In this document: positions 1-64,000 of the stretch, piece after piece | How positions within the stretch are numbered: position 1 is the stretch's first letter | Layout of the letters: every line of letters begins with the position of its first letter | NCBI GenBank assembly: GCA_964348415.1 | Contig: CAYGCR010000002.1 | Span: 25,069-89,068 of the forward strand | DNA: 64,000 bases | From: an uncultured Ignavibacteria bacterium | GTDB taxonomy: Bacteria; Zixibacteria; MSB-5A5; SM1-73 | Direction of reading: 5' to 3' | Notes under the pieces: generated by a model | What the model saw: the letters and a program-made list of their open reading frames with translations, nothing else | Database searches by the model: none | Told to the model about the DNA's origin: nothing | Made by a program: the position numbers and the translations under genes

Positions 1-1645
1 CTAAGGGAAGATGGCTTTCTACTTTGAGCACTACCTTCCCGAAGTTGATCTGATCACGGATCATCTCCTTAACGTCGTCATCCACCTGGTCTGAGTCGGG
101 ATCTATCTGCACCTGGCAAGAGTCCAGGATCAGCTCCAACGGGGAGCTGACCTTTATTGTTCCGAAGAAGAAATCCTGTTCCCGCACGACACCGTGTGAT
201 TGTCCGTCGCCGCAGATGATCTCTCCTGTTACCGTAATGCTTTGCGGAACAGGACTCAGTAAGGATTCCAGCTGGTCCTCGAATATCGACGTCACCGCAG
301 TTCCGAACGGACCGCCTGCCTCGACATCTGCTTGAAGGCTCAGATTCTGTCCGCTCTCTCCCAGGATTTCCACAGAAACGTTGGCCGGAAGAGCAACACC
401 GTTATGGATTTCCAGGCTTAAGCGGGCATTGGTCAGGTGAGCCGACTCAAAGCCCGGAGGAATATCAAGCTGACGATCGACTGGCTCTATCTCCACCCGG
501 GTTGGTTCAATTATCCCGCAAACCTGGTTGAAGATAATCTCGGAAAGAAATGCCTGAGCCGTGACCGAGTCTGAGGAAACAAAGTCGACCAGAGTCCCTT
601 CCGAACCCGGTGACCAGATTCTTGTCTGAACTGTGGCTTCATTTCCGTTATCCGGTTTCAGCGTGTAGCCATCCAAAACGAAAAAGAGATCAGATGAGCT
701 TGAAGCCTCTAGGTCGCAGAGCACAGACAGGTGGTTCCCGTCCCTCTCCAAGCCAGGAAAATCAATGTACACGGTTGCTCTGAAGTTTAAGAAATTACAC
801 ACGTTTAGAGAGAGCCTTCCGGTCTGAATGTGAGCGCTGTCTATCAAGCTTCCGGTAGCCAGTTGTATTCTATCGTTCTGCCGGAGCTGGAAGGAGGGAA
901 CTGTCGCTGTACCTTGTGCCACCCTCATGCTGTCCACAGAAAAGCTGAGATGCAGGTACTTGTCATCAAAGGAGAGAATCTCTCCGCCGGGAGAGATTCC
1001 TTTCGCCTGAACAGCCAGCTGGTTGGAGAGGGTCTTGTCGACCAAGAGAATCTCGCGGCTCAGGGAGTCCCCATCTCCCACCGCACCTGTCAGGCTGTCG
1101 GTGTGGAGAATGGTCGAGAAGCCCCGATCGATCACGCTCACCTCCACCGCGGACAAGTCCAAACCCAGGTGGTTCCCCACCGTCAAGCCGATAAAAGTTT
1201 CGGTGGCGGTGACTTCAGAGAAAGAGGTGAATGGATCCATATCTTCTTCGACGGTGAGGGTGCAAGGCGGCACCACCCCCGGACTTCCCGGATAGAAATC
1301 AGCGAGGAACCAGGTTAGGTATCGCGATTCAGAACACCTGATATCTACCACTCCCAGCGTATCTTTGAGGCTGGTTGAAGTGGAATCGCAGCGCAGTTTG
1401 CCAACCAATCTGATAGTGTCCAAGTCTTCCTCAAAATGAAAGCTCGGATTTCCTAAACTATCCAACTCCAGATATGGCTCGTCTATTCTATCTATCAGGG
1501 AAGCCACGTCGTAATGCTTGTTGACAAGAGGCACGCTCAAAGTCACGTCCCACGTGGGGGTAACGGGCTTCTCTATCGAGCATTGGGTGGTGATTACCGA
1601 CAGAGAAACTACCCAAAGCAGTGTCCAGAATGGAAGACGATTCAT
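1..1645 (-). CDS. Large secreted or lipoprotein-like protein of unknown function. The gene is 5'-complete and 3'-partial: it continues beyond the window start, with more than 548 aa in the window.
   Basis: Manual reverse-complement translation from the ATG at 1645 gives MNRLPFWTLLWVVSLSVITTQCSIEK..., a signal peptide with a possible lipobox Cys. It stays open with no stop codon in the segments I spot-checked, down to position 1. The ORF track does not list it because the stop lies outside the window. The plus-strand ORFs 830..1318 and 1023..1295 overlap it and are probably antisense artefacts. Confidence 0.45.
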   Translation of the reverse strand, partial: MNRLPFWTLLWVVSLSVITTQCSIEKPVTPTWDVTLSVPLVNKHYDVASLIDRIDEPYLELDSLGNPSFHFEEDLDTIRLVGKLRCDSTSTSLKDTLGVVDIRCSESRYLTWFLADFYPGSPGVVPPCTLTVEEDMDPFTSFSEVTATETFIGLTVGNHLGLDLSAVEVSVIDRGFSTILHTDSLTGAVGDGDSLSREILLVDKTLSNQLAVQAKGISPGGEILSFDDKYLHLSFSVDSMRVAQGTATVPSFQLRQNDRIQLATGSLIDSAHIQTGRLSLNVCNFLNFRATVYIDFPGLERDGNHLSVLCDLEASSSSDLFFVLDGYTLKPDNGNEATVQTRIWSPGSEGTLVDFVSSDSVTAQAFLSEIIFNQVCGIIEPTRVEIEPVDRQLDIPPGFESAHLTNARLSLEIHNGVALPANVSVEILGESGQNLSLQADVEAGGPFGTAVTSIFEDQLESLLSPVPQSITVTGEIICGDGQSHGVVREQDFFFGTIKVSSPLELILDSCQVQIDPDSDQVDDDVKEMIRDQINFGKVVLKVESHLPL

Positions 1646-2423
1646 GATTCTCTTCTCGGAATTTCTACTGCCAATCATCCCCGCCTCAAATAGCAAAGCT
1701 TATGACTTCACTTCGGATTAACTAAAGGAGAAAGCTGGTTCCGCCCATGCACCACTAAGGCATTTCGGGAACAGATTTCGAAGGGGGACTAAGCAAAAAT
1801 TAGCAATTGTCGTGCCGACTCCATAGGCGCTTAACGAATTTGTTTAAGTCTTCTGCTTAACCCGTTTTACGAGAGAGGCTTAACAGGTCATTGGTAGGGA
1901 GGCGGTAGCTGGCGTTAGCCTGTCGAAAGGACGCGAAGTTATTGGATTGCTGCAACATTCTGTGGGCGACCAGCTAACATCTCTGATCACTACTGTTTCT
2001 TATCGAGATTGAGAAGAGATTCGGTGAGGGCATCAGCTGGGGGATTCTGAAGTAGAACAAAGACGAGAGGCAAGTGCGCGTAGACCAACGCCATGCCGAC
2101 CCGGACATCCGCTTGCGCCGGTAGTTGCCACATTTATGGGGCTCTCTTAGCTCAATGAATTGAGCACCTACGCGTCCTTTACGCACGATGCCCGCGTGAC
2201 GGGCGAATTTCCCGCCCCGGCTGGTGACAAGCGCCCTCACCCGGGACCACGCACATTGCAGGGTAGGGGTATGCCGCGATAACCGATCGACTCGTCTCCG
2301 GAACGAAAAATCCTCCGATTGATTCCATCTCGTTGGTACTTCTTTTCGTAAAAAACACGAAGATTTGACTTGACAGTTGTCGGTGAGCTTGTTATTTTTT
2401 TCACAAGCTTTGGCAGGAGGGAT

Positions 2424-2798
2424 ATGTTAGAAGTTTATTTTCCCATGTTCCTTTTGATCTTTGTAGTTATCGGAATGGCTCTCGCCATCTTGGGGCTTTC
2501 CTATCTCTTGGGCAGGAGAGTCCGCACCAAAGCCAAACTTTCCACCTACGAGTGTGGTAACGAGCCCTTTGAAGACGCCAGGGGAAGATTCTCAGTCAAA
2601 TTCTACTTAATCGCCATTCTCTTTATCATTTTCGACATAGAGGTTGTGTTTTTATATCCGTGGGCGGTCATATACAGAAAGCTGGGTGTTTTTGGCTTAA
2701 TTGAGATGGGGGTCTTCATTTTGATTCTTCTGGCAGGTTATTTCTATATCATCAAGAAGGGCGCCCTTAAATGGGAGGAGAGTGAGGAGATAACCTGA
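2424..2798 (+). CDS. nuoA: NADH-quinone oxidoreductase subunit A.
   Basis: Small 3-TM protein. The YECG-EPF motif-rich loop and the FLYPWAV segment are typical of NuoA/ND3. It is the first gene of the nuo cluster. An AGGAGG RBS sits 8 nt upstream of the ATG at 2424, whereas the ORF track begins at an upstream in-frame ATG at 2370. Confidence 0.85.
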   Translation: MLEVYFPMFLLIFVVIGMALAILGLSYLLGRRVRTKAKLSTYECGNEPFEDARGRFSVKFYLIAILFIIFDIEVVFLYPWAVIYRKLGVFGLIEMGVFILILLAGYFYIIKKGALKWEESEEIT

Positions 2799-2816
2799 TT
2801 CAGTTTAGGGAAAAAG

Positions 2817-3341
2817 ATGGGCTTGGAGGAATATATACCGCGAGGCATACTACTGACCGCCGTTGACAAGATGGTCAACTGGGCCAGGAGTTCATCTGTC
2901 TGGCCCCTGGCTTTCGGAACAGCTTGCTGTTCGCTAGAGGCGCTTGCCACATTCGCTTCCCGCTTCGACATGGCGCGATTCGGGATGGAAGTCTATCGGG
3001 CATCTCCCCGGCAGGCCGACCTGATGATCGTTGCCGGACGCGTTTCCAACAAGATGGCTCCGGTTGTCAGGACACTCTATGAGCAGATGACCGAGCCCAA
3101 ATGGGTGATAGCCATGGGCGCGTGCGCGTCCACCGGTGGCGTGTTCAACAACTACGCCATCATCCAGGGCGTGGACAAGATCGTGCCGGTGGACATATAC
3201 GTTCCTGGTTGTCCGCCCAGGCCGGAGCAGCTAATCGAAGGAGTGATGAAGCTGCACAAGAAGATTCAGCGGGAGTCGGTGAGAGGGCTTAAGGTACATT
3301 CGGTGCACGGATCAACGGACGAAACGGATCGAAGGATATGA
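2817..3341 (+). CDS. nuoB: NADH-quinone oxidoreductase subunit B (20 kDa, N2 cluster), copy 1 of a tandem pair.
   Basis: Carries the CCxxE, GxCA and PGCPP cysteine motifs of NuoB/PSST: [27 protein letters not shown]. Confidence 0.9.
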
Positions 3342-3385
3342 TTGAGTAGAAACAGGGCCAAAAGCTCACCTATCAGAAGGAAAAA

Positions 3386-3877
3386 GTGGGTTTAGAGGAA
3401 TACATACCGCGAGGTATACTTCTGACCACGGTCGAGAAGGCGGTCAACTGGTCGAGGAAGTCGTCGCTGTGGCCGGTCACTTTCGGGCTGGCCTGCTGCG
3501 CCATAGAGATGATGTGCACGGCCGCATCCCGCTTTGATCTGGCGCGCTTCGGCATGGAGATCTTCAGGGCTTCGCCCAGGCAGGCGGATTTGATGATCGT
3601 GTCCGGACGAGTTTCGAACAAGATGGCACCGGTGGTCAGGCTGCTTTACGATCAGATGGCGGAGCCCAAGTGGGTGATCGCCATGGGTGCCTGTGCATCC
3701 ACCGGAGGCGTGTTCAACAATTACGCCATCATCCAGGGAGTGGATAAGCTTGTGCCGGTGGATATCTATGTTCCCGGATGTCCACCCAGGCCCGAGCAGT
3801 TGATCGAGGGTATTATGAAATTACACTCCAAGATCATGAAGGAGTCGCTGAAGCGATCAATGGATGAAACGGACTAA
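3386..3877 (+). CDS. nuoB: NADH-quinone oxidoreductase subunit B, copy 2 of the tandem pair.
   Basis: GTG start with a GAAGG RBS. All three NuoB cysteine motifs are present ([22 protein letters not shown]). About 80% aa identity to copy 1, with many synonymous nucleotide differences. Confidence 0.9.
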
Positions 3878-3924
3878 GCGGATGCGTCAGCGGATAAAGC
3901 GGATTTAACGGATGGACTGTTAAG

Positions 3925-4425
3925 GTGGCCAGTTTAATATTGACAAGATTAAAAGAGAAGTTTCTGGAGTCAATTCTCCAGAGCATTGACTTCAGAGGAG
4001 AATTGACGGTCGTGGTAAGGAAACAAGATATTGTGTCCGTTTGTACATTTTTGCGGGACGATACCGAACTCTCCTTTGATTTTCTTTCTGACCTTACCGC
4101 GGTCGATCATCTGAGTAGAAAGCCCAGATTCGACGTAATATACCATCTTTACTCATTGGATAAGAATCATCGATTGAGATTGAAAGTAGAAGTTGAGGAA
4201 GGCGCAAGCGTTCCCTCGGTCACCTCTATCTGGTGCGCGGCCAACTGGTTAGAGAGAGAAGTATTTGACATGTTCGGAATAAGATTCGACAATCATCCGG
4301 ACTTGAGAAGAATACTCATGCCTGAAGACTGGATCAGTCATCCGCTCAGAAAGGACTTCCCCTTGACACGAGAAGAGGTGCAGTTCACACATAACAAGAA
4401 TCGTCCTCCAAAAGTCGAAAGCTGA
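3925..4425 (+). CDS. nuoC: NADH-quinone oxidoreductase subunit C (30 kDa).
   Basis: Its position between nuoB and nuoD and its size (166 aa) fit the 30-kDa subunit family. GTG start. Confidence 0.85.
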   Translation: MASLILTRLKEKFLESILQSIDFRGELTVVVRKQDIVSVCTFLRDDTELSFDFLSDLTAVDHLSRKPRFDVIYHLYSLDKNHRLRLKVEVEEGASVPSVTSIWCAANWLEREVFDMFGIRFDNHPDLRRILMPEDWISHPLRKDFPLTREEVQFTHNKNRPPKVES

Positions 4426-4433
4426 GGTAGAAC

Positions 4434-5636
4434 TTGGGTCCGCAGACTTTAACCAAAATCCAAAAGGTGGGCAAGAACACCATGGTTCTGAACATGGGGC
4501 CCCAGCATCCGGCCACGCACGGAGTGCTACGGGTCATTCTGGAACTGGATGGAGAGACCATTGTCAAGGCCACTCCCGACATAGGATTCCTCCATACGGG
4601 CATTGAGAAGACCATGGAGGATAAGACCTACGCTCAAGTGATTCCTCTTACCGACAGGATGGATTATGTGGCCAATCTATCCAATAACTTGGCTTACCTT
4701 CTCTCAGTGGAAAAGCTTTTGGATATACAGGCTCCTCCCAAAGCTAAGGTTGTCAGGGTGCTCTTGACGGAGCTGACCCGTATCGCCAGCCATCTGGTGT
4801 GGGTGGGCAGCCATGCCATGGATATAGGCGTCCAGAGCATGATGATCTATGGTTTCCGGGAGAGGGAGAAGCTGCTGGACATATTCGAGCTGTGCTCCGG
4901 GCAAAGGATGATGACCTCTTATTTCAGAATCGGCGGCTTGGCGCAGGATATACCCGACGGGTTCGAAGAAAAGGTGAGGGAGGTTTTGGAAACCTTCCCC
5001 GGTCGAATAGACGATTACGAAAATCTTCTCACCAGGAATCGCATCTGGCTCAATCGAACAGTAGGAGTGGGCAAGATCTCGGCTGAAGATGCCATAGATT
5101 GCGGCGTATCAGGTCCCATCCTGAGGGCGTGCGGAGTGAAGTGGGACATCCGAAAATCCAATCCCTACTCCGGATACGATCAGTTCGAGTTTGACATCCC
5201 CACCGGAAAAAACGGCGACGTTTATGACCGTTACTTAGTCCGCATTGCGGAGATGAGACAGAGCTTGAGGATCGTCCGGCAGGCTCTGGAGAGCATCCCG
5301 GAAGGAGGCTTCGTGGCCCGGGTCCCCGGAGTTGTCCTCCCTCCCAAGGAGGAGGTTCTCCGCAACATCGAGGCTTTGATATTCCAATTCAAATTGGTGG
5401 TGGATGGTTTCTCGGCTCCGGTGGGTGAGGTCTATCACTCCATAGAGAGCCCCAAGGGAGAAATAGGATACTACATCGTCTCCGACGGATCCAACAAACC
5501 GTATCGAGTGAGAGTCCGGCCCCCTTGCTTTGTCAATTTAAGTGCTCTTCCCAAGATGATCGAAGGAAGGCTGCTGGCCGACGTGGTGGCCGTGATCGGA
5601 AGCATCGATATAGTGCTGGGAGAAATCGACAGGTAG
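4434..5636 (+). CDS. nuoD: NADH-quinone oxidoreductase subunit D (49 kDa).
   Basis: Contains the LNMGPQHPATHGVLR motif conserved in NuoD/Nqo4. About 400 aa. The TTG start at 4434 is an alternative to the ATG at 4479. Confidence 0.9.
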   Translation: MGPQTLTKIQKVGKNTMVLNMGPQHPATHGVLRVILELDGETIVKATPDIGFLHTGIEKTMEDKTYAQVIPLTDRMDYVANLSNNLAYLLSVEKLLDIQAPPKAKVVRVLLTELTRIASHLVWVGSHAMDIGVQSMMIYGFREREKLLDIFELCSGQRMMTSYFRIGGLAQDIPDGFEEKVREVLETFPGRIDDYENLLTRNRIWLNRTVGVGKISAEDAIDCGVSGPILRACGVKWDIRKSNPYSGYDQFEFDIPTGKNGDVYDRYLVRIAEMRQSLRIVRQALESIPEGGFVARVPGVVLPPKEEVLRNIEALIFQFKLVVDGFSAPVGEVYHSIESPKGEIGYYIVSDGSNKPYRVRVRPPCFVNLSALPKMIEGRLLADVVAVIGSIDIVLGEIDR

Positions 5637-5662
5637 GAAGGTTTCAGGTTTAAGGTTGAAGG

Positions 5663-6151
5663 TTGACCTATATGTTGAATGAGACGGCTCAAAAGAAGAT
5701 CGCGGAGTTGAAGGGCAAGTATCCTCAGAGGCGGAGCGCCATTCTTCCGGCCATGCACGTGGTGCTGGAGGAGGTGGGCTTCTACAATCGGGACATCGTC
5801 AAGCAGGTGGCAGGCCTTCTTGATCTCAGCGAGATGGAACTCAGCGAGACCCTTTCCTTCTATACCTACTTCCCCAAGGAAGGGGTGGGGAAATATCACA
5901 TTCAGGTGTGCACCAACGTCTCCTGCATGCTTTCAGGGGCTGAGCAGTTGGTGAGTTACTTAGAGGAGAAGCTGAAGATAAAGGTCGGCCAAACCACCGC
6001 GGACGGCCTTTTCACGTTAACCGCGGTTGAATGCTTGGGTTCGTGCGGCACGGCTCCGGTGATGCAGATAAATCAGGCATACTACGAGAACTTGACCAGG
6101 GCCAAGGTGGATGAAATAATCGAGGAGTTGAGAAAGCAGGGAGGTACGTGA
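5663..6151 (+). CDS. nuoE: NADH-quinone oxidoreductase subunit E (24 kDa, 2Fe-2S).
   Basis: Thioredoxin-like 2Fe-2S cysteines: CTNVSC and CLGSCGTAPV. Confidence 0.9.
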   Translation: MTYMLNETAQKKIAELKGKYPQRRSAILPAMHVVLEEVGFYNRDIVKQVAGLLDLSEMELSETLSFYTYFPKEGVGKYHIQVCTNVSCMLSGAEQLVSYLEEKLKIKVGQTTADGLFTLTAVECLGSCGTAPVMQINQAYYENLTRAKVDEIIEELRKQGGT

Positions 6152-6274
6152 GACAGATCTCGGCTTAGTTGTGCCGGAGTGTCCCGCTTTAGCGGGACCA
6201 ACAAAGCCAGTCCACCTAAAGGCGGACACTCCAGCTTTGTTTCTCTATGTCTTTGTGAGGTCAGTTAGGAAGTA

Positions 6275-7555
6275 ATGGAAAAGATCCTGTTCAAACATAT
6301 AGACGTTCCTGATCAACATAAGATCGAGACCTACATCAAAAATGGCGGCTATCAAGCTCTGCCTAAAGCTTTGAAGGAACACACCCCGGATCAGATAATT
6401 GAGATGGTCAAGACATCCGGTTTGAGAGGAAGGGGAGGGGCCGGTTTCCCCGCCGGGATGAAATGGGGCTTCGTGCCCAAAGACTCGCCCCATCCCAATT
6501 TCCTGCTCTGCAATGCTGATGAGGGGGAGCCGGGGACATTCAAAGACAGGGCTTTGATCGAGAACGATCCCCACCAGTTGATAGAGGGAATCATCATTGC
6601 CTCATACGCCATAGGAGCGCACCAGGCCTTCATCTACATTCGCGGAGAATTCTATTTTGAGGCCAAGAGACTGCAGGAGGCGATAGACGAATCCTATCGG
6701 AAAGGATATCTGGGAAAGAATGTCCTGGGATCTGGATTCGACCTGGATCTCGATATACATAGAGGAGGAGGAGCCTACGTCTGCGGAGAGGAGACATCTT
6801 TGATGGAGTCCATAGAAGGGAAAAGGGGAAACCCCAGACTCAAGCCTCCTTTCCCGGCCTCGGTAGGACTTTATAAAAACCCGACGGTGATAAACAACGT
6901 GGAAACCCTGTCAAATGTTCCTCACATCGTGTTGAACGGAGGAGAGTGGTATGCAAAGATCGGCACGCCCAAAAGCACAGGCACCAAGATATTCTCCTTA
7001 TCCGGTCACGTGAAGAAGCCGGGAAATTATGAGCTGCCCATGGGCGTCACCTTGCGAGAGCTGGTCTACGAGCACGGCGGGGGAATAAAGAATGATCGCA
7101 AGCTCAAAGCGGTGATCCCTGGGGGGGTCTCCACCCCGGTTCTGACGGCCGACCTTATTGACGTGAAGATGGATTTCGATTCCCTTTACGAGGCTGGATC
7201 GCTGTTGGGTTCTGGAGCTACCATCGTGATGGACGAGACCACCTGTATGGTGAAGGTGGCCTACCGCATCTCCAAGTTCTTCGAGCACGAGTCGTGTGGA
7301 AAATGTGTTCCCTGTCGAGAGGGAACCAGATGGATCAGACAGATCATGGAGAGGATTGAAAACGGAAAGGGTAGAGAGGAAGACATAGAACCTCTGCGGG
7401 ACATCTGCGCCAATATAGCCGGAAATACCGTCTGCCCTCTGGGCGATGCGGCAGTTATTCCGATCCAGAGCACCATTGAGAAATTCCGGGATGAATACGA
7501 GTATCACATAAAGCATAAGAAATGTATGGTCGATTTGGGCCAGAGATTTCTCTAG
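6275..7555 (+). CDS. nuoF: NADH-quinone oxidoreductase subunit F (51 kDa, FMN/NADH site).
   Basis: FMN-binding GRGGAGFP motif and a C-terminal 4Fe-4S CGKCVPCREG motif. Confidence 0.92.
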   Translation: MEKILFKHIDVPDQHKIETYIKNGGYQALPKALKEHTPDQIIEMVKTSGLRGRGGAGFPAGMKWGFVPKDSPHPNFLLCNADEGEPGTFKDRALIENDPHQLIEGIIIASYAIGAHQAFIYIRGEFYFEAKRLQEAIDESYRKGYLGKNVLGSGFDLDLDIHRGGGAYVCGEETSLMESIEGKRGNPRLKPPFPASVGLYKNPTVINNVETLSNVPHIVLNGGEWYAKIGTPKSTGTKIFSLSGHVKKPGNYELPMGVTLRELVYEHGGGIKNDRKLKAVIPGGVSTPVLTADLIDVKMDFDSLYEAGSLLGSGATIVMDETTCMVKVAYRISKFFEHESCGKCVPCREGTRWIRQIMERIENGKGREEDIEPLRDICANIAGNTVCPLGDAAVIPIQSTIEKFRDEYEYHIKHKKCMVDLGQRFL

Positions 7556-7590
7556 GTCCGTCAACAGATTGAACGGATTAAACGGATAGC

Positions 7591-9765
7591 ATGGTAACTT
7601 TGACCATAGATGGAAAGCAGGTGACGGTGGAGGAGGGGACTACGATTCTCACGGCGGCGGAAAAGCTAGGCATTGAGATACCCACCTTCTGTTATCACGA
7701 CAAACTGGAGCCGGTGGGTGCCTGTCGTATGTGCTTGGTAGAAGTGGAGAAGATGTGGAAGTTACAGGTGGCCTGCGCAACGCCGGTGACGGAAGGGATG
7801 GTGGTGAAAACCGACACGCCCAAGGTGAAAGCTGCCCGAAAAGGCGTCCTGGAATTTCTGCTTATCAATCACCCGTTGGACTGTCCGGTGTGTGACAAGG
7901 GCGGAGAATGTGAGCTTCAGAACCTAGTCTTCAAATACGGGTCGGACAAAAGCAGGTATGTGGAGGAAAAAAGAAGGTTTGTGGTCGACCCGAAGTCCAA
8001 ATATGATGATCTTGACATCGGACCCCAAATAGTAAGAAATATGAATCGGTGCATACTGTGCAGAAAATGTGTTCGATTCATTAACGAGATCGGGCGAGAG
8101 ACCGATTTAGGCACCTTCGGAAGAGCAGCCAAATCAGAAATCAACGTCCTGCCCGACATTCCGGTAGACAATCCGTATTCGGGAAACACGGTGGAGATAT
8201 GTCCGGTGGGCGCTTTGACATCCAAGTCCTTTAGACACAAAACAAGAGTCTGGGAGTTGAAAGCCACGCCATCGGTTTGTCCGCTCTGCGCGGACGGATG
8301 CAATATCAACCTGTGGACCAAGGATGACCAGATCTATCGCATCACCTCAAGAAGAAACGATTTCGTGGATGAGGGTTTCTTGTGCGATAAGGGCAGGTTC
8401 GGATTCGAGTACGTGCATTCTCCCAACAGGTTGGAACATCCTCTGATAAGAGAGAACGGAAAGCTCTCGCCAACGGATTGGGACGAGGCAATCGAATTGG
8501 TGGCATCCAAATTGAAAACTATAAGGGAGCAATCCGGCGCGGATGCTCTGGCTGGGATAGGATCGCACAAACTCACCAATGAAGAGAGCTACCTTTTTCA
8601 GAAGTTCTTTAGAGTGGTGGTGGGAACTAATAACATTGATCATAGAATCCATTCAGAGCATGCCCTGCCAAATCCGGTTCTCAATAGCGGCAACCAGGTT
8701 CACGGCATGGTCAACTCAATCGCAGACATCGAAAAGGCTGGGATGATTCTCGTCCTGGGCTGTGACCTGGAGAAAGAGCATCCTATAGCGAACTTGCGAG
8801 TGATTAAGTCCGCCCGGAAAGGCAGCCTGTTGTTTGCGGCAAACCCGGAAAGCACTCGGCTAGGGCGATTCGCAAAGGACGAGCTGGTTTACAGTAAAGG
8901 CGCCGAGTCCGCCCTTCTGAATGGTTTGATGGAAGAGCTGGGAGAGAAAGGCCAGCAGCTCGACAAGTCCAACATGTCACAAAGGACAGGCCTCACTTTG
9001 GAAAGAATGGGCGATCTGGCCCAAGCTTTGGCAAAGGCCGAGAGCATAATCGTTCTCTGTGGCAAGGAAATCATCAGGCATCCTGACAGCGCGGAACTTA
9101 TCGGAAAGCTGCATAGGCTGATGCATCTGACCGGACAGGAGGACACGGATGGCAGCGGCATCAATCTCCTTTGGGAGGGCTGCAATTCCCAAGGTGCCTC
9201 GGATTGCGGTGTGCTGCCGGATAGGCTTCCAGGGTACGTGGATGTGGCAGACGACAGTTGGAGAGCCAAGGTTGCACAAGTCTGGCAAACGGCGATTCCA
9301 AGCAAGCCGGGACTGAATTTCAATTCGATGCTGCAAGGAGCCAACCAAGGCAAGATCAGAGCCATGTGCGTAGCAGGTGCGGACCCGGTGAGCGACAACC
9401 CCGACAAAGCTTACGCGGAGAATGCACTGGCGAAGCTTGATTTTATGGTGGTGCAGGATATCTGCTTGAGCGAGACGGCCAGGCTGGCTGACGTGGTTCT
9501 CCCCGGAGCTTCTTTTGCTGAAAAAGAGGGCACCTTCACCAACGTGGAGAGAAGGATTCAGAAGCTGGCTAAGGCCTTCGGTCCGATAGGAAACTCGAAA
9601 CCTGACTGGTACATCATCTGCATGTTGGCCCAAGTGCTGGGGCACGATTTCGATTACAATTCGCCTGCTCAAGTTTTCGAAGAACTGGCTAAGGTTTCAC
9701 CCGTTCATGCAAACCTGAGGTGGCAGGATTTAGGCGAGACGGGAAAACGCTGGGAAATAACTTAA
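7591..9765 (+). CDS. nuoG: NADH-quinone oxidoreductase subunit G (75 kDa).
   Basis: N-terminal 2Fe-2S ferredoxin cysteines (CYHDKLEPVGACRMC), the HPLDCPVCDKGGEC 4Fe-4S motif and a molybdopterin-oxidoreductase-like C-terminal region. Confidence 0.9.
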   Translation: MVTLTIDGKQVTVEEGTTILTAAEKLGIEIPTFCYHDKLEPVGACRMCLVEVEKMWKLQVACATPVTEGMVVKTDTPKVKAARKGVLEFLLINHPLDCPVCDKGGECELQNLVFKYGSDKSRYVEEKRRFVVDPKSKYDDLDIGPQIVRNMNRCILCRKCVRFINEIGRETDLGTFGRAAKSEINVLPDIPVDNPYSGNTVEICPVGALTSKSFRHKTRVWELKATPSVCPLCADGCNINLWTKDDQIYRITSRRNDFVDEGFLCDKGRFGFEYVHSPNRLEHPLIRENGKLSPTDWDEAIELVASKLKTIREQSGADALAGIGSHKLTNEESYLFQKFFRVVVGTNNIDHRIHSEHALPNPVLNSGNQVHGMVNSIADIEKAGMILVLGCDLEKEHPIANLRVIKSARKGSLLFAANPESTRLGRFAKDELVYSKGAESALLNGLMEELGEKGQQLDKSNMSQRTGLTLERMGDLAQALAKAESIIVLCGKEIIRHPDSAELIGKLHRLMHLTGQEDTDGSGINLLWEGCNSQGASDCGVLPDRLPGYVDVADDSWRAKVAQVWQTAIPSKPGLNFNSMLQGANQGKIRAMCVAGADPVSDNPDKAYAENALAKLDFMVVQDICLSETARLADVVLPGASFAEKEGTFTNVERRIQKLAKAFGPIGNSKPDWYIICMLAQVLGHDFDYNSPAQVFEELAKVSPVHANLRWQDLGETGKRWEIT

Positions 9766-9771
9766 GAGTAT

Positions 9772-10755
9772 ATGCTTGCGTTTATCATCATAACCTTGGT
9801 TAAGATAGCAGTGGTTCTGGTCGTTTTTCTGCTTCTGGTGGCTTACCTCACCTGGCTGGAAAGGAAGCTTCTGGGACACTTTCACGTCAGACTTGGTCCC
9901 ATGCGCGTAGGTCCTCACGGTCTGCTACAGCCCATCGCTGACGGCCTGAAACTCCTGTTCAAAGAAGACCTCATTCCGGCGAACGTAAACAAGTTTATGT
10001 ATAATTTGGCTCCGGTCCTGACCTTTGTCCCTGCCTTGATAATCGTGGCGGTTATCCCGTTCGGTAAAGAGTTTACGATCTTTGGGCGGCAGATAGATCT
10101 GGTGATTTCCAACTTCAACATGGGAGTACTCTACGTGCTTGGCGTCAGCTCCCTCGGTATATATGGGATGGTTTTAGCCGGGTGGTCTTCCAATAACAAA
10201 TACTCTCTTTTGGGCGGACTGAGATCGTCCGCTCAAATGATCAGCTATGAGATTTCCTTAGGTCTTTCCATAATCGGGGTTTTAATGCTCGCCGGGTCCT
10301 TAAGCTTGGTTGACGTGGTCAGTGCTCAAGATAATTTTTCTAACTGGTTCATCTTCCGTCAACCGCTTGCGTTCATCCTCTATTTAGTGTGCGCGGTGGC
10401 GGAGCTTAATCGTACTCCCTTTGATCTCACGGAGGCAGAAAGTGAACTGGTGGCGGGATACATGACCGAGTATTCGTCCATGAAGTTCGGCATGTTCTAC
10501 GTGGCGGAATACGGGAACATGATCAATCTGGCTGCGCTGTCGACGACCCTATTTCTGGGAGGCTGGCATGGTCCGTTCTTACCGCCGGTTGTGTGGTTCC
10601 TGGTAAAGATGGTCGCGTTCCTGTTCCTCTACATCTGGATAAGAGCCACCTTGCCCAGATTCAGATATGATCAGCTGATGAACTTCGGATGGAAGGTTCT
10701 GCTGCCTCTGGCGCTGCTCAATATTTTCATCACGGCAGTGATAATGGTCTTGTAG
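9772..10755 (+). CDS. nuoH: NADH-quinone oxidoreductase subunit H.
   Basis: Polytopic membrane protein with the conserved ND1 motifs: LERKLLGHFHVRLGP... and TPFDLTEAESELVAGY. Confidence 0.9.
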   Translation: MLAFIIITLVKIAVVLVVFLLLVAYLTWLERKLLGHFHVRLGPMRVGPHGLLQPIADGLKLLFKEDLIPANVNKFMYNLAPVLTFVPALIIVAVIPFGKEFTIFGRQIDLVISNFNMGVLYVLGVSSLGIYGMVLAGWSSNNKYSLLGGLRSSAQMISYEISLGLSIIGVLMLAGSLSLVDVVSAQDNFSNWFIFRQPLAFILYLVCAVAELNRTPFDLTEAESELVAGYMTEYSSMKFGMFYVAEYGNMINLAALSTTLFLGGWHGPFLPPVVWFLVKMVAFLFLYIWIRATLPRFRYDQLMNFGWKVLLPLALLNIFITAVIMVL

Positions 10756-10775
10756 AAAGGGTCGCAGGTTCGACT

Positions 10776-11234
10776 ATGTTTAAGGTTTTGAAAACGATAT
10801 TCTGGGCGATACCAAGGGGGTTGTCGGTGACTCTCAAGTACCTGCTTTCCAAGCCCACTACGGTGAGATACCCGGAGCAAAAACTGACACTTTCCCCGCG
10901 ATATCGGGGACTTCATTACCTGGAGAGACACGAGGACGGATCTGAGAAGTGCGTTTGCTGCGGCCTGTGTGCCGCGGCTTGCCCCTCCGGCTGCATCTAT
11001 ATGGAGCCAGCGGAAAACGAGTTCGGCGAAAGATATGCCAAAGTCTACGAGATAAACGAGCTCAGATGCATCTTCTGCGGATACTGCCAGGAGGCCTGTC
11101 CCAAGGAGGCGATATTCTTGGGAAAGGAGTACGAGTTCTCCAATGACAGACGGGATAAGCTAATATACAGCAAAGACGATCTGTTGGTTGCTTATCCCAA
11201 GAAAGCCTCGACGAACCGAACGGTCAACGGATGA
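10776..11234 (+). CDS. nuoI: NADH-quinone oxidoreductase subunit I (2x 4Fe-4S ferredoxin).
   Basis: Two CxxCxxCxxxCP motifs (CVCCGLCAAACP and CIFCGYCQEACP) and PRYRG near the N-terminus. I prefer the ATG at 10776 over the track start at 10689, which would overlap nuoH by 67 nt. Confidence 0.85.
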   Translation: MFKVLKTIFWAIPRGLSVTLKYLLSKPTTVRYPEQKLTLSPRYRGLHYLERHEDGSEKCVCCGLCAAACPSGCIYMEPAENEFGERYAKVYEINELRCIFCGYCQEACPKEAIFLGKEYEFSNDRRDKLIYSKDDLLVAYPKKASTNRTVNG

Positions 11235-11256
11235 AACGGATTGAACGGATGAGAAG

Positions 11257-11763
11257 ATGGAGATTCTGATCTTTTCTACACTGGCAATTGTTGCGGTGGT
11301 TTGTTCTGTTCTGGTTATCAGCCAGAGAAGCCCGATCGCAAGTGCCCTGTTCTTGATAGCCACCATGGTGAGCTTGGCCATATTGTTCTTGATGCTCAAC
11401 GCCCCGTTTTTGGCAGTTATCCAGGTCATCGTGTATGCAGGAGCCATTATGGTTCTGTTCATATTCGTCATCATGCTTTTGAATCTGAGACGGGACGAAT
11501 TCGGACCGGAAAAGAGAAAGGCCCAAAGGTTCTTTGCCATCCTGTTTGTGTTTCTGCTCTTGATCGGGATAGCCACGGTCATCGAACTGGGAGTGCCTGG
11601 TCTCAATCCGGTCCAGGAAACTTCTGAGGCAGAAGTACCCGCCAGCGTCGAGGCCTTAGCGCAGTTGTTGTTCACCAAATATCTCTTCCCATTTGAGCTG
11701 GCTTCGATCCTGCTTGTGGTCGCAATTGTGGGCGCCATCATAATGGCAAAGAGGAGATTGTAA
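11257..11763 (+). CDS. nuoJ: NADH-quinone oxidoreductase subunit J.
   Basis: 168-aa hydrophobic protein in the ND6 position of the operon. Confidence 0.8.
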   Translation: MEILIFSTLAIVAVVCSVLVISQRSPIASALFLIATMVSLAILFLMLNAPFLAVIQVIVYAGAIMVLFIFVIMLLNLRRDEFGPEKRKAQRFFAILFVFLLLIGIATVIELGVPGLNPVQETSEAEVPASVEALAQLLFTKYLFPFELASILLVVAIVGAIIMAKRRL

Positions 11764-11805
11764 CCGATCGACCATCCACAAAGAAGGTAATTGAAGGAAA
11801 GACCA

Positions 11806-12108
11806 ATGGTTTCTACTTCCTCCTATCTGATATTGAGCGCAGCGATCTTCACCGTCGGAGTATTGGGTGTTTTGGCGAGGCGCAACATCTTGATCATGTT
11901 TATGTCCATCGAGCTGATGCTGAACGCGGTCAACCTGGCCCTTGTAGCCCTGTCCAGACATTTAGGTTCCCTGGACGGGCAGGTGATTGTGTTTCTGGTC
12001 ATGACCGTGGCAGCGGCAGAGGCCGCGGTGGGATTGGCCATCATCATCTGTCTTTTCAGGAACAAAAAGAGCGTGAACGTGGACGATTATAACCTGATGA
12101 AATGGTGA
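11806..12108 (+). CDS. nuoK: NADH-quinone oxidoreductase subunit K.
   Basis: About 100-aa 3-TM protein. The [13 protein letters not shown] motif is typical of ND4L. I prefer the ATG at 11806 with a GAAGGAAAG RBS; the track used the TTG at 11791. Confidence 0.85.
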
Positions 12109-12158
12109 ATGCTTTCGGCCATTAAAGGCAAAATGCCACAGACAAACTGCGAAGCGTT

Positions 12159-14108
12159 ATGAATTACGTTTACTTAGTCCCATTATTTCCATTCATCGGT
12201 TTTGTGACAAACGGGCTTATGCGACTGTCTCAGAAGTCACCTTTCGAGGAAAAGAGTTGGGTGAAGGGTCTGGTAAGCTGGATAGGCTGCGGCTCAGTGG
12301 GCCTGTCATTTCTGACATCAGTTATCATATTCTTCCAACTTTTAGCTCTGCCGGCAGGGGAGAGGGTGGTGCAAAAAATCGCCTTCCCCTGGATTCTGTC
12401 CGGAGACTTTCATATAGACGTGGGCTTTCTGCTGGATCCTCTCTCCGCTGTCATGATCCTGGTGGTTTCCGGTGTGGGATTCATCATACACCTCTACTCC
12501 ACCGGCTATATGGCAGAGGATAAAGGATATGCCCGATACTTCTCGTACCTGAATCTTTTCACCTTCTTCATGTTGATGCTGGTCTTGTCCAACAATTTTC
12601 TGTTGCTGTATTTAGGATGGGAAGGCGTAGGCCTTTGTTCCTACCTCCTGATTGGTTTCTGGTATGAGAAAAAGAGCGCCGCAGATGCGGGAAAGAAAGC
12701 TTTTATCGTGAACCGAATCGGGGACTTCGGTTTTGCCCTGGGGGTGATACTGATTTTCTGGACCTTCGGCAGTCTCAACTTCGCAGACGTGTTCGACAAC
12801 GCTCCACATGTTCTGGCCGCGGGAGGGGGGCTGGTCACCGCCATGACCCTGCTTCTGTTTATGGGAGCCATCGGCAAGTCGGCTCAGATACCTCTTTACG
12901 TGTGGCTCCCGGATGCCATGGAGGGCCCCACTCCTGTGTCTGCTTTGATTCATGCAGCCACCATGGTTACCGCGGGAGTATACATGGTGGCAAGATGTCA
13001 CGCTCTCTTCATTCTGGCTCCCTTCACCATGGGGGTGGTGGCTGTGATCGGCGCTGCGACCGCCATGTACGCCGCGTCCATCGGCTTGGTGCAGAATGAT
13101 ATCAAGAGGGTGCTGGCGTACTCCACCATCAGCCAGTTAGGCTATATGTTCTTGGCCTGCGGAGTGGGAGCCTTCGCGGTGGGGATATTTCATCTTATGA
13201 CCCACGCGTTTTTTAAAGCTTTACTCTTCCTTTCCGCCGGGTCAGTCATGCATGCCCTGTCCGGCGAACTGAATATGCAGAAGATGGGCGGCTTGAAGAA
13301 ATACCTGCCGGTGACCTTCTGGTGTTTTCTTGTCGGAACTTTAGCCATCTCCGGCATTCCTCTTTTCTCCGGGTTCTTCAGCAAGGATGAAATCCTGTGG
13401 AGGGCATTCTCAAGCGAACAGGGCCACGCGGTCCTCTGGTTGGTGGGAGTGTTTACCGCAGGCCTGACCGCCTTCTACATGTTCAGATTGTTCTTCATGA
13501 CCTTCATGGGAAAATCCAGAATGGACCCACAGGTTGAAGCTCACGTGCATGAATCCCCGAAATCCATGACCATTCCTCTGACTGTCCTGGCGGTGCTTTC
13601 CGTCATCGGCGGCTACGTCGGTATTCCTGCGTCGCTGGGAGGGTCCAACCGGTTTGAGGGATTCTTGGCATCTGTGTTTGAGCCCGGTCATGCCGCCGCT
13701 CACGAAGTATCCCACCAGGTGCCGTCTGCAAAGTACATCCTGATGGTAATCTCCATAGCCGTGGTGCTGGTTTCCATTCTCGTGGCGTCGAGGTTCTACC
13801 TCAAGGACCTGGGGATTCCCAGGAGGCTGGCGGAAAGATACAGCTTCCCCTATCGGGTTCTGTTCAACAAATACTACGTGGACGAGCTTTATGCTGAAGT
13901 TGCGGTGAATCCGCTGCTCAACCTGGCCTTGTTCCTGTGGAAGCAATTCGACGTCCTGGTGATAGATGGCGCGGCCAATGGCATAGCTTACCTGGTCAAG
14001 GGAGTTGGCTCGGTGATAAGAAGGGCCCAGACTGGTTACTTGCGCAACTATGCTCTATCGTTGATATTCGGAGCTATGCTTATCCTGATTTACTTCGTCT
14101 TCAGGTGA
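12159..14108 (+). CDS. nuoL: NADH-quinone oxidoreductase subunit L.
   Basis: 649-aa ND5-type antiporter-like subunit with a long C-terminal extension, in the L position of the operon. Confidence 0.88.
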
Positions 14109-14112
14109 GACT

Positions 14113-15720
14113 ATGGATAGCTGGATTTTGACCATACTTACGTTCTTCCCCATGCTGGGAGTGTTGGTACTGCTTTTCGTGGAAAAGGGCAGGCATAACG
14201 CCATCCGAACAATTGCCTTCATCGCGTCTTTGTTGAATGCTTTACTCTCGCTGTACGTGTATTTCGGCTTCGCCACCGATTCGTCAGCAATGCAGTTTTC
14301 CGTCAACAAGATTTGGATTGAGACTCTGGGAATCAGCTACCATCTGGGCATCGACGGAATAAGCCTGTTTTTGGTTCTGCTGACCACGTTTCTTACGCCC
14401 CTGGCGATTCTCTCCTCCTGGTCCGCTGTCACCGACAAGGTCAAAGGCTACTTCATCTCCATGCTGTTTTTGGAAACCGGGATGATCGGGGTCTTCGTCG
14501 CTTTGGATTTGTTTTTGTTCTATGTGTTCTGGGAACTCATGCTGGTTCCCATGTATTTTCTCATAGGTATCTGGGGCGGACCGAGAAGAATATACGCCAC
14601 CATAAAGTTCGTGCTCTTTACTATGACCGGCTCCCTTCTGATGCTGGTGGCGATATTGGTTCTGTATTTCATGAATCACAGCTATACCGGAGCATATACC
14701 TTCGACCTTTTCGAGATAACCAAGCTCCCTATTCCGTTGGGTGCGCAGTTCTGGCTGTTCTTTGCCTTTGCTTTGGCTTTCGCCATTAAGGTTCCCATGT
14801 TTCCGTTCCACACCTGGCTCCCGGACGCGCACGTGGAGGCTCCCACTGCCGGATCGGTCATTCTGGCCGGCGTGCTTCTTAAAATGGGAACGTACGGTTT
14901 CTTAAGATTCTGCTTACCCTTGTTCCCGAACGCATTCAAGGATTATGTTCCCTTGTTCTCAGTGTTGGCGATAATTGGCGTATTGTATGGTGCTTTAGTT
15001 TGCATAAGGCAAGAGGACGTGAAGAGTTTGGTGGCCTTCTCGTCAGTCAGCCACCTGGGCTTTGTGATGCTCGGTCTTTTTGCTCTTAACATTCAGGGGA
15101 TTGAGGGCGGCATTCTTCAGATGATCAATCACGGCATCTCCACCGGAGCGCTGTTTTTGATAGTGGGGATGATATATGAGAGAAGACATACCCGTCTGAT
15201 CGTCGATTTCGGAGGCGTATCCAAGAGAATGCCCGTTCTTGCAGCTTTCTTTATGATCGTTGCCCTTTCGTCCATCGGGCTTCCCGGAACCAACGGGTTT
15301 GTGGGAGAATTCACCATTCTTCTGGGCACGTTCAAGTCGAACGTGGCCTACGCTGTATTGGCGGCAGTGGGCATCATCTTGGCTGCGGTCTACATGCTGT
15401 GGATGTATCAGCGGGTGATGTTCGGAAAAGTCACAGACCCCGAAAATCAGAAGCTGAAAGATATCAACTGGCGGGAGAAGATGGTGTTGATACCTTTGAT
15501 CCTTGCTATATTCTGGATCGGTGTATATCCCAAGCCTGTCTTTACCAGAATGGGGCCTTCGGTGACGGCTCTGATAGAGAATGCCAAGACCAAGTATGAG
15601 GAAAACCGGCTCTTGCAAGCGGGCTCTCAGACAGATAAGCAAAGCACGGAATTCGAGGACCTGAAGGCTGAGACCGCGAATCCTGGTTTGGAAGGCCCGG
15701 AAGGATCAGGAGAAATGTAG
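14113..15720 (+). CDS. nuoM: NADH-quinone oxidoreductase subunit M.
   Basis: 535-aa ND4-type antiporter-like subunit. Confidence 0.88.
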
Positions 15721-17175
15721 ATGGATTGGACCTTTCCAGCGATCAATCTCAAACTTATTCTGCCGGAGATCATCCTCTGCGTCTTCGCCATCCTGATCAT
15801 GCTTCTGGATCCTTTCCTCTCCAAAGGACGGAAGATGATTTCGGGCCACATCGCCTGGGTAGCCATAGTGCTGGCATTTTGGGCCAACCTCAGTCTCTGG
15901 GACCTTCAGGAGGCGACCCTCAGTGAGATGTTCCTGGTAGACAACTACGCAACCTTCTTCAAGTTCATCTTCCTGGCCGGATCATTTCTGATAATCTTCG
16001 TCTCCATGAATTATCTGAAGAGGGAAGAGATTCTGCACGGGGAGTACTTCAGTTTGATTCTGTTTTCTACTTTAGGAATGACGCTTTTGGCATCTGGCTT
16101 TGACCTGGTGATTATCTTCCTGGGTCTGGAGATCATGTCGGTTTCGCTCTATGTCTTGGCGGGATTTAAAAGAGAAGATTTGAACTCCAACGAGGCGGCG
16201 TTGAAATACTTCTTAATGGGGGCTTTTGCAACAGGATTCTTACTGTACGGCATCGTGATGATTTATGGAAGCACGGGAAGCACCAACTTAGAGCAGATAA
16301 TCAAGAGCATCGCTTTTGGCGGAGGCAGTCCCAATCTGTTGATCTGGGCTGGAGCGGGATTGCTTTTGGTGGGCTTCGGATTTAAGATAGCCTCAGTTCC
16401 TTTTCACATGTGGGTGCCGGACGTGTACCAGGGGGCTCCGACTCCGGTAACTGCTTTCATCTCTGCCGGGCCGAAGGCGGCAGGATTTGCAGCGCTGTTA
16501 AGGGTATTCCTGTTCTCTTTCGTAACCATAAAGCTCGACTGGACCGTCATTGTGTGGATCATGGCAGCTTTGACAATGACGGTTGGAAACGTTATTGCCA
16601 TAGCTCAATCCGACATCAAGCGCATGCTGGCATATTCGTCCATCGCGCACGCCGGCTACGTGCTGATAGCGTTGGTAGCTGGGGGAGAAAGTGGAATCTC
16701 CAGCGCACTCTTTTATCTTTTAGCGTACACCTTCATGAACATTGGGGCTTTCACCGTGGTGATTGCACTGGGAAGGAAAGGTGAGGAGAACACTGGTCTG
16801 GACGACTATTCGGGGCTTGGCACCAGATCTCCGCTTTTAGCCGTCGTCATGTCGGTCTTCATGTTTTCGTTGGCGGGATTTCCTCCCACCGCCGGATTCA
16901 TGGGGAAATTCTACGTGTTCAGTGCGGCGGTGAAGTCGGGATTCGTAGGACTGGCCATAATTGGAGTTCTGAACAGCCTGGTCTCGGTTTACTACTACTT
17001 GAGAGTTGTGGTGGTCATGTTCATGCAGCCTCCGCCAGCCGAGACGCAGCGGGTTCCGGTGGCGTTTGGCGCGGGACTGGTCCTTTTAGTTTCTGTCTGG
17101 GGAGTTCTTCATTTCGGCATATTCCCCGATAGGCTGCTCAACCTGGCTCAAGCGTCTGTTTCCTCCATATTCTAG
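15721..17175 (+). CDS. nuoN: NADH-quinone oxidoreductase subunit N.
   Basis: 484-aa ND2-type subunit. Its start codon abuts the nuoM stop. Confidence 0.88.
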   Translation: MDWTFPAINLKLILPEIILCVFAILIMLLDPFLSKGRKMISGHIAWVAIVLAFWANLSLWDLQEATLSEMFLVDNYATFFKFIFLAGSFLIIFVSMNYLKREEILHGEYFSLILFSTLGMTLLASGFDLVIIFLGLEIMSVSLYVLAGFKREDLNSNEAALKYFLMGAFATGFLLYGIVMIYGSTGSTNLEQIIKSIAFGGGSPNLLIWAGAGLLLVGFGFKIASVPFHMWVPDVYQGAPTPVTAFISAGPKAAGFAALLRVFLFSFVTIKLDWTVIVWIMAALTMTVGNVIAIAQSDIKRMLAYSSIAHAGYVLIALVAGGESGISSALFYLLAYTFMNIGAFTVVIALGRKGEENTGLDDYSGLGTRSPLLAVVMSVFMFSLAGFPPTAGFMGKFYVFSAAVKSGFVGLAIIGVLNSLVSVYYYLRVVVVMFMQPPPAETQRVPVAFGAGLVLLVSVWGVLHFGIFPDRLLNLAQASVSSIF

Positions 17176-17392
17176 CGCAAGAACGAGAAGCCCCCTATTG
17201 CCGCATCTCTCCAGTTCCCGCGTCAAGCTAGGGGAACTCAAAAACAATTCAGTCCTTAGAGCGACTCCTCTTTTATCCAGAGGGAAGCCCGGGGAAATTC
17301 GGAAACGCTAGCTCATCCTGCCCGAGCCTAAGGATAGCTCCTGCGGATGTTCTTGTGAGCACGACGCGCGGGAGATCCCTCGGGAAGAATCG

Positions 17393-17520
17393 CGAGGGCA
17401 AAAAAGAAGGTCGGGTGTTACCGTCAGACACCCGACCGATGAAAGGAGTGAAAAATGAAGGCCTCACTCTTTCTTGGGTGTATACGCTGAAACCCGCGTA
17501 AGGTTTCAAAAATCTTTAGT
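17393..17520 (+). repeat. Copy A of a ~120-nt conserved intergenic element: a hairpin followed by AGGAGTGAAAAATGA and downstream conserved blocks. Candidate sRNA or cis-regulatory element.
   Basis: Direct alignment against copy B shows shared blocks TCGGGTG...CACCCGA, AGGAGTGAAAAA(A)TGA, TATACGC, CCC, GGTT-CAAAAATCTT. Confidence 0.5.
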
Positions 17521-17854
17521 TGTCAGCAAAAATTCACCATAAACACGAATACTGTGTGAACCGCCCCATCGCCATGACTCTTTCCATCTATCCGTTTATC
17601 AGACGCTGACTGCGGGATTCGTCGCTAACACGCATAAAGGTCGTGACTCGTATGCCAGGCCAGCAGGTATTCCCGAAGCCTCCAAACCGCCGGCGTCAGC
17701 ATTTCCGGTGTTGAAGCGCCGTGGATCCTTCGCTTCCCCCGCAATGACGATTTTAGGCTTCCGATAACACGAACAGGGGATCACCAATGGGGGATGAGTT
17801 AGTACAAGCGCCAGCCTGGGTGAGAAGTGCCGGACGTACTTCTCGCTACGTGTA

Positions 17855-17990
17855 ACCGAGAAAACAAAGATCGGGTGCTCTGCTAAGAACACCCGATTTA
17901 GGCAAAGAAAGGAGTGAAAAAATGAGCGCGCCGCTATCTTCTCTTGTTTATACGCCCAGACCCTAGGGTGGGTTCCAAAAATCTTCCGTA
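17855..17990 (+). repeat. Copy B of the ~120-nt conserved intergenic element.
   Basis: Same conserved blocks as copy A. The short ORFs embedded in the two copies are in different frames, so the conservation is at the nucleotide level. Confidence 0.5.
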
Positions 17991-18104
17991 TAATCAGAGC
18001 AACGGAGATCGCCGAACCTTCCGGAAGATCAGCGCTGGAAATTCCCGGGCCCGGAGCACTGCGGACTCTTCGCTTCGCCGGGAGTGATATGAAGAAGCGT
18101 GGTT

Positions 18105-18130
18105 GCCCAATTATTGGGCCCTCTTTTTTG
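18105..18130 (+). terminator. Rho-independent terminator candidate: GCCCAA-TTA-TTGGGC stem-loop followed by a T6 run.
   Basis: Perfect 6-bp GC-rich stem followed by CCTCTTTTTTG on the plus strand. No U-run is present on the minus-strand reading. Confidence 0.5.
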
Positions 18131-18319
18131 TCGATGAATCGAGCAACAACGTCGACAAGCTCTTTGTGGATGCCATCCCAGAAAGGTATCTGGAATCTAC
18201 AACAGGAAGGCCGTAGGATGCGGGTGAGGGGTCCAACCCTTGTACAATGAGACTTAATCTACGAGTCAAAGGGATTGAGCGTGATAACGGATTAAACGGA
18301 TAGAACGGACGAACGAAAA

Positions 18320-21300
18320 CTAGGTTTGCATCCGCTTAATCTGTTCCATCCGTTGACCACTCTGACGCTTTCTCTTCTTGAACTCTCTGGCCTGGTGCAT
18401 GAAAGCCTCTAGGCGGGTTATTTCGTTGACGTCCTCCAGACCCTCGTAGGCCAAGTTAAGCCAGGGTACGTTGTCGAAATCCTCCCGGATTTTCTTTGAG
18501 ATAGCGGTGACTACAGTTCCGGGCATGCAGGCAAAGGGCATGGTGTTGACGATTCCAGAAAGTCCGTGGTCGATGTAATCGATGGCTTTCCCAACCGAGA
18601 GTATGGCTTCGCCGCCGAAGGATTCGTGCAGATAAGGGCTGGCCAGTTCCAAAATGTGCTCAATACCGGGTTCGTGGCCCTCCAGAATTGATCCTTCCAG
18701 CCTTTTCTCCAGCCGGTATTCTTTTCCTCTCTGGATCCGGTCGGTTAACCAGCCTTTTGCGTAGTCTTTGTAGCTTCTCTTAAGGAGGCTTAGCCTTTTG
18801 TACATGTAGGTGGTATAGTTGATCCATTCGGCCATCCCCGCCACCCATGCTTCTCCTCCCAGAGCCTCAATTTTTCTAACGAGGCTATTGTTGGAAAACC
18901 TGTTGGACCTTATGTAGATCTCTCCCACCACTCCGATGATCGGCTTCCTCTTTTCTCTATCCATTTCAATTTTGCGAAACATGTGCTTCGCCCAGGTCAG
19001 AGTCTCCTCGATGTCACCTTTGGATCTGATGGTTCTGGCCAACTGTTCCAAGCACCGGCGGTGGACCCGGTCGGTCTCACCTTTTTTCTTTTCATAGGGT
19101 CTGTTCTGATGCAGAAGCTTTGCCAGAAGATCTGTTGTCACCATCCCCTTCCACGCTAATTTGCGAAAATCACCGTCGAGGTTCGAAACAGTGGAATAAG
19201 AATCCTTGGAGTCCGGGGAGACAATCGGAACGTTAGGATAACCCATCTCATCCAGTATCACGCGGTGCAGGTTATGATACTGGCCGAATCGACAAGGACC
19301 GTTGGCCTTGGGCATGAAGAAGGCGACCTTATCTGCGTCTACTTCTGGTTTCCTCAGAAACTTGAGAAGATCGCCCGTGGTCAGAATGCAGGGGTAGCAT
19401 TCTTTTCCGGTGGTGAACTTCCTTCCCAGAATAAGTGTTTCCTCATCCGATTCGTCCATTACGTGAGCTTCCTGCCCACACGCTTCCAGAGCGGCTTCGA
19501 ACGATAAGGCATGATCACACATATAGGGGATATACAAAGTCCTGTGATTTTCAGACACAGCGATTTTGTATTTTTGTGCAGGTGGCTTCTTGTCGTATGG
19601 AGGCCGGTATTTCTTCAGGCTGTCCAAGAAAGCTTCGCAGCGGGTGATAACACCGGCGTCTGCAGAATGCTCATCCAGCTCGATCTGAAGATAAGGTTTG
19701 CCACACACATTCTTCCTGAAGAAATGAGTGATGAAAGAATCGGGACCACACCCGAAATTGGTTACATACAACCCGAAAAGGTTTTTGTGCATTTTGAGGA
19801 CTTCGGATGCCGCCAGAATCTTCTGCCCGTATTTCCAGTACATGTTAGGCAGATGGTCCCTTTTGATTTGAGGATCATGGATCAGGAAATCCATTGGAAT
19901 CGCCGGGGCGCCTAAGTCCGCAAGCTTTTTGGGTAGATTCAAGCTGAGTTCAAGATCGCAGGTGTTGTAGGGTCTTCCCACAATCACCAAAGCCTTCTGA
20001 TTCTCCTGCAGGTCTCGTAAGACCTCTTTCCCTTTTAAGGCTAGCCTTCGGTAAAACTCCTCCTGACAGGCTTCGGCCTTGAGCATGGCTTGAGCTATCT
20101 GTCTTTTTGTCCTCTTCAGCTCGCTTCCCAGCCTGGCGAGCGTCTTCAGAAGAATGCCCCTGTCCAGTTGGAAATATACCGGAAAGGAAATCAAGCGAGT
20201 CGAGTAATCTTCAAGATTTATGGCAGCTTTCATGACGTACGGCAGGGACTGCACATAAGGACAAGCATAATTCTCCTGATTGTGGTCATCCTCCTTTTGC
20301 ATGTTAATCAAGCTGGGGATGAAAATATAGTCCACTTTTTTGTTCAGGAGATTCAAAACGTGCCCGTGTGCTACCTTAACCGGAAAACAGCTTTCGGAAA
20401 GAACCTGTTCCGCACCCTGGCGGATGATCTTTTTGTTGGTCGGGTCGGAGAGCACCACCTCAAAGCCCAGCTCCTCGAAGAAGGTGGCCCAGTACGGGAA
20501 GAATTCGTACAAGAAAAGCGATCGGGGGATTCCGATCTTTTTCCTTGTTGTGGTCTTCAAACCAACTTGAGAGGATACAAATTCCTTGTGAAGGTTGAAG
20601 AGTATTCTCTCTCTTTCTCTAAACAGATCAGGAATGCTCGGTCTTTTGGATTTTCTTTTGGTGTCGTATTTTTCGCAACGGCTTCCATAGAATAGAGGCC
20701 GTTCACCCTCGACCTTGACCTCTTTTATCTCGCAGCGGTTGGGGCAGTCAGTGCATTCGAAAGTGGAAATGGAGTATTGCTTTTCAGACAGATCGAATCC
20801 CTTAAAGCTACTTTTGCCGCCCTTATACTCTTCCATGGCCAAGATGGCAGCACCTATGGCACCGGTTACATCATGATGAGGAGGAACGGTAACCTTTTTG
20901 CCGATAACCTCCTCGAAGGCAGCCACCACCGCTTTGTTCCAAGCTACCCCACCCTGGAAGAAGATGTGGTTACCCACCCTTTTGTCACCGACGACCTTAT
21001 TCAGGTAATTGTAGACTATCGAGCAGGCCAGACCCGCCACCAGGTCCTCTTTAGGAATGCCACTCTGCTGATGCGCCACAAGATCAGATTCCATGAAAAC
21101 CGTACAACGCTCGCCACAGTTGACCGGGCACCTGGATTTAAGCGCTAGATCCCCGAATTCCTCCTCAATATTGATGGACAGCTTTTCCGCCTGCTCTTGC
21201 AGGAACGATCCCGTTCCGGCCGCGCATACCTTGTTCATTTCGAAATCTACAACTGCTCCATCCTGCAGGCTGACATACTTTGAATCCTGCCCTCCAATCT

Positions 21301-22573
21301 CAAATATGGTGTCCACCTGCGGATCGATGCTGACCGCAGCCACCGCCTGTGCGGTGATCTCGTTGTGAACCACGTCCGCGCCCACGAAATCTCCGGTCAA
21401 GTATCTCCCTGACCCTGTGGTCCCGACGCCCAGGATGTTTACCCTGTGCTTGATCTGGTCGCCCACAATCTTCAGGCCGCGCTTCACCGCCTCGATGGGG
21501 CGTCCTTCCGTCATCAGATAGATTCTGGCGATTACGTTCTTGTCCCCGTCGATGGCCACGACATTGGTTGACAGCGACCCCACGTCGACTCCCAGGAAGG
21601 CATCGATTCTCTCTCCTCCTGGTACTTTGTGACCTCTGGTAATCTCATAATACTTGTTTTCAGGAGAAGCAAAGACTAAAGGCTCTTTTCCTTTGTGTTG
21701 GCTTTTGCGGGAAGCCAAGTATTCGTTCAACTTGCTCAAACCTCGGAATGGGATATCCTGTCTCCCCGTACCCAGGACGGATAGTACCGCCCCGATGGCT
21801 CCCATCTCCTTGTAGAATTCCGGAATTACCAGCTCACCCTCGTTAAGTCCAAATACGTTCTCGAAAGCCCTTCTCATTCCCAGATTGGCGGCAACGCCGC
21901 CCTGAAAGGAGACGTCCTTATTGATCTTCTTCCCCTTGGCAATGGAGCCTTTGAAGTTCCTGGCCATGGCGAAGCAAAGTCCGGCCACGATATCATAGTC
22001 CGGAGTGGCGATCTGCTGGAGGTGGATCATATCTGATTTGGCAAAGACGCTGCACCTCCCCGCTATCCGCGGCGGATTCTTCGATCTCATTGCTAGCTCT
22101 CCAAACTCATCCTCGATGGATATCTTCAGCCGGTTGGCTTGTTGGTCCAGGAATGATCCGGTGCCAGCAGCGCAGAGGGTGTTCATGGAGAAATCTTCCA
22201 GCACCGGAGCGTTGGAAGCTTCGTCCCATCGCAGAAGAATCAGCTTGGAGTCCTCCCCTCCCATCTCTATTACGGTTCGGACATCCGGACACAAGAAGCT
22301 GGTGGCTTTGACCTGGGCGATCACTTCGTTAACGAAGCTTCCGCCCAAGATGGAATTTATCAGCTTTCCACCGGTCCCGGTGAGAGCTAAGGATTTGATT
22401 TCGAGCGGGTGGAACTGCTCAAAAAGACCTTCCAGGATCCCTTTTAAAGTGGAAAGCGGCTGACCATTTGATCTGCGGTAATAGGATAGCAGTATCTCTC
22501 GTTCGGCGGACAGCAGGACCACCTTTACGCTGACCGAGCCTACATCAATGCCCAAATATAGATTCTCTTTCAT
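18320..22573 (-). CDS. CoA-substrate-specific enzyme activase family fusion protein: two BadF/BadG/BcrA/BcrD-type ATPase domains plus a C-terminal DUF2229-like region, 1417 aa.
   Basis: Both activase domains start with the acetate/sugar-kinase-fold DVGS motif (LGIDVGSVSVKVVLL and LGVDVGSLSTNVVAI) and contain a conserved CAAGTGSFL-type segment, resembling HgdC/BcrA-type activators. Confidence 0.8.
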   Translation of the reverse strand: MKENLYLGIDVGSVSVKVVLLSAEREILLSYYRRSNGQPLSTLKGILEGLFEQFHPLEIKSLALTGTGGKLINSILGGSFVNEVIAQVKATSFLCPDVRTVIEMGGEDSKLILLRWDEASNAPVLEDFSMNTLCAAGTGSFLDQQANRLKISIEDEFGELAMRSKNPPRIAGRCSVFAKSDMIHLQQIATPDYDIVAGLCFAMARNFKGSIAKGKKINKDVSFQGGVAANLGMRRAFENVFGLNEGELVIPEFYKEMGAIGAVLSVLGTGRQDIPFRGLSKLNEYLASRKSQHKGKEPLVFASPENKYYEITRGHKVPGGERIDAFLGVDVGSLSTNVVAIDGDKNVIARIYLMTEGRPIEAVKRGLKIVGDQIKHRVNILGVGTTGSGRYLTGDFVGADVVHNEITAQAVAAVSIDPQVDTIFEIGGQDSKYVSLQDGAVVDFEMNKVCAAGTGSFLQEQAEKLSINIEEEFGDLALKSRCPVNCGERCTVFMESDLVAHQQSGIPKEDLVAGLACSIVYNYLNKVVGDKRVGNHIFFQGGVAWNKAVVAAFEEVIGKKVTVPPHHDVTGAIGAAILAMEEYKGGKSSFKGFDLSEKQYSISTFECTDCPNRCEIKEVKVEGERPLFYGSRCEKYDTKRKSKRPSIPDLFRERERILFNLHKEFVSSQVGLKTTTRKKIGIPRSLFLYEFFPYWATFFEELGFEVVLSDPTNKKIIRQGAEQVLSESCFPVKVAHGHVLNLLNKKVDYIFIPSLINMQKEDDHNQENYACPYVQSLPYVMKAAINLEDYSTRLISFPVYFQLDRGILLKTLARLGSELKRTKRQIAQAMLKAEACQEEFYRRLALKGKEVLRDLQENQKALVIVGRPYNTCDLELSLNLPKKLADLGAPAIPMDFLIHDPQIKRDHLPNMYWKYGQKILAASEVLKMHKNLFGLYVTNFGCGPDSFITHFFRKNVCGKPYLQIELDEHSADAGVITRCEAFLDSLKKYRPPYDKKPPAQKYKIAVSENHRTLYIPYMCDHALSFEAALEACGQEAHVMDESDEETLILGRKFTTGKECYPCILTTGDLLKFLRKPEVDADKVAFFMPKANGPCRFGQYHNLHRVILDEMGYPNVPIVSPDSKDSYSTVSNLDGDFRKLAWKGMVTTDLLAKLLHQNRPYEKKKGETDRVHRRCLEQLARTIRSKGDIEETLTWAKHMFRKIEMDREKRKPIIGVVGEIYIRSNRFSNNSLVRKIEALGGEAWVAGMAEWINYTTYMYKRLSLLKRSYKDYAKGWLTDRIQRGKEYRLEKRLEGSILEGHEPGIEHILELASPYLHESFGGEAILSVGKAIDYIDHGLSGIVNTMPFACMPGTVVTAISKKIREDFDNVPWLNLAYEGLEDVNEITRLEAFMHQAREFKKRKRQSGQRMEQIKRMQT

Positions 22574-22842
22574 TCTTAAAGCTGGATTGAAGTTTTCAGT
22601 CCATTGAAAAATTGGATTCGGGCATTCCTATCCCTCGCCTAAAATCGGACTAAATTATACAATTGCAAGTCAAACTTGTAAAGACTTTTTTAATGCTTTT
22701 TTGGCTGCACCTAGTTTTCCAAATTTGCCCTTTCCAATTTCGAAAAATGGCTTAAATTGAAGCAAACTGTCGGGACAACTGGCTTGTGACTTGGCCGCAT
22801 TCTTTGGACCGAAGGATCTTCTTAAATCTAAAGGTTCAGTAC

Positions 22843-23730
22843 ATGCCTCTAACAGCGCTTCTCTTGGTTTTAGTCTCAGCTTTTCTTCAAGCCGCTTTGA
22901 ATGTGCTGATAAAGGGGAGCGGCAGGAAGGTCGCCTTTGTCGCCAGCGCAAATTTGATCAGCGTGGTGCTTTATCTTCCGTTGTTTCTCTGGGGACGAAA
23001 CCTGTTAGGAGAAGAAGGCCTCCCCATCAGCTTGTGGTCATGGATTGGTGTCCTGGCATGCGGAGCGGTAGGTCTGGTCTACTACCTGTTCATAACCAAG
23101 GCTTATGACAACGGAGACCTGTCCGTGGTCTTTCCGGTAACCCGAAGCTTTGGACCTATATTCATCTTGATCTTTGCTTTGATACTTTTGAGCGAAAAGG
23201 TCTCTTATTTGGGACTGCTTGGCATCCTGGTTACAATCTTCGGCTCGTACGTGATACACCTCCCGTCTTTCAGGCTTTCTCATCTCTCACTGCCCTTCAG
23301 AGCCTTCAAAAGCAGGCCTTTTCTTTTCTCCGTGGGAGCGGGCGCATGCACCGCCACATATTCTCTGATCAACAAGAAGAACCTGGAGGCCGTTGAGCCA
23401 TTCACCTTGTATTACTTGATAATTGCCTGCATGACTCTGGATCTGGTGGCCGTCCTCTTGCTGAAAAGGAAAAGCGGGCAGATCAAGGAGGAATTCAGGG
23501 AAAACCTGAAGGGTCTTCTGCTGATGGGGATTTTCGGCTTTATCAGTGCTGCTCTGTTTTTGTATGCTTTACAGATGAGCAAGGTTAGCTATCTGGGGTC
23601 CGCCAGAAACGTAAGCATTGTTTTCGGTGTGATCCTGGGGAATCTCTTTCTCCAGGAGGGATATGGAAAGATAAGACTCTTCGCCTCTCTTTTGATTCTC
23701 TTCGGGATATTTCTTATATCTGTCAGTTAG
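22843..23730 (+). CDS. EamA/DMT-superfamily permease.
   Basis: About 10-TM protein with duplicated EamA-like halves. An alternative upstream start lies at 22786. Confidence 0.7.
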   Translation: MPLTALLLVLVSAFLQAALNVLIKGSGRKVAFVASANLISVVLYLPLFLWGRNLLGEEGLPISLWSWIGVLACGAVGLVYYLFITKAYDNGDLSVVFPVTRSFGPIFILIFALILLSEKVSYLGLLGILVTIFGSYVIHLPSFRLSHLSLPFRAFKSRPFLFSVGAGACTATYSLINKKNLEAVEPFTLYYLIIACMTLDLVAVLLLKRKSGQIKEEFRENLKGLLLMGIFGFISAALFLYALQMSKVSYLGSARNVSIVFGVILGNLFLQEGYGKIRLFASLLILFGIFLISVS

Positions 23731-23740
23731 AGCGTCCGCC

Positions 23741-24880
23741 TCAAGTATACCCCAGGGACCTGAAATACAATTCCTCGATTTTGTCCAAAACCAAATTCAG
23801 ATCATATTCCTCTTCCACCTTCTTCCGCGCATTTGCAGCTTTGCTTTGAGCAAGCTGGGGATTGATCAGATATTGTTTGATTGCATTCGCCAAGGGCGGA
23901 GCTTCTCGAGGCGGTACAAGGATGGCGCAATTGCCATTATCCAGGATTTCCGGATTCCCTCCTGAATCAGTAGCCACTATCGGGATCCGCATGGCCATGG
24001 CTTCGAGAAGGGAATTGCTGAAGTTCTCTTTGTATGAGGGCAGGACAAATACATCCAGAGCCTTCAATATTTGCGGAGTATCGGTGCGGAAGCCGGCAAG
24101 AATCACGTTTTCTTCCAGTTTGAATTCCCCTATTAACCGACGTATCTTATCACCAAATCCTGTCGTCTCTCCTTTGGTCTCCTCGCCCACCAGCAGGAAT
24201 TTGCACTTCGGGAATTCCTTGACCACGTCAGAAGCAGCATACACCAGCTCTTCCTGGCCCTTTCCTTGATCCAGGCGACCAATTAAACCCACCAGCGATT
24301 CGTCGTCTCTTATCGAGAATTCCTCCCTTATCACATTCGTGTTGTATCTGTCAGGCGAAAATCTTGACAGATCCACACCATTAGGTATGACCACCATATC
24401 TTCCGAGGCGAGGGGAAGACATCTCAGAAAGGAATTCGTGGCTATGTGACTTAGAGCGATCATTTTCTCCAGTCTCTTATACAGTAACTTGTGTGCCCAG
24501 TCCTTCTTTCTGACCCGGCTGAACAGCATACGGGAGGTGGCGAAAAGCTTCACACTGGGTAGTCCCCAGAGAGCAGGGGAGAGCAGCCATAGATCGTGAG
24601 TAAAATGCGAATGCACGATCTGGACTTTATTATCTTTGACCAATCTTCGGACTTTTGACACGCTCAGAGGAGAGTAACGGCTGAGGATGCTCAGAGAGAA
24701 GTGAGGCAATCCACTCTCACGGAGGTTCCTGTGAAGCTCACTTCCCGTCTTGCAGAGGCAGAAGGATCGGTGTCCCCGCTCCATGAAATATCTGGTCATC
24801 TTCAATGATGACATCTCCAGTCCGCCCCAGCTCTCGGAAAGACAGACCTGGAGGATATTGAGGGAGGATTTTGGTGGCAC
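23741..24880 (-). CDS. Glycosyltransferase, GT4 (GT1-fold) family.
   Basis: C-terminal EGFG/E-x7-E retaining-GT4 signature: LPSYKENFSNSLLEAMAMRIPIVATDSGGNPEIL. Confidence 0.8.
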   Translation of the reverse strand: MPPKSSLNILQVCLSESWGGLEMSSLKMTRYFMERGHRSFCLCKTGSELHRNLRESGLPHFSLSILSRYSPLSVSKVRRLVKDNKVQIVHSHFTHDLWLLSPALWGLPSVKLFATSRMLFSRVRKKDWAHKLLYKRLEKMIALSHIATNSFLRCLPLASEDMVVIPNGVDLSRFSPDRYNTNVIREEFSIRDDESLVGLIGRLDQGKGQEELVYAASDVVKEFPKCKFLLVGEETKGETTGFGDKIRRLIGEFKLEENVILAGFRTDTPQILKALDVFVLPSYKENFSNSLLEAMAMRIPIVATDSGGNPEILDNGNCAILVPPREAPPLANAIKQYLINPQLAQSKAANARKKVEEEYDLNLVLDKIEELYFRSLGYT

Positions 24881-24929
24881 TTCCTTCGTCCGTTATTGTT
24901 GCAATTGAGCAGTGCCGACGAACTCAGGA

Positions 24930-26228
24930 CTATCTGCCAGTTGCCAGGTAGTTGAATCCCATGCTCCGCATCCTGAGTGGATCGCAGATATTCCGGGTAT
25001 CGACAAGATTAGGCGAGCGCATTGAACTCTTCATCTTTTCCCAATCCAGCTCCTTGAACTGTTTCCACTCAGTCAGCACTATAAGGCAATCGCAACCCCT
25101 TGCCACATCGTAAGGATCTGCTCCGTAGTAGATGGTTGGAAACAGTTTTTTTGCTTCATTCATTGCGGCGGGATCGAATACCCTGACGCAAGCGTTTTCT
25201 TCCAGAACCTTCCGAATAACCACCACAGAGGGGGACTCTCTGATATCGTCTGTATTGGCCTTGAAGGACAGTCCCAGAATTCCGAGGGTCTTCTCCTCCA
25301 GCGCGCCCACTAATCTCTTCACTTTTGACACAACTGCCTCTTTTTGCCTTCGATTTGCCTCCATCACGCATTTGCCCAGTTTGAAATCATATCCCGACCA
25401 GGCAGCAATTTTGGTTAACGCCCAAAGGTCCTTCGGCAGACAGGACCCGCCGAATCCGGGTCCGGGAGACAGAAATTCGGGACCGATCCTTTTGTCTAGA
25501 GCCATGGCCTGGGTTACCTCTTTTATGTCCACACCCAATCTTTCGCAGATGTTGGCTATTTCGTTAACAAATGAGACCTTGGTAGCCAAGAAGCTGTTGG
25601 ATGCGTATTTGATCATCTCAGCAGTCTCATTGGTACAGATTACGAAAGGGGTCCGATTCTGATAGAACGGAGAGTAGATGCGCTTTAACGTGTCCAGAGC
25701 GCGCTGAGAAAGTGTCCCCAAGATAACTCTTTGAGGATGCATGAAGTCCTTGACTGAGCAGCCTTCTCTCAGAAATTCTGGGTTGGAGACGACATCGAAT
25801 TCGACTGATCGTTTCTGATTTTCCCTCACCATCATTCTCACCCGCTTGGCCGTGCCCACCGGAACGGTGCTCTTGATCACGATGACCTTGTAGTCATCCA
25901 TGAAATGTGCTATGTCTTTCGCCACGACTTCCAAATTGGAGAGATCTACTTCACCATCATCCAGCGGGGGTGTGCCCACGGCGATAAAGATCACCTGGGA
26001 ACGTTCCACTCCCTGCTTCAAATCATGTGTGAAGTGAAGACGACCCATTTCTGTGTTCTTTCTGACCAGATCTTCCAGGCCTGCCTCGTAAACCGGCACG
26101 GCTCCTCTCTTCAAATCCTCAATCTTACTGCGATTGTTGTCTACACATATCACTTTCATTCCAAAATCTGACAGGCAGGCACCTGTCACCAGACCAACGT
26201 ATCCCGTTCCCACCACGCAAATGCTCAT
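24930..26228 (-). CDS. ugd: UDP-glucose 6-dehydrogenase (nucleotide-sugar dehydrogenase family).
   Basis: N-terminal Rossmann motif ICVVGTGYVGL and the catalytic Cys segment GFGGSCLPKD. Confidence 0.85.
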   Translation of the reverse strand: MSICVVGTGYVGLVTGACLSDFGMKVICVDNNRSKIEDLKRGAVPVYEAGLEDLVRKNTEMGRLHFTHDLKQGVERSQVIFIAVGTPPLDDGEVDLSNLEVVAKDIAHFMDDYKVIVIKSTVPVGTAKRVRMMVRENQKRSVEFDVVSNPEFLREGCSVKDFMHPQRVILGTLSQRALDTLKRIYSPFYQNRTPFVICTNETAEMIKYASNSFLATKVSFVNEIANICERLGVDIKEVTQAMALDKRIGPEFLSPGPGFGGSCLPKDLWALTKIAAWSGYDFKLGKCVMEANRRQKEAVVSKVKRLVGALEEKTLGILGLSFKANTDDIRESPSVVVIRKVLEENACVRVFDPAAMNEAKKLFPTIYYGADPYDVARGCDCLIVLTEWKQFKELDWEKMKSSMRSPNLVDTRNICDPLRMRSMGFNYLATGR

Positions 26229-26232
26229 AGGT

Positions 26233-27213
26233 TCAACCTCGTTGTCTCAAAGGCTGGGTGGTATGCCCCTTGTGCTCTCTGAACCAATTCACAAAGAGCC
26301 TGACTCCCTCTTCGATGCCAGTTTCAGTCTTATAGCCCAGCATCCTTTCGGCCTTGCTGACGTCGGCATAGGTTACATCCACGTCCCCCGGCTGGGGAGG
26401 CAAGTTTTTTATCTTTGCTTTCTTATTCAGGTTTTCCTCCAGCAGTCTGACTAAAGAGTTCAGCTCCACCGGTTCCGAATGGCCCAAATTGAATATCTCG
26501 AATCCGCATTTTTTATCTAAAGCGGACATTACACCCTGGATAATATCCGTGATGTAGGTGTAGTCTCTCCGGCTGGTCCCATCTCCGAACAGGGGGATTT
26601 CTTTTCCCTGTTCGATGAGGTCGGTGAAACGGTGGATGGCCATCTCCGGTCTTTGCCTGGGACCGTAAGCGGTAAAAAATCGGAGGCAGTTCACGTTCAG
26701 GCCATACAGGTAGTGGTAGGTAGCGCACAGAAGCTCACCCGCCTTCTTGGTGGCCGCGTACGGAGAAACCGGCAGGTCCACCCGGTCCTCCTCGCTGAAC
26801 GGCACCTTCTTGCTGTTTCCGTATACCGACGAGGAAGAGGCGAAGATGAAGTTCTCCGCTCCGTATTTTCTGCTCATCTCCAAGAGATTAGCCGTTCCCT
26901 GCACATTCACCTCAGTATACAAAAGAGGGCGCTTGAGTGAATAGCGCACTCCCACACAGGCGGCTAAGTGCACCACCTTCTCGATTCGGTCTTGTTCAAA
27001 GATGGTTTCGAGCAGGCCCAAGTCACGAATGTCGCCCTGGAATAGTGCGAAGTCTCGGCTCTTTGAGCTTTCCTTGATGTTCATCCTCTTGATCTGCGGA
27101 TCGTAGTAGTCGTTGAAGTTGTCCAGACATATCACCCTTTGGCCTGAGGACAATAACTTCTCTACCACGTGTGAACCAATGAATCCGGCCCCGCCGGTTA
27201 CCAGTATAGACAT
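26233..27213 (-). CDS. NAD-dependent nucleotide-sugar epimerase. Probably a UDP-glucuronate 4-epimerase, given the adjacent ugd.
   Basis: Extended-SDR fold: VTGGAGFIGSH and the YxxxK catalytic pair (YAATKKAGE). Co-oriented with ugd and separated from it by 4 nt. Confidence 0.75.
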   Translation of the reverse strand: MSILVTGGAGFIGSHVVEKLLSSGQRVICLDNFNDYYDPQIKRMNIKESSKSRDFALFQGDIRDLGLLETIFEQDRIEKVVHLAACVGVRYSLKRPLLYTEVNVQGTANLLEMSRKYGAENFIFASSSSVYGNSKKVPFSEEDRVDLPVSPYAATKKAGELLCATYHYLYGLNVNCLRFFTAYGPRQRPEMAIHRFTDLIEQGKEIPLFGDGTSRRDYTYITDIIQGVMSALDKKCGFEIFNLGHSEPVELNSLVRLLEENLNKKAKIKNLPPQPGDVDVTYADVSKAERMLGYKTETGIEEGVRLFVNWFREHKGHTTQPLRQRG

Positions 27214-27670
27214 GATTCCTTAGGTTCGTTACGATGTCGGTCTCGACGGAATAGAGCGCGACTCTGTTCCGCACAACCCACAGTATGAGATTGGCTATTT
27301 AAAGTACAATCACCCTCTTTGTCAAGGACTTTCGTTCTCGGCACAAGTTTTTCTGTGTTGACACAAGATGGTCCTGAACTAAGCAATAGCTCATATGAGC
27401 CTAAGCTGCGAGTCGGAGACCAATGTTTCAATGACTCGACACCGGAATATCGGATTTCAACCTGCACAATTTCCTTTTCACCTCGTACAAATATTGTGCG
27501 GAAGTGGAGAACAGGGAGAAGCTCGGCTGATGATCCGTATTTGCCAAGTATTTAATATACAGCCGGTTGTGGCGAACACTTAACCTTGTAGATCAAGCGG
27601 TGAGACTCGGCATGAGGGTTGCATACAAGAAGCCGGTGGTGCAGGAAAGTCAGGATAAGGAGAAGATAAA

Positions 27671-28507
27671 ATGAAAAAGAGCTTTTTAATATTGATCCTG
27701 GGAATCGGTTTGGTCTTGGTCTTCGCTGGTTGTGAGGATGAAGTGTACATAGTTCGACCGGACTATACGCCGCCTTCGGTGCCCAAGGGACTTTACAGCG
27801 TGACGGCGGATGAGGCGGTTCATCTCTACTGGTGTGAGAACGATGAGAGCGATTTCAAAGAGTACCGTATATATAGAAGGGTGGACGGAGACGAGTATTA
27901 CTATCGAATTGCCACTACCACGGTAGCTAAATACGTAGATCGGGCGGTGAAAAACGGGGTGACCTATGTTTATGCCGTGACCGCGAGGGACAGGTACGGC
28001 AACGAGAGTGATTTTTCAGAAACAGCTTTTGACACGCCGAGGCCGGAGGGCTTTAACTGGGTAATGTACGATCGTTTCTACAAACCCTCGCTTTCAGGTT
28101 TCGACTTCTCTGAGGAGGAGGTTCTCGACTGGCGGGACTCCGATGCGGATATCTACCTTGAATACGACGATTATCTGGAAGCTTTCTTCCTGTGTGTGGC
28201 GAACGATCAGACGGATATTCAGGATTTCGGTTACACCGATCACTTGGACGATGTAGACTACTCGCCTTTAGACGGGTGGTCTAAAGTGGGGTGGGTGGAG
28301 GCGATAGATGGGCACTGCTACATAATCTGGACCTGGAATGATCATTACGCCAAATTTAGGGTTGAGGAAATCTTTGGTGATGTCAAGATATATTTTGACT
28401 GGGCGTACCAGATCGATCCGGCTAATCGGGAGCTAGCTCCCAGACCACCTCACGGAGAAGATTACTTGAGGGTGGCTGCAAGAGAGCTGGCAGGGGCACA
28501 AAAATGA
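27671..28507 (+). CDS. Lipoprotein with a fibronectin type III-like domain and an acidic, aromatic-rich C-terminal region.
   Basis: Signal peptide with lipobox (LVFAGC). The FN3-like segment runs from LYWCENDESDFKEYRIYRR to VTYVYAVTARDRYGNES. Confidence 0.65.
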   Translation: MKKSFLILILGIGLVLVFAGCEDEVYIVRPDYTPPSVPKGLYSVTADEAVHLYWCENDESDFKEYRIYRRVDGDEYYYRIATTTVAKYVDRAVKNGVTYVYAVTARDRYGNESDFSETAFDTPRPEGFNWVMYDRFYKPSLSGFDFSEEEVLDWRDSDADIYLEYDDYLEAFFLCVANDQTDIQDFGYTDHLDDVDYSPLDGWSKVGWVEAIDGHCYIIWTWNDHYAKFRVEEIFGDVKIYFDWAYQIDPANRELAPRPPHGEDYLRVAARELAGAQK

Positions 28508-28564
28508 GGACGAAACCAAGAAGGCAGATGTATAGGATATCAACTCAAAACAGGAGCGATCAAG

Positions 28565-30013
28565 ATGTTGAAAATTAGCAAGTTAGGTGTGGTCTTGTTA
28601 GTGGCCGGTCTCAGTGTTACGACGGCCTTGTTCTGGGGACAGTCAAGCTTTGCCAGTGTGGGCGAAGGCATGGTCCGCGATTATGATGATTCCTATGGAG
28701 TAAGCCACCGTGTGATGTCCCGTCCGTACCTGGACATTGAAGTGTGGGTGGACAAAGGTGATGGAGCTACCTACTACCCCGGCGATGATATTAAGGTGTA
28801 CTTCCGGGCATCGCGGGACTGCTACGTGGTGGTTTACGATATCGACACCAGGGGATACGTCCACCTTCTCTACCCAGTTGATCGACGAGATGACCCTTAC
28901 GTAGAGGGTGGGAGAGTTTATAGAATACCGGACAGGTTCGATGACTACGAACTGACCGTCAACGGCCCGGATGGAGTGGAATACATCCAGGCGGTGGCAA
29001 GTTTCGAACCCTTAGATCTTCCGAACTTCCCCGGTGAATATTCATATGAGGGTGAGATATATGCATACCAGCTGGAAGGAGAAGACCCTTTTGAATTCAT
29101 GGCGGAAGTCAACGCCGAGATCGCCCCGTACGATTATGCATCGGATGTCTGCATTTTCAGCGTGGAGTATGCGCACCCCAGGTGGTATTACTGGCCGCGG
29201 GTAGTCTACGTGGATCGTCCGGTGGACCTACTCTGGGGAGGCGTCTACTTTGATTATCCCTGGGGCGTGGAAGTATGGATTGATGGAGTATTCTACGGTA
29301 TCACGCCCATCACCATTCCGGCGCTGGTTGTGGGAAGACATTACGTGAGCTTCTGGTATCACGGATGCTGGATATGGAGAGATTGGTTCCACGTAAGAAG
29401 CCACTACGTCGTAACCATTTGGCCTGACTGCCACGACCGCTACCGGTACGTGCATGAAAGATATGTGGAGAAAAGCTATCGGGCAGAAAAAGCCAAAAGA
29501 AGAAGAGGAGTTGGGAAAACCGGTGGGTTGGTAAAACCTGTGAGAATGGTGGAGAAGGGCGGACTGGCTAAAGCCGAGGTCGACCGCATCAAGAACGACA
29601 GGGAAATCAGAAGGGAAGGAGCGGCAAAGAGAAGTAGACTGAAAGATCGCCTCACTCCCTCGCGCATTTCCGAGAAGCAACAACCAAGGAAAATAGAAAA
29701 GGTAGTCAGGAGTCAAAGTCGAAGGTCGTCGCCTTCGGAAAGGCCCGCGACTTTTGACAAAGGAAAAGCTAAGGCAAGGAAGATCACGTCCAAGGGCCGG
29801 AGTCCCGAAAGGATAAGATCCGATCGCAAGCTTACCCGTCCGAAGCAGCCTTCCAAAGTGACGCCCCGGATCCGAGAAGACGACAGGTCAAAAGCGAAGG
29901 CCAGTACGATGAAAATAGGAAAGCCAAGAAGAGCAGTGGCAAAACCATCAGGTGTAAGGACAACCCAGGCGAAGAGACCAACCCACAGCAAACCGGACAA
30001 GAGAAGAAGATAA
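28565..30013 (+). CDS. Secreted DUF4384-like/PEGA-domain protein with a ~170-aa extremely basic (K/R/S/P-rich) C-terminal tail.
   Basis: Signal peptide. The PEGA-like segment is GVEVWIDGVFYGITPITIPALVVGRHYVSF. The tail is a low-complexity RRR/KAK/SPER region resembling histone H1. Confidence 0.65.
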   Translation: MLKISKLGVVLLVAGLSVTTALFWGQSSFASVGEGMVRDYDDSYGVSHRVMSRPYLDIEVWVDKGDGATYYPGDDIKVYFRASRDCYVVVYDIDTRGYVHLLYPVDRRDDPYVEGGRVYRIPDRFDDYELTVNGPDGVEYIQAVASFEPLDLPNFPGEYSYEGEIYAYQLEGEDPFEFMAEVNAEIAPYDYASDVCIFSVEYAHPRWYYWPRVVYVDRPVDLLWGGVYFDYPWGVEVWIDGVFYGITPITIPALVVGRHYVSFWYHGCWIWRDWFHVRSHYVVTIWPDCHDRYRYVHERYVEKSYRAEKAKRRRGVGKTGGLVKPVRMVEKGGLAKAEVDRIKNDREIRREGAAKRSRLKDRLTPSRISEKQQPRKIEKVVRSQSRRSSPSERPATFDKGKAKARKITSKGRSPERIRSDRKLTRPKQPSKVTPRIREDDRSKAKASTMKIGKPRRAVAKPSGVRTTQAKRPTHSKPDKRRR

Positions 30014-30200
30014 AGTCCTTTCGCCTGACGGCGGCATCGGGCTTGGATTCTACGAGGGAAGAACGTGAAGGCCCATGAGACAAATCTGTTGACAGACAGG
30101 CAAGGGATGTTATATTAGAAATAGTTATTCTAAGATCGATTCTTATGACTTAAGGCTTTCGATGGAAGGCGATATGCAAGACATTTACTTCTGACAAGAG

Positions 30201-30740
30201 GTGAGGGAGATGAAGAAAAGACTTATCATTCTTGTATGCATTTTGACCCTGTTGGCTTTTGTTTCTTCGGCCTCCGCCATAAATCGGGCGCCCAAGAAGA
30301 GTGCCGAAAGCAAGGATGAGCCGACTGAGCTCAAAGAGAAAACCAAGGATAGGGCGAAGACAAAGCCTAAATCGAGAGCTTCCTCCTTGTCTGAGAAGGT
30401 CGTCCGCAGCGGTCCAAGCAAGCAGCGGATAGTACCCAAAGAATCTAAGGATCCGAGACGAGGCTCTGAGAGCAAAGGGAGCAAGGAGAAGTATGACTAC
30501 TTCATGGATAAAAACAACAATGGCATCGACGACCGGTTGGAAAAGGACGTAAAGAAAAAAAGGGTCCCAAAGCAAGAGATGACCGAGAAGAAAGCCTCTG
30601 TTCCGTCGGAAAAAACGCCGGCCAAGATCAAACCCGTGGAGAGGACACCGCAGAAGGTGAAGGATACGGAGGTAAAGCAGAAGAAGGCACAGCCAAAGCG
30701 AAGAGAGATTGAGAGGAAGGGCCAAAGTAAGAGAAGATAG
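30201..30740 (+). CDS. Secreted low-complexity K/E/R-rich protein.
   Basis: Clear signal peptide (MKKRLIILVCILTLLAFVSSASA) followed by a charged low-complexity body. A strong terminator follows. Confidence 0.55.
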   Translation: MREMKKRLIILVCILTLLAFVSSASAINRAPKKSAESKDEPTELKEKTKDRAKTKPKSRASSLSEKVVRSGPSKQRIVPKESKDPRRGSESKGSKEKYDYFMDKNNNGIDDRLEKDVKKKRVPKQEMTEKKASVPSEKTPAKIKPVERTPQKVKDTEVKQKKAQPKRREIERKGQSKRR

Positions 30741-30790
30741 CTCACGATTTCTCACGCGTTTTTAAAGACTCCGTTCGGTTTTCACCGGAA

Positions 30791-30826
30791 GCCAGCGCCC
30801 AGTTCGGTCTGGGTGCTGGCTTTTTA
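30791..30826 (+). terminator. Rho-independent terminator: 12-bp stem (one G-U), 6-nt loop, T-run.
   Basis: GCCAGCGCCCAG-TTCGGT-CTGGGTGCTGGC-TTTTTA, located 50 nt after the stop at 30740. Confidence 0.7.
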
Positions 30827-31233
30827 ATCTACGTGGCCGCTTCATCGGTTGGCAATGCGTTCCAATCGATCCCTTGGCTTACAACTACCACTTGCCAGCC
30901 TTTGACAATCTCAAAATGGAAATGGGAAGGCTAAAGCGCTTTTCCGTCTCTGGCGGTCAGAGACCTGCAAGCACCTGCCTTGGACACTCCGTCTGAATCC
31001 GAGGTCCTCCCATCGTGTTGTTCGGGCCGGGGCCTCGAAGAAATTGAAAAACGCACAGGAAATCCAGACCGGAACAAGGACGGGGCACTCTGCTTAGAGG
31101 AAAAAATGGAACGGATCTTTTGTCGCTAAGGTTAAGAAGTATGGGTTTGCTCCCGATTACTACTTTATGGATGAGAGTGTATAGATGCAGCGAGAGGTTT
31201 GCGACCAACTGATTTGATCCTCGGGTCCGTTTT

Positions 31234-32442
31234 ATGACCACCAAGTTTCAGGCCAAAGAGGCGGGGCTTACCGGCAATCTGCAGACGGTTCCCGTTTCCG
31301 ATCTGCTGCAGCTGATCAGCGCGGCTGCGAAAACGGGCATGCTTTCCATTTCGCAGGAAAGCAAGAAAAGACAGATATACTTCGTGAAGGGAAATATCAC
31401 CTGTGCCACTGCCTCGGGAACCGAAGATGAGCTTTTGGGGAACCTATTGTTGGCTCAGAAGAGGATTCCGAAAGCCGAGTTAGAACGGGCTCTAAGCCTT
31501 CAGAAGCTCACTCACAAAAGATTGGGCAGCCTGCTCCAAGAGATGGGCTTGATAAACAGAGAAGAATTGACAAAGTTTTTACGCTTCCAAGTGGAGGAGA
31601 TAGTCTACAATCTGTTTGGCTGGAGTTCCGGCGCGTTTACCTTTTACGAAGGTGAGTCGCCGCCTGCAGAACTGGTCACCACCCAGCTCAACACTATGAA
31701 CGTCATCATGGAGGGCACCAGAAGAATCGATGAGTGGATCCAAATCCAGCAGGCTCTTCCCTCGGACGATGTGAAGGTTCAAACCATCAAGAATCCTAAG
31801 ATAAAGTCAAATACCTTGACCATGAGCGTAGCGGAACTGCAGGTGCTGCCCCTGATAGACGGAGAGAAGAACGTTTCCGAGCTTATACAGACCAGCCCTG
31901 TGAGCGAATTCCACACGCGCAAAGCACTGTATAACTTGATCAGTTCAGGGTTGGTTGAGGCCGGCGAGAAAAAGAAGACGACCAAACACAAGATCAGTGA
32001 TGATAAGCTTCTTTTGTACGTGATAATCAAACTATACTCTCAGTCATATCAAACGCTGGAAAGAATGGCCTCCCGAAAATTAGGGCAGGGAGCGAAGAGG
32101 ATTTTAAAGAGATGTTTTGACGCTCAAAAATCCCTGCACCCTTTCCTAACTAAACTGGAAAGCTCTAAAGACTTCTTGGATTTCAGTCACCTGGAAAGCT
32201 CGGCGGGTAAGGTGACACAACCTATCCGATTTCACAAGCTGATGAACGCACTGAACGGTCTGCTTCTGGAATTTCTGAGGGCAGTATCCACAAGTTTGGG
32301 GAGAAACATAAGCAGACAGATCATATCCCAGATCAAGAAGGAAGCGGCCCAGGTCGTGGCCGAGCAAAGAGGAATCTCAAAAGAGTATGAGTTGGAGGAG
32401 GAGATTCTGAAGACTCTGAAAGAGAGTCAGCTGACTGCTTAG
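31234..32442 (+). CDS. PATAN/DUF4388-domain protein. This domain family has been noted in association with MglA-like GTPase loci.
   Basis: The N-terminal ~110 aa match the DUF4388/PATAN pattern: LTGNLQTVPVSDLLQLISAAAKTGMLSISQE...IYFVKGNI...ASGTEDELLGNLL. It is co-directional with and upstream of the mglBA cluster. Confidence 0.6.
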   Translation: MTTKFQAKEAGLTGNLQTVPVSDLLQLISAAAKTGMLSISQESKKRQIYFVKGNITCATASGTEDELLGNLLLAQKRIPKAELERALSLQKLTHKRLGSLLQEMGLINREELTKFLRFQVEEIVYNLFGWSSGAFTFYEGESPPAELVTTQLNTMNVIMEGTRRIDEWIQIQQALPSDDVKVQTIKNPKIKSNTLTMSVAELQVLPLIDGEKNVSELIQTSPVSEFHTRKALYNLISSGLVEAGEKKKTTKHKISDDKLLLYVIIKLYSQSYQTLERMASRKLGQGAKRILKRCFDAQKSLHPFLTKLESSKDFLDFSHLESSAGKVTQPIRFHKLMNALNGLLLEFLRAVSTSLGRNISRQIISQIKKEAAQVVAEQRGISKEYELEEEILKTLKESQLTA

Positions 32443-32471
32443 CAAAACTACACAAGTTCTCGAGGGTAAAG

Positions 32472-32873
32472 ATGGTTAAAAGACTCAGCTTTGTCGTTAT
32501 CTTGGGACTCATATTTTTTGCCGCAGGAGTCTGTTGCGCTCAGGAAGAGACTGAGGCTTTGCGGGCAACAGTTAGTGGTTCAGGCTCTTCATCGCCTGTT
32601 CCGGCGCTTCTGGACGTCTTACTTCTGGCGGGGGCGTTCGCCTGTTTTGTGATTTCCGTGAGGGTTAAGTCATTCTTGAGGGATGGGGAGCTGGCTTCGG
32701 GATGGACTCTTTTTTCGCTTTCTTTTGTGCTTCTCTTCGTGTCTCAGGTTCTGAGTTTATCCTTAAGTGCTGGGTTTCTGCAGGTCTCTCCCAGCATAAT
32801 CTCATCCCTGCGTGTTTTGTTCATCCTTCTTCTGGCTTCCGGTATCCATTTCATGAAGAAGGTTCTGAGTTGA
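32472..32873 (+). CDS. Small membrane protein (signal peptide plus 3 TM helices).
   Basis: Hydropathy pattern only. No family was recognised. Confidence 0.45.
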   Translation: MVKRLSFVVILGLIFFAAGVCCAQEETEALRATVSGSGSSSPVPALLDVLLLAGAFACFVISVRVKSFLRDGELASGWTLFSLSFVLLFVSQVLSLSLSAGFLQVSPSIISSLRVLFILLLASGIHFMKKVLS

Positions 32874-33111
32874 TAGGACACGGTTAAGCTCGTCGGCTTT
32901 ATGAACTTTCGTATACCCTCCAAATCCAGAAGGTGAGAGCACTTAGCCCCATTTTTTAATCCACTAAAGTTAAGTAAACGAATATGCTTGTCGATAAGTT
33001 TAGTAGTCGGATCTAGAGGGCTTTTCACGCTTCTTTCAGACGCCCCATTCTGGCAGATTCCTCTGCCGGGGATGGATTGTTGTTGTGTGACTGCCGGCCG
33101 GGGCGGTGTAA

Positions 33112-33960
33112 TTGAAGCCGAGAGGAATTATGCAACCCGGTTCGCAAGTGGACGAGAGAATCTCTAAGTGTGAAGAGATTCTGTCTCGTAATCCTAAGTC
33201 TGTGATTTTCGCGGCTCTGTCGGATGCCTACCGCAAGAAGGGAGATTTGGCCAGGGCGTTCCATATTTGCGGCCAAGGATTGAAATCTCATCCCGACTAT
33301 GGCCCGGGGCATCTGGTGATGGCGAAAATCAACATGGAAAGAGGGATGTACTCGGAGGCAGAAAGGGAACTGGCCCTGGCGGTCCGGGCAGATGGGAAGA
33401 CGAGAGCCACGGAGCTTCTTTTAGCTCAGATTTTAACAAAGAGGGGTCAAATAAAAGGGGCCAAGAAGATCTTGGAAAAGCTCAGAACCAGTGATCCAGC
33501 AAATGAGCTGATCGGTGAGCTGCTGGAGAGCATAAGGCAAAAAGAGAAATCAGACAAGCCCAGCCGTGCCATGGCAGCGGTGGATGAACGATGGCATATC
33601 GAGAAGGTCGCGGACCTTGAAGATGGCGTACACTGTTTGAAATCCTTGCCCGGGGTAATAGGAGCTCTGGTGATAGGAGAGGACGGATCAGTAATGGAGA
33701 GCAAGGTCAAACCTGAACTAGATCCAGAGGTGCTGGCCGCAATCGCCAACAGCATCACCGGATGTGTCAAGAACGGGATATCCGACGTGGGGTTTGGGGA
33801 ATATGCCGACATCTTGGTGGAAACTGGAAATCTCCAGCTGTGGATTACAGGTTTGAAGGAGACGTCTCTACTGTTATGTTGTGACCCCGAAACCAATATG
33901 GGGGCCTTGAGAATAAAAGTGACTGAACTTGTGGGACATATCTGGGGAAATGATGCATAA
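33112..33960 (+). CDS. TPR-repeat / Roadblock-LC7 (MglB-like) fusion protein.
   Basis: The N-terminal ~140 aa are TPR-like, with AYRKKGDLARAFHICGQGLKSHPDYGPGHLVMAKINMERGMYSEAERELALA. The C-terminal ~100 aa carry a Roadblock-like pattern: IGALVIGEDGSVMES...AAIANSITG...ADILVETGNLQLWITGL. Confidence 0.65.
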   Translation: MKPRGIMQPGSQVDERISKCEEILSRNPKSVIFAALSDAYRKKGDLARAFHICGQGLKSHPDYGPGHLVMAKINMERGMYSEAERELALAVRADGKTRATELLLAQILTKRGQIKGAKKILEKLRTSDPANELIGELLESIRQKEKSDKPSRAMAAVDERWHIEKVADLEDGVHCLKSLPGVIGALVIGEDGSVMESKVKPELDPEVLAAIANSITGCVKNGISDVGFGEYADILVETGNLQLWITGLKETSLLLCCDPETNMGALRIKVTELVGHIWGNDA

Positions 33961-33974
33961 AAAAGGGGAGTAAA

Positions 33975-34916
33975 GTGGCTAAGGATTACAGTAAGGAGCT
34001 GAGGGGAATCCTTCTGGTCTCACTTTTCATCGTGGTGGTACCGTTGGTATTCTTTCCTAAGGATTTCGGGTTAAAATTAGGATCTTCACTCGTTCTGCCC
34101 TTCGCCCTGGAGCTGGGGTGGTATCTGCTGGTTCTATTCATTATGTTTTCGGAAACAACAGCTGCGAGGGTATTGCTGTTTGCTTTGTTGACACTGGCTT
34201 ACCGTATCGGCCTGGGGATTGGATTTGGCATCCTTCTTCTGGTTATGTTCTCCCTGCCTTTATCCTCCGCCTTAGGCTTAGGTATCTACCGGTATGCGCC
34301 AGCTTTTTTGCTTCAGGCCTTGATGTCGCCATTCGCGCTCAAGTCGCTTTTTCAAGTTCTCACCCAAAGAGTAAAGAGAACACAGGAAATTCAAGTACCG
34401 GAAACGTCGGATGCAAAGTTTGCCCAGAAGACCGCCCGGCCGGCTCTGTCCGATGCTCCGCCTGAATTGGATAAAGAGTCGGATGGGGCGAAAACAGTTT
34501 CTTCCGAAAAGGAGAGCAGGGTGATAGGAGAAAACAAATTGGAACACATCTTACACTATCTAAGAGAATATGCCGGAGTCAAAGCCGCCGTTCTGCTCGA
34601 TCATGAGGGTCTGGTGATAGCTGAGGATTCTCGCGATTTTGATCCGGAAACTGTCGCCTGTTTCGGTCGATGCTTGAAGGAAATGAACGACCAAATGCTT
34701 CACAGGATAGGGCAAAAGACTGCGGAACGGATTGGAATTCATACAACAGATATGTGGATATGCTTAAACCAGGTAGGAAACTTGACGTTGCTGGTACTGT
34801 CGGATCGCCGCACGGACGAACTTCTTTCAGTTCGAATATCGCAGTCCACCGGAATGATAAGAAAACTTCTCAGCGAGAGATACCAGCCAGGAGTGTTAAA
34901 AGCCGTGGAGGTATGA
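33975..34916 (+). CDS. Polytopic membrane-anchored Roadblock/LC7-domain protein.
   Basis: Four predicted TM helices in the N-terminal 125 aa, a linker, then a Roadblock-like segment: VKAAVLLDHEGLVIAEDSRDFDPETVACFGRCLKEMND...NLTLLVLSD. Confidence 0.65.
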   Translation: MAKDYSKELRGILLVSLFIVVVPLVFFPKDFGLKLGSSLVLPFALELGWYLLVLFIMFSETTAARVLLFALLTLAYRIGLGIGFGILLLVMFSLPLSSALGLGIYRYAPAFLLQALMSPFALKSLFQVLTQRVKRTQEIQVPETSDAKFAQKTARPALSDAPPELDKESDGAKTVSSEKESRVIGENKLEHILHYLREYAGVKAAVLLDHEGLVIAEDSRDFDPETVACFGRCLKEMNDQMLHRIGQKTAERIGIHTTDMWICLNQVGNLTLLVLSDRRTDELLSVRISQSTGMIRKLLSERYQPGVLKAVEV

Positions 34917-34917
34917 C

Positions 34918-35268
34918 ATGTACAAGATATTGGAGGAATTGAACAAGACTACCGGGATCAACGGAAGCATGGTAGTGGGTCAGGACGGAATCGTGATTGC
35001 CGCGGATTTGAATTCCCAACTTCAGGACGAGGCGGTTGGTGCCTTGGCCGCTTCCATCGTTGGCACGGTTAAGAAATCAATGGAACGCCTTTCTAATGAA
35101 GACCTGAAGCAGATAACCGTGGAGGCCGATAAGGGTAAGTTTTTCTTTGCTGATGTGGGCATAGGCATCTTGGCGGTCACCACGGATCCCCAGGTGAACG
35201 TAGGATTGGTTCGTCTCGAGATCAAGAACGCGGCAGAAAAGATAAAACAGATACCCAAGTCCGTCTGA
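34918..35268 (+). CDS. mglB: MglB-type Roadblock/LC7 protein, the cognate GAP-family partner of MglA.
   Basis: 116-aa Roadblock-fold pattern: INGSMVVGQDGIVIAADL...ASIVGTVKKS...FADVGIGILAVTTD. Its ATG overlaps the upstream stop, and it lies immediately upstream of mglA as in the myxobacterial mglBA arrangement. Confidence 0.8.
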   Translation: MYKILEELNKTTGINGSMVVGQDGIVIAADLNSQLQDEAVGALAASIVGTVKKSMERLSNEDLKQITVEADKGKFFFADVGIGILAVTTDPQVNVGLVRLEIKNAAEKIKQIPKSV

Positions 35269-35300
35269 AGCTCACCCAAGCCGCCAAAGGGAGATAGAAG

Positions 35301-36275
35301 ATGGCATCCATAAACTATGCGTCCAAGGAGATCTCCTGCAAGATAGTCTTCTACGGTCCCGGCCTCTCCGGAAAGACAACCAATCTCCAATATGTTCACA
35401 AAAAGATTCCGCCTCAGACCAGGGGCGAACTGATCTCTCTGGCCACCGATCAGGATAGGACACTCTATTTTGATTTTCTTCCGGTGGACATCGGGAAGGT
35501 ACACGGGTTTTCCACCAAGTTTCAACTTTACACCGTGCCCGGTCAGGTGTACTACAACGCTACCCGGAAACTGGTGCTAAGGGGAGTGGACGGTCTGGTA
35601 TTTGTGGCGGACTCTCAGAAAAGCAAAATGGATGAGAACATAGAGAGCTTTCAGAACCTGGTGGAGAATCTATCAGAGTACGGATATAAAATAGACAGAA
35701 TTCCTGTAGTATTTCAGTATAACAAAAGGGACCTTCCCAACATCAGTCCTGTGGTGGAATTGGAGAAGACGTTGAACCCCAAAGGCTTGCCCCATTTCGA
35801 AGCCATCGCTACCAGGGGAATAGGCGTGTTCGATAGTCTGAAATGCATTAGTAAATTGGTCCTGGATCAAGCCAAGCGCAAGCAACTTTTCCCTGAAAGG
35901 GAGATGGCTGGGCAAGAAGCCGAAAAAGTGTCGGCCGATGGTGAGCTCTCGCAGACGCCGGAAAAAGAGCCGATTGCAGCAAAGGTGACCTCCACACCTA
36001 CGGCAACTGAAGTTTCAGGCCAACGGCCAGTTGCCACCTTAGCTAAGAAGGAAGTGGAGCCCTCCCCGAAGCAGATAATTCCAGAGCCACTAAAAGCTCA
36101 GCAGGAAAGAGTCCCGGAGGTCGGGCCGGACGCGGGCGAGTTCGCCGAAGAGGACGAGAAGATGGAAAGGACCTTGGCCAAAGACAGCTCCACCATAATA
36201 AGCTGGTCTGCCGGCAAGACGGCCAAGCCGGGAGGATTCTTTTTGTGGCGTTGGTTGAGCAAACTTTTCAAATAG
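35301..36275 (+). CDS. mglA: MglA-family Ras-like small GTPase with a ~130-aa C-terminal low-complexity extension.
   Basis: The N-terminal ~190 aa align closely to Myxococcus MglA: P-loop GPGLSGKT, intrinsic Arg in DRTLYFDF, catalytic Gln in TVPGQ, and NKRD G4. The C-terminal extension, rich in E/P/A/K/T, ends in GGFFLWRWLSKLFK. Confidence 0.85.
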   Translation: MASINYASKEISCKIVFYGPGLSGKTTNLQYVHKKIPPQTRGELISLATDQDRTLYFDFLPVDIGKVHGFSTKFQLYTVPGQVYYNATRKLVLRGVDGLVFVADSQKSKMDENIESFQNLVENLSEYGYKIDRIPVVFQYNKRDLPNISPVVELEKTLNPKGLPHFEAIATRGIGVFDSLKCISKLVLDQAKRKQLFPEREMAGQEAEKVSADGELSQTPEKEPIAAKVTSTPTATEVSGQRPVATLAKKEVEPSPKQIIPEPLKAQQERVPEVGPDAGEFAEEDEKMERTLAKDSSTIISWSAGKTAKPGGFFLWRWLSKLFK

Positions 36276-36288
36276 ACAGAGTGGAGGT

Positions 36289-36825
36289 GTGAAATTGAGA
36301 CAGGAGGACCTTGTAATCTACGAGGAGCAAATCGAGAAGATAGAAAAAGCTCTGATGAAGTTGATCAAGGGCGCACAAGCCAAGTGTGTTCTCCTGGTGG
36401 ATAAAGATGGGCATCTGATCACTCGACACGGTTTCACTCAGTCTTTGGATACCACTGCCTTGGCGGCGCTTCTGGCGGGAAGTTTCGCTTCCACCCGAGA
36501 GATCGCCCGTCTTGTTGGAGAGCCGGAATTTTCAGTTCTTTTCCACCAAGGCAAAAAGGATCATATCCACATAACCCTGGTGGGCGAAAGGACCATTCTG
36601 GCGGTCATCTTTGATGATCGGACAACCATCGGTATGGTTCGGCTGTATGCCAAGGAGGCCTCGGAGAATCTGAAGAGAATCCTGTACCTCACCCAGCATC
36701 AGAAGCCCCGAGGCGAACCGGAAAAAGAAGCAGATGCAGATTCAGAGTTCTCCACCTCTTTGGAAAGCAGGCTGGATGATATCTTCTCCGATAAGCCCGA
36801 GAAAGAGGATATCCCAACGGGATGA
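36289..36825 (+). CDS. Roadblock/LC7-domain protein with an acidic C-terminal tail. It is a second stand-alone MglB/MglC-like paralogue.
   Basis: Roadblock-like segment: AKCVLLVDKDGHLITRHG...AALLAGSFASTREIA...ILAVIFDD. The tail is EPEKEADADSEFSTSLESRLDDIFSDKPEKED. Start is GTG or TTG. Confidence 0.65.
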   Translation: MKLRQEDLVIYEEQIEKIEKALMKLIKGAQAKCVLLVDKDGHLITRHGFTQSLDTTALAALLAGSFASTREIARLVGEPEFSVLFHQGKKDHIHITLVGERTILAVIFDDRTTIGMVRLYAKEASENLKRILYLTQHQKPRGEPEKEADADSEFSTSLESRLDDIFSDKPEKEDIPTG

Positions 36826-36954
36826 GCGTGCTCAAAGTCCGGGAGACATGTGGTCGGGCTGTGCTGAAAGTGGCCAATCTCTCCAAGAAATTCTGAGGGC
36901 TGGAACGTCATTGGATGTGAGACCCTAAGTGAGCCTTTGATTATCAGCTAAGTT

Positions 36955-38646
36955 ATGTCACGTGAACTGGGACAAATGCTAGTTAAGGCGGGCAAGATAT
37001 CCGAGGAACAGCTTGCCCAGGCCTTAGAGTCACAGAAACAGAGCAAAGAGAAATTAGGCGATGCTCTCATAAGAACGGGTGCGCTCTCCGGTGAGGAGGA
37101 GCTCTCAGAGTTTATCGGGAGACAGCTAAATATCGGCGCTTTGAGGCTTTCCGACATTGAGCTCAACCCTGAGGTGGTCAAGATGATTCCCCCGGACATC
37201 GCCCGAAAGTTTAATGTCATCGCCATCAGCAAGCTGGGCAAGACATTGATAGTGGCCATTTCCGACCCCAACAACATCTATGTTCTGGACGCCATAAAGT
37301 TCATCTCCGGGCACTCGGTCCAGCCGGTCATAAGTCCAGAGAAAGCCATTCAGAAGGCCATTGATGCCTACTATCAAGACACCGGAGGATTGGACCAGAT
37401 TCTTAAGGGACTGAAAGAAGAGGATCTGCAGGTCATCGAGGAGAACGAAGACATTCCTACCGAACAGGATCTAAGGTCCCAGGTGCAGGACAAGCCTTTA
37501 GTCAAGTTGGTGGACTCTATCATCGCGGACGCTATTCGAAGAGGATGTTCGGACATCCATATCGAAAGTTATGAGAAGCGAATAAGAGTCAGATACAGAT
37601 TGGATGGTCGTTTGCAGGAAATGTCTCCCTTGCCCTTTAAATATCGTGCGGCCCTGGTTTCCCGGGTAAAGATAATGGCTGACTTAGACATCTCCGAAAG
37701 AAGACTACCCCAGGACGGCAGGATTAAGGTGAAGTTCGGCGAGAGGGCGGTGGATCTAAGGGTATCCGTGTTGCCCACCATATTCGGTGAGAAGGTGGTA
37801 ATGCGCATTCTGGATCCCAGAAGCGTTAACGTGAATCTGACCAGACTGGGATTCTCGGAAAACTCACTCAGGCAGTTCCAAAAAGCCATTCACTTTCCCT
37901 ACGGCATGATACTTGTGACCGGACCCACCGGGAGTGGTAAAACTACCACTCTCTATTCAGCTTTGAAGCAGATTAACCACACGGACATCAATATAACGAC
38001 CGCCGAGGACCCGGTGGAATTCAATTTTGACGGCATAAATCAGGTGGCGGTGAAAAGTGAGATAGGGTTAAGCTTTGCCGCGTCCTTACGATCGTTTTTG
38101 AGACAGGACCCGGACGTGATCATGGTGGGAGAGATCAGAGATGGCGAGACTGCAGAGATCGCGGTGAGAGCCGCACTAACCGGACATCTGGTGTTCTCCA
38201 CGCTGCACACCAACGATGCTCCCAGTACCATCGATCGGCTGATCGATATGGGCATTCCCAATTATCTGGTGGCCTCCTGCGTCAGGTTGGTCATGGCTCA
38301 AAGAATGGTGCGCAAGATCTGTCCCAGCTGCAAGCGCGTGGCTCAAGTTCCCAAAGCCACTTTTGAGATGTTAGGATTCGGCGATGAGCAGATAAAAGAT
38401 CTGAAGGTTTATGAAGGCAAGGGTTGCTCCGAATGCAATGATACCGGCTATTCCGGGAGAACCGGGATTTTTGAGGTGATGCCGATAAGTCCTGAGATCG
38501 AGAAGATGATCGTTTCCAACGCCTCCAGCGCAGAGATAAGAGAACAGGCCATATCCGAGGGCATGCTGACTTTGAGAATTGCCGCACTGGAAAAGCTGAA
38601 GCAGGGCACCACCACTGTGGGAGAGGTCTTAGCGGTGACTTCCTAG
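36955..38646 (+). CDS. pilB: Type IV pilus assembly (extension) ATPase PilB, of the GspE family.
   Basis: N-terminal T2SSE_N domain, Walker A VTGPTGSGKTTTL, the tetracysteine CxxC...CxxC motif (CPSCKR...CSEC), 563 aa. Confidence 0.85.
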   Translation: MSRELGQMLVKAGKISEEQLAQALESQKQSKEKLGDALIRTGALSGEEELSEFIGRQLNIGALRLSDIELNPEVVKMIPPDIARKFNVIAISKLGKTLIVAISDPNNIYVLDAIKFISGHSVQPVISPEKAIQKAIDAYYQDTGGLDQILKGLKEEDLQVIEENEDIPTEQDLRSQVQDKPLVKLVDSIIADAIRRGCSDIHIESYEKRIRVRYRLDGRLQEMSPLPFKYRAALVSRVKIMADLDISERRLPQDGRIKVKFGERAVDLRVSVLPTIFGEKVVMRILDPRSVNVNLTRLGFSENSLRQFQKAIHFPYGMILVTGPTGSGKTTTLYSALKQINHTDINITTAEDPVEFNFDGINQVAVKSEIGLSFAASLRSFLRQDPDVIMVGEIRDGETAEIAVRAALTGHLVFSTLHTNDAPSTIDRLIDMGIPNYLVASCVRLVMAQRMVRKICPSCKRVAQVPKATFEMLGFGDEQIKDLKVYEGKGCSECNDTGYSGRTGIFEVMPISPEIEKMIVSNASSAEIREQAISEGMLTLRIAALEKLKQGTTTVGEVLAVTS

Positions 38647-38773
38647 GCAGTCAGTAGGAATAGGCGAAGCCAAGGGGAACAGGAGGTCAGGTTTAAGAAT
38701 CGGTATGCCGGGTCGATAATATATATGAAAGTGGCCCTCCTTTGGCTTTGAAAAGGAAAAGTGGGGATAAAAG

Positions 38774-39868
38774 ATGGTTACTTTACGAGAACTTCTGGAA
38801 CTGATGGCAAAAAAGAACGCTTCAGATCTTCATCTTACCGTGGGCTCGCCACCCCAGCTCAGAATAGACGGAAAGCTGGTCAAGACTGATTACGACATCT
38901 TGACGGCAGATGAAACCAAGAAGTTGGCCTACAGCGTGATGACTGAAAAGCAACGGCAGACATTCGAGGAAAAAAGCGAGCTGGATCTTTCCTTCGGAAT
39001 TGAAAACTTGAGCAGATTCAGATGCAACATCTTCATGCAGAGGGGCAATGTGGCGGCAGCTTTAAGACAGATTCCTTTTCGCATTCCGAGTTTTGAGGAG
39101 TTGGGCATACCCAAGGTAGTCTCGGAGTTGGCCGACCTGCCCAGGGGTTTAGTCTTGGTGACCGGGCCGACTGGAAGCGGAAAATCTACCACCTTGGCCG
39201 CCTTGATCAACAAGATAAATCTGGAAAGGTATTGCCACATTCTCACGGTGGAGGATCCCATTGAATACCTTCATCGACACAATTGTTCCCTGATTAACCA
39301 GAGGGAGGTTTATGCCGACACCGCCTCTTTTGGCAAGGCTTTGAAATACGCCTTGAGAGAGGATCCCGACGTGGTGCTGGTGGGAGAGATGAGAGATTTG
39401 GAGACCATGGAGGCGACCCTGAACATCTCCGAAACCGGACATCTGGCATTCGCCACCCTGCACACCAACTCCTGCGCTGAATCGATAAACAGAATCATCG
39501 ACGTTTTTCCCACCAATCAGCAGGAGCAGGTCCGGGTGACCGTCTCTTTTGTTTTGCAGGCGGTGATAAGCCAGCAGCTGATTCCCAGGATAGGAGGAGG
39601 AAGGGTGTTGGCTCTGGAGATTATGATCTGCACACCGGCCATCAGAGCTTTGATCAGGGATGACAAGATTCATCAGATCTACAGTCTTATGCAGGCAGGG
39701 CAGAAGTTTGGCATGAGGACCATGAATCAAGGTTTAGCTGAGCTCTACATCAAGCATAAGATAACCTTGGGGGACGCTCTGGGAAGAAGCTCAAACATCC
39801 AGGAGCTAAATGAGATTTTGGCCAGAAAATCTGATGCCAGCCGGCAGCGGTCGGCCATTGGCGCTTAG
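38774..39868 (+). CDS. pilT: Twitching-motility retraction ATPase PilT.
   Basis: Walker A VTGPTGSGKSTTLAAL, the His box ATLHTNS and the PilT-type N-terminus ELLELMAKKNASDLHLTVGSPP. Confidence 0.85.
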   Translation: MVTLRELLELMAKKNASDLHLTVGSPPQLRIDGKLVKTDYDILTADETKKLAYSVMTEKQRQTFEEKSELDLSFGIENLSRFRCNIFMQRGNVAAALRQIPFRIPSFEELGIPKVVSELADLPRGLVLVTGPTGSGKSTTLAALINKINLERYCHILTVEDPIEYLHRHNCSLINQREVYADTASFGKALKYALREDPDVVLVGEMRDLETMEATLNISETGHLAFATLHTNSCAESINRIIDVFPTNQQEQVRVTVSFVLQAVISQQLIPRIGGGRVLALEIMICTPAIRALIRDDKIHQIYSLMQAGQKFGMRTMNQGLAELYIKHKITLGDALGRSSNIQELNEILARKSDASRQRSAIGA

Positions 39869-40019
39869 CTGGAAGAGGCGAGGCTATACTATACAGAGAC
39901 ATGACTTGCAGTGGAGGGTAGCTAAAGGAGCGCCGATGTATGGTTGAAGGCACCGGATCGGGCTCTGGTTAAGGTATTCAGGCTTTGGCGGTAACGTTTT
40001 CTGAGGGAAGGAGGACAAA

Positions 40020-41219
40020 TTGCCAGTTTTCACCTATAAGGGAAGGACGTCGGCGGGAACTCAGGTTCAGGGTGAGCTGAGGGCAAAAAACCGAGCTGAA
40101 TTGGAGAGGGTCTTGAGGAACAGGAAAATCCTGGTTTCTCACATCTCCACCAAGCCTTCCCAGGTAAGCATAAGAATTGGGTCCGGAATAAAGAAGGTGC
40201 ACATCTCCAGGTTCACCCGGCAATTCGCCACCATGATCGGGGCCGGACTCCCCATGGTGCAGTGTCTGGAGATATTATCCCAGCAAATGGAATCAGCACA
40301 ACTGAGGAAGATCATCAGCGATGTAAAGGAGAGCGTGCAGTCCGGAACCACTCTGGCCGAAGCTTTGTCCCGGCATAAGAAAGTCTTCGATGATCTTTAT
40401 GTCAACATGGTGGACGCAGGTGAGATCGGAGGCGCTCTGGACGTCATTCTGGTACGCCTGGCCACATATCGGGAAAAGGCCGATGCCCTGGCCCGCAAGG
40501 TTAAAGGGGCGCTAATCTATCCGGCGGTGGTGATGACTGTGGCCATAGCGGTGACCTTTATCATGCTGACTTACATAGTTCCCATCTTCGCCAAAATGTT
40601 TCATGGTCTGGGTGCGGAGCTACCCGGTCCTACCAGATTCGTCCTCTCTTTGAGCGGCTTTCTCAGAGGTAACATACTGACCGGGTTGGTGTTGCTAATC
40701 CTGGTGATAGTCGGATACAGATTCTATTCCAAGACTGATCGGGGCAAATACAATATTGACGCCCTGAAGCTGAAAATCCCGCTTATCGGAGACCTGATCA
40801 GGAAAAGCTCCATCTCAAGGTTTTCGCGGACCCTGGGAACCCTGATCTCATCCGGTGTTCCCATCCTGGATGCTCTGGAGATAACCGCTCGCGCTTCTGG
40901 CAACCGGGTGATACATGATGCCATAAAGAGGTCGGTTCTGTCCATCGCAGAAGGAGAGACAATAACGCAACCTCTGAGACAGTGCGGGGTCTTCCCTCCC
41001 ATGGTTACTCAGATGATTTCCGTCGGAGAAAAGACCGGCGGCCTGGATGACATGCTTTCCAAGATCGCTGACTTTTATGACGAAGAGGTGGATGCTGCGG
41101 TGGCGGCGTTAACCTCCATCATCGAGCCGGTGATAATTGTGTTCATGGGAATTGTGGTCGGAGGAATCCTGATAGCCATGTATCTCCCAATGTTCGAGAT
41201 CATTGGCAAGATCCAGTAA
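40020..41219 (+). CDS. pilC: Type IV pilus inner-membrane platform protein PilC, of the GspF family.
   Basis: Duplicated GspF domains with 3 TM helices, about 400 aa. It lies immediately downstream of pilB and pilT. Confidence 0.85.
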   Translation: MPVFTYKGRTSAGTQVQGELRAKNRAELERVLRNRKILVSHISTKPSQVSIRIGSGIKKVHISRFTRQFATMIGAGLPMVQCLEILSQQMESAQLRKIISDVKESVQSGTTLAEALSRHKKVFDDLYVNMVDAGEIGGALDVILVRLATYREKADALARKVKGALIYPAVVMTVAIAVTFIMLTYIVPIFAKMFHGLGAELPGPTRFVLSLSGFLRGNILTGLVLLILVIVGYRFYSKTDRGKYNIDALKLKIPLIGDLIRKSSISRFSRTLGTLISSGVPILDALEITARASGNRVIHDAIKRSVLSIAEGETITQPLRQCGVFPPMVTQMISVGEKTGGLDDMLSKIADFYDEEVDAAVAALTSIIEPVIIVFMGIVVGGILIAMYLPMFEIIGKIQ

Positions 41220-41365
41220 ATACAACCTGACTGCGCTGAGCAAGTCAAAAATACATCTAACCTAACCTTGCACCACTGCGGCTCTTAGCGGTGGTGTAAG
41301 TTTTTAAGCATTTTTAGGTTTCAAATCCTGAACAGTTTCTTATTACGTCCGGAAAGCGAATCCGA

Positions 41366-43225
41366 ATGAACAGAAGAACGTGGTTTCATTTTTTGAGAAA
41401 GCTCAACGCCGGACTTGAGCAGACATTTTTCGGAAGGGACCGAAACGGCAAGCAAATACAGAGGTATGCGAGCAAGTCAGAGGTCTCCCTCTCCAGAATC
41501 CCCTGGTTTCTGATATCCCGCCTTTCCATATTTGTCCTCTTACTGATAATTGTGGTTCTGTTTTTCCAGATGCCGGATTCTCTGGTCCTTGCCTTCACCA
41601 CCTACTCCTTCATAACCCTGGCTCTTCTTCTGCTCATTGCGTTTGATCTGAAGCAAACTTATCATCTGCTGTTCAGTGCCGTAGTTGTTTTGCAGCTGAT
41701 TCTGGAGATCATAGTCGAAACCGGGTTGGTACATCACACCGGAGGCATGGGCAGTCCCTTTGCCGTCCTTTTTGTTTTGACTATACTATCCGCAAGTCTG
41801 GCTTACGGCTTAGTCGGAAGCGTGTGTATGGCCGGCTTGTCCAGCCTGGCATACGCCTCTGTCCTGTGGGTTGAGGAAGGTTTGGAACTATCTTTTAAAG
41901 GCCTCCTTTACGCTAGTGATGCTTCATTCTATGAAGCATTTCTCTACATCTGCACCTTCTTTTTGGTGGCTTTCATAAGTGGCTATCTGACGCAAAGATT
42001 GAAAGCAAAGGGCCAGGAGCTGTGGACTGCTTCCCTGGAATTGGACAAAATAAAGGCGGATACAGACGAGATACTAAGACACCTGAAAAGCGGCCTCATT
42101 ACGATCGACGCCTGGGGCAGGATTGTTTATTTCAACCGGGCAGCAGAGGAGATATTGGGATATTCCGAAAGCGAGGTAAAAGGGAGAGACTGCCGGGAGG
42201 TATTCCGGCAAAGGATGCCTCAGCTGGCAGAAAAAATAATTCAGGTGATAAAGCTCAACGAGGAACATGCCAGGGGTCTGCTTTATATCGAGGACAAAAA
42301 CGGGCGAAAGATTCCCATAGGCATAAGCACTTCCATTCTGGGGGACACGGAAACGGGCGTGAGAGGTGTGATCGCCATATTCCAGGATATAAGCGAGGCC
42401 ATGAAGCTGGAGGAGAGAATCCGGGTGGCCGACAAGCTGGCTGCAGTTGGCGAACTCTCTGCCGGAATCGCCCACGAGATACGAAATCCTTTGGCCTCTA
42501 TCTCAGGATCGGTGGAAGTTTTGAAGGAGGAGCTTGCCCTGTCCCGGGAGAATCGAAATCTTCTGGACCTGGTAATCAAAGAGACAGACAGGCTGAATCG
42601 GATTGTGACTGATTTTCTGACTTATGCCCGCATCGGCCCCTCGTTGTTAGGCAAAGTGGAGTTGCTGCATCTCCTGGATGACGTCATAGAGATTGCGAGG
42701 AAGCATCCTTGCTATAAGGAAAGTGTCTCCTTTCACAAGATCTTCTCAACGCAGGTGCGATACGTGGTGGGCGAAGAAAATCAGATAAAACAGATATTCT
42801 TGAACCTGCTGGTGAATGCGCTGGAGGCCATGGAGGGCAGGTGGGGTAAGATAGTGATAAGTGATAGAAGCTTGAGTCAACTGGATAAATTCTATTTTCG
42901 GGACGAGGAGCCGGAGGAATCCGAGTGGGTGCCCATTGCGATTGTAGATGAAGGAAAAGGAATGACAGAAGAGCAAAAACAGAAGATTTTCTCCCCGTTT
43001 TATTCTGGCAAAAAAAATGGCACCGGCCTGGGGCTGGCCATAGTACAGAGGCTGGTGAACAACTTAGGCGGAAAGATAGAATTCCGCAGCCAGGAGGGTA
43101 AAGGCTCGGCTTTTGTGGTATATCTGCAGAAGTACACGAAACAGAAGGTTAAGCTCTTTCAGACAGCACCCACCGGGAATCTGGCAAACCTCGACGTTTC
43201 CACTTCGGAATTTCACCTAACCTAA
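41366..43225 (+). CDS. pilS: PilS-like membrane sensor histidine kinase: multi-TM N-terminus, PAS, HisKA, HATPase_c.
   Basis: Six TM helices in the N-terminal ~200 aa, a PAS-like region, H-box AHEIRNPL, and G1/G2 boxes (DEGKGM, GTGLGLAIV). No response-regulator gene follows. Confidence 0.75.
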   Translation: MNRRTWFHFLRKLNAGLEQTFFGRDRNGKQIQRYASKSEVSLSRIPWFLISRLSIFVLLLIIVVLFFQMPDSLVLAFTTYSFITLALLLLIAFDLKQTYHLLFSAVVVLQLILEIIVETGLVHHTGGMGSPFAVLFVLTILSASLAYGLVGSVCMAGLSSLAYASVLWVEEGLELSFKGLLYASDASFYEAFLYICTFFLVAFISGYLTQRLKAKGQELWTASLELDKIKADTDEILRHLKSGLITIDAWGRIVYFNRAAEEILGYSESEVKGRDCREVFRQRMPQLAEKIIQVIKLNEEHARGLLYIEDKNGRKIPIGISTSILGDTETGVRGVIAIFQDISEAMKLEERIRVADKLAAVGELSAGIAHEIRNPLASISGSVEVLKEELALSRENRNLLDLVIKETDRLNRIVTDFLTYARIGPSLLGKVELLHLLDDVIEIARKHPCYKESVSFHKIFSTQVRYVVGEENQIKQIFLNLLVNALEAMEGRWGKIVISDRSLSQLDKFYFRDEEPEESEWVPIAIVDEGKGMTEEQKQKIFSPFYSGKKNGTGLGLAIVQRLVNNLGGKIEFRSQEGKGSAFVVYLQKYTKQKVKLFQTAPTGNLANLDVSTSEFHLT

Positions 43226-43474
43226 AGGCCAATCTATCTGGATTTCCGCGGGCGTGGGCCAAGTTAATTTGCGCCTTTCCCGCGAACTTTTCCCACATTT
43301 CGCTTGCAAGCAGCAGAAATCACGTTACATTAGAGTAAAGAATAAGTAAAACAAAGTGTGCCTTTTCAAACTCCTTTATGGCGATTTCTCGTGAACGAGC
43401 GGAGAAGGTGAAACATGTAATAGTTGCTGCGGGTGTGAGGTCATACCCGGCAAAGGTGGCCGGGACCTGACAGA

Positions 43475-43560
43475 ACAGAAAGAAAAGTTTCGTAGGTCAG
43501 GTGCCCTGAGCACCTGACAAATAAAGGTGACAGGAGCACGGGGTCGCTGGACCACAAGCT
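43475..43560 (+). repeat. Left copy of a ~60-bp direct repeat carrying a degenerate CAGGAGC-N5-GCTCCTG palindrome, upstream of the orphan ORF.
   Basis: Aligned by eye to 44181..44254 at about 80% identity: AAAGTTTCGTAGGTCAGGTGCCCTGAGCACCTGACAAATAAAGGTGACAGGAGCACGGGG. Confidence 0.5.
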
Positions 43561-43587
43561 GACTTTTGTCGTTAGGAGGCTGCAACA

Positions 43588-44001
43588 TTGTCAACCAAAA
43601 AAAAGAAACTCAAAGCAAAGAGCATTGTAAGCCGACTGACAGGCATTTCTACTCCAGTCGGTGGGATTTCCTGGACACCACCAGTTGATGAACGGGACAA
43701 AGCAAAACGGTTGGTGACTTTTCTTGAAGATCGACGCGCTCTTTACCATCCTTATAATATGGAAGTAGCTGACTATGTTGTCGAGTCTATCCTTGAAATA
43801 CGCGAGCGGCTCACATCAGATCTCGAACATGTGAACGAATCTTCTGTCTTAGGAGAGAGTCTTATCGCAATGCGTGCAGCTTGTCGGAAATTCCTGGACA
43901 AGGTACAAAGACCACCGAGAAAAAGATATTGGTTGGGACCCGACTTCATCTACGGCCTTGGTGAACTAAGAGCATTATTCGGCATTCATGTTGCAAGATA
44001 G
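43588..44001 (+). CDS. Hypothetical protein (137 aa) with no recognisable family. It sits in a cassette-like arrangement bracketed by direct repeats.
   Basis: Strong AGGAGG RBS 7 nt upstream of the TTG start. The ORF is clean and no domain was recognised. Confidence 0.5.
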   Translation: MSTKKKKLKAKSIVSRLTGISTPVGGISWTPPVDERDKAKRLVTFLEDRRALYHPYNMEVADYVVESILEIRERLTSDLEHVNESSVLGESLIAMRAACRKFLDKVQRPPRKRYWLGPDFIYGLGELRALFGIHVAR

Positions 44002-44180
44002 GCATGTGCATACGATCTAGAACTTGAGAAAGATTTGGCCTCAATTCTTCCTGCAGAACCTGAGCTAGATAAGAGGAAGGGAAGGAGAACTAAAGCAAAG
44101 TGAATTCTCCCAACAACCCACTCGAAAGGGAAGCGGCAAAAAGGCGCCGCGCCCCTTAGCTTTGCGTTATGCGGACGAAG

Positions 44181-44254
44181 AGTTTCGTCGGTTAGATGCC
44201 CTGCGGTCCTGACAAATGAAAGTGTCAGGAGCACGGGGCTCCTGACCTACTAGG
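44181..44254 (+). repeat. Right copy of the ~60-bp direct repeat, with a perfect CAGGAGCACGGGGCTCCTG palindrome.
   Basis: AGAGTTTCGTCGGTTAGATGCCCTGCGGTCCTGACAAATGAAAGTGTCAGGAGCACGGGGCTCCTGACCTACTAG. A third copy of the palindrome, CCAGGAGCCCGGAGCTCCTGAGCTACTACC, lies at 44541..44570. Confidence 0.55.
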
Positions 44255-44651
44255 TGGCTCTCTTACCACAAGGAGCAAATTCACCATTTATGGTGAGTCT
44301 CGAACCACAACTTTAATGGTGAAAAGGATACCTCCCCCGTTATGGGAGGCAAACATATGAAACATGCACACAAACTCCCCTTGTGGGAGACGAATAATCC
44401 TTTTCCTTCGACCCTGTGTCTCAGGACGAAGTGCAGGACCGAAGGGCAGGGTGAACTCTCTTGAAGCACCGCACAACGGTTGAAAAAAATTCAAAACGAA
44501 CACCAGTAAGGTCAGTAAGGTCAGAAATACCAGAGAAGTGCCAGGAGCCCGGAGCTCCTGAGCTACTACCTAATCTCCCGCCATTGTCCGCTCCCGGACG
44601 TGTTCCTTCCTCTCCCCTGGGGGAGAGAATTAACTTGAGGGGGACATACCA

Positions 44652-45095
44652 GTCATTGCGAGCGCAGCGAAGCAATCTCCCTGGCACATCAACCGACGCT
44701 TTGAGATTGCCTCGTCGTCCCCGACAAAGGCGGCGTACTCCTCGCAATGACACTCACACGCCCGTCATTGCGAGCGTAGCGAAGCAATCTCCCTGGTACA
44801 TCAACCGACGCCTTGAGATTGCCTCGTCGCCCCCGCCAAATGCGGGGGACTTCTCGCAATGACGCTTACATACCCGTCACTGCGAGCGCAGCGAAGCAAT
44901 CTGCTTGGTACATCAACCGACGCCTTGAGATTGCCTCGTCGCCCCCGCCAAAGGCGGGGTACTCCTCGCAATCACACTTACACACCCGTCATTGCGAGCG
45001 ATAGCATAGCAATCTCCCTGGTACGTCAACCGAGGCTTTGAGATTGCTTCGTCGTCCCCGCCAAAGGCCGGGCACTCCTCGCAATGACATCAGAG
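44652..45095. repeat. Four tandem copies of a ~112-bp nested-palindromic element. Units start at 44652, 44764, 44876 and 44984.
   Basis: Unit consensus: GTCATTGCGAGCGCAGCGAAGCAATCTCCCTGGTACATCAACCGACGCCTTGAGATTGCCTCGTCGCCCCCGCCAAAGGCGGGGTACTCCTCGCAATGACACTTACACACCC. Terminal inverted repeats are GTCATTGCGAG / CTCGCAATGAC, inner ones GCAATCTC / GAGATTGC. Copies are about 85-90% identical, and the unit is contiguous with no spacers. Confidence 0.8.
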
Positions 45096-45246
45096 GTTTC
45101 TTGCACAGACGCAATGTTCTCTGTCCTTGAGCAAAAGGGCCAGGTTGAAGACCCCGCCACAGGGGCAACAGGAGGGAACTGTAGTTGCTCGATTTATCGA
45201 GCTCAATAAACGCCCAATGAATTGGGCAACTACGTTTCTTGAGCGC

Positions 45247-45280
45247 TCGAAAAAGAAGGGTGGAGCTAAAGCTCCACCCC
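45247..45280 (-). terminator. Rho-independent terminator of the ATP synthase operon.
   Basis: Minus-strand RNA: GGGUGGAGC-UUUA-GCUCCACCC followed by UUCUUUUUCG. It lies 35 nt downstream of the atpC stop. Confidence 0.7.
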
Positions 45281-45313
45281 TACAATTTCTAGCTTACAGG
45301 CTGAAAGCCTATT

Positions 45314-45730
45314 TTAGTCCTGCTCACTAAGTCGGATTGCTTTATAAAGACGGCACCTGTTTTCTGCGCGAAGCCTTGCTGCCAGAGCGCGTGCTACGTC
45401 AATCCCCTCTTCTTTTGATTTCAGCCTTCGTTTGGCCCGCTGCAGAGCTTTGGCCGCTCTCTCGTAATCTATGTCATCTACAGATTCGACTGAATGCGCC
45501 AGAATGGTAACATGATTCTTGAAGACCTCCATGAAGCCACCGCCGATGGCGAAGATCAGCTCTTGGTTTTTCTCATCTCTCACCGCTAGCTTTCCGGGAA
45601 CCAGGACGGTGATCAAAGGGGCGTGATCGGTCAGAACCCCCAGGTATCCTTCCGAGCCAGGCGCGATGATGGAGACCACCTCTTGTTCGAAGAATACTTT
45701 TTCCGGTGTCACGATACTTAAGAGATACAT
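45314..45730 (-). CDS. atpC: F1Fo ATP synthase epsilon subunit.
   Basis: 138-aa beta-sandwich plus helical hairpin. The N-terminus LSIVTPEKVFFEQEVVSIIAPGSEGYLGVL is typical. Confidence 0.85.
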   Translation of the reverse strand: MYLLSIVTPEKVFFEQEVVSIIAPGSEGYLGVLTDHAPLITVLVPGKLAVRDEKNQELIFAIGGGFMEVFKNHVTILAHSVESVDDIDYERAAKALQRAKRRLKSKEEGIDVARALAARLRAENRCRLYKAIRLSEQD

Positions 45731-45794
45731 GTTAAAGACATTATATTGAATATCCGGGGCGAATCAACTCTTACCCCGGTTCAGTGTCCGTTTG

Positions 45795-47231
<1,437 letters not shown>

Positions 47232-47274
47232 CTAAGTAACTCGTAAGATTCCTCTCTATCTGCCGTGCAGTCTT

Positions 47275-48138
47275 CTATCCCTTCAAGGCCTCTGCTCCGG
47301 TGGTGATCTCCAGCATTTCCTTGGTTATGGTTGCCTGTCTCAACTTGTTCATAACCAGAGTGAGATGGTCGATCATTTCTTCCGCATTCTTGGTTGCGGC
47401 TCCCATGGCAATCATTCGCGAACCGTGTTCCGAGGCGAAAGACTCCGCCAGAGCCATCTGAACCCTGGTTATGCAGTAGTTGGGGAGGAGGCTGGCAAAA
47501 ATCTTCTGGGGATTGGGTTCGAAAATATAGTCCACCAGAGCGTCCCTGTCTTCTGTCTCCACCTGGCTTTCTATGTTAAGAAACTTCTCCGAAGTGACCC
47601 TGTAACTGACAGGGGAGAGGAACTTAGTATATGTAAAGTGTATCTCGTCCACCTCTCGCGAAAGGAAGAGGTTGACTAGATCATTGGTGATGTTTTTAAC
47701 CTGCGCCAACTTTAGCTCTGCTCCCAGACCCACATATTTCGATCTTATCTCGCACGCCCTTCTTGCATAGTATGTATTACCCTTCGTTCCAACCAATATG
47801 AGAACCACCTGGTCTGTTTTGTAACGCCCTATGAATTTGTCCGCTTCGTGAATGACATTGTGGTTATATGACCCACATAACCCGCGATCCGAGGTGATCA
47901 CCACCAGCCCTACCTTTTTCATCTCCCTTTTCTCGAAGAGTGGATGGACAACGGAGGCCCCTGCCTTGGTGAGATTACCCAACATAGCCTGCATCTTGGA
48001 AGCATAGGGACGGGATGATTCCACCTTGGCTTGCGCCCTTCCCAACCTTGCGGCTGCCACCATCTCCATAGCCCTGGTGATCTGCTGGGTTCCCTGCACG
48101 GTTTTTATTCTTCTTCTTAGATCGCGTAAGGTCGCCAT
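47275..48138 (-). CDS. atpG: F1Fo ATP synthase gamma subunit.
   Basis: 287 aa, lying between atpA and atpD, with conserved N- and C-terminal coiled-coil helices. Confidence 0.85.
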   Translation of the reverse strand: MATLRDLRRRIKTVQGTQQITRAMEMVAAARLGRAQAKVESSRPYASKMQAMLGNLTKAGASVVHPLFEKREMKKVGLVVITSDRGLCGSYNHNVIHEADKFIGRYKTDQVVLILVGTKGNTYYARRACEIRSKYVGLGAELKLAQVKNITNDLVNLFLSREVDEIHFTYTKFLSPVSYRVTSEKFLNIESQVETEDRDALVDYIFEPNPQKIFASLLPNYCITRVQMALAESFASEHGSRMIAMGAATKNAEEMIDHLTLVMNKLRQATITKEMLEITTGAEALKG

Positions 48139-48214
48139 ATTTAGTTGCTAGGTCTTGAAAAAGTAAATTGTTCTCTCCCGTTGAATCGATGGTAAAAACA
48201 GTAAGCAGTTCAGC

Positions 48215-49783
48215 TCACTGGGACGTGGAAGTGCCTGGCAGCGGGCATACAGGGTCTTCTTCCTTCTGACGCAGTCTTTCTTTGAGTTGCTCTTTGAACC
48301 TGGTTATGGCTTCGTTGAGTTTTCTTTCCGTGCTTTCGTCCAAATCCTTGCTTGTGGCGATGCGGTGCCCTACGTCCGGATATTCTTTTTCCATGAATGG
48401 ATAGAATTCCGCTTCGAATTTCTCAACTGCTTCAACAGCCAGGCTGTCCAGATATCCGTGCGTGGCCGTGTAGATTATCATTACCTGTCTCTCCACCGGC
48501 ATGGGGACATATTGAGCTTGCTTCAAGACCTCGACGGTCCTCTCGCCTCGGGTGAGATACGCTTTGGTGGCTTCATCCAGCTCCGTACCGAATTGAGTGA
48601 ATGCAGCCAGCTCGCGATACTGTGCCAGATCCAACCTCAGTCTTCCTGCCACCTTTCTCATCGCTTGGACCTGGGCTTTTCCTCCCACCCGGGAAACGGA
48701 AATGCCGACGTTGATGGCAGGCCTCACTCCGGCGTAAAACAGGTCTGTCTCCAGGTAAATTTGCCCGTCAGTGATGGAGATGACATTTGTCGGTATATAG
48801 GCGGTCACGTCTCCGGCTTGGATTTCTACTACGGGTATGGCGGTAAGTGACCCACCTCCCAACTCATCATTTAGTTTTGCCGCCCTCTCAAGAAGACGAG
48901 AATGCAGATAGAAGATATCTCCTGGAAAGGCTTCTCTTCCAGGGGGACGCCGCAATAGTAAGGACATTTGCCTGTAGGCTTGAGCATGTTTGGTCAAGTC
49001 GTCGTAAAACACCACCACGTGTTTTCCGTTGTAGAGAAATTCCTCTCCCATGGCGCAGCCCGAATAGGGAGCGATATATTGAAGGGGGGCAGGCTCAGTT
49101 GCGGTGGCTACCACCACGGTGGTGTACTCCATGGCCTGATGATCCTCGAGCGTCTTAATCAGTTGAGCCACGGTGGAGGCTTTTTGCCCTACGGCCACAT
49201 ATATGCAGAACAGGTCGGTGTCTTTCTGGTTGAGTATGGTATCCACTATCAAGGCGGTTTTTCCGGTCTGTCGATCGCCAATGATAAGCTCTCTTTGCCC
49301 CCGGCCTATGGGGATCATGGAATCGATGGCCTTAAGACCGGTCTGCACCGGCTGGCTCACCTGTCTTCGCTGAACCACGTTCGGTGCTCTGCCCTCAATG
49401 GGTCGGTAGTTTTTGGCGACGATGGGGCCCTTTCCGTCAAGAGGCTGACCCAGAGCGTTCACTACCCTGCCCACCATGGCATCCCCTACCGGCACCGAGG
49501 CAATTCTTTCAGTCCGGGTGACTCGGTCACCCTCCTTGATCTCATCATAAGGACCCAGGATGGCGGCGCCCACGTTGTCTTCCTCAAGATTGAGTATCAT
49601 CCCGATCACGTCATTTGGGAATTTGATGAGCTCGCTCATCATGGCGTCCTCCAGACCCCAGATGCGGGCGATACCGTCGCCCACCTGCAGCACGGTCCCC
49701 ACGCTTTCCATTTTAAGTTTGGTCTCGTATTTTTCTATCTCTTTCTGGATGATTGAGCTTACTTCTTCTGGATTCAAGGGCAT
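48215..49783 (-). CDS. atpA: F1Fo ATP synthase alpha subunit.
   Basis: Walker [10 protein letters not shown], 522 aa. Confidence 0.92.
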
Positions 49784-49880
49784 AAGAAGATTTCCTCCAT
49801 CCTTCTCTGTTTTTTAGGAAATTGTGTTCCTCATGATCTGACAGCAGGAAACCGAGTCTTCCTCCCGGAAAGTATATGGC

Positions 49881-50429
49881 CTAATAGACTTTCAGCGTCG
49901 ACATCTGTTCTCTCAGCTGATTCAGTTGATAGCGGATGCTTTTGTCTATTATCTTATCCCCCAGGACAATCACAATGCCACCTATCAGAGAGGGTTCCAC
50001 CTGGAGTTTCATCTCCACAGTCTTGCCCGTGCTTTTCTCCATCTCTTGTCGGATTTCATCTACCAGAGATTCATCCACGCTTCGGGCCGTTACCAGACGA
50101 GCCTCAACTATGCCCTGATCTTCTTTGACCAGACGCTGGAACTCTTCGGTCATAGGTAGAAGATACTGAATTCTGTGTTTGCTCACCACCAACATGAGAA
50201 AGGAGAACAAGGCCTCAGAGACCAGAGGCTCGAAAGAGGATTGGATGAGCTCTTTCTTGTCCTTCTCCAGCACCTGGGGAGACTCCAAAAAGCTCTTCAG
50301 AAGCGGATTCTTCCTCAGAAGATCACATATTGCCAAAAGATCGTAAGAGATCCTCTGGACTTGATTCATCCTCTTGGCAGTGCGGAAAAGAGCGGTAGCA
50401 TACTTGGAGGCTACTCTCGACTCGATCAT
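49881..50429 (-). CDS. atpH: F1Fo ATP synthase delta (OSCP) subunit.
   Basis: 182 aa. Its start overlaps atpF by 4 nt, and it sits in the position of the OSCP-family subunit. Confidence 0.75.
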   Translation of the reverse strand: MIESRVASKYATALFRTAKRMNQVQRISYDLLAICDLLRKNPLLKSFLESPQVLEKDKKELIQSSFEPLVSEALFSFLMLVVSKHRIQYLLPMTEEFQRLVKEDQGIVEARLVTARSVDESLVDEIRQEMEKSTGKTVEMKLQVEPSLIGGIVIVLGDKIIDKSIRYQLNQLREQMSTLKVY

Positions 50430-50944
50430 TTAAGTCCCTCAACCTTTCCCCGTTTCATCTCATCTAACAGTTGAGATATCAGCTGTCTGTCCTTTTCCTG
50501 ATCCAGCTTTTCCTGAATGATTCTCTCTGCCAGTTGCACGGTCATGTTGACCACGTCATCCCGCAGCTGCACCTTGGCTTTGTCTAGATCCCTCTGTATC
50601 TCTTCTCTGGTTTTGGTGACGATCTCTTTGGCTTCCTTCCTGGCGCTTTCCTTTATTTCATTTGCCAGGTTCTGCCCTTCCCTGCAGGCCTCTTGGATTC
50701 TTGCTCGAGCAAGAGAATCGATCTCCTTGAGCTTGATTTGATATTCAGAATGCAAGCTCTCCGTTTTCTTCCGCTCCTCTCCGATGCTGTCGAATTCCGA
50801 CTTTATGCGGTTTCTTCTCTCTTCAAGGATGGACAGAAGCGGTTTCCAGGCAAACCTCTTCAGAATGATGACGGCGATGACAAACCCGAGGATATGGGTA
50901 ATAATCTGACCTAGTTCAAGACCCATAGTCAGGCTCCTTGACAA
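50426..50944 (-). CDS. atpF: F1Fo ATP synthase subunit b.
   Basis: Single N-terminal TM helix followed by a long charged coiled-coil. Confidence 0.8.
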   Translation of the reverse strand: MSRSLTMGLELGQIITHILGFVIAVIILKRFAWKPLLSILEERRNRIKSEFDSIGEERKKTESLHSEYQIKLKEIDSLARARIQEACREGQNLANEIKESARKEAKEIVTKTREEIQRDLDKAKVQLRDDVVNMTVQLAERIIQEKLDQEKDRQLISQLLDEMKRGKVEGLK

Positions 50945-51041
50945 TTGCTAACGTCATACTGTAAGGACGCGTTTGGCACATCCGCCATCCAGCTTGCGTG
51001 GTCCACGGGGAAAAGAATGGCAGGCTGATCGTTATCCACTG

Positions 51042-51275
51042 TTATGAGATCTTTCCTTGCAGGACAAATACGGTAACCAGCGCATAGATGGTGAGTGCCT
51101 CGATCAGGGCACACCCAATTATCATGCCCAGCTGGATTTTCGCAGCCGCTTCCGGCTGTCGTCCCATGGCCTCCATGGCGGCGGAGACTGCCCGACCCAG
51201 CCCAAAGGCAGAACCCATGGCAGCAATGGCCAAGCCCAGGGGAAGAAATATGGCTAAAGCAGTTTGGTAAGGCAT
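51042..51275 (-). CDS. atpE: F1Fo ATP synthase subunit c.
   Basis: 77-aa two-helix hairpin with GxGxGxG packing (LGLAIAAMGSAFGLG) and an ion-binding Glu in helix 2. Confidence 0.88.
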   Translation of the reverse strand: MPYQTALAIFLPLGLAIAAMGSAFGLGRAVSAAMEAMGRQPEAAAKIQLGMIIGCALIEALTIYALVTVFVLQGKIS

Positions 51276-51312
51276 CTAACCTCCTTCTTTGGGTTATTTA
51301 TTAATCCAGTTT

Positions 51313-52173
51313 TCAATCTTCCTCATGCGGCAGCATCAGAGAAAAATATATCGTCGAAAGCAAAGTAAATACCAAAGCCTGGATGGTTCCGGTCAACAGG
51401 GCCAAAAAGAGGAAGGGTATCTCAAAGGGAATCCCCACCGGCAGATGAAGGAAGCTTAATGCGCTAACTCCGAGCCCCACAAATACGGTGATCAAAACAT
51501 CCTCCCCGGTGATGTTACCGAAAAGTCGGAGCGACAGGCTCATTGGCTTTGCCAGCTCCTCTATTATATGAATAGGTATGTTAATTGGCACCAGAAACCA
51601 GGTGACCACGTCCCTTGGATCGCCGGCCATGTGTCTGAGGTAGCCGAGAGGTCCCAAATTGCGTACGCCGGTGTACTGCACGTAGAAAAACACGCATATG
51701 GCTAGAGCGAGCGTAGTGTTCAAGTTGGCTGTGGGCGACTTCATTCCTGGAACCAGACCGAAGAAGTTCATACAAAGAATGTATACAAAAAGCGTACCCA
51801 GGAAGGGCGTGTATTTTCTGCCCTGTGGACCAAGAATCCCGCATACGAAATTGTCCAGCGCCTCCACGACCATCTCCACCGCGTTCTGCAGCTTTCCTGG
51901 CATGATGGACCTTTTCCTATATGCCAGGTATGCTACGATACACAAGATGATCACAACCAGCCAAGAGAAGATGACGTTTTCCCAATGATGGAGAAACGCG
52001 ACCAGGGCCACCTCTCCGAATTGGTGATAGAGAAAGGTGATGAAATTAGGCAGCTCCGGGGCCCCCTCTGGAGCTTTTTCCGTTGCGTGTTTTGCTACTT
52101 CCTCAACTAACAGCAAGTTCAAAGTCAACCGTTCCCTTTCTCGAACATCATTCCCCTCTCTTCGACGAGACAT
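51313..52173 (-). CDS. atpB: F1Fo ATP synthase subunit a.
   Basis: 5-6 TM helices, with the conserved Arg in the LSLSLRLFGNI motif. The true start may be internal to the 286-aa ORF. Confidence 0.85.
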   Translation of the reverse strand: MSRRREGNDVRERERLTLNLLLVEEVAKHATEKAPEGAPELPNFITFLYHQFGEVALVAFLHHWENVIFSWLVVIILCIVAYLAYRKRSIMPGKLQNAVEMVVEALDNFVCGILGPQGRKYTPFLGTLFVYILCMNFFGLVPGMKSPTANLNTTLALAICVFFYVQYTGVRNLGPLGYLRHMAGDPRDVVTWFLVPINIPIHIIEELAKPMSLSLRLFGNITGEDVLITVFVGLGVSALSFLHLPVGIPFEIPFLFLALLTGTIQALVFTLLSTIYFSLMLPHEED

Positions 52174-52224
52174 TTCAGGCTGAGCGGTCCGGCCTGCTTT
52201 TTCCTGGGTGCGGCGTGGGCGCGC

Positions 52225-52656
52225 TCAGGTTCCTCCTGTCTTCTGGCTTTCCACCCGATCGGTTGAAGCTACTTTCTTCTGTTCGCCTGAATCCAATGAC
52301 AGAATCCACCTTCCCAGGGCTTTCAGAAACATCACCAGGAATATAAGAGTGAATCCTGAGAGCAGACTAACCGGGGGGAAGTACCTTATCCTCAGAAGGA
52401 GATATCCTAAGAGATACAACAGAGGGAATTTCACCAAGGCTATCAGGATCACTTTGCCCTTGCTCACTTCTTTCCCGGGTGTGAAGACTTCAGTAATTAG
52501 GTGGGTCAAGAACAATAGATTCAGACATCCCCAGATAGTCCCCGCCAGAATCCCGCCACCGAATTTGAAGTCGTAATAAACGGTGACGAAAAGAAAACCC
52601 AAAGCAGCCAGTACCAGTGAGGTTCTTATCACCCTGTTAATGAATTCGACGCCCAT
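52225..52656 (-). CDS. atpI: ATP synthase protein I (AtpI-like membrane protein).
   Basis: 143-aa 4-TM protein immediately upstream of atpB. Called by position and hydropathy. Confidence 0.55.
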   Translation of the reverse strand: MGVEFINRVIRTSLVLAALGFLFVTVYYDFKFGGGILAGTIWGCLNLLFLTHLITEVFTPGKEVSKGKVILIALVKFPLLYLLGYLLLRIRYFPPVSLLSGFTLIFLVMFLKALGRWILSLDSGEQKKVASTDRVESQKTGGT

Positions 52657-52681
52657 TATGGCAAACGCTATCTTTTCTACT

Positions 52682-52906
52682 TTACTGACTTGCTTTCTTA
52701 ATCAGATTGTAGACACCCTTTCCCGCAGCCGCAAATCCAAAGAATATAAAGACTACCATCAGATAGGGGGCAGTATCCAGTTTTCTGTCTAGGAAATCTC
52801 CGATGTAGTAGCCCAGGATGGGCCCAACCGCCATCAGAATGGGTATGGTAGTCAAAATCCCGACCTGTCGGTAAGCGGAATACTTATCATCCGGTTTTTG
52901 GTTCAC
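52682..52906 (-). CDS. atpZ: AtpZ-family small membrane protein.
   Basis: 74-aa two-TM protein upstream of atpI. The AtpZ/AtpI family pattern: GILTTIPILMAVGPILGYYIGDFLD. Confidence 0.5.
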   Translation of the reverse strand: MNQKPDDKYSAYRQVGILTTIPILMAVGPILGYYIGDFLDRKLDTAPYLMVVFIFFGFAAAGKGVYNLIKKASQ

Positions 52907-53236
52907 GCTCGCAGAATGCTCAATTTTCCTTTATCGCCCGACTTTTGACCGAACGACCTTCGTTAAAAGGTCTTTTATTATAATAACTCCGACACCCCAA
53001 GTCAAGCACTTTTGGGCCTGCCCGGCACCAGAATTGTTCAGGGCCAGGTGGCATTCACATCGACTGGGGGCAAGCCGCCCGGTTCAACTAGAAAGAGATC
53101 GGGTCAGAAAAACGTTAACGATCGGGCCTGACCACATGATATGATCCTGTGCATAAACAAAGACTCCAGCGATGAAACAGGGAAGAGGAGGATGGGGATT
53201 TCTGCGCCGGAGTTCGAGGGAAAGGTTGGTCGGAGC

Positions 53237-54334
53237 TTAAGTGTTCTCAGAGGCGGCAGGGCGTCGGCCTTTGTGACCTTCGCGATCCAACCGCTGGATC
53301 ACGGCTTTTATCAATATGGGCCAGGCGATAGTGGCATCACACAGTACCTCTGCCCAGCGTCCGCCTTCTCCTTTGGGCACGAATTTCCCCCAGGAGACAC
53401 CTTCACTGTAAGTGCAGCCGGAAAGCCCACCCCAATGGACGGGTTCCGGGCAGATTCTCACCGCGTACCTGAAACGATTCAACTCACGTCCCTCTCCAAA
53501 TCTGCGAAAGATAGCCTCAAGATACGGTCCAACCTGTTGGCTCCAGTTCCTGGGAACTCCTCCTCCGATGGTGAAGACACCGGTGCGTCTTGCCTTCTGA
53601 ACTCTTTTAGTATAGTCTTCCAGGTCCAGAAAAGGGTCAAATCGAAGGGGGGGCTTGCCTTGCTCCTGTCTTATCCGATTGTAGATGGAGAAATCCAAAC
53701 CCAACTCTGAGTCAGTAAAAGCAGGAATGTACACTGGCACCCCCTTCTCCCAGGCACTCTTGAGTATTCCCCGTCCCTTGTCGTTTTTCGAAAGATATTC
53801 TCCCACTTTCCGCAAGAGGTGGAGAGTCGAGCAAGGGACGCTCTGGTCAATATCCTGCCAAATCTTGTCCAGAATCAGCCCGGCGTTCCTCAGATTCTTT
53901 TCCGCCTCGATAGTGTCGTAGACTCTGTTATAACCGTGTCTGTAGAGCTTATCGTCCGTCCAGGTTCCCTCGCTTTTAAAGTGAGGACAACCTACATTCT
54001 CCACCAGGCCGTGCATCACCAGAGCCCCGGTGCAAACCACCGCGTCCAAAAAGCCCCGATCGATCATCTCACACAACACCAACCCCATCTTGGCCATGGT
54101 CATGGCTCCGGAGAACGTGCCCACGATGAAGCAATCGGGGTCCTTTAGCATGGCAGTATAAACTTCTAAAGCCTCCCCCAGGTTTCTCGCTCCGAAGGCG
54201 GTATCTCCCATCTGGACCAACAATTCCTCAAAGCTGTTCGCCTCCGATAAGTCCAGCGCCCGCAGGGGCTTGAATCCATGAGAAAAGCCGTTCCCGAAAT
54301 CGTCAACCCGTCGTATCTTGTCGTTTTCACTCAT
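53237..54334 (-). CDS. Deoxyhypusine synthase family protein (homospermidine synthase-like).
   Basis: The deoxyhypusine-synthase-family motifs are present across the N-terminal half: CFIVGTFSGAMTMAKMGLVLCEMIDRGFLDAVVCTGALVMHGL. Confidence 0.6.
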   Translation of the reverse strand: MSENDKIRRVDDFGNGFSHGFKPLRALDLSEANSFEELLVQMGDTAFGARNLGEALEVYTAMLKDPDCFIVGTFSGAMTMAKMGLVLCEMIDRGFLDAVVCTGALVMHGLVENVGCPHFKSEGTWTDDKLYRHGYNRVYDTIEAEKNLRNAGLILDKIWQDIDQSVPCSTLHLLRKVGEYLSKNDKGRGILKSAWEKGVPVYIPAFTDSELGLDFSIYNRIRQEQGKPPLRFDPFLDLEDYTKRVQKARRTGVFTIGGGVPRNWSQQVGPYLEAIFRRFGEGRELNRFRYAVRICPEPVHWGGLSGCTYSEGVSWGKFVPKGEGGRWAEVLCDATIAWPILIKAVIQRLDREGHKGRRPAASENT

Positions 54335-54836
54335 GGCTATGGGTATTTGTGCTGCAACTTGCTTCGACCAGATTTTTCCTTCTCTTCACAATTTTTGATA
54401 TTATAGTCCTCGGCACATGCCAAGTCAAGGCTTTTCTGCATGATAAGTCCGGGTCCCAGATACTGAGCAAACTCGCGAGGCTAGGTGAGTGCTTTTTGCC
54501 GTTGTTCACGTCATGCTGCTCAGGGTTGGAGAGCATGTGCTAGCGTTGGCTTCGTACTTTTGAGCACAAACCAGATCTGAACGTGCCAAGATTAGACAAG
54601 GCGCTTTAATGGCCCAATCGTTATAAAAGGCCAAGGTCGCTGACCAGCCCTCAATCGGTTTTGACCGAGCACGGGAGACAAAAAGAGGATAGTCAGTCAA
54701 GCATCAAAAGGGAAGTTTCCTTGCTTAACCAGCTATCCTCGGAAAGATGGTTTGCAGATTTCCTGCCCCATATTTTTATCGGCAGTCTGATCGGTTACTT
54801 TACAGTCGAAACCTCTGTGCAGTCGGTGTCGAGGTC

Positions 54837-55235
54837 TCACCCTTCCATCAGTTTCACTATGACCTTCCGGCTGCGCGGTCCGTCGAACTCACAGAAGAAG
54901 ATTCCTTGCCAGGTGCCCAACACCAGACTTCCTCCGTCTACCAGAAGAGTCTCTGAAGCGCCGACAACGCTGGACTTTATGTGAGCGGCGGCATTGCCCT
55001 CCAGATGGGAGTAATTGTCGTCGAACGGAATAACCTTATTCAGCTCAGAGACGATGTCGCTTCTGACAGAGGGATCGGCGTTCTCGTTAATGGTTACCGC
55101 GGCTGTGGTATGCGGGACGTATACGGTGCAAACGCCCGATTTCATCTCGCTTTCGGAGATTACCTTCTGCACCACGTGAGTAATGTCGGTCAGCTCAACT
55201 CGCCTTGAAGTTCTCACGCTCAGCTGCTTTATCAT
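54837..55235 (-). CDS. YjbQ/UPF0047-family protein (secondary thiamine-phosphate synthase-like).
   Basis: Typical YjbQ pattern: ELTDITHVVQKVISES..GVCTVYVPHTTAAVTINENADP...HIKSSVVGASETLLVDGGSLVLGTWQGIFFCEFDGPR. Confidence 0.75.
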   Translation of the reverse strand: MIKQLSVRTSRRVELTDITHVVQKVISESEMKSGVCTVYVPHTTAAVTINENADPSVRSDIVSELNKVIPFDDNYSHLEGNAAAHIKSSVVGASETLLVDGGSLVLGTWQGIFFCEFDGPRSRKVIVKLMEG

Positions 55236-55303
55236 AGGACCACCCTTCTTGTTGATAAGAGTAAATAGACGTTCTCTAGAAAGTGCGATTTCACGTCAGC
55301 CCC

Positions 55304-56254
55304 TTAAGCAAACAAGGCCTCGGCGAACCAGACCGGATCGAATCTCTGGAAATCGTCCGGCTTTTCGCCCAGTCCGATATACTTCACCGGAACCTGGAAT
55401 TGGTCAGCAATGGCAATCATTATTCCCCCTTTGGCAGTCCCGTCCAGCTTGGTCAAGAAGATTCCCGTAACTCCGACCGCATCTCTGAACATTCTCACTT
55501 GAGATAAGCCATTCTGTCCGGTGGTGGCATCTATCACCAGCAGAACCTCGTGCGGTGCGCCGGGTAGGGCTTTTCCCATTACCCTTTGTATCTTTTTGAG
55601 CTCTTCCATGAGATTGACCTTGGTGTGAAGCCTTCCCGCGGTATCTGCTATTACCACATCCAATCCTCTGGCACCAGCAGACTTTATGGCGTCGAAGGCT
55701 ACTGACGCCGGGTCCTGACTGGGCATGCTTCTGACCATCTCCACTCCCACCCTCTCCGCCCAGATGGAAAGCTGCTCGCCAGCTGCCGCTCTGAAGGTGT
55801 CGCATGCCGCCACCAGAACCTTCTTCCCTTGATCCTTGTAATCCTTGGCCAACTTGGCGATGGAAGTGGTCTTCCCCGTGCCGTTGACTCCCACCATCAT
55901 GATCACGTGAGGAGATGAGAGATTGTCGCCAGAAACTCCTCGGGTAGCCAGAATGGAGGCGACTTGGTCTTTAAGAAGCTCGGTGACTTTTTCCGAAGTC
56001 TCAATCTTATTCTTGAGTGCTTCGCTTCTTAAGCCCTCGATTATCTTAGCCGTGGTTGACGGCCCCACGTCTGCCTTGATCAAAATCTCGTCTAGATCAT
56101 CTAACAGTTGTTTGTCAATCTTTTTGTGCAGCCCCACCGCTTCAGAGATTCTTCCCAGAAGATTTCCCTTGGTTTTGGAAAGACCGGACTTCAGCTTTTC
56201 AAATGATAATTTCATTAATGCTTCGGTTTTTGGAGCTTGGTTTCTGGATGGCAA
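55304..56254 (-). CDS. ftsY: Signal recognition particle receptor FtsY.
   Basis: SRP54-type GTPase with an N-domain: G1 GVNGTGKTTSIAKLA, DTAGR, TKLDGTAKGG. Confidence 0.88.
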   Translation of the reverse strand: MPSRNQAPKTEALMKLSFEKLKSGLSKTKGNLLGRISEAVGLHKKIDKQLLDDLDEILIKADVGPSTTAKIIEGLRSEALKNKIETSEKVTELLKDQVASILATRGVSGDNLSSPHVIMMVGVNGTGKTTSIAKLAKDYKDQGKKVLVAACDTFRAAAGEQLSIWAERVGVEMVRSMPSQDPASVAFDAIKSAGARGLDVVIADTAGRLHTKVNLMEELKKIQRVMGKALPGAPHEVLLVIDATTGQNGLSQVRMFRDAVGVTGIFLTKLDGTAKGGIMIAIADQFQVPVKYIGLGEKPDDFQRFDPVWFAEALFA

Positions 56255-56278
56255 TCGTGTTGAGGCAGCGCAAAAACC

Positions 56279-59200
56279 CTATTTCGTGATCAACTCGCGC
56301 TCTTCTAATTTCACCGAGACGATCCTCGATACTCCCGGCTGTTCCATGGTGACTCCGTAGAGGATGTCCGCCGCCTCCATGGTGAGTTTGTTGTGAGTAA
56401 TAAGGATGAATTGAGTATTTGCGCTGAAGTGTTTGATCAGCTTTAAAAATCTGGTGATGTTTGCATCATCCAGGGGGGCATCCACCTCGTCTAAGATGCA
56501 GAACGGACTGGGCTTCACCAGATAGATGGCAAAAAGCAGAGCGATGGCGGTCAAGGCTTTCTCTCCGCCAGAGAGTTGAGAGATGTTTAGAAGTCTTTTG
56601 CCATATGGACGGGCAGATATCCGGACCGGAGACTCCAAAGGGTCGGCTGCTTCTGATAAGCTCAAATCAGTCTCCCCCCCGTCAAATAGCTCCTCGAAGA
56701 CTTTCTGGAAGTTATGCTTGATCTGGTCGAATGTCTGCGAGAAGAGCGATCTGGCCGTGTTGTTGATCTTGAGGATAGTGGAGGTCAAGGTTTCCTTGGC
56801 TTCAGTTAAGTCCCTGACCTGACTTTGAAGAAAGTCCAATCTCTGCTTAGCAGACTGATATTCTTCCAAGGCCAGGAGATTCACCGGCCCTACAGATTTA
56901 AGTTTCTCTTTCAAAACGTTCACCCTCTCCTTCAGGTTCTGCGTCTCCTCTATCTCCAAGCAGGCTGAAGGCTGCAGTTTTTCCAAATCCAATTGGTACT
57001 CCTCGGAGATTCTGTCTTTGGCACTTTTGGCCCGGGAGGACAATTCCGCCATTTCCATTTCGAGTTGATGTGCCTGATCCCGTACTTTTTCTTTGATATC
57101 TCGTGATGCTTTTAGATTTTTCTCTTTCAGCTTCAGGCTCTCCTGCCACTGAGTTTGGTTTTCTACGATAGCGTTTAAATTCGCCTTATGCTCCTGGATT
57201 ATCTCAAACGTCTCCTTAAGCTCTTTCTCCGCTTCAATGGTTGTCCGGTCGATCTTTCTTATTTCGGCGCGTGAATCTTCACACTCTTTTTTCTTTGCTG
57301 CCTGAGCGTTTTTTATCTCCGAGATAAGCTCCGAGACTCTGTCTTGCTCGTTTCTTATCTGTTCTTCTTTCCCCTGCATGGAGACCATTTCGATTTTGAG
57401 TTGGTTTACTTTTCTGAAAGTCTCTGTATGAAAAGCTTCTGTTTCCTCCAATAGCTGTTTTTCTTCTTCCAGTTGGGATGATAACTTTTCTGTCTGGCCA
57501 GCAAGTTCGTCTATATTCTGCTTCAGCGTTTTACCTTTCCGGTTAAGCTCTGCTATTTTGTCTTTGGTGCTCTGACCCAGTTCTTCCAGTTCCTCTCGCC
57601 GTTTCTGCAGGCTGGTGCTTTCAAACTCGAGGGTCTTAAACTCGATCTCAGATTGCTGCGTCTCCCTTGTACACTCTTCGCTCTCGGCCGAGATTTGGGA
57701 AAGGGTCTTTTGGAGTTCCTCGCTTTCGCTTTCCTTGTCCTTCTTGTGGGCTTCTATCTGATTGAGCTTCTGGGTCAATTGGGTTACCTGTTCTTCCAGT
57801 TTTCTAATCTCGAGCTCTCTTCCCAGAAGAGAAAGCTCTTTGGGCGAACCTCCGGAAACAGCGCCTTCCGTTTTGAGCATCTCTCCCTCCAGCGTCACCA
57901 GATGATAGCCTGGCCGCATCTTGGCGGAAAGCGCCAAAGCCTGATCCAGGGTTCTCACCACGATCACCTTGGCCAGAAGAAGGTCTGCCAGCTTCTTGAA
58001 ATCCTGCCCGCACTCCACCAAATCGGAAGCCCATCCGATGGCCTCCGGGAAACCATTCAGAGGAATTCCGTTTGAGTCGATGTTTACGGCATTTATCCTA
58101 TCCAGGGGGAGGAAAGTTGCTCTCCCCGCCTTCTGACTTTTCAGATGGTGGATGGCATTCAGAGCTGACTGCACATCCTGACAGACTATGAACTGAAGAG
58201 AAGCCCCCAACGCGGACTCGACCGCTTTTAGGTATTCAGGCGGGGTGGTGATGAGGTTGGCCACCGTATCGACGATCCCGGAAAGGCGTTGCTTGCCGGA
58301 TAGCACGGACCTTTCACCTGTGCCGTATCCTTCGTAATGCTCAGTTATCTTTCGTAGCATCTCCAGCCTGGCTTTCTCTCCATCCAAAGCTGATCTTATT
58401 CTCTCCGCCTCCGAGTTAAGCTTAGCCAAATCTGACTGGTTGCTCTCGACGCGTTCCTTAAGAAGTCTCACTTGCCCCATCTTGCCCGCCAGCAACTGCT
58501 TTCTATCTTTATCCTCTGAAGCTAGGTTCGTAAGTTTCGCCGAGATATCACGGATCCTTCGTTCAACCGACCGGGTTTCTTCAGTCAAGATGCTTTCACG
58601 CTGCTTAAGCTCTTCAATTTGGGTATTGGTATTCTCTTTTTCACTTGCCAACCTGCTTGTGTTGCTGTTCAACTCCTGCAGCTCTTCCGAAAGTCTTTCC
58701 AGCTTTCCTTTGACCTGCTGAAGCTTCTCATCGTTGGCCAGAAGCACCTCCTCTTCGGTTTCACAGGCCTTCTTTTTGGAGTCGATTTCGGCGATAAGCT
58801 GATTTAGCTTTTCTGCCTTTTCTTCCTTTTGACGTATTTCACAGGACAGCCGGATGCTCAGGTTTTCCAACTCTTGGCTGTTTTTGTCGATCAGCTTTTC
58901 CAGATTGGCCCTCCGTTCTCGATTTACCGAAATGTCCCGCTCGAGCTGAAAGCCCTTCTCGGAAAGCTCCGTGATCCTTCTCTGGGCGGAGCCTGATTGC
59001 TTCTCTGCCTCCAAAAGCCTTAGCCTTAGCTCTTCAAGCTCGGCCTCCTCTTTATCCAGATCGGAACTGGTCTTGCGGGCTTGGTCTGCCGTGATCCGGA
59101 GTTTGTCCTCCAGTTCCTTTTCTTGAAGCTTCAGGATCTGGAACTCATTCTGGCTTAGTTTAATCTCAAGTTCTCTGACCTCTTCAGTCAGTTTTCTGTA

Positions 59201-59863
59201 TCTCTCAGCCTTGCCTTTTTGCCGCCTGAGTGAATTAGCTTGTTTTTCCACCTCCGCCAGTATGTCACCCAGTCGCAGAAGATCATTCTCGGTATGCTCC
59301 AGTTTTCTTTCAGCCTCCTTTTTTCGAACTTTGTACTTGGTGATCCCTGCAGCTTCCTCAAACATGAAGCGCCTTTCCTCCGCCTTCTCAGACAGGATAG
59401 CTTCCACCATTTCAGGTTGTATTACCGAATAGGCGTGGATTCCCACGCCGGTATCTAGGAATAGCTCGGTGATGTCTTTCAACCGGCATGGGGCCTTGTT
59501 AAGCAGATATTCGCTTTCTCCAGAGCGAAAAAGGCGGCGGGTTACGGTAACCTGGTTATAATCAATGGGCAGAAGTCCGCTGGTATTCTCAATCACCAAA
59601 GTCACCTCCGCCATCCCCAGAGGCTTGAGATCTTTGGTGCCGCTGAAGATTACTTCCTCCATCCTGGAGGATCGCAAAAGGGTGGTCCTCTGCTCTCCCA
59701 ACACCCATCTCAGGGCATCCAGTATGTTGGTTTTACCACATCCGTTGGGCCCCACGATGGCAGTGATCTCCCGGTCAAAATGAAATTCCGTCTTTTGAGG
59801 GAAAGATTTGAAACCCAGGATCTGAAGCTTGGACAGAAACATATGCTCCTTCCGTGAACTCAC
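56279..59863 (-). CDS. smc: Chromosome partition protein SMC.
   Basis: 1194 aa, with the N-terminal Walker A GPNGCGKTNILDAL, long coiled coils, a hinge, and the C-terminal LSGGEKALTAIALLFAI signature plus Walker B ILDEVDAPLD. Confidence 0.9.
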   Translation of the reverse strand: MSSRKEHMFLSKLQILGFKSFPQKTEFHFDREITAIVGPNGCGKTNILDALRWVLGEQRTTLLRSSRMEEVIFSGTKDLKPLGMAEVTLVIENTSGLLPIDYNQVTVTRRLFRSGESEYLLNKAPCRLKDITELFLDTGVGIHAYSVIQPEMVEAILSEKAEERRFMFEEAAGITKYKVRKKEAERKLEHTENDLLRLGDILAEVEKQANSLRRQKGKAERYRKLTEEVRELEIKLSQNEFQILKLQEKELEDKLRITADQARKTSSDLDKEEAELEELRLRLLEAEKQSGSAQRRITELSEKGFQLERDISVNRERRANLEKLIDKNSQELENLSIRLSCEIRQKEEKAEKLNQLIAEIDSKKKACETEEEVLLANDEKLQQVKGKLERLSEELQELNSNTSRLASEKENTNTQIEELKQRESILTEETRSVERRIRDISAKLTNLASEDKDRKQLLAGKMGQVRLLKERVESNQSDLAKLNSEAERIRSALDGEKARLEMLRKITEHYEGYGTGERSVLSGKQRLSGIVDTVANLITTPPEYLKAVESALGASLQFIVCQDVQSALNAIHHLKSQKAGRATFLPLDRINAVNIDSNGIPLNGFPEAIGWASDLVECGQDFKKLADLLLAKVIVVRTLDQALALSAKMRPGYHLVTLEGEMLKTEGAVSGGSPKELSLLGRELEIRKLEEQVTQLTQKLNQIEAHKKDKESESEELQKTLSQISAESEECTRETQQSEIEFKTLEFESTSLQKRREELEELGQSTKDKIAELNRKGKTLKQNIDELAGQTEKLSSQLEEEKQLLEETEAFHTETFRKVNQLKIEMVSMQGKEEQIRNEQDRVSELISEIKNAQAAKKKECEDSRAEIRKIDRTTIEAEKELKETFEIIQEHKANLNAIVENQTQWQESLKLKEKNLKASRDIKEKVRDQAHQLEMEMAELSSRAKSAKDRISEEYQLDLEKLQPSACLEIEETQNLKERVNVLKEKLKSVGPVNLLALEEYQSAKQRLDFLQSQVRDLTEAKETLTSTILKINNTARSLFSQTFDQIKHNFQKVFEELFDGGETDLSLSEAADPLESPVRISARPYGKRLLNISQLSGGEKALTAIALLFAIYLVKPSPFCILDEVDAPLDDANITRFLKLIKHFSANTQFILITHNKLTMEAADILYGVTMEQPGVSRIVSVKLEERELITK

Positions 59864-60483
59864 AGAGAATTCGGCCTTGCCTTTTCGCTTGGGCCCAACA
59901 GAGTTCTTAGCATCTTTATCATGCCTTCGTATACCTCTCTGGAGCCGAGCCTATCCTCAAATACCGCCAGTTGAATATTATAAAGAGGGTAGGCATTCTT
60001 TCTCTTCGGACCTATGCGTAACGGAACCTTGCATTTGAAGCAAAGGTAACGATTAAAGAATCCGTCCTTTAAATCCAGATCCAGGGAAATGCCAAACTGG
60101 TACGCGCTCAGTTTTTCAATGAACTTCCTCCGGGGGAGAAAAAACACATTCAGATCTTCTTGCTGGGCACAGATCACTCGATATTTGCTGGAGTCAGAGA
60201 GATACCCTTTTGCGTGCAGAAAGGGCAGAAGTACGAAAATCTTTCTCCCTTCAAAGATATCCACAAAAGCGGAGAGAAGATCTCTGGCCATGGCAAAGCG
60301 GTCTACGTCTGCGGGCATGCATATTAGTACGCTCTGGGAATCTTTCACTTTCTGCTTGAAGGAAAAAGCCTCGGGCTTGAAACGTAACCCGCTGAGCCAA
60401 CTTAGAACCATTCTGGCAAAAGGACTAACCCTTATTGGCTTCATTTTCTCCATCTTCAATTCAAAGCTCAAAAACTTTCGCAA
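59860..60483 (-). CDS. Hypothetical protein, translationally coupled to smc.
   Basis: 207-aa ORF whose stop overlaps the smc start by 4 nt. No family was recognised. Confidence 0.4.
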   Translation of the reverse strand: MRKFLSFELKMEKMKPIRVSPFARMVLSWLSGLRFKPEAFSFKQKVKDSQSVLICMPADVDRFAMARDLLSAFVDIFEGRKIFVLLPFLHAKGYLSDSSKYRVICAQQEDLNVFFLPRRKFIEKLSAYQFGISLDLDLKDGFFNRYLCFKCKVPLRIGPKRKNAYPLYNIQLAVFEDRLGSREVYEGMIKMLRTLLGPSEKARPNSL

Positions 60484-60910
60484 AATATAACTTAGACTGA
60501 GCTTTTAGTCAAGTGGCGGTCAAAAAAATATGGCGTTCCTCGCCAGCGGTCTCCATTGCCCGGCCACCGCTATTCAATCTCGGTCTATTCTGTTTGTCCT
60601 TTGCCGTCCTATGCTTATTCTGGTTCACCTGGATGGTGACGGACAGGGGAAAGTGACAGATAGCGAGGCCTTTGAGGATTCCCATCACTACCCAAAGATT
60701 CTTTTCTGGAGAAGGAGATCAGTGAGACAAACAATGACGCTTCGATTGGAATTCCGTGAGTTTTGGTTTGTGGAATCAGATTAGGTCTGATAAGGTCTTC
60801 GGGCGCATCAGAGTAACAGATAGCCGCAAGCATCATTCTTGCGCAGAGCTAGACCCGGAGTGATTTTCCACGAAGCCGTAGTCCTTTGTCTATTCGCAGA
60901 ACGGATGATC

Positions 60911-61828
60911 TCAGAACCAGTCCAGTCCACCGATGTAGAACGAATCGCCGTACACCTCGCTGAAGCGGGCTTCTTTCAGAGGCTTGGCCATCAGCACGTT
61001 GTTGTTGCTCGTGTGAACTCCGTATCCCCTGGATTTGTATATGTCAAGGAGCTTGGGATCGGCAACCGCTCGGTTGATCACTCCAGCTTTGGCTGAAATC
61101 TCGGTCTTATCGATTAGCTCCTCGTAGGTATCATAACCCAATGCCACCATCTCTTGAATCTTAGTCATATCCTGATTCTCCGAAACCAGGGCGTATCCGT
61201 TCGCCAGTAGAATGGATTTGCTTTCGTCGAACCTCTTTCTCCTTAAGTACATGGCGACAAAGTCACTCTGCCGAACTACAAATCCGACCTTTCCCTTGAC
61301 GAAGGTCTCATATGTCCTGTATGCCTTATGAGGATCCAGATGAGCCCGGAGCCGCGGATTGGCGGATTCTGGCTTATCCAAAACCTTGTAGACGCTGTCG
61401 TATTGATTTGTGGACTCGACTTCCTCGTACCCCATCTCCCTGTATATGCGGTAGGCTATGATAGTGCGGCTGGTGCACAAGAAGGAGAAACGATAATTCT
61501 GTAAGCGAAAATAGTCGAGAGCGTTTTCCATAAGAGTCTTGCAGATTCCTTGTCGGGCAAAGCCGGGGTCGGTCGCCACGGCCCACACACCTCCGATAAT
61601 CTCTGTCTCTCCCGCGACGGTCTTCGTCGGAATATCCATGACTCCCACAAAACCTATCAGCCTTCCATCTTTCACCGCGCAGAATCCCACGGGACTATGT
61701 TTCAGCCTTGCATCCGTCTCAATCCTCTCCCGCATGGTCTTGGGTGAGATGGGCCACCAGAAGGCGATCTCCATCAACATCATGAAATCGTCCTTTGGCT
61801 CCAACTCTCGGTAAGTTATTATCTGCAT
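60911..61828 (-). CDS. GNAT-family N-acetyltransferase with a C-terminal extension of unknown function.
   Basis: GNAT core with the acetyl-CoA-binding R-x-x-G-x-G motif (ARQGICKTL) in the N-terminal ~150 aa. The C-terminal half is unassigned. Confidence 0.6.
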   Translation of the reverse strand: MQIITYRELEPKDDFMMLMEIAFWWPISPKTMRERIETDARLKHSPVGFCAVKDGRLIGFVGVMDIPTKTVAGETEIIGGVWAVATDPGFARQGICKTLMENALDYFRLQNYRFSFLCTSRTIIAYRIYREMGYEEVESTNQYDSVYKVLDKPESANPRLRAHLDPHKAYRTYETFVKGKVGFVVRQSDFVAMYLRRKRFDESKSILLANGYALVSENQDMTKIQEMVALGYDTYEELIDKTEISAKAGVINRAVADPKLLDIYKSRGYGVHTSNNNVLMAKPLKEARFSEVYGDSFYIGGLDWF

Positions 61829-61980
61829 GATCGGCTCCCTTCTTTGTCAAGCGGCCTTCGCCGCCCTGTCCCTTAACCTGAGAGACGCCGGAAGCATGTC
61901 CTTCCGCATAGTCTCCAAGATCCACGAATCGCAAAGAAGGTATGTTTCCGTCTTTTTAGGAAATGAAGAAGTGGCAGGCA

Positions 61981-64000
61981 CTATCCCACAAGGCTGAGCA
62001 GCTTCCTATAGTCTTTGGGGTTTCCGTGTTTGATCTTCTTGTGCAGATCCACAGTCTCCGGCTCAGGTTCGACCTCAAGATACCTTCTCAGGTTCTGTTC
62101 ACATACTTTGAACTGCCTTACAGCAGCCGTGCGGCTTCCCAGAACGGCATAGGAGAGCATTATCATGCGGTGCGCTTCCTCGTCCGCCGGATCGGATAGA
62201 AGCAGGGATTGAAGGTAATGAATGCACCTTTCGTAGTCGGACTTCTCCCAGGCCGACCGAGCCAGTCTCCAGAAGACCACGTTGTATTTGTCTCTATACT
62301 CGTCGCGGGCCTCTTCTGCCCAGCGCTCATAGCAATCCTCCAGGAGATTCGAGGAGTAAAGTTCGGCTGCCCTCTGGTATTCCGTGTCCATTAGATGAAG
62401 TTTCTGTTCCTTTCTGAATCGTTCCGCGTTGTCCAAACAGGCCAGGAATTCGCCCACGTCGGACCACACCTTCCCCTCCCAGTTGAGACGATATACCCCT
62501 GCCTGCGAGCTAATATACTCGCCCTTCTCTTTCCCCACCGCTTTTCTGAGATGGGAAAGAGTTACATGGAAGGTATTGCCCAGACTTTGGGGATCGATTT
62601 CGGGCCAGATGGCGTCCACCAGTTTATCTCTGGTCATTCCGATTTTCTTCGGATCCTTTACCACCAGACAGGCCAAGATGTGTCTGGCTTTCACCGACCC
62701 CCATTGCTTTGCGGTGATCTCTTCGGTCTCATACGGTCGATATGCTCTCAGTCTCCCAAAACAATAGATCCGAAGATAATCTATATAGTCACCGCTTATG
62801 CCCACCGGGAGAGGCACCTCCGCCCTTTCTCTGGCCTCCCTTTTTACTTTTGCATGCGATGTTTTCTGCTCGATTTCCCTCAGAACGGGTCTCAAGTCAG
62901 GCTCCAGTGAGCTTTGTGCTATCCTCTCCTTAAGCAATATCAACCTCTTTTCCAGATTGAGTTGGTTGAAGATGCGTATAGCTTGGTTCAACACGTCAAG
63001 GCTTCTTCGCAGGAGATTTTCTCTTTTATCCGCTATTTCTGAAGCAGCCATCTGAGCCAGACAGAATCCCAGACTCTCCAGGCTCAGGGCTCGCTGAAAC
63101 GGAGACTTCAGTTCCTCGAAAATCCGGCTGCTTCCGCGTAGCGGTCTCTCGGCACTCTTCCATTCCTCAAGCGAAAGATAGAACTGCCCCAGGGTTCTTT
63201 TGGCAATTCCCAAGCTCATTTTGGATGACTGTTCGGTAGCAACGTTCAGCGCATCCTTAATCAGGTTGAAACCTTCTTGATGGCGATTGAGTCTAAAGTG
63301 AACCTTACCCAGATCTGCCTGGATCAAAGGCAAGACATCTTTTGCCCCAATTTTGCGGCAGATACTCAAACTTCTGCTCACATAATCGAAAGCCTTGTCC
63401 GATTGGCCCTGTGCCAGACAGGTCATACCCAGATTGTCTAACGCTGATACCATGCCCCGACGATCCCCGTACTGTTCTCTGATCTTCAAACTCCTTTCGA
63501 GAAACCCGAGAGCTTTTTCCCATTCTCCTCTGTCCTTGTACAGGACGCCCAGATTGTTATAGATTATACCCTTCCAGGATAGATTGCCCATTTCCTGCGC
63601 TAGGTTCAAACCCTTCAGGTAATACTCCTCAGCCTTGTCATATTGACCCAAGTTGAGATGTATCACTCCAAGGTTGATCTTCAAAGCGGAGAGCCTCGAC
63701 TTATCCTGAACCTGCGTCTGAATCTCAAGACAGCGATTAAAGAAGTCAATGGCCTGATCATATTTCCCCTGGCTGTAGGCTATCCAGCCAAGATTGTTGT
63801 AACTTTTCTCTAAAAGAGAAAGATGCTTTTTCTTCTGGGACAGCTGTACAGCCTTCTCGGACCATTCAACGCACTTATCGTGCTGGCCCTTCATGACGTA
63901 GCTTAAACCCAGGCAATTACAGATATTGATATATTCCGTTCGTTCGGGTTCCAAAGAGAAGTCCCCCAATTCTTCTAAGGCACACTCATAATAGGAAATG
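61981..64000 (-). CDS. TPR-repeat / winged-helix (OmpR-trans_reg_C-like) / BTAD regulator. SARP-like domains in an unusual order. N-terminally truncated by the window edge.
   Basis: At least 8 TPR units. Then LRIYCFGRLRAY...ARHILACLVVK...TRDKLVDAIWPE, a trans_reg_C-like wHTH. Then a BTAD-like helical region: YERWAEEARDEYRDKY...HRMIMLSYAVLGSRTAAVRQFKVCEQNL. Manual translation shows the reading frame stays open upstream of the annotated TTG through position 64000. Confidence 0.7.
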   Translation of the reverse strand, partial: ISYYECALEELGDFSLEPERTEYINICNCLGLSYVMKGQHDKCVEWSEKAVQLSQKKKHLSLLEKSYNNLGWIAYSQGKYDQAIDFFNRCLEIQTQVQDKSRLSALKINLGVIHLNLGQYDKAEEYYLKGLNLAQEMGNLSWKGIIYNNLGVLYKDRGEWEKALGFLERSLKIREQYGDRRGMVSALDNLGMTCLAQGQSDKAFDYVSRSLSICRKIGAKDVLPLIQADLGKVHFRLNRHQEGFNLIKDALNVATEQSSKMSLGIAKRTLGQFYLSLEEWKSAERPLRGSSRIFEELKSPFQRALSLESLGFCLAQMAASEIADKRENLLRRSLDVLNQAIRIFNQLNLEKRLILLKERIAQSSLEPDLRPVLREIEQKTSHAKVKREARERAEVPLPVGISGDYIDYLRIYCFGRLRAYRPYETEEITAKQWGSVKARHILACLVVKDPKKIGMTRDKLVDAIWPEIDPQSLGNTFHVTLSHLRKAVGKEKGEYISSQAGVYRLNWEGKVWSDVGEFLACLDNAERFRKEQKLHLMDTEYQRAAELYSSNLLEDCYERWAEEARDEYRDKYNVVFWRLARSAWEKSDYERCIHYLQSLLLSDPADEEAHRMIMLSYAVLGSRTAAVRQFKVCEQNLRRYLEVEPEPETVDLHKKIKHGNPKDYRKLLSLVG

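Follow-up and report, generated by a model that had tools for sequence, protein, structure and literature searches.

Within complex I, NuoB carries N2, the cluster from which electrons finally pass to quinone, and makes up one wall of the quinone site. It is still debated how quinone specificity, inhibitor sensitivity and the N2 potential are set by this region. Paralog swapping is already known in relatives of complex I, as is the duplication of nuoM within an operon. In cyanobacteria, NDH-1 variants (NDH-1L, NDH-1MS and others) are formed by swapping NdhD and NdhF paralogs on a common core, and one core complex with alternative paralogous subunits thereby gives functionally different enzymes. 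In the 2M-type complex I of Nitrospira and others, an extra nuoM in the operon is thought to add a pumping module. Paralogous NuoBs also occur within one genome in two-operon complex I isozymes (nuoB1/nuoB2 or nuo/nuo2), as in Sinorhizobium, Streptomyces, Legionella and Nitrospina; these isozymes are encoded by whole or partial operons at different loci, which can be regulated separately. Zixibacteria have been described as versatile, facultatively respiring bacteria that possess more than one complex I, and for Zixibacteria RBG-1 a 14-subunit and an 11-subunit complex have been reported, whose NuoB paralogs coexist, presumably in functionally distinct enzymes (PMC3903129).

The locus described here lies in a window of 64 kb, meaning the whole stretch of DNA that was analysed, and differs from the two-operon isozymes in that nuoB alone is duplicated, in tandem and in one operon, with the 13 other subunits in common. 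As in the cyanobacterial variants, alternative paralogs would be fitted to one core, whereas the swapped part would here be the apparently co-transcribed N2/quinone-site subunit and not membrane antiporter-like subunits from separate, differently regulated loci. As in the 2M-type complex, a core-subunit gene has been duplicated within the operon and long retained in one lineage; the window, however, holds a single nuoM, and no position for a second NuoB is known in the structure of complex I, so the two NuoB copies would have to be alternatives to each other. Searches of the open-access full-text literature turned up no published tandem nuoB pair and no published Zixibacteria NuoB paralogs, and every use of the names nuoB1/nuoB2 that was found concerned genomes whose nuo operons are separate.

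The duplicated nuoB genes and their operon

The window carries the gene order A-B1-B2-C-D-E-F-G-H-I-J-K-L-M-N on the plus strand, ending at 17175, and this order is also found in relatives. Two intact nuoB reading frames are present, 44 nt apart, and nuoA and nuoC to nuoN were each recovered once with Pfam and NCBIfam, in agreement with the earlier note, which had described two complete nuoB genes inside an otherwise canonical operon. The genes are as follows:

2424..2798, plus strand: nuoA, 124 aa (Pfam PF00507, E 1e-38); ATG start and length as in relatives
2817..3341, plus strand: nuoB1, ATG start, 174 aa; derived NuoB paralog (PF01058, NF005012 and TIGR01957 above cut-off)
3386..3877, plus strand: nuoB2, GTG start, 163 aa; canonical NuoB (PF01058, NF005012 and TIGR01957 above cut-off)
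3925..4425, plus strand: nuoC (PF00329, E 1e-51)
4434..5636, plus strand: nuoD, single (PF00346, E 8e-121); quinone ligands H29, Y78 and D130
5663-6151, plus strand: nuoE, NADH-oxidising module (Pfam)
6275-7555, plus strand: nuoF, NADH-oxidising module (Pfam)
7591-9765, plus strand: nuoG, NADH-oxidising module (Pfam)
9772-10755, plus strand: nuoH (Pfam, NCBIfam)
stop at 11234, plus strand: nuoI (Pfam, NCBIfam); the mechanical start at 10689 is probably too far upstream
11257-11763, plus strand: nuoJ (Pfam, NCBIfam)
stop at 12108, plus strand: nuoK (Pfam, NCBIfam); the mechanical start at 11791 is probably too far upstream
12159-14108, plus strand: nuoL, one copy (NCBIfam)
14113-15720, plus strand: nuoM, one copy (NCBIfam)
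15721-17175, plus strand: nuoN, one copy (NCBIfam)

The start of nuoA is most likely the ATG at 2424 and not the mechanical TTG at 2370, and the nuoI and nuoK genes of relatives are annotated with lengths of 144-150 aa and 100 aa, respectively. The GTG start of nuoB2 corrects the earlier note. Within the 64-kb window there is no second set of nuo genes, and nuoB is the sole duplicated nuo gene; with one nuoL, one nuoM and one nuoN, the operon holds no second nuoM of the 2M type. The remainder of the window is chromosomal housekeeping DNA, including genes for the F-type ATP synthase, the type IV pilus, SMC and FtsY.

The two proteins are 77% identical over 171 columns, with a single 8-residue gap in the C-terminal tail (BLASTP), and 81% identical across the first 156 codons, which makes the earlier figure of about 80% a fair one; the C-terminal tails differ as had been quoted. 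Both copies score far above the curated cut-offs of PF01058 (27 bits), NF005012 (116) and TIGR01957 (142.7), with 107, 250 and 231 bits for NuoB1 and 109, 258 and 240 bits for NuoB2, respectively. Against solved bacterial NuoBs in the PDB, both show 60-68% identity (E 1e-67 to 1e-70), and the NuoB fold is therefore beyond doubt. An alignment confirmed that all four cysteine ligands of N2 are kept in both copies: C37, C38, C103 and C132, corresponding to C45, C46, C111 and C140 of Thermus Nqo6. These cysteines are invariant in 26/26 B1-type and 96/96 canonical sequences, both window copies included.

In comparison with canonical NuoB/Nqo6/PSST (NDUFS7), both copies are thus full-length, carry the four N2 ligands and lie between nuoA and nuoC, in the window and in relatives. 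B2 is canonical in all respects examined, including the Met-Met at positions 50 and 51 (Thermus Nqo6 numbering) after the tandem cysteines. B1 has Ala-Leu there, thereby lacking both quinone-pocket methionines, and three further neighbours of the tandem cysteines are replaced. Because Leu, Phe or Tyr is found at position 50 in functional NuoBs that are the only copy, B1 is, judged by its sequence, still a NuoB, a divergent member rather than a non-member, and Met50 and Met51 are typical of the family but not absolute. In the NCBI annotation, two B1-type proteins (P0017 and P0020) are named 'subunit B family protein' and not NuoB. A further difference from the canonical situation is the presence of two copies in one operon: among the matches listed, 80/80 species-representative genome loci carry a single nuoB when 5 kb to each side is included, in a set that is mostly Actinomycetota, includes two Zixibacteria and one GN15 genome, and serves as a control rather than a census. 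On this set, the tandem nuoB was rejected as a general feature.

Age and distribution of the pair, and loss of B1

The nucleotide sequences of nuoB1 and nuoB2 are 76% identical over the aligned codons, and identity at third codon positions is 56%. With the Nei-Gojobori method, dS is 1.37 (near saturation), dN is 0.126 and dN/dS is 0.09, which bears out the many synonymous differences remarked on earlier and supplies the dN/dS check between the copies. These values (dS > 1 and third-position identity of 56%) rule out a recent duplication or gene conversion. The 5' end of the pair is better conserved, and synonymous differences occur in it at about the average rate. When the window was compared with pairs from four other genomes, dN/dS was 0.044-0.092 among B1 orthologs, 0.038-0.088 among B2 orthologs and 0.06-0.14 for B1 versus B2 inside one genome. 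The pairwise divergences of B1 and B2 run parallel across genomes; for example, L083 and L087 (listed below) are 95.5% identical in B1 and 92.3% in B2, and the window and L082 are 84.6% identical in B1 and 85.3% in B2. Parallel divergence and low dN/dS together mean that the copies have long been co-inherited, each constrained independently.

Eight distinct lineages, assembled independently, share the order nuoA-B1-B2-C, with B1 always upstream of B2. The tandem pair was found at the following loci:

CP070839.1 (L082): a 2.56-Mb Zixibacteria chromosome record
L083 and L084: two JGI metagenomes
L085 and L086: GCA_049679185.1 and a Logan contig
L087: JGI 3300041075
L092: JABAOC010060815.1
L094: Ga0180436_10000029
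L095: JGI 3300067986

Wherever the DNA downstream of a B1 can be read, a canonical B2 adjoins it. A motif scan of metagenomes gave at least three loci, two of them further tandem pairs and one (L093) an unrelated orphan NuoB/NdhK-like gene. As the product of metagenome assembly, the window might in principle hold a single nuoB in two strain variants wrongly set side by side. This explanation is effectively refuted. The same two genes are present on a separate 5.9-kb NCBI contig (JABAOH010115087.1) that differs from the window at 4/5880 positions, the same arrangement is shared by seven further lineages from different samples and sources, and the two copies differ at 24% of nucleotides, with sequences that are distinct and consistent within the clade. 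The earlier argument for an old duplication under purifying selection, as opposed to an assembly artefact, is upheld by a dS of about 1.4, by dN/dS of 0.04-0.09 within each paralog lineage and by the recurrence in relatives.

The closest homologs are annotated as Zixibacteria. Among the best 120 protein clusters (90%-identity clusters), 26 carry the B1 signature. The B1-type sequences are monophyletic in 200/200 bootstraps of a neighbour-joining tree of these short proteins and are nested in the Zixibacteria-type NuoBs; the mean root-to-tip distance in this tree is 0.365 for the B1 clade versus 0.277. The question raised earlier, whether one copy is xenologous, is mostly answered by this nesting and by the co-divergence of B1 and B2: the pair looks like a lineage-specific duplication more than a distant import, as far as a neighbour-joining tree can tell. 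GC and GC3 of both copies are in, or near, the range spanned by the remaining nuo genes, and a foreign origin of either copy is unsupported.

Four very close relatives (L088-L091) have the same upstream flanking genes and a single canonical nuoB. In a neighbour-joining tree of NuoD, these single-copy genomes fall inside the tandem group, with L083/L087 as sister and with L085 and the window branching earlier. Since the single-copy genomes are nested in the tandem group, the pair is ancestral to the clade and B1 was lost at least once. In the NuoB tree, B1 is grouped with single-copy relatives at only 25% bootstrap, too little for an interpretation. Altogether, by its sequences, nuoB1/nuoB2 is an ancient tandem paralog pair specific to one Zixibacteria clade.

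Substitutions next to the N2 ligands of B1

What escaped the earlier note is the asymmetry of the divergence and its concentration at quinone-site residues. Diagnostic sites were defined as residues present in at least 85% of one group and at most 10% of the others, for 26 B1-type and 96 canonical sequences. In this column-by-column comparison, B1 has eight diagnostic substitutions and B2 has zero. In Thermus Nqo6 numbering, which is the B1 position plus 8, the substitutions are T40A, L43T, A47S, M50A, M51L, L60M, I151V and M/Q159R. The first five of these are inside 12 residues that include the tandem cysteines, a clustering with P 0.003-0.006 against random placement. The corresponding segments in the window are:

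2910..2945, plus strand: nuoB1 codons 32-43, the tandem-cysteine N2 ligands and five clade-fixed substitutions
3479..3514, plus strand: nuoB2 codons 32-43, the canonical N2 and quinone-pocket segment

Ser47, Ala50 and Leu51 are present in 26/26 B1 clusters; seven of the eight B1 states are found in at least 25/26 clusters and the eighth in 24/26, despite a dS above 1. Residues 61-68 of B1 (Nqo6 69-76), which line the Q cavity and contact NuoH, are unchanged save for three Ala-to-Pro replacements at one position. Position 50 is Met in 96/96 canonical relatives and in the NuoBs of Thermus, Mycobacterium and E. coli. Among 133 diverse sequences, each representing a cluster at 50% identity, Met occupies position 50 in 86%, against 10 sequences with Leu and one with Ala, and position 51 is Met or Ile in 98%, with Ile and Val as natural variants; the combination Ser47/Ala50/Leu51 is absent from these 133. 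The sole NuoB of Planctomycetota and Bradymonadales has Thr43 together with Leu, Phe or Tyr at position 50, and changes like those in B1 are therefore compatible with a working enzyme.

Could the two copies nevertheless be functionally equivalent, kept for dosage or robustness, with differences that are neutral drift? Purifying selection is similar on both copies, and the loss of B1 has been tolerated in one lineage, as would be expected under redundancy. We regard it as quite unlikely, in view of the eight fixed differences in one copy against none in the other, the concentration of changes at otherwise conserved pocket and N2 positions, and the near-fixation of the B1 states across 26 clusters. 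In addition, redundant tandem copies are usually homogenised or lost and are not kept apart for so long.

The roles of the changed residues are taken from the literature, and structural roles were transferred to B1 from papers on other species. In a genome survey, the N-terminal stretch of NuoB was found to contain the N2 ligands and most of the quinone-chamber residues contributed by NuoB, and Met51 was mapped among inhibitor-resistance sites (PMC4758237). The two methionines, 'Met1' and 'Met2' of NDUFS7, have been tabulated as quinone-site residues (Met50/Met51 in Thermus, Met90/Met91 in Yarrowia and Met69/Met70 in mouse), and Met91 of Yarrowia is directed at the middle of the ubiquinone head group (PMC9503403). 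Met70 of mouse NDUFS7 faces the ring of piericidin when this inhibitor is bound; in Yarrowia, variants at Met91, the equivalent of Leu43 in B1's own numbering, increase the KM for Q1 and Q2, change Vmax little and make the enzyme resistant to DQA and rotenone (PMC7567858). The quinone cavity is bordered by the Nqo6 strand P38-F41, which shifts upon quinone binding (PMC7434922). In mites, the adjacent substitution H92R in PSST leads to resistance to complex I acaricides (PMC5569037). The Yarrowia and mite variants affect the same short helix after the tandem cysteines as the B1 changes and alter ligand binding at the quinone site. They are point mutations in an only copy, whereas B1 is a separate, ancient and probably co-expressed paralog with extra changes beside the N2 ligands. 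A canonical subunit and a variant have here been kept side by side for a very long time, with a small fixed set of changes at the N2/quinone spot, and the five residues around the tandem cysteines form a compact list that can be tested in model enzymes.

Two NuoBs, proposed to compete for one position in complex I

For the expression of the pair, the following features were identified:

2370..2398, plus strand: candidate sigma-70-like promoter upstream of nuoA, with TTGACA, a 17-nt spacer and TATTTT, and TG before the second hexamer; 10/12 consensus matches; a pattern match only
3342..3385, plus strand: B1-B2 spacer, 44 nt, with a purine-rich ribosome-binding stretch (AGAAGGAAAAA) ahead of the GTG start, as read from the sequence

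In a consensus scan, the candidate upstream of nuoA was the sole good sigma-70-like site, and between B1 and B2 neither a plus-strand terminator nor a convincing promoter was found. The spacer is not conserved (44 nt in the window, and -10, 43, -10 and 25 nt in relatives), and in L082 and L085 B1 runs 10 nt into the beginning of B2. An internal promoter or terminator for separate regulation was considered and rejected on these grounds. Because of the missing intergenic terminator and promoter and the 10-nt overlaps in relatives, nuoB1 and nuoB2 are probably co-expressed rather than transcriptionally switched. Isoform switching or an extra role for one copy had been proposed earlier. Regulated switching is not borne out by the intergenic DNA, and two alternative isoforms are the part of that proposal that we infer to be the best reading, because the fixed changes of B1 sit in the quinone-pocket/N2 segment.

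On this evidence, we lean slightly towards an explanation in which B1 and B2 are alternative NuoBs that compete for one site in complex I, with B1 altering the quinone pocket and the surroundings of N2. Both genes would be transcribed along with the rest of the one nuo operon, and as complex I has a single NuoB position, the two proteins would most likely compete during assembly, giving two populations of the same enzyme. B2 is the conserved, ancestral-type subunit. B1 is predicted to retain all that is needed for binding cluster N2 and for docking onto NuoD and NuoH, while replacing five residues next to the tandem-cysteine ligands. Two of these replacements, Met50 to Ala and Met51 to Leu, change the methionines with which the NuoB wall faces the quinone head-group pocket. 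Beside the ligands, two hydroxyls are gained (Leu43 to Thr and Ala47 to Ser) and one is lost (Thr40 to Ala), and these changes could also shift the N2 potential. Complex I with B1 would therefore be expected to differ in its affinity for quinone or inhibitors, in the midpoint potential of N2, or in both. Such a complex might benefit a facultative respirer by matching a different quinone pool or other redox conditions, or it might evade quinone-site toxins. That two forms of complex I are routinely built and coexist, differing only in the N2/quinone-site subunit and with one tuned to another quinone or to reverse electron flow, is a more tentative proposal and seems rather doubtful.

Three points count against alternative, competing NuoBs. 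Co-transcription offers no obvious way to choose between the isoforms. B1 is dispensable in some settings, as it was lost in a nested lineage with the same flanking genes. In addition, both methionines vary in nature, with Ile or Val at position 51 and, in some phyla, Leu, Phe or Tyr at position 50, so that the effect of the B1 changes may be smaller than it looks. In favour of the explanation, there is a single partner subunit NuoD, in which the quinone ligands His29, Tyr78 and Asp130 are kept (His59, Tyr108 and Asp160 of mouse NDUFS2 in the alignment), and the residues of the head-group site are identical in tandem and single-copy genomes; a compensatory change in NuoD at this site was thereby rejected.

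A related explanation is that B1 is a toxin-resistant spare that replaces B2 in complex I, driven by escape from natural quinone-site inhibitors made by competitors. The resistance of Yarrowia Met91 variants to DQA and rotenone (PMC7567858), that of mites with PSST H92R to acaricides (PMC5569037) and the mapping of NuoB Met51 with inhibitor-resistance sites (PMC4758237) all fit such a role, and constitutive co-expression would suit a standing insurance copy. It is nonetheless unlikely as the driver, since inhibitor escape leaves the hydroxyl changes L43T, A47S and T40A near the N2 ligands unexplained and since the operon, in a window of housekeeping DNA, has no toxin-biosynthesis or resistance genes beside it. 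No polyketide, non-ribosomal peptide or similar toxin-biosynthesis genes were seen in the window, and the flanks are housekeeping genes; the absence of a toxin cluster leaves room for resistance to the toxins of other organisms.

It also appears improbable that B1 acts outside the NuoB site of this complex I, whether in another complex (the 11-subunit complex I or a hydrogenase-related one), as a factor for assembly or for iron-sulfur delivery, or as an additional subunit. B1 is always part of the 14-gene operon, with nuoA immediately before it and B2 immediately after, in some cases with translational coupling to B2, and B2 adjoins every B1 whose downstream DNA can be read. B1 also scores as a full-length NuoB and keeps conserved stretches along the Q cavity and at the contact with NuoH, such as residues 61-68. 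Such a role would be in line with the type Zixibacteria genome, for which two complex I operons have been reported, one of them for an 11-subunit complex (PMC3903129), with the 64 kb over which the present genome is viewed, and with the NCBI label of P0017 and P0020.

If B1 and B2 are indeed alternative, competing subunits, the pair would represent, to judge by the literature searched, an undescribed diversification of complex I, in which the catalytic iron-sulfur subunit is swapped and not the antiporter-like subunits or a whole operon. Two genes in tandem would then form a natural 'quinone-site isoform' system, in which evolution has already run an experiment on the NuoB residues that set quinone specificity and the N2 potential. 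The finding is real, conserved and mechanistically suggestive, and it is confined to one uncultured clade. For genome annotation, this means that two neighbouring nuoB genes are genuine in these lineages and should be neither merged nor flagged as errors. In CP070839.1 the operon seems to be split behind a shortened nuoC, which is due to a run of 100 N in the record and is not biology.

Probable order of changes in the derived NuoB paralog

An early-branching form of B1, the derived NuoB paralog, is represented by the protein P0029 and by the tandem-bearing locus L092 (JABAOC010060815.1, 1023-1544, minus strand). In this form, Ser47, Ala50 and Leu51 (Thermus Nqo6 numbering) are already in place, yet Leu43 is retained (FGLACCSFEALA), which suggests that the pocket changes in B1 are older than the L43T change.

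In an unrelated context, a further example of a residue other than Met at position 50 was observed in a contig from the metagenome motif scan:

L093 (contig Ga0180438_10004711), 9878-10660, minus strand: orphan divergent NuoB/NdhK-like gene, 260 aa

The encoded protein is 56% identical to B1, carries the motif GLACCTFEAFA and has long extensions at both the N- and the C-terminus. No nuoA, nuoC or nuoD adjoins this gene.

NuoD residues and the nuoC gap

In mammals, the quinone tail is framed by a pair of NuoD residues, which are Phe167 and Phe168 in mouse. The equivalent codons 137-138 of the window nuoD (4434-5636) encode Met-Ile, and close relatives have Leu-Val, Leu-Ile or Ile-Met at this pair; therefore, this part of the tunnel is variable within the clade.

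In the chromosome-scale Zixibacteria record CP070839.1, nuoC is seemingly truncated and the operon seemingly split because a run of 100 N (11451-11550 of locus L082, taken from this record) lies inside nuoC. A biological rearrangement was rejected as an explanation, as the N stretch reflects either missing or masked sequence in the database entry.

Other genes and repeats in the window

Across the whole 64 kb window (1-64000), no tRNA genes and no Rfam families at the gathering threshold were found. The following features were annotated outside the nuo operon:

18320-22573, minus strand: gene encoding 1417 aa, immediately beyond the 3' end of the nuo operon and on the opposite strand
33112-36825: MglA/MglB-like gene cluster (Roadblock/LC7-domain proteins, a small Ras-like GTPase and a TPR protein)
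36955-43225: type IV pilus genes pilB, pilT, pilC and pilS
43482-43564 and 44177-44259: 83-nt direct repeat, copies 77% identical
44644-45089: tandem array, 4 units of 112 bp (TRF score 680, 87% matches)

The 1417-aa protein contains two acyl-CoA dehydratase activase modules (BcrAD/HgdC-type ATPase), and the MglA/MglB-like cluster adjoins the type IV pilus genes. The direct repeat, which contains inverted-repeat arms, brackets an ORF of unassigned function (43588-44001, 137 aa). The tandem array is located in the gap separating the PilS-like kinase gene from the ATP synthase operon; short palindromes are present in every unit (CATTGCGAG ... CTCGCAATG), and ORF translations spanning the array contain recurring peptide strings.

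Follow-up and report, generated by a model that had tools for sequence, protein, structure and literature searches.

The window, that is, the whole 64-kb stretch of DNA analysed here, contains a nuo operon on the plus strand that closes with nuoN, ending at 17175, and a minus-strand gene for a BcrAD/BadFG-type activase of 1417 aa with its stop at 18320. The NuoN protein is identical to one encoded on contig WVZS01000410 of the MAG GCA_011772335.1, and its closest named relatives belong to Candidatus Zixiibacteriota. The gap of 1.1 kb between the two genes houses two copies of an element of ~120 nt, at 17409-17516 and 17870-17985 in plus-strand coordinates, which contain common blocks in the same order. 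This duplication had been recognised in a first-pass annotation of the window and is borne out here. The GAAAGGAGTGAAAAA block is identical between the two copies at 15/15 positions, the GGTT(T/C)CAAAAATCTT block at 14/15 (one base apart), and a TATACGC block is common to both. Searching the window with either 15-mer returned the two copies only, even when two mismatches were allowed, at a chance expectation of 0.26-0.5 matches at <=2 mismatches for the 64-kb window; a chance origin of the duplication is excluded mainly because homologues exist. Both copies also have the hairpin that had been annotated, with stems longer than the 7 bp originally given, namely 10 bp in copy 1 and 12 bp, including one mismatch, in copy 2. 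Read on the minus strand, the element is convergent with nuoN and runs in the same direction as the activase gene upstream of it.

Homologues were gathered by way of contigs encoding relatives of the NuoN protein, which were then searched with a covariance model derived from the seven copies obtained first. The model located the element in eight other contigs with E-values from 1e-17 to 1e-32, for a total of 12 copies on nine independent Zixibacteria contigs, so that the further homologues anticipated in the first-pass annotation do exist. Each locus has one or two copies, in every case downstream of nuoN and on the opposite strand. The two-copy arrangement, ordered as it is in the window, was found in L016 and L011, and a single copy in L003/L004, L020, L023/L024, L025/L026, and L028. 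The family is narrow, its carriers being contigs with a NuoN 86-91% identical to that of the window. The element was absent from L017 and L021 despite the same gene neighbours, as well as from L005 and L007, which carry other neighbours. Exact-pattern scans, combining the promoter and the CU-rich block described below, gave one chance match (Formosa) in species-representative genomes, seven matches in metagenome contigs, of which L011 was the only true homologue, and one chance match in viral contigs; the scanned collections evidently hold few close relatives. A plus-strand hairpin with a T-run does occur in the window at 18105-18130, as annotated, but it is no part of the duplicated element, since it is kept in L017, where that element is missing; this predicted plus-strand terminator is part of a separate conserved element.

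On the minus strand, both window hairpins run straight into a T-run (CCTTCTTTTTTG and TCTTTGTTTTCT), whereas on the plus strand they are followed by purine-rich sequence with no U-run. A T-rich tail directly after the hairpin was present in 9/9 distinct copies, on the minus strand only, and a scan for Rho-independent terminators called the copy-2 terminator on that strand. Because the T-run follows in every copy, the hairpin is best read as an intrinsic terminator, that is, a GC-rich stem-loop with a U-run directly behind it in the transcript, with the tails listed in Table 1. Rather than a 5' stem, the hairpin would form the 3' end of a minus-strand RNA and act as its Rho-independent terminator. 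The stem itself is paired in 87/90 cells (96.7%) on the minus strand and in 81/90 (90.0%) when read on the plus strand. Pairs of the G-U or U-G type occupy seven cells and, since a G-U pair on the minus strand is a C-A mismatch on the plus strand, stem pairing favours the minus strand. At six cells of 90, this strand signal is modest and carries less weight than the T-runs. Two stem positions show compensatory GC-to-AU changes among the relatives, a type of change that the first-pass annotation had proposed looking for. A minus-strand ORF of 97 aa between the two copies (17599-17892) was rejected as spurious, having no Pfam match and overlapping the terminator.

The same element can also be read on the plus strand, as a hairpin with a ribosome-binding site (RBS) and a translated mini-ORF, or as a cis-regulatory leader, either of which could sit in a long nuo 3' UTR ending at the terminator at 18105-18130. 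Such a reading can call on the motif GAAAGGAG-N7-9-ATG, a near-ideal initiation region kept in all copies, on the downstream plus-strand terminator and on gene callers, which predict a 37-codon ORF at the conserved ATG in L016 (5845-5958). We nevertheless regard it as very unlikely. The two mini-ORFs of the window, MKASLFLGCIR* and MSAPLSSLVYTPRP*, read the TATACGC block in different frames, as had been annotated, and among the homologues the TACGC block lies at an offset of 25, 26 or 27 from the conserved plus-strand ATG depending on the copy, and thus in three frames. The mini-ORFs are 11, 14, 21, 37 or more codons long with unrelated stops, and their peptides have MKA alone in common, a consequence of nucleotide conservation. 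Frame and peptide are therefore not conserved in the way that a small protein or type I toxin would require. These comparisons show no sign that the plus strand is under coding constraint and agree with the earlier view that conservation is at the nucleotide and not the peptide level. No plus-strand gene was found downstream of either copy, and no gene follows the element on either strand, so the earlier suggestion of a cis-regulatory leader fails. A match to RF03128, a hairpin-plus-SD leader, was weak (22.5 bits, E about 0.3) and under the gathering threshold of 33 bits. In addition to the lack of a U-run after the hairpin and the G-U pairs that turn into mismatches, a plus-strand element would leave unexplained why TATACGC and GGTTYCAAA are conserved on either side of a spacer that varies in sequence and keeps its length.

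These last two motifs acquire a meaning on the minus strand. The plus-strand blocks GGTTYCAAAAATCTT and TATACGC, originally described as conserved 3' blocks, correspond in reverse complement to TTTGRAAC and CGTA and would represent the -35 and -10 elements of a promoter around a variable spacer. In the minus-strand direction the order is AAGATTTTTGRAAC, 16-17 nt, and (G)CGTATA, all upstream of the remaining element. TTTGRAAC is kept in 11/12 copies, the locus pair L025 and L026 reading TTCTGGAAC; counting this variant, TGRAAC is the invariant -35 core, with AAC kept in all copies, and CGTA is invariant in all 12. The length of the spacer is held at 16-17 nt while its sequence is free to vary. 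The consensus of ECF-class promoters is tgaAAC at -35 and CGTA or CGTC at -10, with CGTA tied to sigma-W of Bacillus (PMC5758882), and the arrangement T-tract-TTTGRAAC-N16/17-CGTA is accordingly classed here as a putative ECF-sigma-type promoter, its dependence on such a sigma factor being a prediction from the motif. The loose motif GRAAC-N16-17-CGTA is expected by chance ~1.9 times per shuffled window, so the basis of the promoter call is how the motif is conserved, not any one match.

Whether the sigma factor is of the ECF class bears on the proposed function, as a link to stress or to the envelope would be wrong if the minus-strand sRNA genes were read by a housekeeping or heat-shock-type sigma factor. 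We consider this unlikely, though it retains an appreciable chance. Promoters of Zixibacteria are uncharacterised, TTGRAA and TATAAA/TATACA partly resemble sigma-70 hexamers, chance matches to the loose ECF motif are not rare, and none of the small and medium ORFs that were tested in the window was found to encode an ECF sigma factor. However, the sigma-70 reading is the poorer fit, in that TTGRAA and TATAAN are separated by 19-20 nt, which is out of range, and in that the key T at the last -10 position is absent; the automated promoter scan, which covers the sigma-70 type only, found none in the region. The invariant AAC and CGTA are moreover hallmarks of ECF promoters (PMC5758882), and by inspection the TAnnTTTG -7 box of the Bacteroidetes-type -33/-7 promoter is absent. 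Readings as sigma-54, sigma-32 or sigma-28 promoters were likewise rejected by inspection, having the wrong spacing or missing invariant bases. An ECF sigma operon is present downstream of nuoN in the relative L005, with no promoter of this type upstream of it.

When the intergenic region was compared with all relatives by blastn, only four parts could be aligned, namely unit 1 (17394-17539), unit 2 (17862-17985) and two motifs unrelated to them, a palindrome region near 18105 and AACGGAT repeats beside the activase stop; the conserved islands of the element thus span promoter to terminator and no further. Comparison of L003, L023, L025, and L028 showed 0 differences over an 87-nt stretch that opens with CGTA and closes with the terminator stem, at 3-7/17 differing positions in the promoter spacer. 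The flanks of the same four loci are for the most part not alignable; over 60 nt they differ at 21-43/60 positions in an ungapped comparison, the exception being one closely related pair with 4/60 differences downstream. This contrast shows purifying selection acting on the predicted RNA body, and an identical body behind a variable spacer is how a promoter before a selected RNA gene would be expected to look. It is extremely improbable that the element is instead a DNA-level repeat without an RNA product, such as a miniature mobile element or a cluster of protein-binding sites. The intergenic regions of the relatives do hold repetitive features, including REP-like hairpins, the AACGGAT repeats and a CCCAAT palindrome, but the element has neither terminal inverted repeats nor target duplications, was found at one locus only and not dispersed, and carries stem changes that are compensatory. 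The promoter-to-terminator architecture and the 0/87 differences in the transcribed part fit a gene. Taken over all copies, the comparative evidence establishes the predicted gene boundaries, strand and terminator and a promoter-like architecture, the parts of which are given in Table 1.

Table 1 Predicted parts of the two minus-strand sRNA genes between nuoN and the activase gene, in window coordinates
Feature	Position	Strand	Description
Gene 1, -35 region	17503..17516	-	AAGATTTTTGAAAC, core TTTGAAAC at 17510-17503, T-tract upstream
Gene 1, -10 element CGTA	17483..17486	-	16 nt after TTTGAAAC
Predicted sRNA 1, about 76 nt	17400..17475	-	5' end predicted ~8 nt after CGTA
sRNA 1, CU-rich region	17441..17463	-	GGCCUUCAUUUUUCACUCCUUUC, the longest invariant alignment block; complementary to SD, A-rich spacer, AUG and AAGGCC
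sRNA 1, intrinsic terminator	17400..17437	-	stem GGTCGGGTGT/ACACCCGACC (17437-17428, 17418-17409), then UUCUUUUUU (17408-17400)
Gene 2, -35 region	17972..17985	-	AAGATTTTTGGAAC, core TTTGGAAC at 17979-17972
Gene 2, -10 element CGTA	17951..17954	-	17 nt after TTTGGAAC
Predicted sRNA 2, about 86 nt	17859..17944	-	5' end predicted
sRNA 2, CU-rich region	17901..17929	-	GCGCUCAUUUUUUCACUCCUUUCUUUGCC
sRNA 2, intrinsic terminator	17859..17897	-	12-bp stem (17897-17886, 17881-17870), then CUUUGUUUUCU

Both predicted RNAs fold more stably than shuffled sequences, with a minimum free energy (MFE) of -29.6 kcal/mol (z = -4.4) for sRNA 1, which forms a 5' hairpin and the terminator hairpin, and of -28.8 kcal/mol (z = -3.9) for sRNA 2, in which a 5' hairpin, a single-stranded CACUCCUUUCUUUGCCUAAA and the terminator follow one another. 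Each RNA folds a 5' hairpin between its purine-rich 5' end and a U-run, in a register that varies among the variants. The consensus fold keeps the terminator alone and leaves the CU-rich block unpaired; a conserved 5' hairpin was rejected on these grounds, as its register differs between the RNA types and it is lost from the consensus. CACUCCUUUC is unpaired in the MFE fold of 4/5 variants, while in the nuoN-proximal paralogue (sRNA 1) the MFE fold partly sequesters the CU-rich block via the 5' arm GAAAGAGUGA.

The longest invariant block of the alignment is (G)CCUUCAUUUUUUCACUCCUUUC. This mostly single-stranded stretch would form the functional core of the RNAs and is complementary to GAAAGGAG, an A-rich spacer, AUG and AAG, which together make up a strong translation initiation region, and the plus-strand AGGAGTGAAAAA-ATGA is the complement of the CU-rich stretch UCAUUUUUUCACUCCUUUC. 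The 'SD plus ATG' of the first-pass annotation would hence be the complement of the CU-rich pairing region of a minus-strand RNA: because the CU-rich block is complementary to an SD-AUG region, its mirror image looked like AGGAGTGAAAAA-ATGA on the plus strand. SD motifs precede 16/41 genes in the window against a background of 16% and, as they are commoner than background, an anti-SD pairing region is plausible in this organism. A target search by duplex energy across the 64-kb window returned nothing beyond antisense self-matches, and a fuzzy search for complementary initiation regions in the fetched loci (~90 kb) gave no convincing target. As an aside for annotation, an apparent 'SD plus ATG plus hairpin' may mirror an sRNA gene on the other strand.

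Considering these features together, the two copies are probably paralogous trans-acting sRNAs of ~75-90 nt that are induced through a putative ECF sigma factor and block translation initiation regions, with both the regulator and the targets predicted from the promoter and the pairing region. Paralogous sRNAs had been among the candidates of the first-pass annotation and are the best class of explanation, although the element had then been read on the plus strand. In the model that we propose, the locus would carry two tandem minus-strand sRNA genes, each self-contained with an ECF-type promoter, a short transcript and a Rho-independent terminator. Stress, possibly envelope stress, would free the cognate ECF sigma factor, whereupon the sRNAs would be transcribed and would pair with the Shine-Dalgarno and start-codon region of target mRNAs, blocking ribosome binding; decay of the target mRNA may follow.

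The RNAs might alternatively act mainly in cis, on an overlapping plus-strand transcript and not on distant mRNAs. The target would then be nuo read-through or a mini-ORF mRNA, in a type I toxin-antitoxin pair or in antisense control of a 3' UTR. The scan for Rho-independent terminators detected none on the plus strand between nuoN and 18105, and nuo transcripts may therefore cross both genes; every copy of the element is linked to nuoN, and complementarity to the plus strand is perfect, albeit by construction. A cis-antisense function is all the same very improbable indeed. The mini-ORF peptides of the window (11-14 aa) are too short and too variable for toxins, and L017 and L021 share the nuoN-activase arrangement without the element. 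As the two strands co-vary automatically, pairing in cis would also leave unexplained why the CU-rich block alone is invariant between paralogues that diverge elsewhere.

Two known ways of recognising mRNA start sites can be compared with that of the predicted RNAs. The 3' tail of 16S rRNA (anti-Shine-Dalgarno) ends in ...GAUCACCUCCUUUCU-3', and we take UCACUCCUUUCU of the sRNAs to be the tail sequence UCACCUCCUUUCU minus one C. The sRNAs would accordingly share their mRNA recognition sites with the ribosome, but they are not part of an rRNA, and the 5' extension UCAUUUUUU would add specificity for A-rich spacers and AUG. A rather improbable extension of this likeness is that, under stress, the cell makes the RNAs to imitate the 3' tail of 16S rRNA (UCACUCCUUUCU with the U-run), as a global translational brake under ECF control. 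Ribosomes would then face competition for an entire class of strong SD sites with A-rich spacers, of the kind usually found in front of highly expressed genes for secreted or envelope proteins. If so, Zixibacteria, a candidate phylum, would gain their first described family of regulatory RNAs, and one that acts as a global brake and not as a regulator with few specific targets. The second comparison is with RsaE/RoxS of Firmicutes, in which unpaired C/U-rich UCCC motifs occlude the SD of several mRNAs and a terminator hairpin forms part of the scaffold. An unpaired C/U-rich, SD-occluding motif and a terminator hairpin as scaffold are features that the predicted sRNAs would share. They differ in having a single block of 20-24 nt over SD, spacer and start codon, in place of the several short C-rich motifs of RsaE/RoxS, and Rfam searches gave no homology to that family.

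The Rfam scan suggested in the first-pass annotation was run on the whole window and gave no match to any family at gathering scores. With permissive E-values the region produced chance-level matches only, to the L31-Coriobacteria leader, PK-BYV and Pseudomon-1, the last being the best score among sigma-E/ECF sRNAs (15.7 bits, gathering score 50, E = 2-4). By architecture, the two genes have the features of ECF-dependent sRNAs, namely an AAC/CGT promoter with a 16-17 nt spacer upstream and a Rho-independent terminator at the 3' end. The sigma-E-dependent MicA, RybB and MicL are sRNAs that repress abundant mRNAs (PMC4102768). Together with VrrA and MicV of Vibrio and ErsA/Pseudomon-1 of Pseudomonas, these E. 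coli sRNAs resemble the predicted RNAs in being ~70-100 nt long with an ECF-type promoter and a Rho-independent terminator. Pairing with translation initiation regions, as would be expected here, with repression of abundant mRNAs, and more than one sRNA per regulon would be further points of likeness. The Zixibacteria, of the FCB group, are a different host from the Proteobacteria in which the sigma-E sRNAs occur, no sequence or structure homology to those sRNAs was found, and the predicted pairing is through an internal anti-SD-like stretch, in contrast to the 5'-end seed of RybB.

A second parallel is provided by the cuckoo RNAs, or CcsR1-4 (RSs0680), of Alphaproteobacteria, which are tandem homologous stress-induced sRNAs with a conserved CU-rich anti-SD-like motif and stems free to vary (PMC4615179; PMC8034643). 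Tandem paralogues and an anti-SD motif are common to both systems. Cuckoo RNAs consist of 2-4 hairpins with CCUCCUCCC in each loop (PMC4615179); adjacent hairpins with CCUCCUCCC loops do not occur in the predicted sRNAs, where the motif is absent and a single CACUCCUUUC block lies in the linker between the variable 5' hairpin and the terminator. A further difference is that each copy would have its own promoter and terminator, whereas CcsR1-4 are co-transcribed with a DUF1127 gene, and the taxon is different, without an Rfam match. The predicted RNAs are an uncatalogued sRNA family of an uncultured phylum, belonging to neither the sigma-E nor the cuckoo families, and the literature searched describes no regulatory RNA or promoter type for Zixibacteria. 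Should the ECF link be true, the design of an ECF sigma factor combined with repressing sRNAs would extend past Proteobacteria into the FCB group, which would suggest that it has evolved repeatedly. The element is a candidate new RNA family for Rfam, and its promoter a candidate ECF consensus for Zixibacteria.

The nuo operon and the adjoining activase gene carry a 9-nt periodic motif, AACGGATNR, arranged in tandem runs of two to three units each. Across the window, nine matches to this motif were observed against an expectation of 0.04. Within the nuo operon the sites are located in intercistronic gaps, and at three of the four a start codon without a Shine-Dalgarno sequence lies directly downstream, while a further two runs form an inverted pair (I1/I2) flanking the activase stop codon. 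The motif was also found at corresponding positions in the relatives L003, L005, L017, L020 and L023, and it could be a protein-binding repeat or a regulatory repeat acting at the RNA level.

Coordinates of sequence features in the window and in two related contigs
Feature	Contig	Position	Strand	Basis or content
AACGGATNR run	window	3314-3328	plus	motif match
AACGGATNR run	window	3859-3873	plus	motif match
AACGGATNR run	window	7563-7586	plus	motif match
AACGGATNR run	window	11226-11249	plus	motif match
AACGGATNR run	window	18286-18309	plus	motif match
AACGGATNR run	window	18340-18354	minus	motif match
Palindrome	window	18105-18130	plus	sequence; GCCCAATTATTGGGC then CCTCTTTTTT
Pilus and GTPase gene cluster	window	31234-43225		DUF4388 protein, three Roadblock/LC7-domain proteins, small Ras-like GTPase, then type IV pilus genes, PilS-like histidine kinase
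Operon downstream of nuoN	L005	5709-7311		ECF sigma factor; 169-aa protein of unknown family; Metal_resist (Spy/CpxP-like) protein
REP-like hairpin repeat	L023	2700-3330		CCCTCTCCCCTTTGGGGAGAGGG, several copies

The palindrome between the predicted sRNA genes and the activase gene, which the first-pass annotation had listed as a plus-strand terminator, is indeed present, although it does not belong to the duplicated element. A related sequence, CCCAAT(N)AATTGGGCAACTAC, occurs in L020 (two copies), L017 and L023, and because these copies include one at a locus without the sRNA genes, we regard the palindrome as a conserved element in its own right, which may serve as terminator of the nuo operon or as a binding site. 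Any nuo transcripts that extend as far as the palindrome would pass antisense through both predicted sRNA genes.

In L005, whose NuoN is 81% identical to that of the window, an operon that includes an ECF sigma factor gene occupies the place of the sRNA and activase genes. The TTTGRAAC-N16-17-CGTA motif, proposed as an ECF-type promoter for the sRNA genes, was not found upstream of this operon. The nuoN-activase intergenic region of L023 is enlarged and holds the REP-like repeats.

No Rfam family reached its gathering score across window positions 1-64000, and no tRNAs, riboswitches or known sRNAs were detected in the 64 kb at that score. Elsewhere in the window, the pilus genes (PilB-, PilT- and PilC-like) and their neighbours look like an MglA/MglB-type polarity module adjoining pilus genes, an ordinary cluster that nonetheless tells something of the organism's lifestyle.

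Follow-up and report, generated by a model that had tools for sequence, protein, structure and literature searches.

Eleven co-directional genes lie on the plus strand at positions 31234–43225 of the window, a 64-kb stretch of DNA from an uncultured member of the Zixibacteria. The ORFs, numbered g1 to g11 (Table 1), are found at exactly the coordinates given by the first-pass annotation. Gaps of 1–32 nt separate g3 to g7, and the other gaps in the cluster measure 127–256 nt. Promoter and terminator scans of the region gave no signal above chance; therefore, the operon structure is deduced from spacing and synteny alone. The hairpin between pilC and pilS is suggestive at most because the region contains no more terminator-like sites in total than expected from shuffling.

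Table 1. Genes, protein segments and other features of the cluster in window coordinates
Feature	Position	Strand	Basis
g1, PATAN/DUF4388 protein (402 aa)	31234..32442	+	Pfam PF14332
g2, small membrane protein (133 aa)	32472..32873	+	hydropathy
g3, TPR + Robl_LC7	33112/33130..33960	+	Pfam, AF2, Foldseek, hhalign
g4, membrane-integral Roadblock protein	33975..34916	+	Pfam, hhalign, AF2/Foldseek
g5, stand-alone Roadblock, LC7/archaeal type (116 aa)	34918..35268	+	Pfam, family profile vs PDB
g6, MglA (324 aa)	35301..36275	+	match to M. xanthus MglA
g6 G domain, aa 1–195	35301..35885	+	P-loop, R53, T78, Q82
g6 acidic low-complexity linker, aa 196–310	35886..36230	+	composition
g6 C-terminal tail GGFFLWRWLSKLFK + stop codon	36231..36275	+	predicted amphipathic membrane-targeting helix
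g7, MglB orthologue (178 aa), acidic tail	36289..36825	+	Pfam, NCBIfam, M. xanthus MglB match
g8, PilB, T4aP extension ATPase	36955..38646	+	TIGR02538
g9, PilT, retraction ATPase	38774..39868	+	TIGR01420
g10, PilC platform protein	40020..41219	+	two T2SSF domains
Terminator-like hairpin between pilC and pilS	41267..41300	+	13-bp stem, then T run
g11, PilS-like sensor histidine kinase	41366..43225	+	Pfam

Pilus genes and the PATAN protein

The downstream genes belong to the type IV pilus (T4P). PilB and PilT score 728 bits (cutoff 675.65) and 486 bits (cutoff 319.1), respectively, against their family models, and PilB carries an N-terminal MshEN-type motif at aa 5–57 (NF053729, 1.4e-14). The T2SSF domains of PilC match at 4.4e-69; the NCBIfam PilC models match at 1e-145, under their equivalog cutoffs. 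The kinase g11 combines 6TM_PilS, PAS, HisKA, and HATPase_c domains. There is no pilR directly 3' of g11, where the next ORF encodes a DUF6650 protein, and neither pilA nor pilMNOPQ adjoins the cluster within the window.

The PATAN domain of g1 (4.8e-34, 117.5 bits, cutoff 25) contains an MshEN-like helical insertion at aa ~64–122, of which aa 68–119 match the c-di-GMP motif NF053729 (2.5e-12); g1 also aligns with Vibrio cholerae MshE (5htl). The C-terminal half (~230 aa) is conserved and uncharacterised. Orthologues of g1 hold the identical position in every full-length locus. PATAN genes are listed as known neighbours of mglA/mglB (Makarova 2006, as quoted in PMC4316618), and PATAN response regulators are reported to bind the T4P motor in Synechocystis (bioRxiv 10.1101/2021.06.11.447907). 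These cyanobacterial (PatA-type) regulators share with g1 a PATAN domain encoded alongside pilus motor genes, whereas g1 has no receiver domain and has instead the MshEN-like insertion and the C-terminal region.

MglA, MglB, and the other Roadblock proteins

The product of g6 aligns with Myxococcus xanthus MglA over aa 1–193 (E 1.8e-78). As judged by its conserved R53, T78, and Q82, it is a catalytically complete MglA. It is 324 aa long instead of ~195 due to a C-terminal extension of ~130 aa, which the first-pass annotation did not mention; MglA measures 194–199 aa in Nitrospirota, Acidobacteriota, and Myxococcota loci and 225 aa in Gemmatimonadota. Beyond aa 193 there is no PDB or Pfam match. 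The linker is rich in E, A, P, K, and S and differs in length among orthologues. The tail has the highest hydrophobic moment in the protein (0.75–0.89) and is predicted to form an amphipathic membrane-targeting helix. A polybasic and aromatic tail occurs in 20/20 extended MglA proteins examined, in each case as 4–11 K/R followed by a GFF(L/K)(W/R)-type terminus (e.g. KKKRGFFKRLFGIN, KKKRGFLKRLFGIK); the hydrophobic moment is unremarkable in some orthologues (L018, L013, L012). In Planctomycetota, MglA ends in a hydrophobic, transmembrane-like segment in 119 of 120 clusters. Together, the conserved tail and its Planctomycetota counterpart suggest that the membrane link lies mainly on MglA itself, as far as can be read from sequence.

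Such a tail resembles the membrane-targeting sequence of MinD, and KKKRGFLKRLFGIK-like tails are close to that of E. coli MinD in particular. The amphipathic sequences of MinD and FtsA and the polybasic hypervariable regions of Ras and Rho likewise combine a flexible linker, a basic cluster, and a short aromatic-rich amphipathic helix at the extreme C-terminus. Here, in contrast, the tail sits on an MglA G domain, its membrane binding is predicted, and it has no lipidation motif.

The first-pass annotation had proposed four Roadblock paralogues, with one joined to a polytopic membrane domain and another to a TPR scaffold. Both points are borne out: Pfam, profile-profile comparison, and AlphaFold2 (AF2) with Foldseek confirm genuine Roadblock folds in g3, g4, g5, and g7, the only Roadblock ORFs in the window. 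The MglB label, which had been given to g5, belongs to g7. The acidic-tail protein 3' of mglA matches M. xanthus MglB (6izw_B) over aa 7–167, C-terminal helix region included, at 2.4e-35, against 0.02 for g5, and the NCBIfam MglB model at 6.4e-26. Its C-terminal LDDIF motif is conserved in alignment from Zixibacteria to Myxococcota. By these matches g7 is the true MglB orthologue and the cognate GAP of MglA.

The g5 product (Pfam Roadblock, 52.6 bits) is, by its profile matches, a generic LC7/archaeal-type Roadblock protein. Its family profile finds the Asgard Roadblock 7yh1 (2.9e-19), dynein light chain roadblock (1.7e-8), LAMTOR2 (9e-5), and MglB (4e-4). An identity as MglB is ruled out by the match of 0.02, and as MglC by a profile match of 0.06.

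In the g3 protein, a linker joins eight TPR helices to a Roadblock domain (Robl_LC7 31.4 bits, cutoff 23; TPR_19 5e-12). Its true start is likely the ATG at 33130, which makes it 276 aa long; orthologues have 276–282 aa. The AF2 model (mean pLDDT 85) retrieves 7yh1_A (TM 0.82), LAMTOR2 (5y3a_B, 0.84), and MglB (~0.8), and hhalign relates g3 to the g5 family (prob 99, E 9e-18).

The g4 protein comprises ~4 predicted TM helices (aa ~6–138), a disordered linker (137–184), and a Roadblock domain (185–302). The Pfam score of the latter is borderline (23.5 bits, cutoff 23), and the fold is recovered by hhalign (prob 96.3, E 1.5e-9) and by the AF2 model (pLDDT ~90), which superimposes on M. xanthus MglB (6hjm) with a TM-score of 0.82–0.85 and an rmsd of ~1.9 Å. 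Basic residues past the last TM helix, with which the AF2 model agrees, predict that the Roadblock domain faces the cytoplasm. A cutoff of E<=1e-30 gives the family 103 representatives, almost all of which measure 300–350 aa. Full-text literature searches found no paper on a membrane-integral Roadblock partner of MglA, in line with the claim that such a protein had not been characterised. The protein from the neighbouring g2 begins with a sequence like a signal peptide, contains three hydrophobic segments, and has no match to Pfam or any known family; its orthologues stand at the matching position in 17 loci, L086 among them.

Conservation of the gene order

All Zixibacteria-type loci examined that are long enough keep the complete order. 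All eleven genes are present in seven loci (L001, L005, L009, L011, L012, L015, L018), and all except a detectable g2 in L014. In L003 the order is intact through pilC, after which a TPR gene takes the place of pilS, and in eight others (L002, L004, L006–L008, L010, L016, L017) it holds as far as the contig extends. A deep-branching relative, L086, retains the whole cluster including g2, with a soluble g4-type Roadblock protein. The synteny persists even where g4 similarity drops to E 1e-14. As divergent relatives share this order and the window has no further Roadblock ORFs, the clustering is not due to chance. With the folds genuine and their adjacency to mglA, mglB, and pilBTC conserved in relatives, the first-pass annotation stands on both points.

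Planctomycetota, Fibrobacteria, and Brocadiaceae have related modules that pilBTC does not adjoin, so a link to T4P is not obligatory for the module. In all three groups TPR-Roadblock and/or small Roadblock genes lie directly upstream of mglA, thus the conserved partner is mglA and not the pilus genes. The reduced module of Planctomycetota (L039, L061–L063, L072, L077) consists of PATAN, TPR-Roadblock, Roadblock, long MglA, and MglB genes and has no g4-type paralogue. Planctomycetota represent an independent convergence on an MglA with a predicted membrane-type tail in this neighbourhood.

Relation to known systems and proposed function

The polarity module of M. xanthus comprises MglA, MglB, MglC, RomR/RomX, and RomY, with the effectors SgmX, FrzS, and SopA controlling PilB/PilT. 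The cluster is a variant of this known MglA/MglB polarity system: MglA (with R53/T78/Q82) and MglB (with its C-terminal helix motif) are orthologous, a Roadblock paralogue accompanies MglB as MglC does, and a TPR protein and the T4P ATPases belong to one functional circle. It differs in its gene order (Roadblock-mglA-mglB, not mglB-mglA), in three extra Roadblock proteins (one membrane-integral, one fused to TPRs, and none orthologous by sequence to MglC), in the extension and membrane-type tail of MglA, in the lack of RomR/RomX genes, and in its direct linkage to pilBTC.

It is probable, on balance, that the cluster encodes an expanded, membrane-associated MglA/MglB polarity module, linked to pilB-pilT-pilC and pilS in Zixibacteria-type genomes. 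Three other readings have been weighed. According to the first, the four Roadblock proteins would form a Ragulator-like hetero-oligomeric platform, anchored by g4, that tethers MglA beside the pilus ATPases. Roadblock domains are dimerisation modules that carry GTPases (PMC3747258), four such folds occur in one tight gene block, g4 is membrane-integral with its Roadblock domain predicted in the cytoplasm, and g3, g4, and g5 resemble LAMTOR2 (TM 0.78–0.84) about as well as MglB. As in Ragulator-Rag (LAMTOR1-5 with RagA/C), several Roadblock-fold proteins and a small GTPase would meet at a membrane. However, LAMTOR2 is matched only weakly in sequence (best value, 9e-5), sequence-level searches detected no lipidated, LAMTOR1-like wrapping subunit, and the GTPase is an MglA that carries no Roadblock domain at its C-terminus and gives no hint of forming an obligate heterodimer with another GTPase. 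The polytopic TM domain and/or the GTPase tail would provide the anchoring. The resemblance proposed earlier thus holds as an analogy and fails as membership because the defining Ragulator/Rag features are absent. The associated claim that the Roadblock set tethers MglA is weakened by the conserved tail of MglA, by L086 with its soluble g4-type protein, and by the predicted TM tails of Planctomycetota MglA where g4 is missing, and the platform is unlikely as a whole.

The second reading regards g4, perhaps with g2, as a membrane sensor and not an anchor: its TM domain would read a membrane or envelope cue and relay it to the MglA cycle via the Roadblock part. Conservation is as high in the TM region as in the Roadblock domain, with E46, Y50, and R77 as invariant polar or charged positions (also P23, P28, and G32), beyond what a passive anchor needs, and g2 is co-conserved beside it. 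On the other hand, the loops between the TM helices are very short, so g4 has no extracytoplasmic sensing domain, and L086 keeps g2 beside a Roadblock protein that lacks the TM domain. We consider a sensor quite doubtful. A functional likeness to the Streptomyces conservon (CvnA-D), a membrane kinase/Roadblock/GTPase system, is an analogy of similarly low probability. The conservon offers a precedent for a membrane-associated heterocomplex of a Roadblock protein and an MglA-family GTPase (PMC4316618), and CvnB5 is among the matches of the g5 family profile (7e-9). Unlike the conservon, the cluster has neither a CvnA-type kinase nor a CvnC (DUF742) gene, the Roadblock protein carries the membrane domain as part of its own chain, and the GTPase has R53, the intrinsic Arg finger, and Q82 of M. 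xanthus MglA, the Group 1 prototype, which is a residue match and not a phylogenetic placement.

It is very unlikely that the extra Roadblock, TPR, and PATAN genes serve the pilus ATPases or some other NTPase as accessories and stand next to mglA-mglB through shared regulation or hitch-hiking. In favour of this third reading, Roadblock/LC7 proteins regulate diverse NTPases (Koonin and Aravind 2000, as quoted in PMC4316618), g3 and g5 are closer to generic archaeal/dynein-type Roadblock than to MglB, and PATAN domains are reported to bind pilus motor proteins (the preprint cited above), yet the Roadblock genes adjoin mglA where pilBTC is missing, and g3 to g7 are nearly contiguous.

In the favoured polarity module, the C-terminal tail of MglA would keep it at the cytoplasmic membrane, a parallel to MinD with its amphipathic C-terminal helix and to the small GTPases of eukaryotes with their polybasic/lipid anchors, and MglB would turn MglA off. 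The g3, g4, and g5 proteins, as homo- or heterodimers, may serve as platforms on which MglB and MglA are localised or regulated, as MglC with RomR recruits MglB in Myxococcus (PMC10329633, PMC4719450). The g4 protein would fix the platform in the membrane, the TPR domain of g3 may recruit a partner, and the PATAN protein g1 may couple the GTPase switch to the pilus motor. As a further precedent, T4P are stimulated by MglA together with SgmX, a TPR protein (PMC7519303). The net output would be spatial control of where the PilC platform is engaged by PilB for extension or by PilT for retraction, and hence the direction or polarity of twitching would be set by the MglA module. The cluster thus suggests, on sequence grounds, a bacterial small GTPase that may work at the membrane somewhat like its eukaryotic counterparts.

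Composition of the cluster and its surroundings

The ORF list and the domain searches give eleven plus-strand genes (g1 to g11), substantial competing ORFs being absent, and the co-directional arrangement described by the first-pass annotation is present. Its count of four Roadblock proteins also holds, as HMMs from the four Roadblock families matched exactly four ORFs in the 64-kb window.

Features of the cluster, its flanks and the homologous loci compared (window positions unless a locus is named)
Feature	Position (strand)	Assignment	Score or remark
g1-g11	31234-43225 (+)	eleven-gene cluster	
g1		PATAN/DUF4388 protein	PF14332, 117.5 bits (cutoff 25)
g1 insertion	31423-31599	helical insertion, aa 64-122	aligns with MshEN motif
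g2	32472-32873	hydrophobic protein, 133 aa	no family match
g3		TPR + Robl_LC7 fusion	domain searches
g4		hydrophobic N-terminal region + Robl_LC7	23.5 bits (cutoff 23)
g5		Robl_LC7 protein, 116 aa	Pfam, 52 bits
g6		small GTPase, 324 aa	domain searches
g7		Robl_LC7 protein, 178 aa	Pfam, 52 bits
g8		PilB	TIGR02538, 728 bits (equivalog cutoff 675.65)
g9		PilT family	TIGR01420, 486 bits (cutoff 319.1)
g10		PilC platform protein	two T2SSF domains; score under equivalog cutoffs
g11		PilS-type kinase	6TM_PilS (48.8 bits, cutoff 27), PAS, HisKA, HATPase
DUF6650 gene	43588-44001	small gene	
direct repeat	43482-43564 and 44177-44259	83 nt per copy	outer span 43482-44259
tandem repeat	44644-45113	~112-nt unit, four copies	
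ATPase/activase fusion	18320-22573 (-)	BcrAD/BadFG-type ATPase + DUF2229	1417 aa
P0370	L086, 10001-10471	soluble g4-type Roadblock	60-kb contig
Planctomycetota MglA	~10001-11000	long MglA	L039, L061-L063, L072, L077
Fibrobacteria MglA	L075, 2049-3569	long MglA	506 aa

With the features of PilB, PilT, PilC and PilS found in them, g8 to g11 are assigned to a type IVa pilus motor locus. A domain search of the neighbouring ORFs found no pilR adjoining pilS. Promoter and terminator scanning gave counts not above shuffled expectation, and the sole strong terminator-like hairpin in the scan follows pilC. The rest of the window is chromosomal housekeeping DNA (nuo genes, ATP synthase, SMC, FtsY). Just 3' of pilS, the DUF6650 gene is bracketed by a direct repeat with 77% identity between the copies and an internal inverted-repeat character. 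The gap that separates the cluster from the ATP synthase operon contains the tandem repeats, 63–91% identical, whose translation accounts for the repetitive ORFs found there. The ATPase fused to a DUF2229 CoA-enzyme-activase domain on the minus strand bears no relation to the cluster.

The 122-position PATAN profile is spread over aa 13–168 of g1, a domain that is read as containing an internal helical insertion. The insertion is conserved in g1 orthologues and has the layout of an MshEN-like tandem: two motifs of 24 residues, spaced by five residues exactly as in the c-di-GMP receptor MshEN. Of the two half-sites, the second (RLGSLLQEMGLINREELTKFLRFQ) comes close to the canonical motif, and the first is missing Arg1 and Gly10. 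The published MshEN pattern in its relaxed form matches only 3 of 20 g1 orthologues; on g1 orthologues and PilB it gives few or no matches despite the HMM matches. The insertion may be a candidate c-di-GMP input or a degenerate relic. The adjoining g2 encodes a signal-peptide-like N-terminus and three hydrophobic helices of no known family, and Zixibacteria-type loci keep it between the genes for PATAN and TPR-Roadblock, the lineage with a soluble g4-type Roadblock among them.

Roadblock proteins and the identity of MglB

The product of g7, encoded beside mglA, matches M. xanthus MglB (6izw_B) over aa 7–167 at 2.4e-35 and carries the C-terminal LDDIF motif that MglB keeps from Zixibacteria to Anaeromyxobacter. 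Its match to the NCBIfam MglB model is 6.4e-26 at 91 bits, under the 200-bit equivalog cutoff. By these features g7 is assigned as the MglB orthologue. The first-pass annotation had placed the MglB name on the wrong gene, g5, which reaches MglB with an E-value of only 0.02 as a single sequence and 4e-4 as a family profile. Nor did g5 qualify as an MglC orthologue, its family profile matching MglC (PDB 7ct3) at 0.06. The same profile matches an Asgard archaeal Roadblock (7yh1) at 2.9e-19 and, among other solved structures, CvnB5 at 7e-9, dynein light chain roadblock at 1.7e-8 and LAMTOR2 at 9e-5. Since the Asgard score far exceeds those for MglB and MglC, g5 is regarded as a generic LC7-type Roadblock. 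PDB sequence searches gave no MglC match for g3 or g4.

A PDB search by sequence returned no meaningful match for g4, and its fold was therefore settled by hhalign together with AlphaFold2 and Foldseek. In profile-profile comparison the C-terminal domain of the g4 family aligns with the g5 family (probability 96.3, E 1.5e-9) and the MglB family (probability 87.7, E 3.4e-6); g3 aligns with g5 at probability 99 and E 9e-18. The AlphaFold2 model of g4, built on the family alignment, places a Roadblock domain at aa 185–302 (pLDDT ~90, order a-b-b-a-b-b-b-a) after about four membrane helices and a disordered linker, the TM part being of moderate confidence (pLDDT 50–80). Basic residues after the last helix predict an N-in/C-in topology. 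The g4 domain superposes on M. xanthus MglB with TM 0.82–0.85 and rmsd 1.8–2.0 A; TM over its Foldseek matches as a whole is 0.82–0.87, and its structural neighbours also include Asgard Roadblock proteins and LAMTOR2. The g3 model (mean pLDDT 85) has eight TPR helices and a Roadblock domain (aa 163–273, pLDDT 80–93), with the same structural neighbours at TM 0.8–0.84. The proteins proposed from the sequence as additional Roadblock folds thus stand as such, g5 and g7 through Pfam and g3 and g4 through profiles and models.

The membrane domain of g4 varies between lineages. The g4 sequence has an identical counterpart in a deposited 'candidate division Zixibacteria' MAG. Clustered at 90% identity, the family comprises 118 groups of ~309 aa each, the most distant 40% identical to the query, and every group with a taxon name is Zixibacteria. 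An exhaustive profile search gave 103 representatives at E<=1e-30, nearly all of 300–350 aa, and about 25 stand-alone Roadblock proteins of 133–156 aa that match the Roadblock part only. The latter have the DELL(S/N/K)VRI signature in common with g4 and a conserved C-terminal end, ME(A/E)xxV. One of them, P0370, is encoded in a complete 11-gene cluster (locus L086) in the order PATAN, small membrane protein, TPR-Roadblock, soluble g4-type Roadblock, small Roadblock, 398-aa MglA, MglB, PilB, PilT, PilC and PilS; its MglA and PilB are 70–77% identical to their counterparts in Zixibacteria loci. L086 represents a deep-branching Zixibacteria-like lineage with a soluble Roadblock at the g4 position and the cluster otherwise the same. 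Four Roadblocks are thus found together whether or not one carries the membrane domain, a lineage-specific feature of this one Roadblock paralogue. Three more loci (L084, L088, L089) are likewise listed with a soluble g4-type Roadblock.

MglA tails and gene order across lineages

The first 193 residues of g6 match M. xanthus MglA (6h17_A) at 1.8e-78 in phmmer, and the alignment identifies the intrinsic Arg finger R53, the catalytic Gln Q82, and T78 in the place of the PM3 Asp. On this alignment g6 is assigned as a bona fide MglA of the M. xanthus type with an intrinsic Arg finger. The MglA identity given in the first-pass annotation stands; its description omitted a C-terminal extension with a membrane-type tail. 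The protein has 324 aa, not the ~195 aa of the single-domain form, and orthologues span 273–411 aa; the long MglA is a variant architecture and gives no ground for exclusion from the family. Past residue 195 there is an acidic low-complexity linker, and the protein ends in KPGGFFLWRWLSKLFK, where its helical hydrophobic moment is highest. The C-terminal 130 aa have no match in Pfam or PDB. All 20 extended MglA proteins from Zixibacteria-type loci and the Fibrobacteria locus have 4–11 Lys or Arg among their final 20 residues and then an aromatic motif of the GFF(L/K)(W/R) type, and several tails, among them KKKRGFFKRLFGIN and KKKRGFLKRLFGIK, are nearly the same as what we take to be the membrane-targeting sequence of E. 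coli MinD. To our knowledge, Myxococcus MglA reaches the pole via protein partners and has no membrane anchor of its own.

Planctomycetota MglA proteins carry a different device. In 119 of the 120 clusters closest to one such MglA (P0387–P0506; 304–362 aa, bar one 495-aa fusion-like ORF), the extension has a C-terminal hydrophobic segment of ~20 residues, and these proteins are predicted to be tail-anchored small GTPases. The neighbourhoods are similar, with PATAN, TPR-Roadblock and Roadblock genes in the examined Planctomycetota loci as in Zixibacteria-type loci; two different putative membrane devices on one GTPase in such neighbourhoods argue that membrane attachment of MglA is the selected property.

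Further long MglA homologues were noted. The 495-aa ORF (P0470) is MglA-MglB fusion-like, with Pfam Robl_LC7 and Arf/Gtr1 matches, and may be either a genuine fusion or the product of a frameshift or misassembly. In a Fibrobacteria MAG (L075), MglA is extended by ~300 aa and ends in KKKGFFDGLFRKDNK, with a small Roadblock upstream and MglB downstream. Homologues of 357–413 aa in Sumerlaeaceae, Vicinamibacteria and one further MAG (L069, L081, L083) have different-looking extensions, no obvious membrane tail and no adjacent MglB.

Gene order was compared by a scan for the MglA G domain in one genome per GTDB species, which gave 80 loci, and by matching every six-frame ORF of those loci to the proteins of the window. 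Zixibacteria-type loci have the full order in every locus as far as the contig extends, even at a g4 E-value of 1e-14, and the claimed adjacency to mglBA-pilBTC is thus conserved in relatives. Around divergent g4 members (46% and 57% identity) the order is the same from PATAN on; it reaches PilS in L001, and in L003 PilC, followed by a TPR gene in place of pilS. Nitrospirota, Acidobacteriota, Myxococcota and most Gemmatimonadota have a plain mglB-mglA pair with an MglA of 194–225 aa. A reduced module of giant PATAN, TPR-Roadblock (not detected in L061), small Roadblock, long MglA and MglB is found in six Planctomycetota loci, and those examined are without pilBTC and a g4-type gene. Planctomycete small Roadblocks, considered as equivalents of the TM-Roadblock, were rejected: they have no TM segments, and their N-terminal extensions are ORF-calling artefacts of high-GC DNA. 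One Brocadiaceae and one Fibrobacteria locus have parts of the same module. Seven records (L005–L009, L013, L015) are titled 'uncultured Ignavibacteria', 'Ignavibacterium sp.' or 'Gemmatimonadota' and have cluster proteins 73–89% identical to Zixibacteria MglA, all except L013 with the full Zixibacteria gene order; these titles may be imprecise.

A possible membrane platform for pilus motors

All the sequences are from metagenome-assembled genomes, and what follows on function is read from sequence. With its G domain and MglB orthologous to the known proteins, the cluster is placed in the MglA/MglB polarity-module family. Five features set it apart: the order of its genes, the architecture of its MglA, how many Roadblock partners there are and of what kind, its membrane components, and its direct link to pilBTC-pilS. 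Full-text searches, with most subscription journals outside their coverage, found nothing relevant on a Zixibacteria mgl/pil cluster, on a membrane-integral Roadblock partner of MglA or on C-terminal membrane anchors of MglA; term searches of PMC4316618 found no mention of TM fusions, TPR fusions or MglA extensions. The cluster is not a Streptomyces conservon (CvnABCD), since a CvnA-type kinase and CvnC (DUF742) are absent, the only kinase being of the PilS type with 6TM_PilS.

In the mechanism we propose, MglA would associate with the membrane by its own tail, the long linker letting the G domain reach its partners, and MglB (g7) would act as GAP. The products of g3, g4 and g5 would form Roadblock homo- or heterodimers that localise or modulate MglB and MglA, for which Myxococcus MglC/RomR/MglB and MglB/RomY serve as a model (PMC10329633, PMC9481161); in that cited work Myxococcus MglA is a ~195-aa protein localised via protein partners. 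Fixing the Roadblock assembly in the membrane would fall to the g4 protein, and g3 would recruit a partner through its TPR domain, a step comparable with SgmX (PMC7519303). The PATAN protein would link the MglA switch to the pilus motor; Synechocystis PATAN response regulators are reported to bind the pilus motor (bioRxiv 10.1101/2021.06.11.447907). The net effect would be to control PilB versus PilT spatially at the PilC platform.

One rival reading concerns g4, whose conserved TM domain could be a sensor, possibly with g2, in place of an anchor. Where present, the TM region is strongly conserved, with E46, Y50, R77 and several Pro/Gly invariant, which favours a sensor and hints at more than passive anchoring.

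The first-pass annotation had likened the four Roadblock proteins to Ragulator-Rag, as a platform that tethers MglA. Membership in that system is not accepted. The Rag-type GTPase has a C-terminal Roadblock domain and forms a heterodimer, whereas the g6 extension is of low complexity with no Roadblock match and the cluster has only one GTPase gene. At the sequence level, as distinct from the structural, no cluster protein has a Pfam match to LAMTOR1, the lipidated scaffold around two Roadblock heterodimers; as hydrophobic membrane proteins, g2 and the g4 TM domain differ from the extended wrapping peptide of LAMTOR1. The soluble g4-type Roadblock of L086 and the predicted membrane tails of MglA in two lineages favour MglA's own tail as the probable tether, and Ragulator-like tethering is therefore kept as a rival at lower confidence. 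An incidental adjacency to mglA is improbable: even in loci that lack pilBTC, the small Roadblock gene keeps its place beside mglA, as does the TPR-Roadblock gene wherever one was detected.

It is possible, at somewhat short of an even chance in our judgement, that these loci represent an undescribed class in which membrane-tethered bacterial MglA switches and three or four Roadblock paralogues form a membrane platform that positions type IV pilus motors. As part of the same joint reading, the linker would be 'hypervariable-like' and end in a polybasic amphipathic helix (Zixibacteria-type, Fibrobacteria) or a transmembrane tail anchor (Planctomycetota), and in Zixibacteria one Roadblock paralogue would be an integral membrane protein.

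Eukaryotic trafficking and mTORC1 signalling characteristically use membrane-anchored small-GTPase/Roadblock platforms. If in this lineage MglA has its own anchor and several Roadblock partners, one of which lies in the membrane, bacteria too would use such platforms, and in function the class would be a prokaryotic equivalent of eukaryotic small GTPases that are anchored in membranes and have Roadblock/longin platforms. The series of variants (amphipathic tail with TM-Roadblock, amphipathic tail with soluble paralogue, transmembrane tail anchor without the paralogue) would offer a basis for asking how such platforms evolve. For the uncultured phylum Zixibacteria, the cluster is a candidate T4P polarity system.

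Follow-up and report, generated by a model that had tools for sequence, protein, structure and literature searches.

Roadblock domains fused to TPR repeats and to a four-helix membrane domain in the MglA/MglB gene cluster of Zixibacteria

MglA and MglB serve as the model for Ras-like polarity switches in bacteria, and to our knowledge everything understood about them has been learned from the soluble components of Myxococcus, Thermus and Bdellovibrio. In an uncultured Zixibacteria genome, type IV pilus motor genes adjoin an MglA gene and the genes for four Roadblock-domain partners, two of which are fusions to other folds. Why would such a switch need a Roadblock domain attached to TPR repeats, and another attached to transmembrane (TM) helices? 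We lean modestly toward the reading that the two fusions are accessory Roadblock subunits of an MglA/MglB switch in Zixibacteria that controls the adjacent pilus motor PilB/PilT/PilC.

Gene order and probable operon structure of the cluster

The features of the cluster are listed below by their positions in the window, the 64-kb stretch of DNA that was analysed.

31234..32442, + strand: PATAN (DUF4388/PatA_N) protein, 402 aa (Pfam DUF4388, 4.8e-34; NCBIfam NF053729, 2.5e-12, above cutoff)
32472..32873, + strand: small conserved membrane protein, 133 aa (hydropathy: an N-terminal hydrophobic segment and three more)
33130..33960, + strand: TPR-Roadblock protein, 276 aa (Pfam, AF2, Foldseek)
33130-33552, + strand: its TPR domain, aa 1-141, ~3.5 TPR repeats
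aa 142-162, + strand: its linker, with a disordered stretch at 142-154 in the AF2 model
33616-33951, + strand: its Roadblock domain, aa 163-274, an alpha-beta domain in the AF2 model
33975..34916, + strand: 4TM-Roadblock protein, 313 aa, GTG start (Pfam, hydropathy, AF2, Foldseek)
33975-34337, + strand: its membrane domain, aa 1-121, with invariant E46 in TM2 and R77 in TM3
34338-34529, + strand: its basic juxtamembrane helix and variable disordered linker, aa 122-185 (AF2)
34530-34880, + strand: its Roadblock domain, aa 186-302 (AF2, Foldseek)
34918..35268, + strand: third Roadblock paralogue, soluble and single-domain, 116 aa (Pfam Robl_LC7, 4e-14)
35301..36275, + strand: MglA orthologue, 324 aa (1.8e-78 to M. 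xanthus MglA over aa 1-193)
35301-35879, + strand: its G domain, aa 1-193 (alignment to M. xanthus MglA)
aa 194-304, + strand: its P/E/A/S-rich linker, a long disordered extension
36213-36272, + strand: its C-terminal polybasic amphipathic tail, GKTAKPGGFFLWRWLSKLFK, which ends the protein
36289..36825, + strand: MglB orthologue, 178 aa (2.4e-35 to M. xanthus MglB; conserved C-terminal tail SRLDDIFS)
36955-38646, + strand: PilB (Pfam T2SSE, 1.3e-140, plus MshEN)
38774-39868, + strand: PilT (Pfam T2SSE, 4.7e-44)
40020-41219, + strand: PilC (Pfam T2SSF, 4.4e-69)
41267..41300, + strand: terminator-like hairpin, 13-pair stem and T-run

The order PATAN, small membrane protein, TPR-Roadblock, 4TM-Roadblock, third Roadblock, MglA, MglB, PilB, PilT, PilC is identical in all six of the other Zixibacteria loci examined, where the identity of the 4TM-Roadblock protein falls as low as ~28%. 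The PATAN gene is the first of the cluster, a position kept in loci L001, L002 and L004-L007, and its product carries an MshEN-like c-di-GMP-binding motif at aa 68-119; linkage of PATAN genes to those for MglA and MglB has been described (PMC4316618). The small membrane protein encoded next to it gave no match in a Pfam search and belongs to no known family. Its syntenic homologues span 120-145 aa, with C58, G72, W78 and G124 conserved.

From the TPR-Roadblock gene through that for MglB, the intergenic gaps measure 14, 1, 32 and 13 nt. The first of these, between the stop TAA at 33958-33960 and the GTG at 33975, is as an earlier note on this DNA had given it. The same note had the second gene's stop overlap the next start, a detail that must be amended to a 1-nt gap, since TGA occupies 34914-34916 and the ATG follows at 34918. 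Its naming of that downstream neighbour as mglB must also be revised: positions 34918-35268 encode the third Roadblock paralogue, and the MglB orthologue lies further on, at 36289-36825. The tightly spaced genes for the three other Roadblock proteins, MglA and MglB are probably co-transcribed. Of 13 terminator-like sites in the scan, only the hairpin 3' of pilC is noteworthy, having the longest stem, and its position after that gene probably marks the end of the operon; the total count of such sites in the scanned region is not above that in shuffled sequence, nor is the count from a sigma-70 promoter scan. The window holds exactly four Roadblock reading frames, every one of them in the cluster. 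Minus-strand reading frames over the two fusion genes (for example 33447-33896 and 34278-34547) are unsupported and were taken to be spurious.

In other Zixibacteria clades comEC lies directly upstream of the cluster, and the pili may therefore serve DNA uptake rather than motility. Adjacency to pilB, pilT and pilC does not prove pilus regulation. Indeed, the contiguity of the cluster with these three genes, and with comEC in the other clades, is also compatible with fusions that work without MglA and serve in the structure or assembly of the type IV pilus or the competence machinery, with the Roadblock domain merely serving as a dimerization module; by sequence, neither fusion is an MglB orthologue. 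We nevertheless judge such a role quite improbable. In every locus examined the fusion genes sit between the PATAN gene and the Roadblock-MglA-MglB trio, with gaps of 1-32 nt, and not beside the pil genes. Moreover, all four Roadblock paralogues are co-conserved with MglA, and Roadblock proteins encoded beside small GTPases are reported to co-evolve as regulators (PMC4316618).

Domain architecture of the two Roadblock fusions

The first fusion had been read as a gene at 33112..33960. That reading frame is real and lies on the plus strand, but its TTG at 33112 is less likely to be the start than the ATG at 33130, because the latter is preceded by GAGAGGA and yields a protein of 276 aa, the modal length of ~230 homologues. 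The proposal of about 140 aa of TPR-like repeats followed by a C-terminal Roadblock domain holds, with Pfam, AF2 and Foldseek in agreement. Specifically, two TPR profiles score above their cutoffs (TPR_19, 5e-12; TPR_14, 1.4e-8), and the AF2 model (pLDDT 84) places eight antiparallel helices at aa 3-141 with pLDDT ~90-96. The same residues form the tandem helix-turn-helix units of ~34 residues that define a TPR array and that TPR profiles detect. The Robl_LC7 profile matches aa 176-256 of the 282-aa reading (1.6e-7; 31.4 bits against a cutoff of 23), and the best Foldseek matches are the Asgard Roadblock 7yh1, LAMTOR2, MglB and consensus TPR proteins. Across 76 species the TPR part is more conserved than the Roadblock part (53% versus 31%), and Cys14 and Cys47 are each retained in at least 95%.

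For the second fusion, the suggested succession of four TM helices, a linker and a Roadblock-like domain is borne out by hydropathy, AF2, Pfam, profile search and Foldseek, and both TM strings quoted in the earlier note occur in the protein. Kyte-Doolittle analysis gives hydrophobic segments at ~9-27, 39-57, 64-82 and 78-96 with peaks of 1.7-2.6, and AF2 predicts helices at 3-26, 40-57, 63-92 and 96-121 (18-30 residues), a juxtamembrane helix at 123-140, disorder at 140-185 (linker pLDDT below 30) and a Roadblock domain at ~180-302 with pLDDT ~90. Among 329 homologues, lysine and arginine are enriched at the N-terminus, in loop 2 and after TM4 (3.97 per sequence). Helices of TM length together with this positive-inside pattern mark a polytopic inner-membrane protein, and the distribution of basic residues fits a predicted N-in/C-in topology in which the Roadblock domain is cytoplasmic.

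The Pfam score of this Roadblock domain is barely above threshold (Robl_LC7, 4.6e-5; 23.5 bits against a cutoff of 23), so its fold assignment comes mainly from profile and structure searches. The family profile matches the PDB Roadblock 7f8f at 2.5e-6, and 13 of 23 diverse family members match Robl_LC7 at E<=0.01. The best Foldseek match is M. xanthus MglB (6hjm), with a target TM-score of 0.82 and an rmsd of 2.0 A over 123 columns.

A Roadblock match and TM helices, the two features on which the earlier note had staked its reading, were thus both looked for and both found. Each fusion passes the gathering threshold of the Roadblock/LC7 family (Pfam PF03259, profilin-like clan), and each C-terminal domain is predicted to form the alpha-beta-beta-alpha-beta-beta-beta-alpha sandwich of ~100-120 residues (AF2 pLDDT ~85-92). 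Foldseek matches both to MglB, Asgard Roadblocks, LAMTOR2 and 3kye with probability 1.00 and target TM-scores of 0.7-0.86. As had been proposed, one protein combines the Roadblock fold with a TPR scaffold, and the other combines that fold with a polytopic membrane domain; a scaffold role for the TPR part and an anchor role for the TM part are what we infer from these architectures.

Could the fusions simply be artefacts, such as mis-joined reading frames, frameshifts or chance hydrophobic sequence? Metagenome-assembled genomes can hold chimeric contigs, and some database entries of the 4TM-Roadblock family are truncated or frameshifted. This explanation is effectively refuted, however, by more than 100 full-length 50%-identity cluster representatives that have the same two-domain layout, by 118 and 168 full-length matches in two clades, by the presence of the architecture on the complete chromosomes CP070839.1 and CP070674.1, and by the strong conservation of both domains.

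The fusions had been called unusual, and so they are when set against characterised MglB and MglC; they are not rare, but a conserved feature of the phylum Zixibacteria. Relatives of the TPR-Roadblock protein are encoded by ~200 species-representative genomes. A survey that used the TPR-Roadblock alignment as its query yielded 80 species-representative loci, and in the 75 that were evaluable the gene downstream encodes a 4TM-Roadblock protein (64 loci) or a soluble orthologue of it (11 loci). Membrane anchoring of this subunit is therefore not essential to the module. Genome records titled Ignavibacteria, Terriglobales or Deferrimicrobium also carry the module; its spread is claimed here within Zixibacteria alone.

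Anchor or sensor: the conserved membrane domain

The earlier note described the TM part as a membrane anchor. The helices are indeed present, but the term may understate a domain that is as conserved as the Roadblock domain and that carries an invariant Glu/Arg pair. Mean pairwise identity in the 4TM-Roadblock family is 39% for the TM domain, a value inflated by the hydrophobic composition of TM segments, 40% for the Roadblock domain and 17% for the linker, whose length varies from 30 to 95 aa. E46 and R77 are conserved in 100% of the 329 homologues, and these two together with Y50, Y107, P109 and P119 in 96-100%. The invariant Glu46 and Arg77 suggest that the domain is no generic anchor but has a specific fold or contacts a specific partner. 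A Pfam search found no family that covers the TM domain, and an exhaustive search found it only fused to this Roadblock subfamily. Apparent TM-only proteins proved to be contig-end fragments or frameshifted reads, and were rejected as cases of gene fission. A marginal match of the TM region to 4lto, a bacterial ion-transport protein in the PDB (E=0.047), was set aside as an effect of composition.

These features raise the possibility, which we regard as unlikely, that the 4TM-Roadblock protein senses or transduces signals across the membrane instead of serving as a passive anchor. Its buried Glu46/Arg77 domain would sense a membrane-borne signal, for which candidates include proton motive force, an ion, a lipid, PilC or the neighbouring small membrane protein, and would thereby alter the availability of the Roadblock domain or its activity towards MglA, be that GEF-like, GAP-like or sequestering. 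Such a protein would amount to a receptor-coupled small G protein system comparable to the conservon CvnA-CvnB-CvnD; in conservons, a sensor kinase in the membrane is paired with a Roadblock protein and with a Ras-like GTPase (PMC4316618; PMC13343842). The conservation of the TM domain exceeds what an anchor needs, its buried charged pair and the accompanying Tyr and Pro residues are nearly fixed, it was found in one Roadblock subfamily only, and two genes upstream there is always the gene for the conserved small membrane protein. Much of this is tempered by other observations. The identity of TM segments is inflated by their composition, the disordered and variable linker is poorly suited to conformational transmission, and no sensory or transducing module of the HAMP or PAS kind is recognisable in the protein. 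Moreover, the soluble orthologues dispense with the TM domain in 11 of 75 genomes, and the small membrane protein is kept in L006, the sole soluble-variant locus examined in full. We take the disordered, length-variable linker to indicate tethering rather than rigid transmembrane signalling.

A proposed Roadblock platform and its relation to known systems

The remaining components of the predicted switch are recognisable by sequence. The MglA orthologue has the YTVPGQ (TVPGQ G3) motif and the DRTL context of Arg53 identical to those of M. xanthus MglA, and its extension and tail are conserved in seven Zixibacteria loci. The conserved polybasic amphipathic tail independently points to membrane-localised action. 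The MglB orthologue matches the NCBIfam MglB model over its full length (6.4e-26), below the equivalog cutoff. When residues at the positions of M. xanthus MglB A64 and G68 were compared as a gauge of competence for MglA binding, even this orthologue proved to have Glu at the G68 position. The third Roadblock paralogue, kept at 112-119 aa in all loci examined, finds its best PDB matches among Asgard Roadblocks (5e-10), and matches MglB at merely 0.018.

How close are the fusions to MglB itself, the GAP of MglA in M. xanthus and T. thermophilus? They share its fold (target TM-score 0.82 for the 4TM-Roadblock and 0.71-0.75 for the TPR-Roadblock protein) and, like it, are encoded in an operon with MglA. 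MglB is a soluble single-domain protein, however, and here it has a gene of its own that is not a sequence orthologue of the fusions. PDB sequence searches returned no MglB chain for either fusion at E<=10, neither matches the NCBIfam MglB model, and the conserved C-terminal tail of MglB is absent from both.

Roadblock domains form dimers, which stack on one another in MglC-MglB and Ragulator-Rag, and those of this cluster may do likewise. Among known MglA modules, the nearest functional parallel to such additional Roadblock subunits is MglC, the adaptor between RomR and MglB in M. xanthus, a small, soluble protein that binds both partners and bears the surface motifs FDI and KRR. MglC, a Roadblock paralogue that is not a GAP, works by stacking on the MglB dimer, a contact that MglA-GTP breaks; the authors likened the stacked RomR/MglC/MglB Roadblock dimers, regulated by MglA-GTP, to Ragulator-Rag (PMC10329633). 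Whereas MglC is localised through RomR, and how RomR reaches the pole is unknown in M. xanthus (PMC10329633), the localising element here, either TM domain or TPR, would be built in. No MglC-labelled chain appears among the PDB sequence matches of the third Roadblock, TPR-Roadblock or 4TM-Roadblock proteins, and the two fusions are not small proteins, nor are they exclusively soluble.

A parallel for the TPR part is offered by M. xanthus SgmX (PMC7519303) and Bdellovibrio Bd2492 (PMC3983030), two MglA-binding TPR proteins that connect MglA with the formation of type IV pili. Both stand alone, lacking a Roadblock domain, and searches with the TPR-Roadblock protein gave generic TPR matches only and no specific sequence relation to them. 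The actinobacterial conservons (CvnA sensor kinase, CvnB Roadblock, CvnC and CvnD GTPase) likewise encode membrane, Roadblock and MglA-family GTPase components together (PMC4316618), and the fusions closely resemble 3kye, a Roadblock structure from Streptomyces. The conservon membrane component is a separate histidine-kinase-like protein, whereas here TM helices are fused to the Roadblock domain without a kinase, and a Group-1-like MglA orthologue encoded beside pilus genes serves as the GTPase.

Together, the fusions and the MglA tail suggest a polarity switch that is assembled on the membrane. We hypothesize that the 4TM-Roadblock protein would hold a Roadblock platform at the cytoplasmic face of the inner membrane by its flexible tether of 30-95 aa, and that the TPR-Roadblock protein would join this platform through its own Roadblock domain, leaving its highly conserved TPR groove to recruit another partner, which might be part of the pilus motor or a conserved tail at the C-terminus of some protein. 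Candidate peptides are the E-x-x-Y-V tail of the 4TM-Roadblock protein, the MglB and MglA tails and the PilB N-terminus. The platform could then position or sequester MglB, MglA or both, with MglA itself tethered to the membrane by its polybasic amphipathic tail, and would thus set where MglA-GTP can activate the pilus motor.

A bolder and more doubtful proposal is that Zixibacteria run a prokaryotic counterpart of Rag-Ragulator, in which a stack of Roadblock dimers (4TM-Roadblock, TPR-Roadblock, the 116-aa Roadblock and MglB), built on the membrane by an integral-membrane subunit, governs a Ras-like GTPase whose hypervariable linker and polybasic amphipathic tail tether it to the membrane. 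In this proposal the conserved Glu and Arg within the membrane might link the switch to a membrane signal. In both systems several membrane-held Roadblock-fold subunits would dock a small GTPase, and LAMTOR2 of Ragulator is among the best structural matches of the fusions (target TM-score 0.79-0.86). Ragulator is anchored by lipidated LAMTOR1 and not by a TM-Roadblock fusion, and Rag GTPases carry Roadblock domains of their own. The comparison is one of mechanism only; apart from the shared fold, nothing indicates common descent.

The MglB homologues in Wuichet & Sogaard-Andersen 2014 are single-domain and receiver-fused only, and full-text literature on Zixibacteria MglA and on bacterial transmembrane Roadblock fusions yielded no description of these proteins. 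Surveys limited to GTPases of <240 aa and to single-domain MglB homologues missed this class of fusion, and with it a conserved 4-TM domain undescribed so far. A whole phylum hard-wires membrane attachment into its MglA module through an integral-membrane Roadblock subunit, and apparently through the MglA tail as well, and adds a TPR adaptor fused to another Roadblock domain. The arrangement offers a simple, testable architecture for the way in which Roadblock platforms bring small GTPases to membranes, and a bacterial system with which Ragulator-type assemblies can be compared. If the proposed counterpart to Rag-Ragulator is real, then membrane-anchored Roadblock platforms for small GTPases evolved in both bacteria and eukaryotes.

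Roadblock, MglA and pilus genes in one cluster

A tightly packed series of genes runs along the forward strand from 31.2 to 41.3 kb of the window, with operon-like spacing. A terminator-like hairpin at 41267-41300, which has the longest stem among such sites in the scanned region, lies directly 3' of pilC.

Genes of the cluster, assigned by domain searches except for the hydrophobic protein
31234-32442, +, PATAN/DUF4388 protein
32472-32873, +, hydrophobic protein, 133 aa
33112/33130-33960, +, TPR-Roadblock fusion protein
33975-34916, +, TM-Roadblock fusion protein
34918-35268, +, Roadblock protein, 116 aa
35301-36275, +, GTPase, 324 aa
36289-36825, +, Roadblock protein, 178 aa
36955-38646, +, PilB
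38774-39868, +, PilT
40020-41219, +, PilC
41366-43225, +, PilS-like kinase

Searched with an HMM of the four Roadblock domains, the 64-kb window yields these four Roadblock ORFs and no others. The GTPase matches M. xanthus MglA over residues 1-193 (1.8e-78), carries an identical G3 motif (TVPGQ), and is assigned as a true MglA. Similarly, the 178-aa Roadblock protein matches M. xanthus MglB (2.4e-35), has a conserved acidic/hydrophobic C-terminal tail, and is assigned as the MglB ortholog. The earlier note had placed mglB immediately after the TM-Roadblock gene, but the 116-aa product encoded there best matches Asgard archaeal Roadblock proteins (7yh1, 5e-10; 7f8m, 8.5e-8), with MglB at only 0.018, and is classed as a third paralog. 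This single-domain protein is present at every Zixibacteria locus examined, and may serve as an MglC-like adaptor or as the heterodimer partner of a fusion protein. PDB sequence and NCBIfam searches yield no MglB match to either fusion protein, and neither is classed as an MglB ortholog. Judged from sequence, the module consists of a single MglA, a single MglB, and three additional Roadblock proteins.

At all seven Zixibacteria loci examined, MglA is 324-411 aa long, compared with the usual length of about 195 aa. In each of the seven, the G domain is followed by a P/E/A/S-rich linker of low conservation (108-196 aa), and the protein ends in a conserved tail made of a polybasic patch and then a short hydrophobic or amphipathic segment, such as GKTAKPGGFFLWRWLSKLFK (also given as GFFLWRWLSKLFK) in the window and KKRGFIKRLFGIK in L004, one of six further loci compared for gene order. 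We take the L004 tail to resemble the MinD membrane-targeting sequence as a lead, and the tails look like putative membrane-targeting sequences of the MinD/FtsA type. Linker and tail together are reminiscent of the hypervariable region and anchor of eukaryotic Ras and Rab proteins. The survey by Wuichet & Sogaard-Andersen left out GTPases >240 aa (PMC4316618), and would thus have missed this long class of MglA.

MglA genes with C-terminal extensions
Window: 35301-36275, +; extension from 35880, tail 36213-36272
L001: 9320-10300
L002: 9316-10287
L004: 9334-10476
L005: 9350-10471
L006: 8794-10029
L007: 10112-11287

At the head of the cluster, the PATAN/DUF4388 protein contains an MshEN-related c-di-GMP-binding motif within its PATAN domain (aa 68-119; NCBIfam NF053729, 2.5e-12), which suggests a c-di-GMP input into the module. 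Farther upstream are a protein with DUF4384 and PEGA-like parts, very basic and rich in Lys/Arg in its C-terminal half (28565-30013), and a secreted-looking, Lys/Glu-rich protein of 179 aa for which no family match was found (30201-30740).

The TPR and membrane fusion proteins

Both fusion proteins belong, by sequence and predicted fold, to the Roadblock/LC7 superfamily. The fusion of TPR repeats to a C-terminal Roadblock domain, as read earlier from the DNA, is borne out by Pfam (TPR_19, 5e-12; TPR_14, 1.4e-8; Robl_LC7, 1.6e-7, 31.4 bits, cutoff 23), by an AF2 model (mean pLDDT 84) in which a disordered stretch separates eight antiparallel helices (aa 3-141) from an alpha/beta domain of the Roadblock type (aa 163-274), and by Foldseek matches to the Asgard Roadblock 7yh1, LAMTOR2, MglB, and consensus TPR proteins. 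The start proposed at 33112 is less likely than the ATG at 33130, which is preceded by a GAGAGGA ribosome-binding site and yields a protein of 276 aa, the most frequent length among the homologs. The TPR part is better conserved than the Roadblock part (53% versus 31% identity), and Cys14 and Cys47 within it are kept in at least 95% of sequences from 76 species. Within the close family, two adjacent cysteines of the Roadblock domain (Cys249-250) are nearly invariant as well. These cysteines could form a metal or redox site, or merely reflect structural packing.

For the TM-Roadblock protein, hydropathy peaks (about 9-27, 39-57, 64-82, and 78-96) and AF2 helices (3-26, 40-57, 63-92, and 96-121) uphold the four TM helices described in the earlier note. 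The linker and Roadblock domain given there are also upheld: the model has a juxtamembrane helix (123-140), a disordered segment (140-185; pLDDT below 30), and a Roadblock domain (180-302; pLDDT about 90). The match to Pfam Robl_LC7 is barely above threshold (23.5 bits against 23), the family profile matches Roadblock chain 7f8f (2.5e-6), and the best Foldseek match is M. xanthus MglB (target TM-score 0.82, rmsd 2.0 A, 123 columns), followed by Asgard Roadblocks, LAMTOR2, and Streptomyces 3kye. The 14-nt spacer from the TPR-Roadblock gene was given correctly, whereas the supposed overlap with the next gene is a 1-nt gap (TGA 34914-34916, ATG 34918).

Glu46 in the middle of TM2 and Arg77 in the middle of TM3 are invariant (100%) among 329 family members, and P28, G32, Y50, Y107, P109, and P119 reach at least 96%. 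The N-terminus, loop 2, and the segment that follows TM4 (3.97 per sequence) are richest in Lys and Arg, and loop 3 is poorest, consistent with an N-in/C-in arrangement of four TM helices that leaves the Roadblock domain in the cytoplasm. The TM and Roadblock domains average 39% and 40% pairwise identity, and the linker, which spans 30 to 95 residues, averages 17%. No Pfam family was found for the TM domain among 23 diverse members. Such conservation indicates that the TM domain, like the TPR domain, is under purifying constraint.

In the family alignment most members share a conserved C-terminal tail, E-x-x-Y-V(S), shortened to V-E-V in the window's clade, and Glu312 is 98% conserved. We speculate that this peptide may be a ligand of the neighboring TPR domain.

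Gene order, natural variants and distribution

One gene order is common to all six further loci, among them the complete chromosomes CP070839.1, CP070674.1, and CP070742.1: PATAN, small membrane protein, TPR-Roadblock, (TM-)Roadblock, Roadblock of about 113 aa, long MglA, MglB, PilB, PilT, PilC, and usually PilS. We regard this order, kept at every locus examined, as established, together with the fold assignments, MglA/MglB orthology, and operon-like spacing. A role of the fusion proteins unrelated to MglA is disfavored by the gene order, and we consider it quite improbable. The conserved small membrane protein (32472-32873 in the window; 120-145 aa, of no known family) is in every case encoded between PATAN and TPR-Roadblock, and is also kept in L006, whose Roadblock ortholog lacks the TM domain.

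A TM-Roadblock gene lies downstream of the TPR-Roadblock gene at 64 of 80 species-representative loci. Five of the 80 are cut by contig ends, and 11 of the 75 evaluable genomes instead carry at this position a soluble ortholog of 130-156 aa from the same Roadblock subfamily. L006 (CP070742.1, 8001-8447) presents this variant in full gene context; others are L036, L050, L053, L054, L058, L062, L063, L067, L070, L080, and L083. These natural TM-less variants are useful comparators for the 4TM-Roadblock protein. They also bear on the main rival reading, in which the TM domain senses or transduces a signal: the domain's conservation and buried Glu/Arg pair would suit this role, but soluble variants and a disordered, variable linker sit poorly with rigid transmembrane signaling, leaving it rather unlikely.

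The close TM-Roadblock family has 118 full-length members (45-100% identity), all named ones from Zixibacteria, with the 100% match to the window protein being GTO24_23920 of a candidate division Zixibacteria MAG. When 1.8 billion cluster representatives were searched exhaustively with a profile, 241 matched, more than 100 of them as full-length two-domain proteins of 300-350 aa with identity down to about 23%. The largest group (75 representatives) is Zixibacteria wherever named; most of its proteins are labeled 'hypothetical protein' and match no Pfam family. Zixibacteria, among them the original RBG-1 genome, also supply the most divergent members that carry a name. TPR-Roadblock homologs number about 230, with relatives in 201 species-representative genomes; the record titles of 80 listed genomes are mostly Zixibacteria, with about 25 Ignavibacteria-type, one Terriglobales, and one Deferrimicrobium.

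Apparent TM-only genes proved to be fragments or frameshifts. The reading of the fusions as artefacts is excluded. Both proteins are already public as 'roadblock/LC7 domain-containing' or 'hypothetical', and in the searchable literature we found no Roadblock fusion to a dedicated 4-TM domain or TPR within an MglA/MglB-pilBTC operon.

Possible roles beside the pilus motor

Roadblock proteins dimerize and their dimers stack, an arrangement that the authors of PMC10329633 liken to Rag-Ragulator, and we infer the same of these proteins. TPR proteins are known MglA partners that link MglA to type IV pili, as reported for Bd2492 (PMC3983030) and SgmX (PMC7519303); PATAN genes are known neighbors of mglA and mglB (PMC4316618). 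The most economical reading, which we favor with modest confidence, treats the two fusion proteins as accessory subunits of a Roadblock platform. TM-Roadblock would tether the platform to the inner membrane through its flexible linker, TPR-Roadblock would contribute a TPR docking surface, and together they would position MglB and MglA beside the pilus motor. In their proposed function, both are akin to MglC-type adaptors, Ragulator-type membrane platforms, and the membrane-coupled conservon.

In several other Zixibacteria clades, the gene directly upstream of PATAN encodes a ComEC-type competence channel; the window's clade has other genes at this position.

ComEC-type genes
L004: 3042-5312
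L005: 3063-5348
L006: 3214-5529
L007: 3984-6299

Thus, DNA uptake may be a function of the regulated pilus system, either in addition to motility or in its place.
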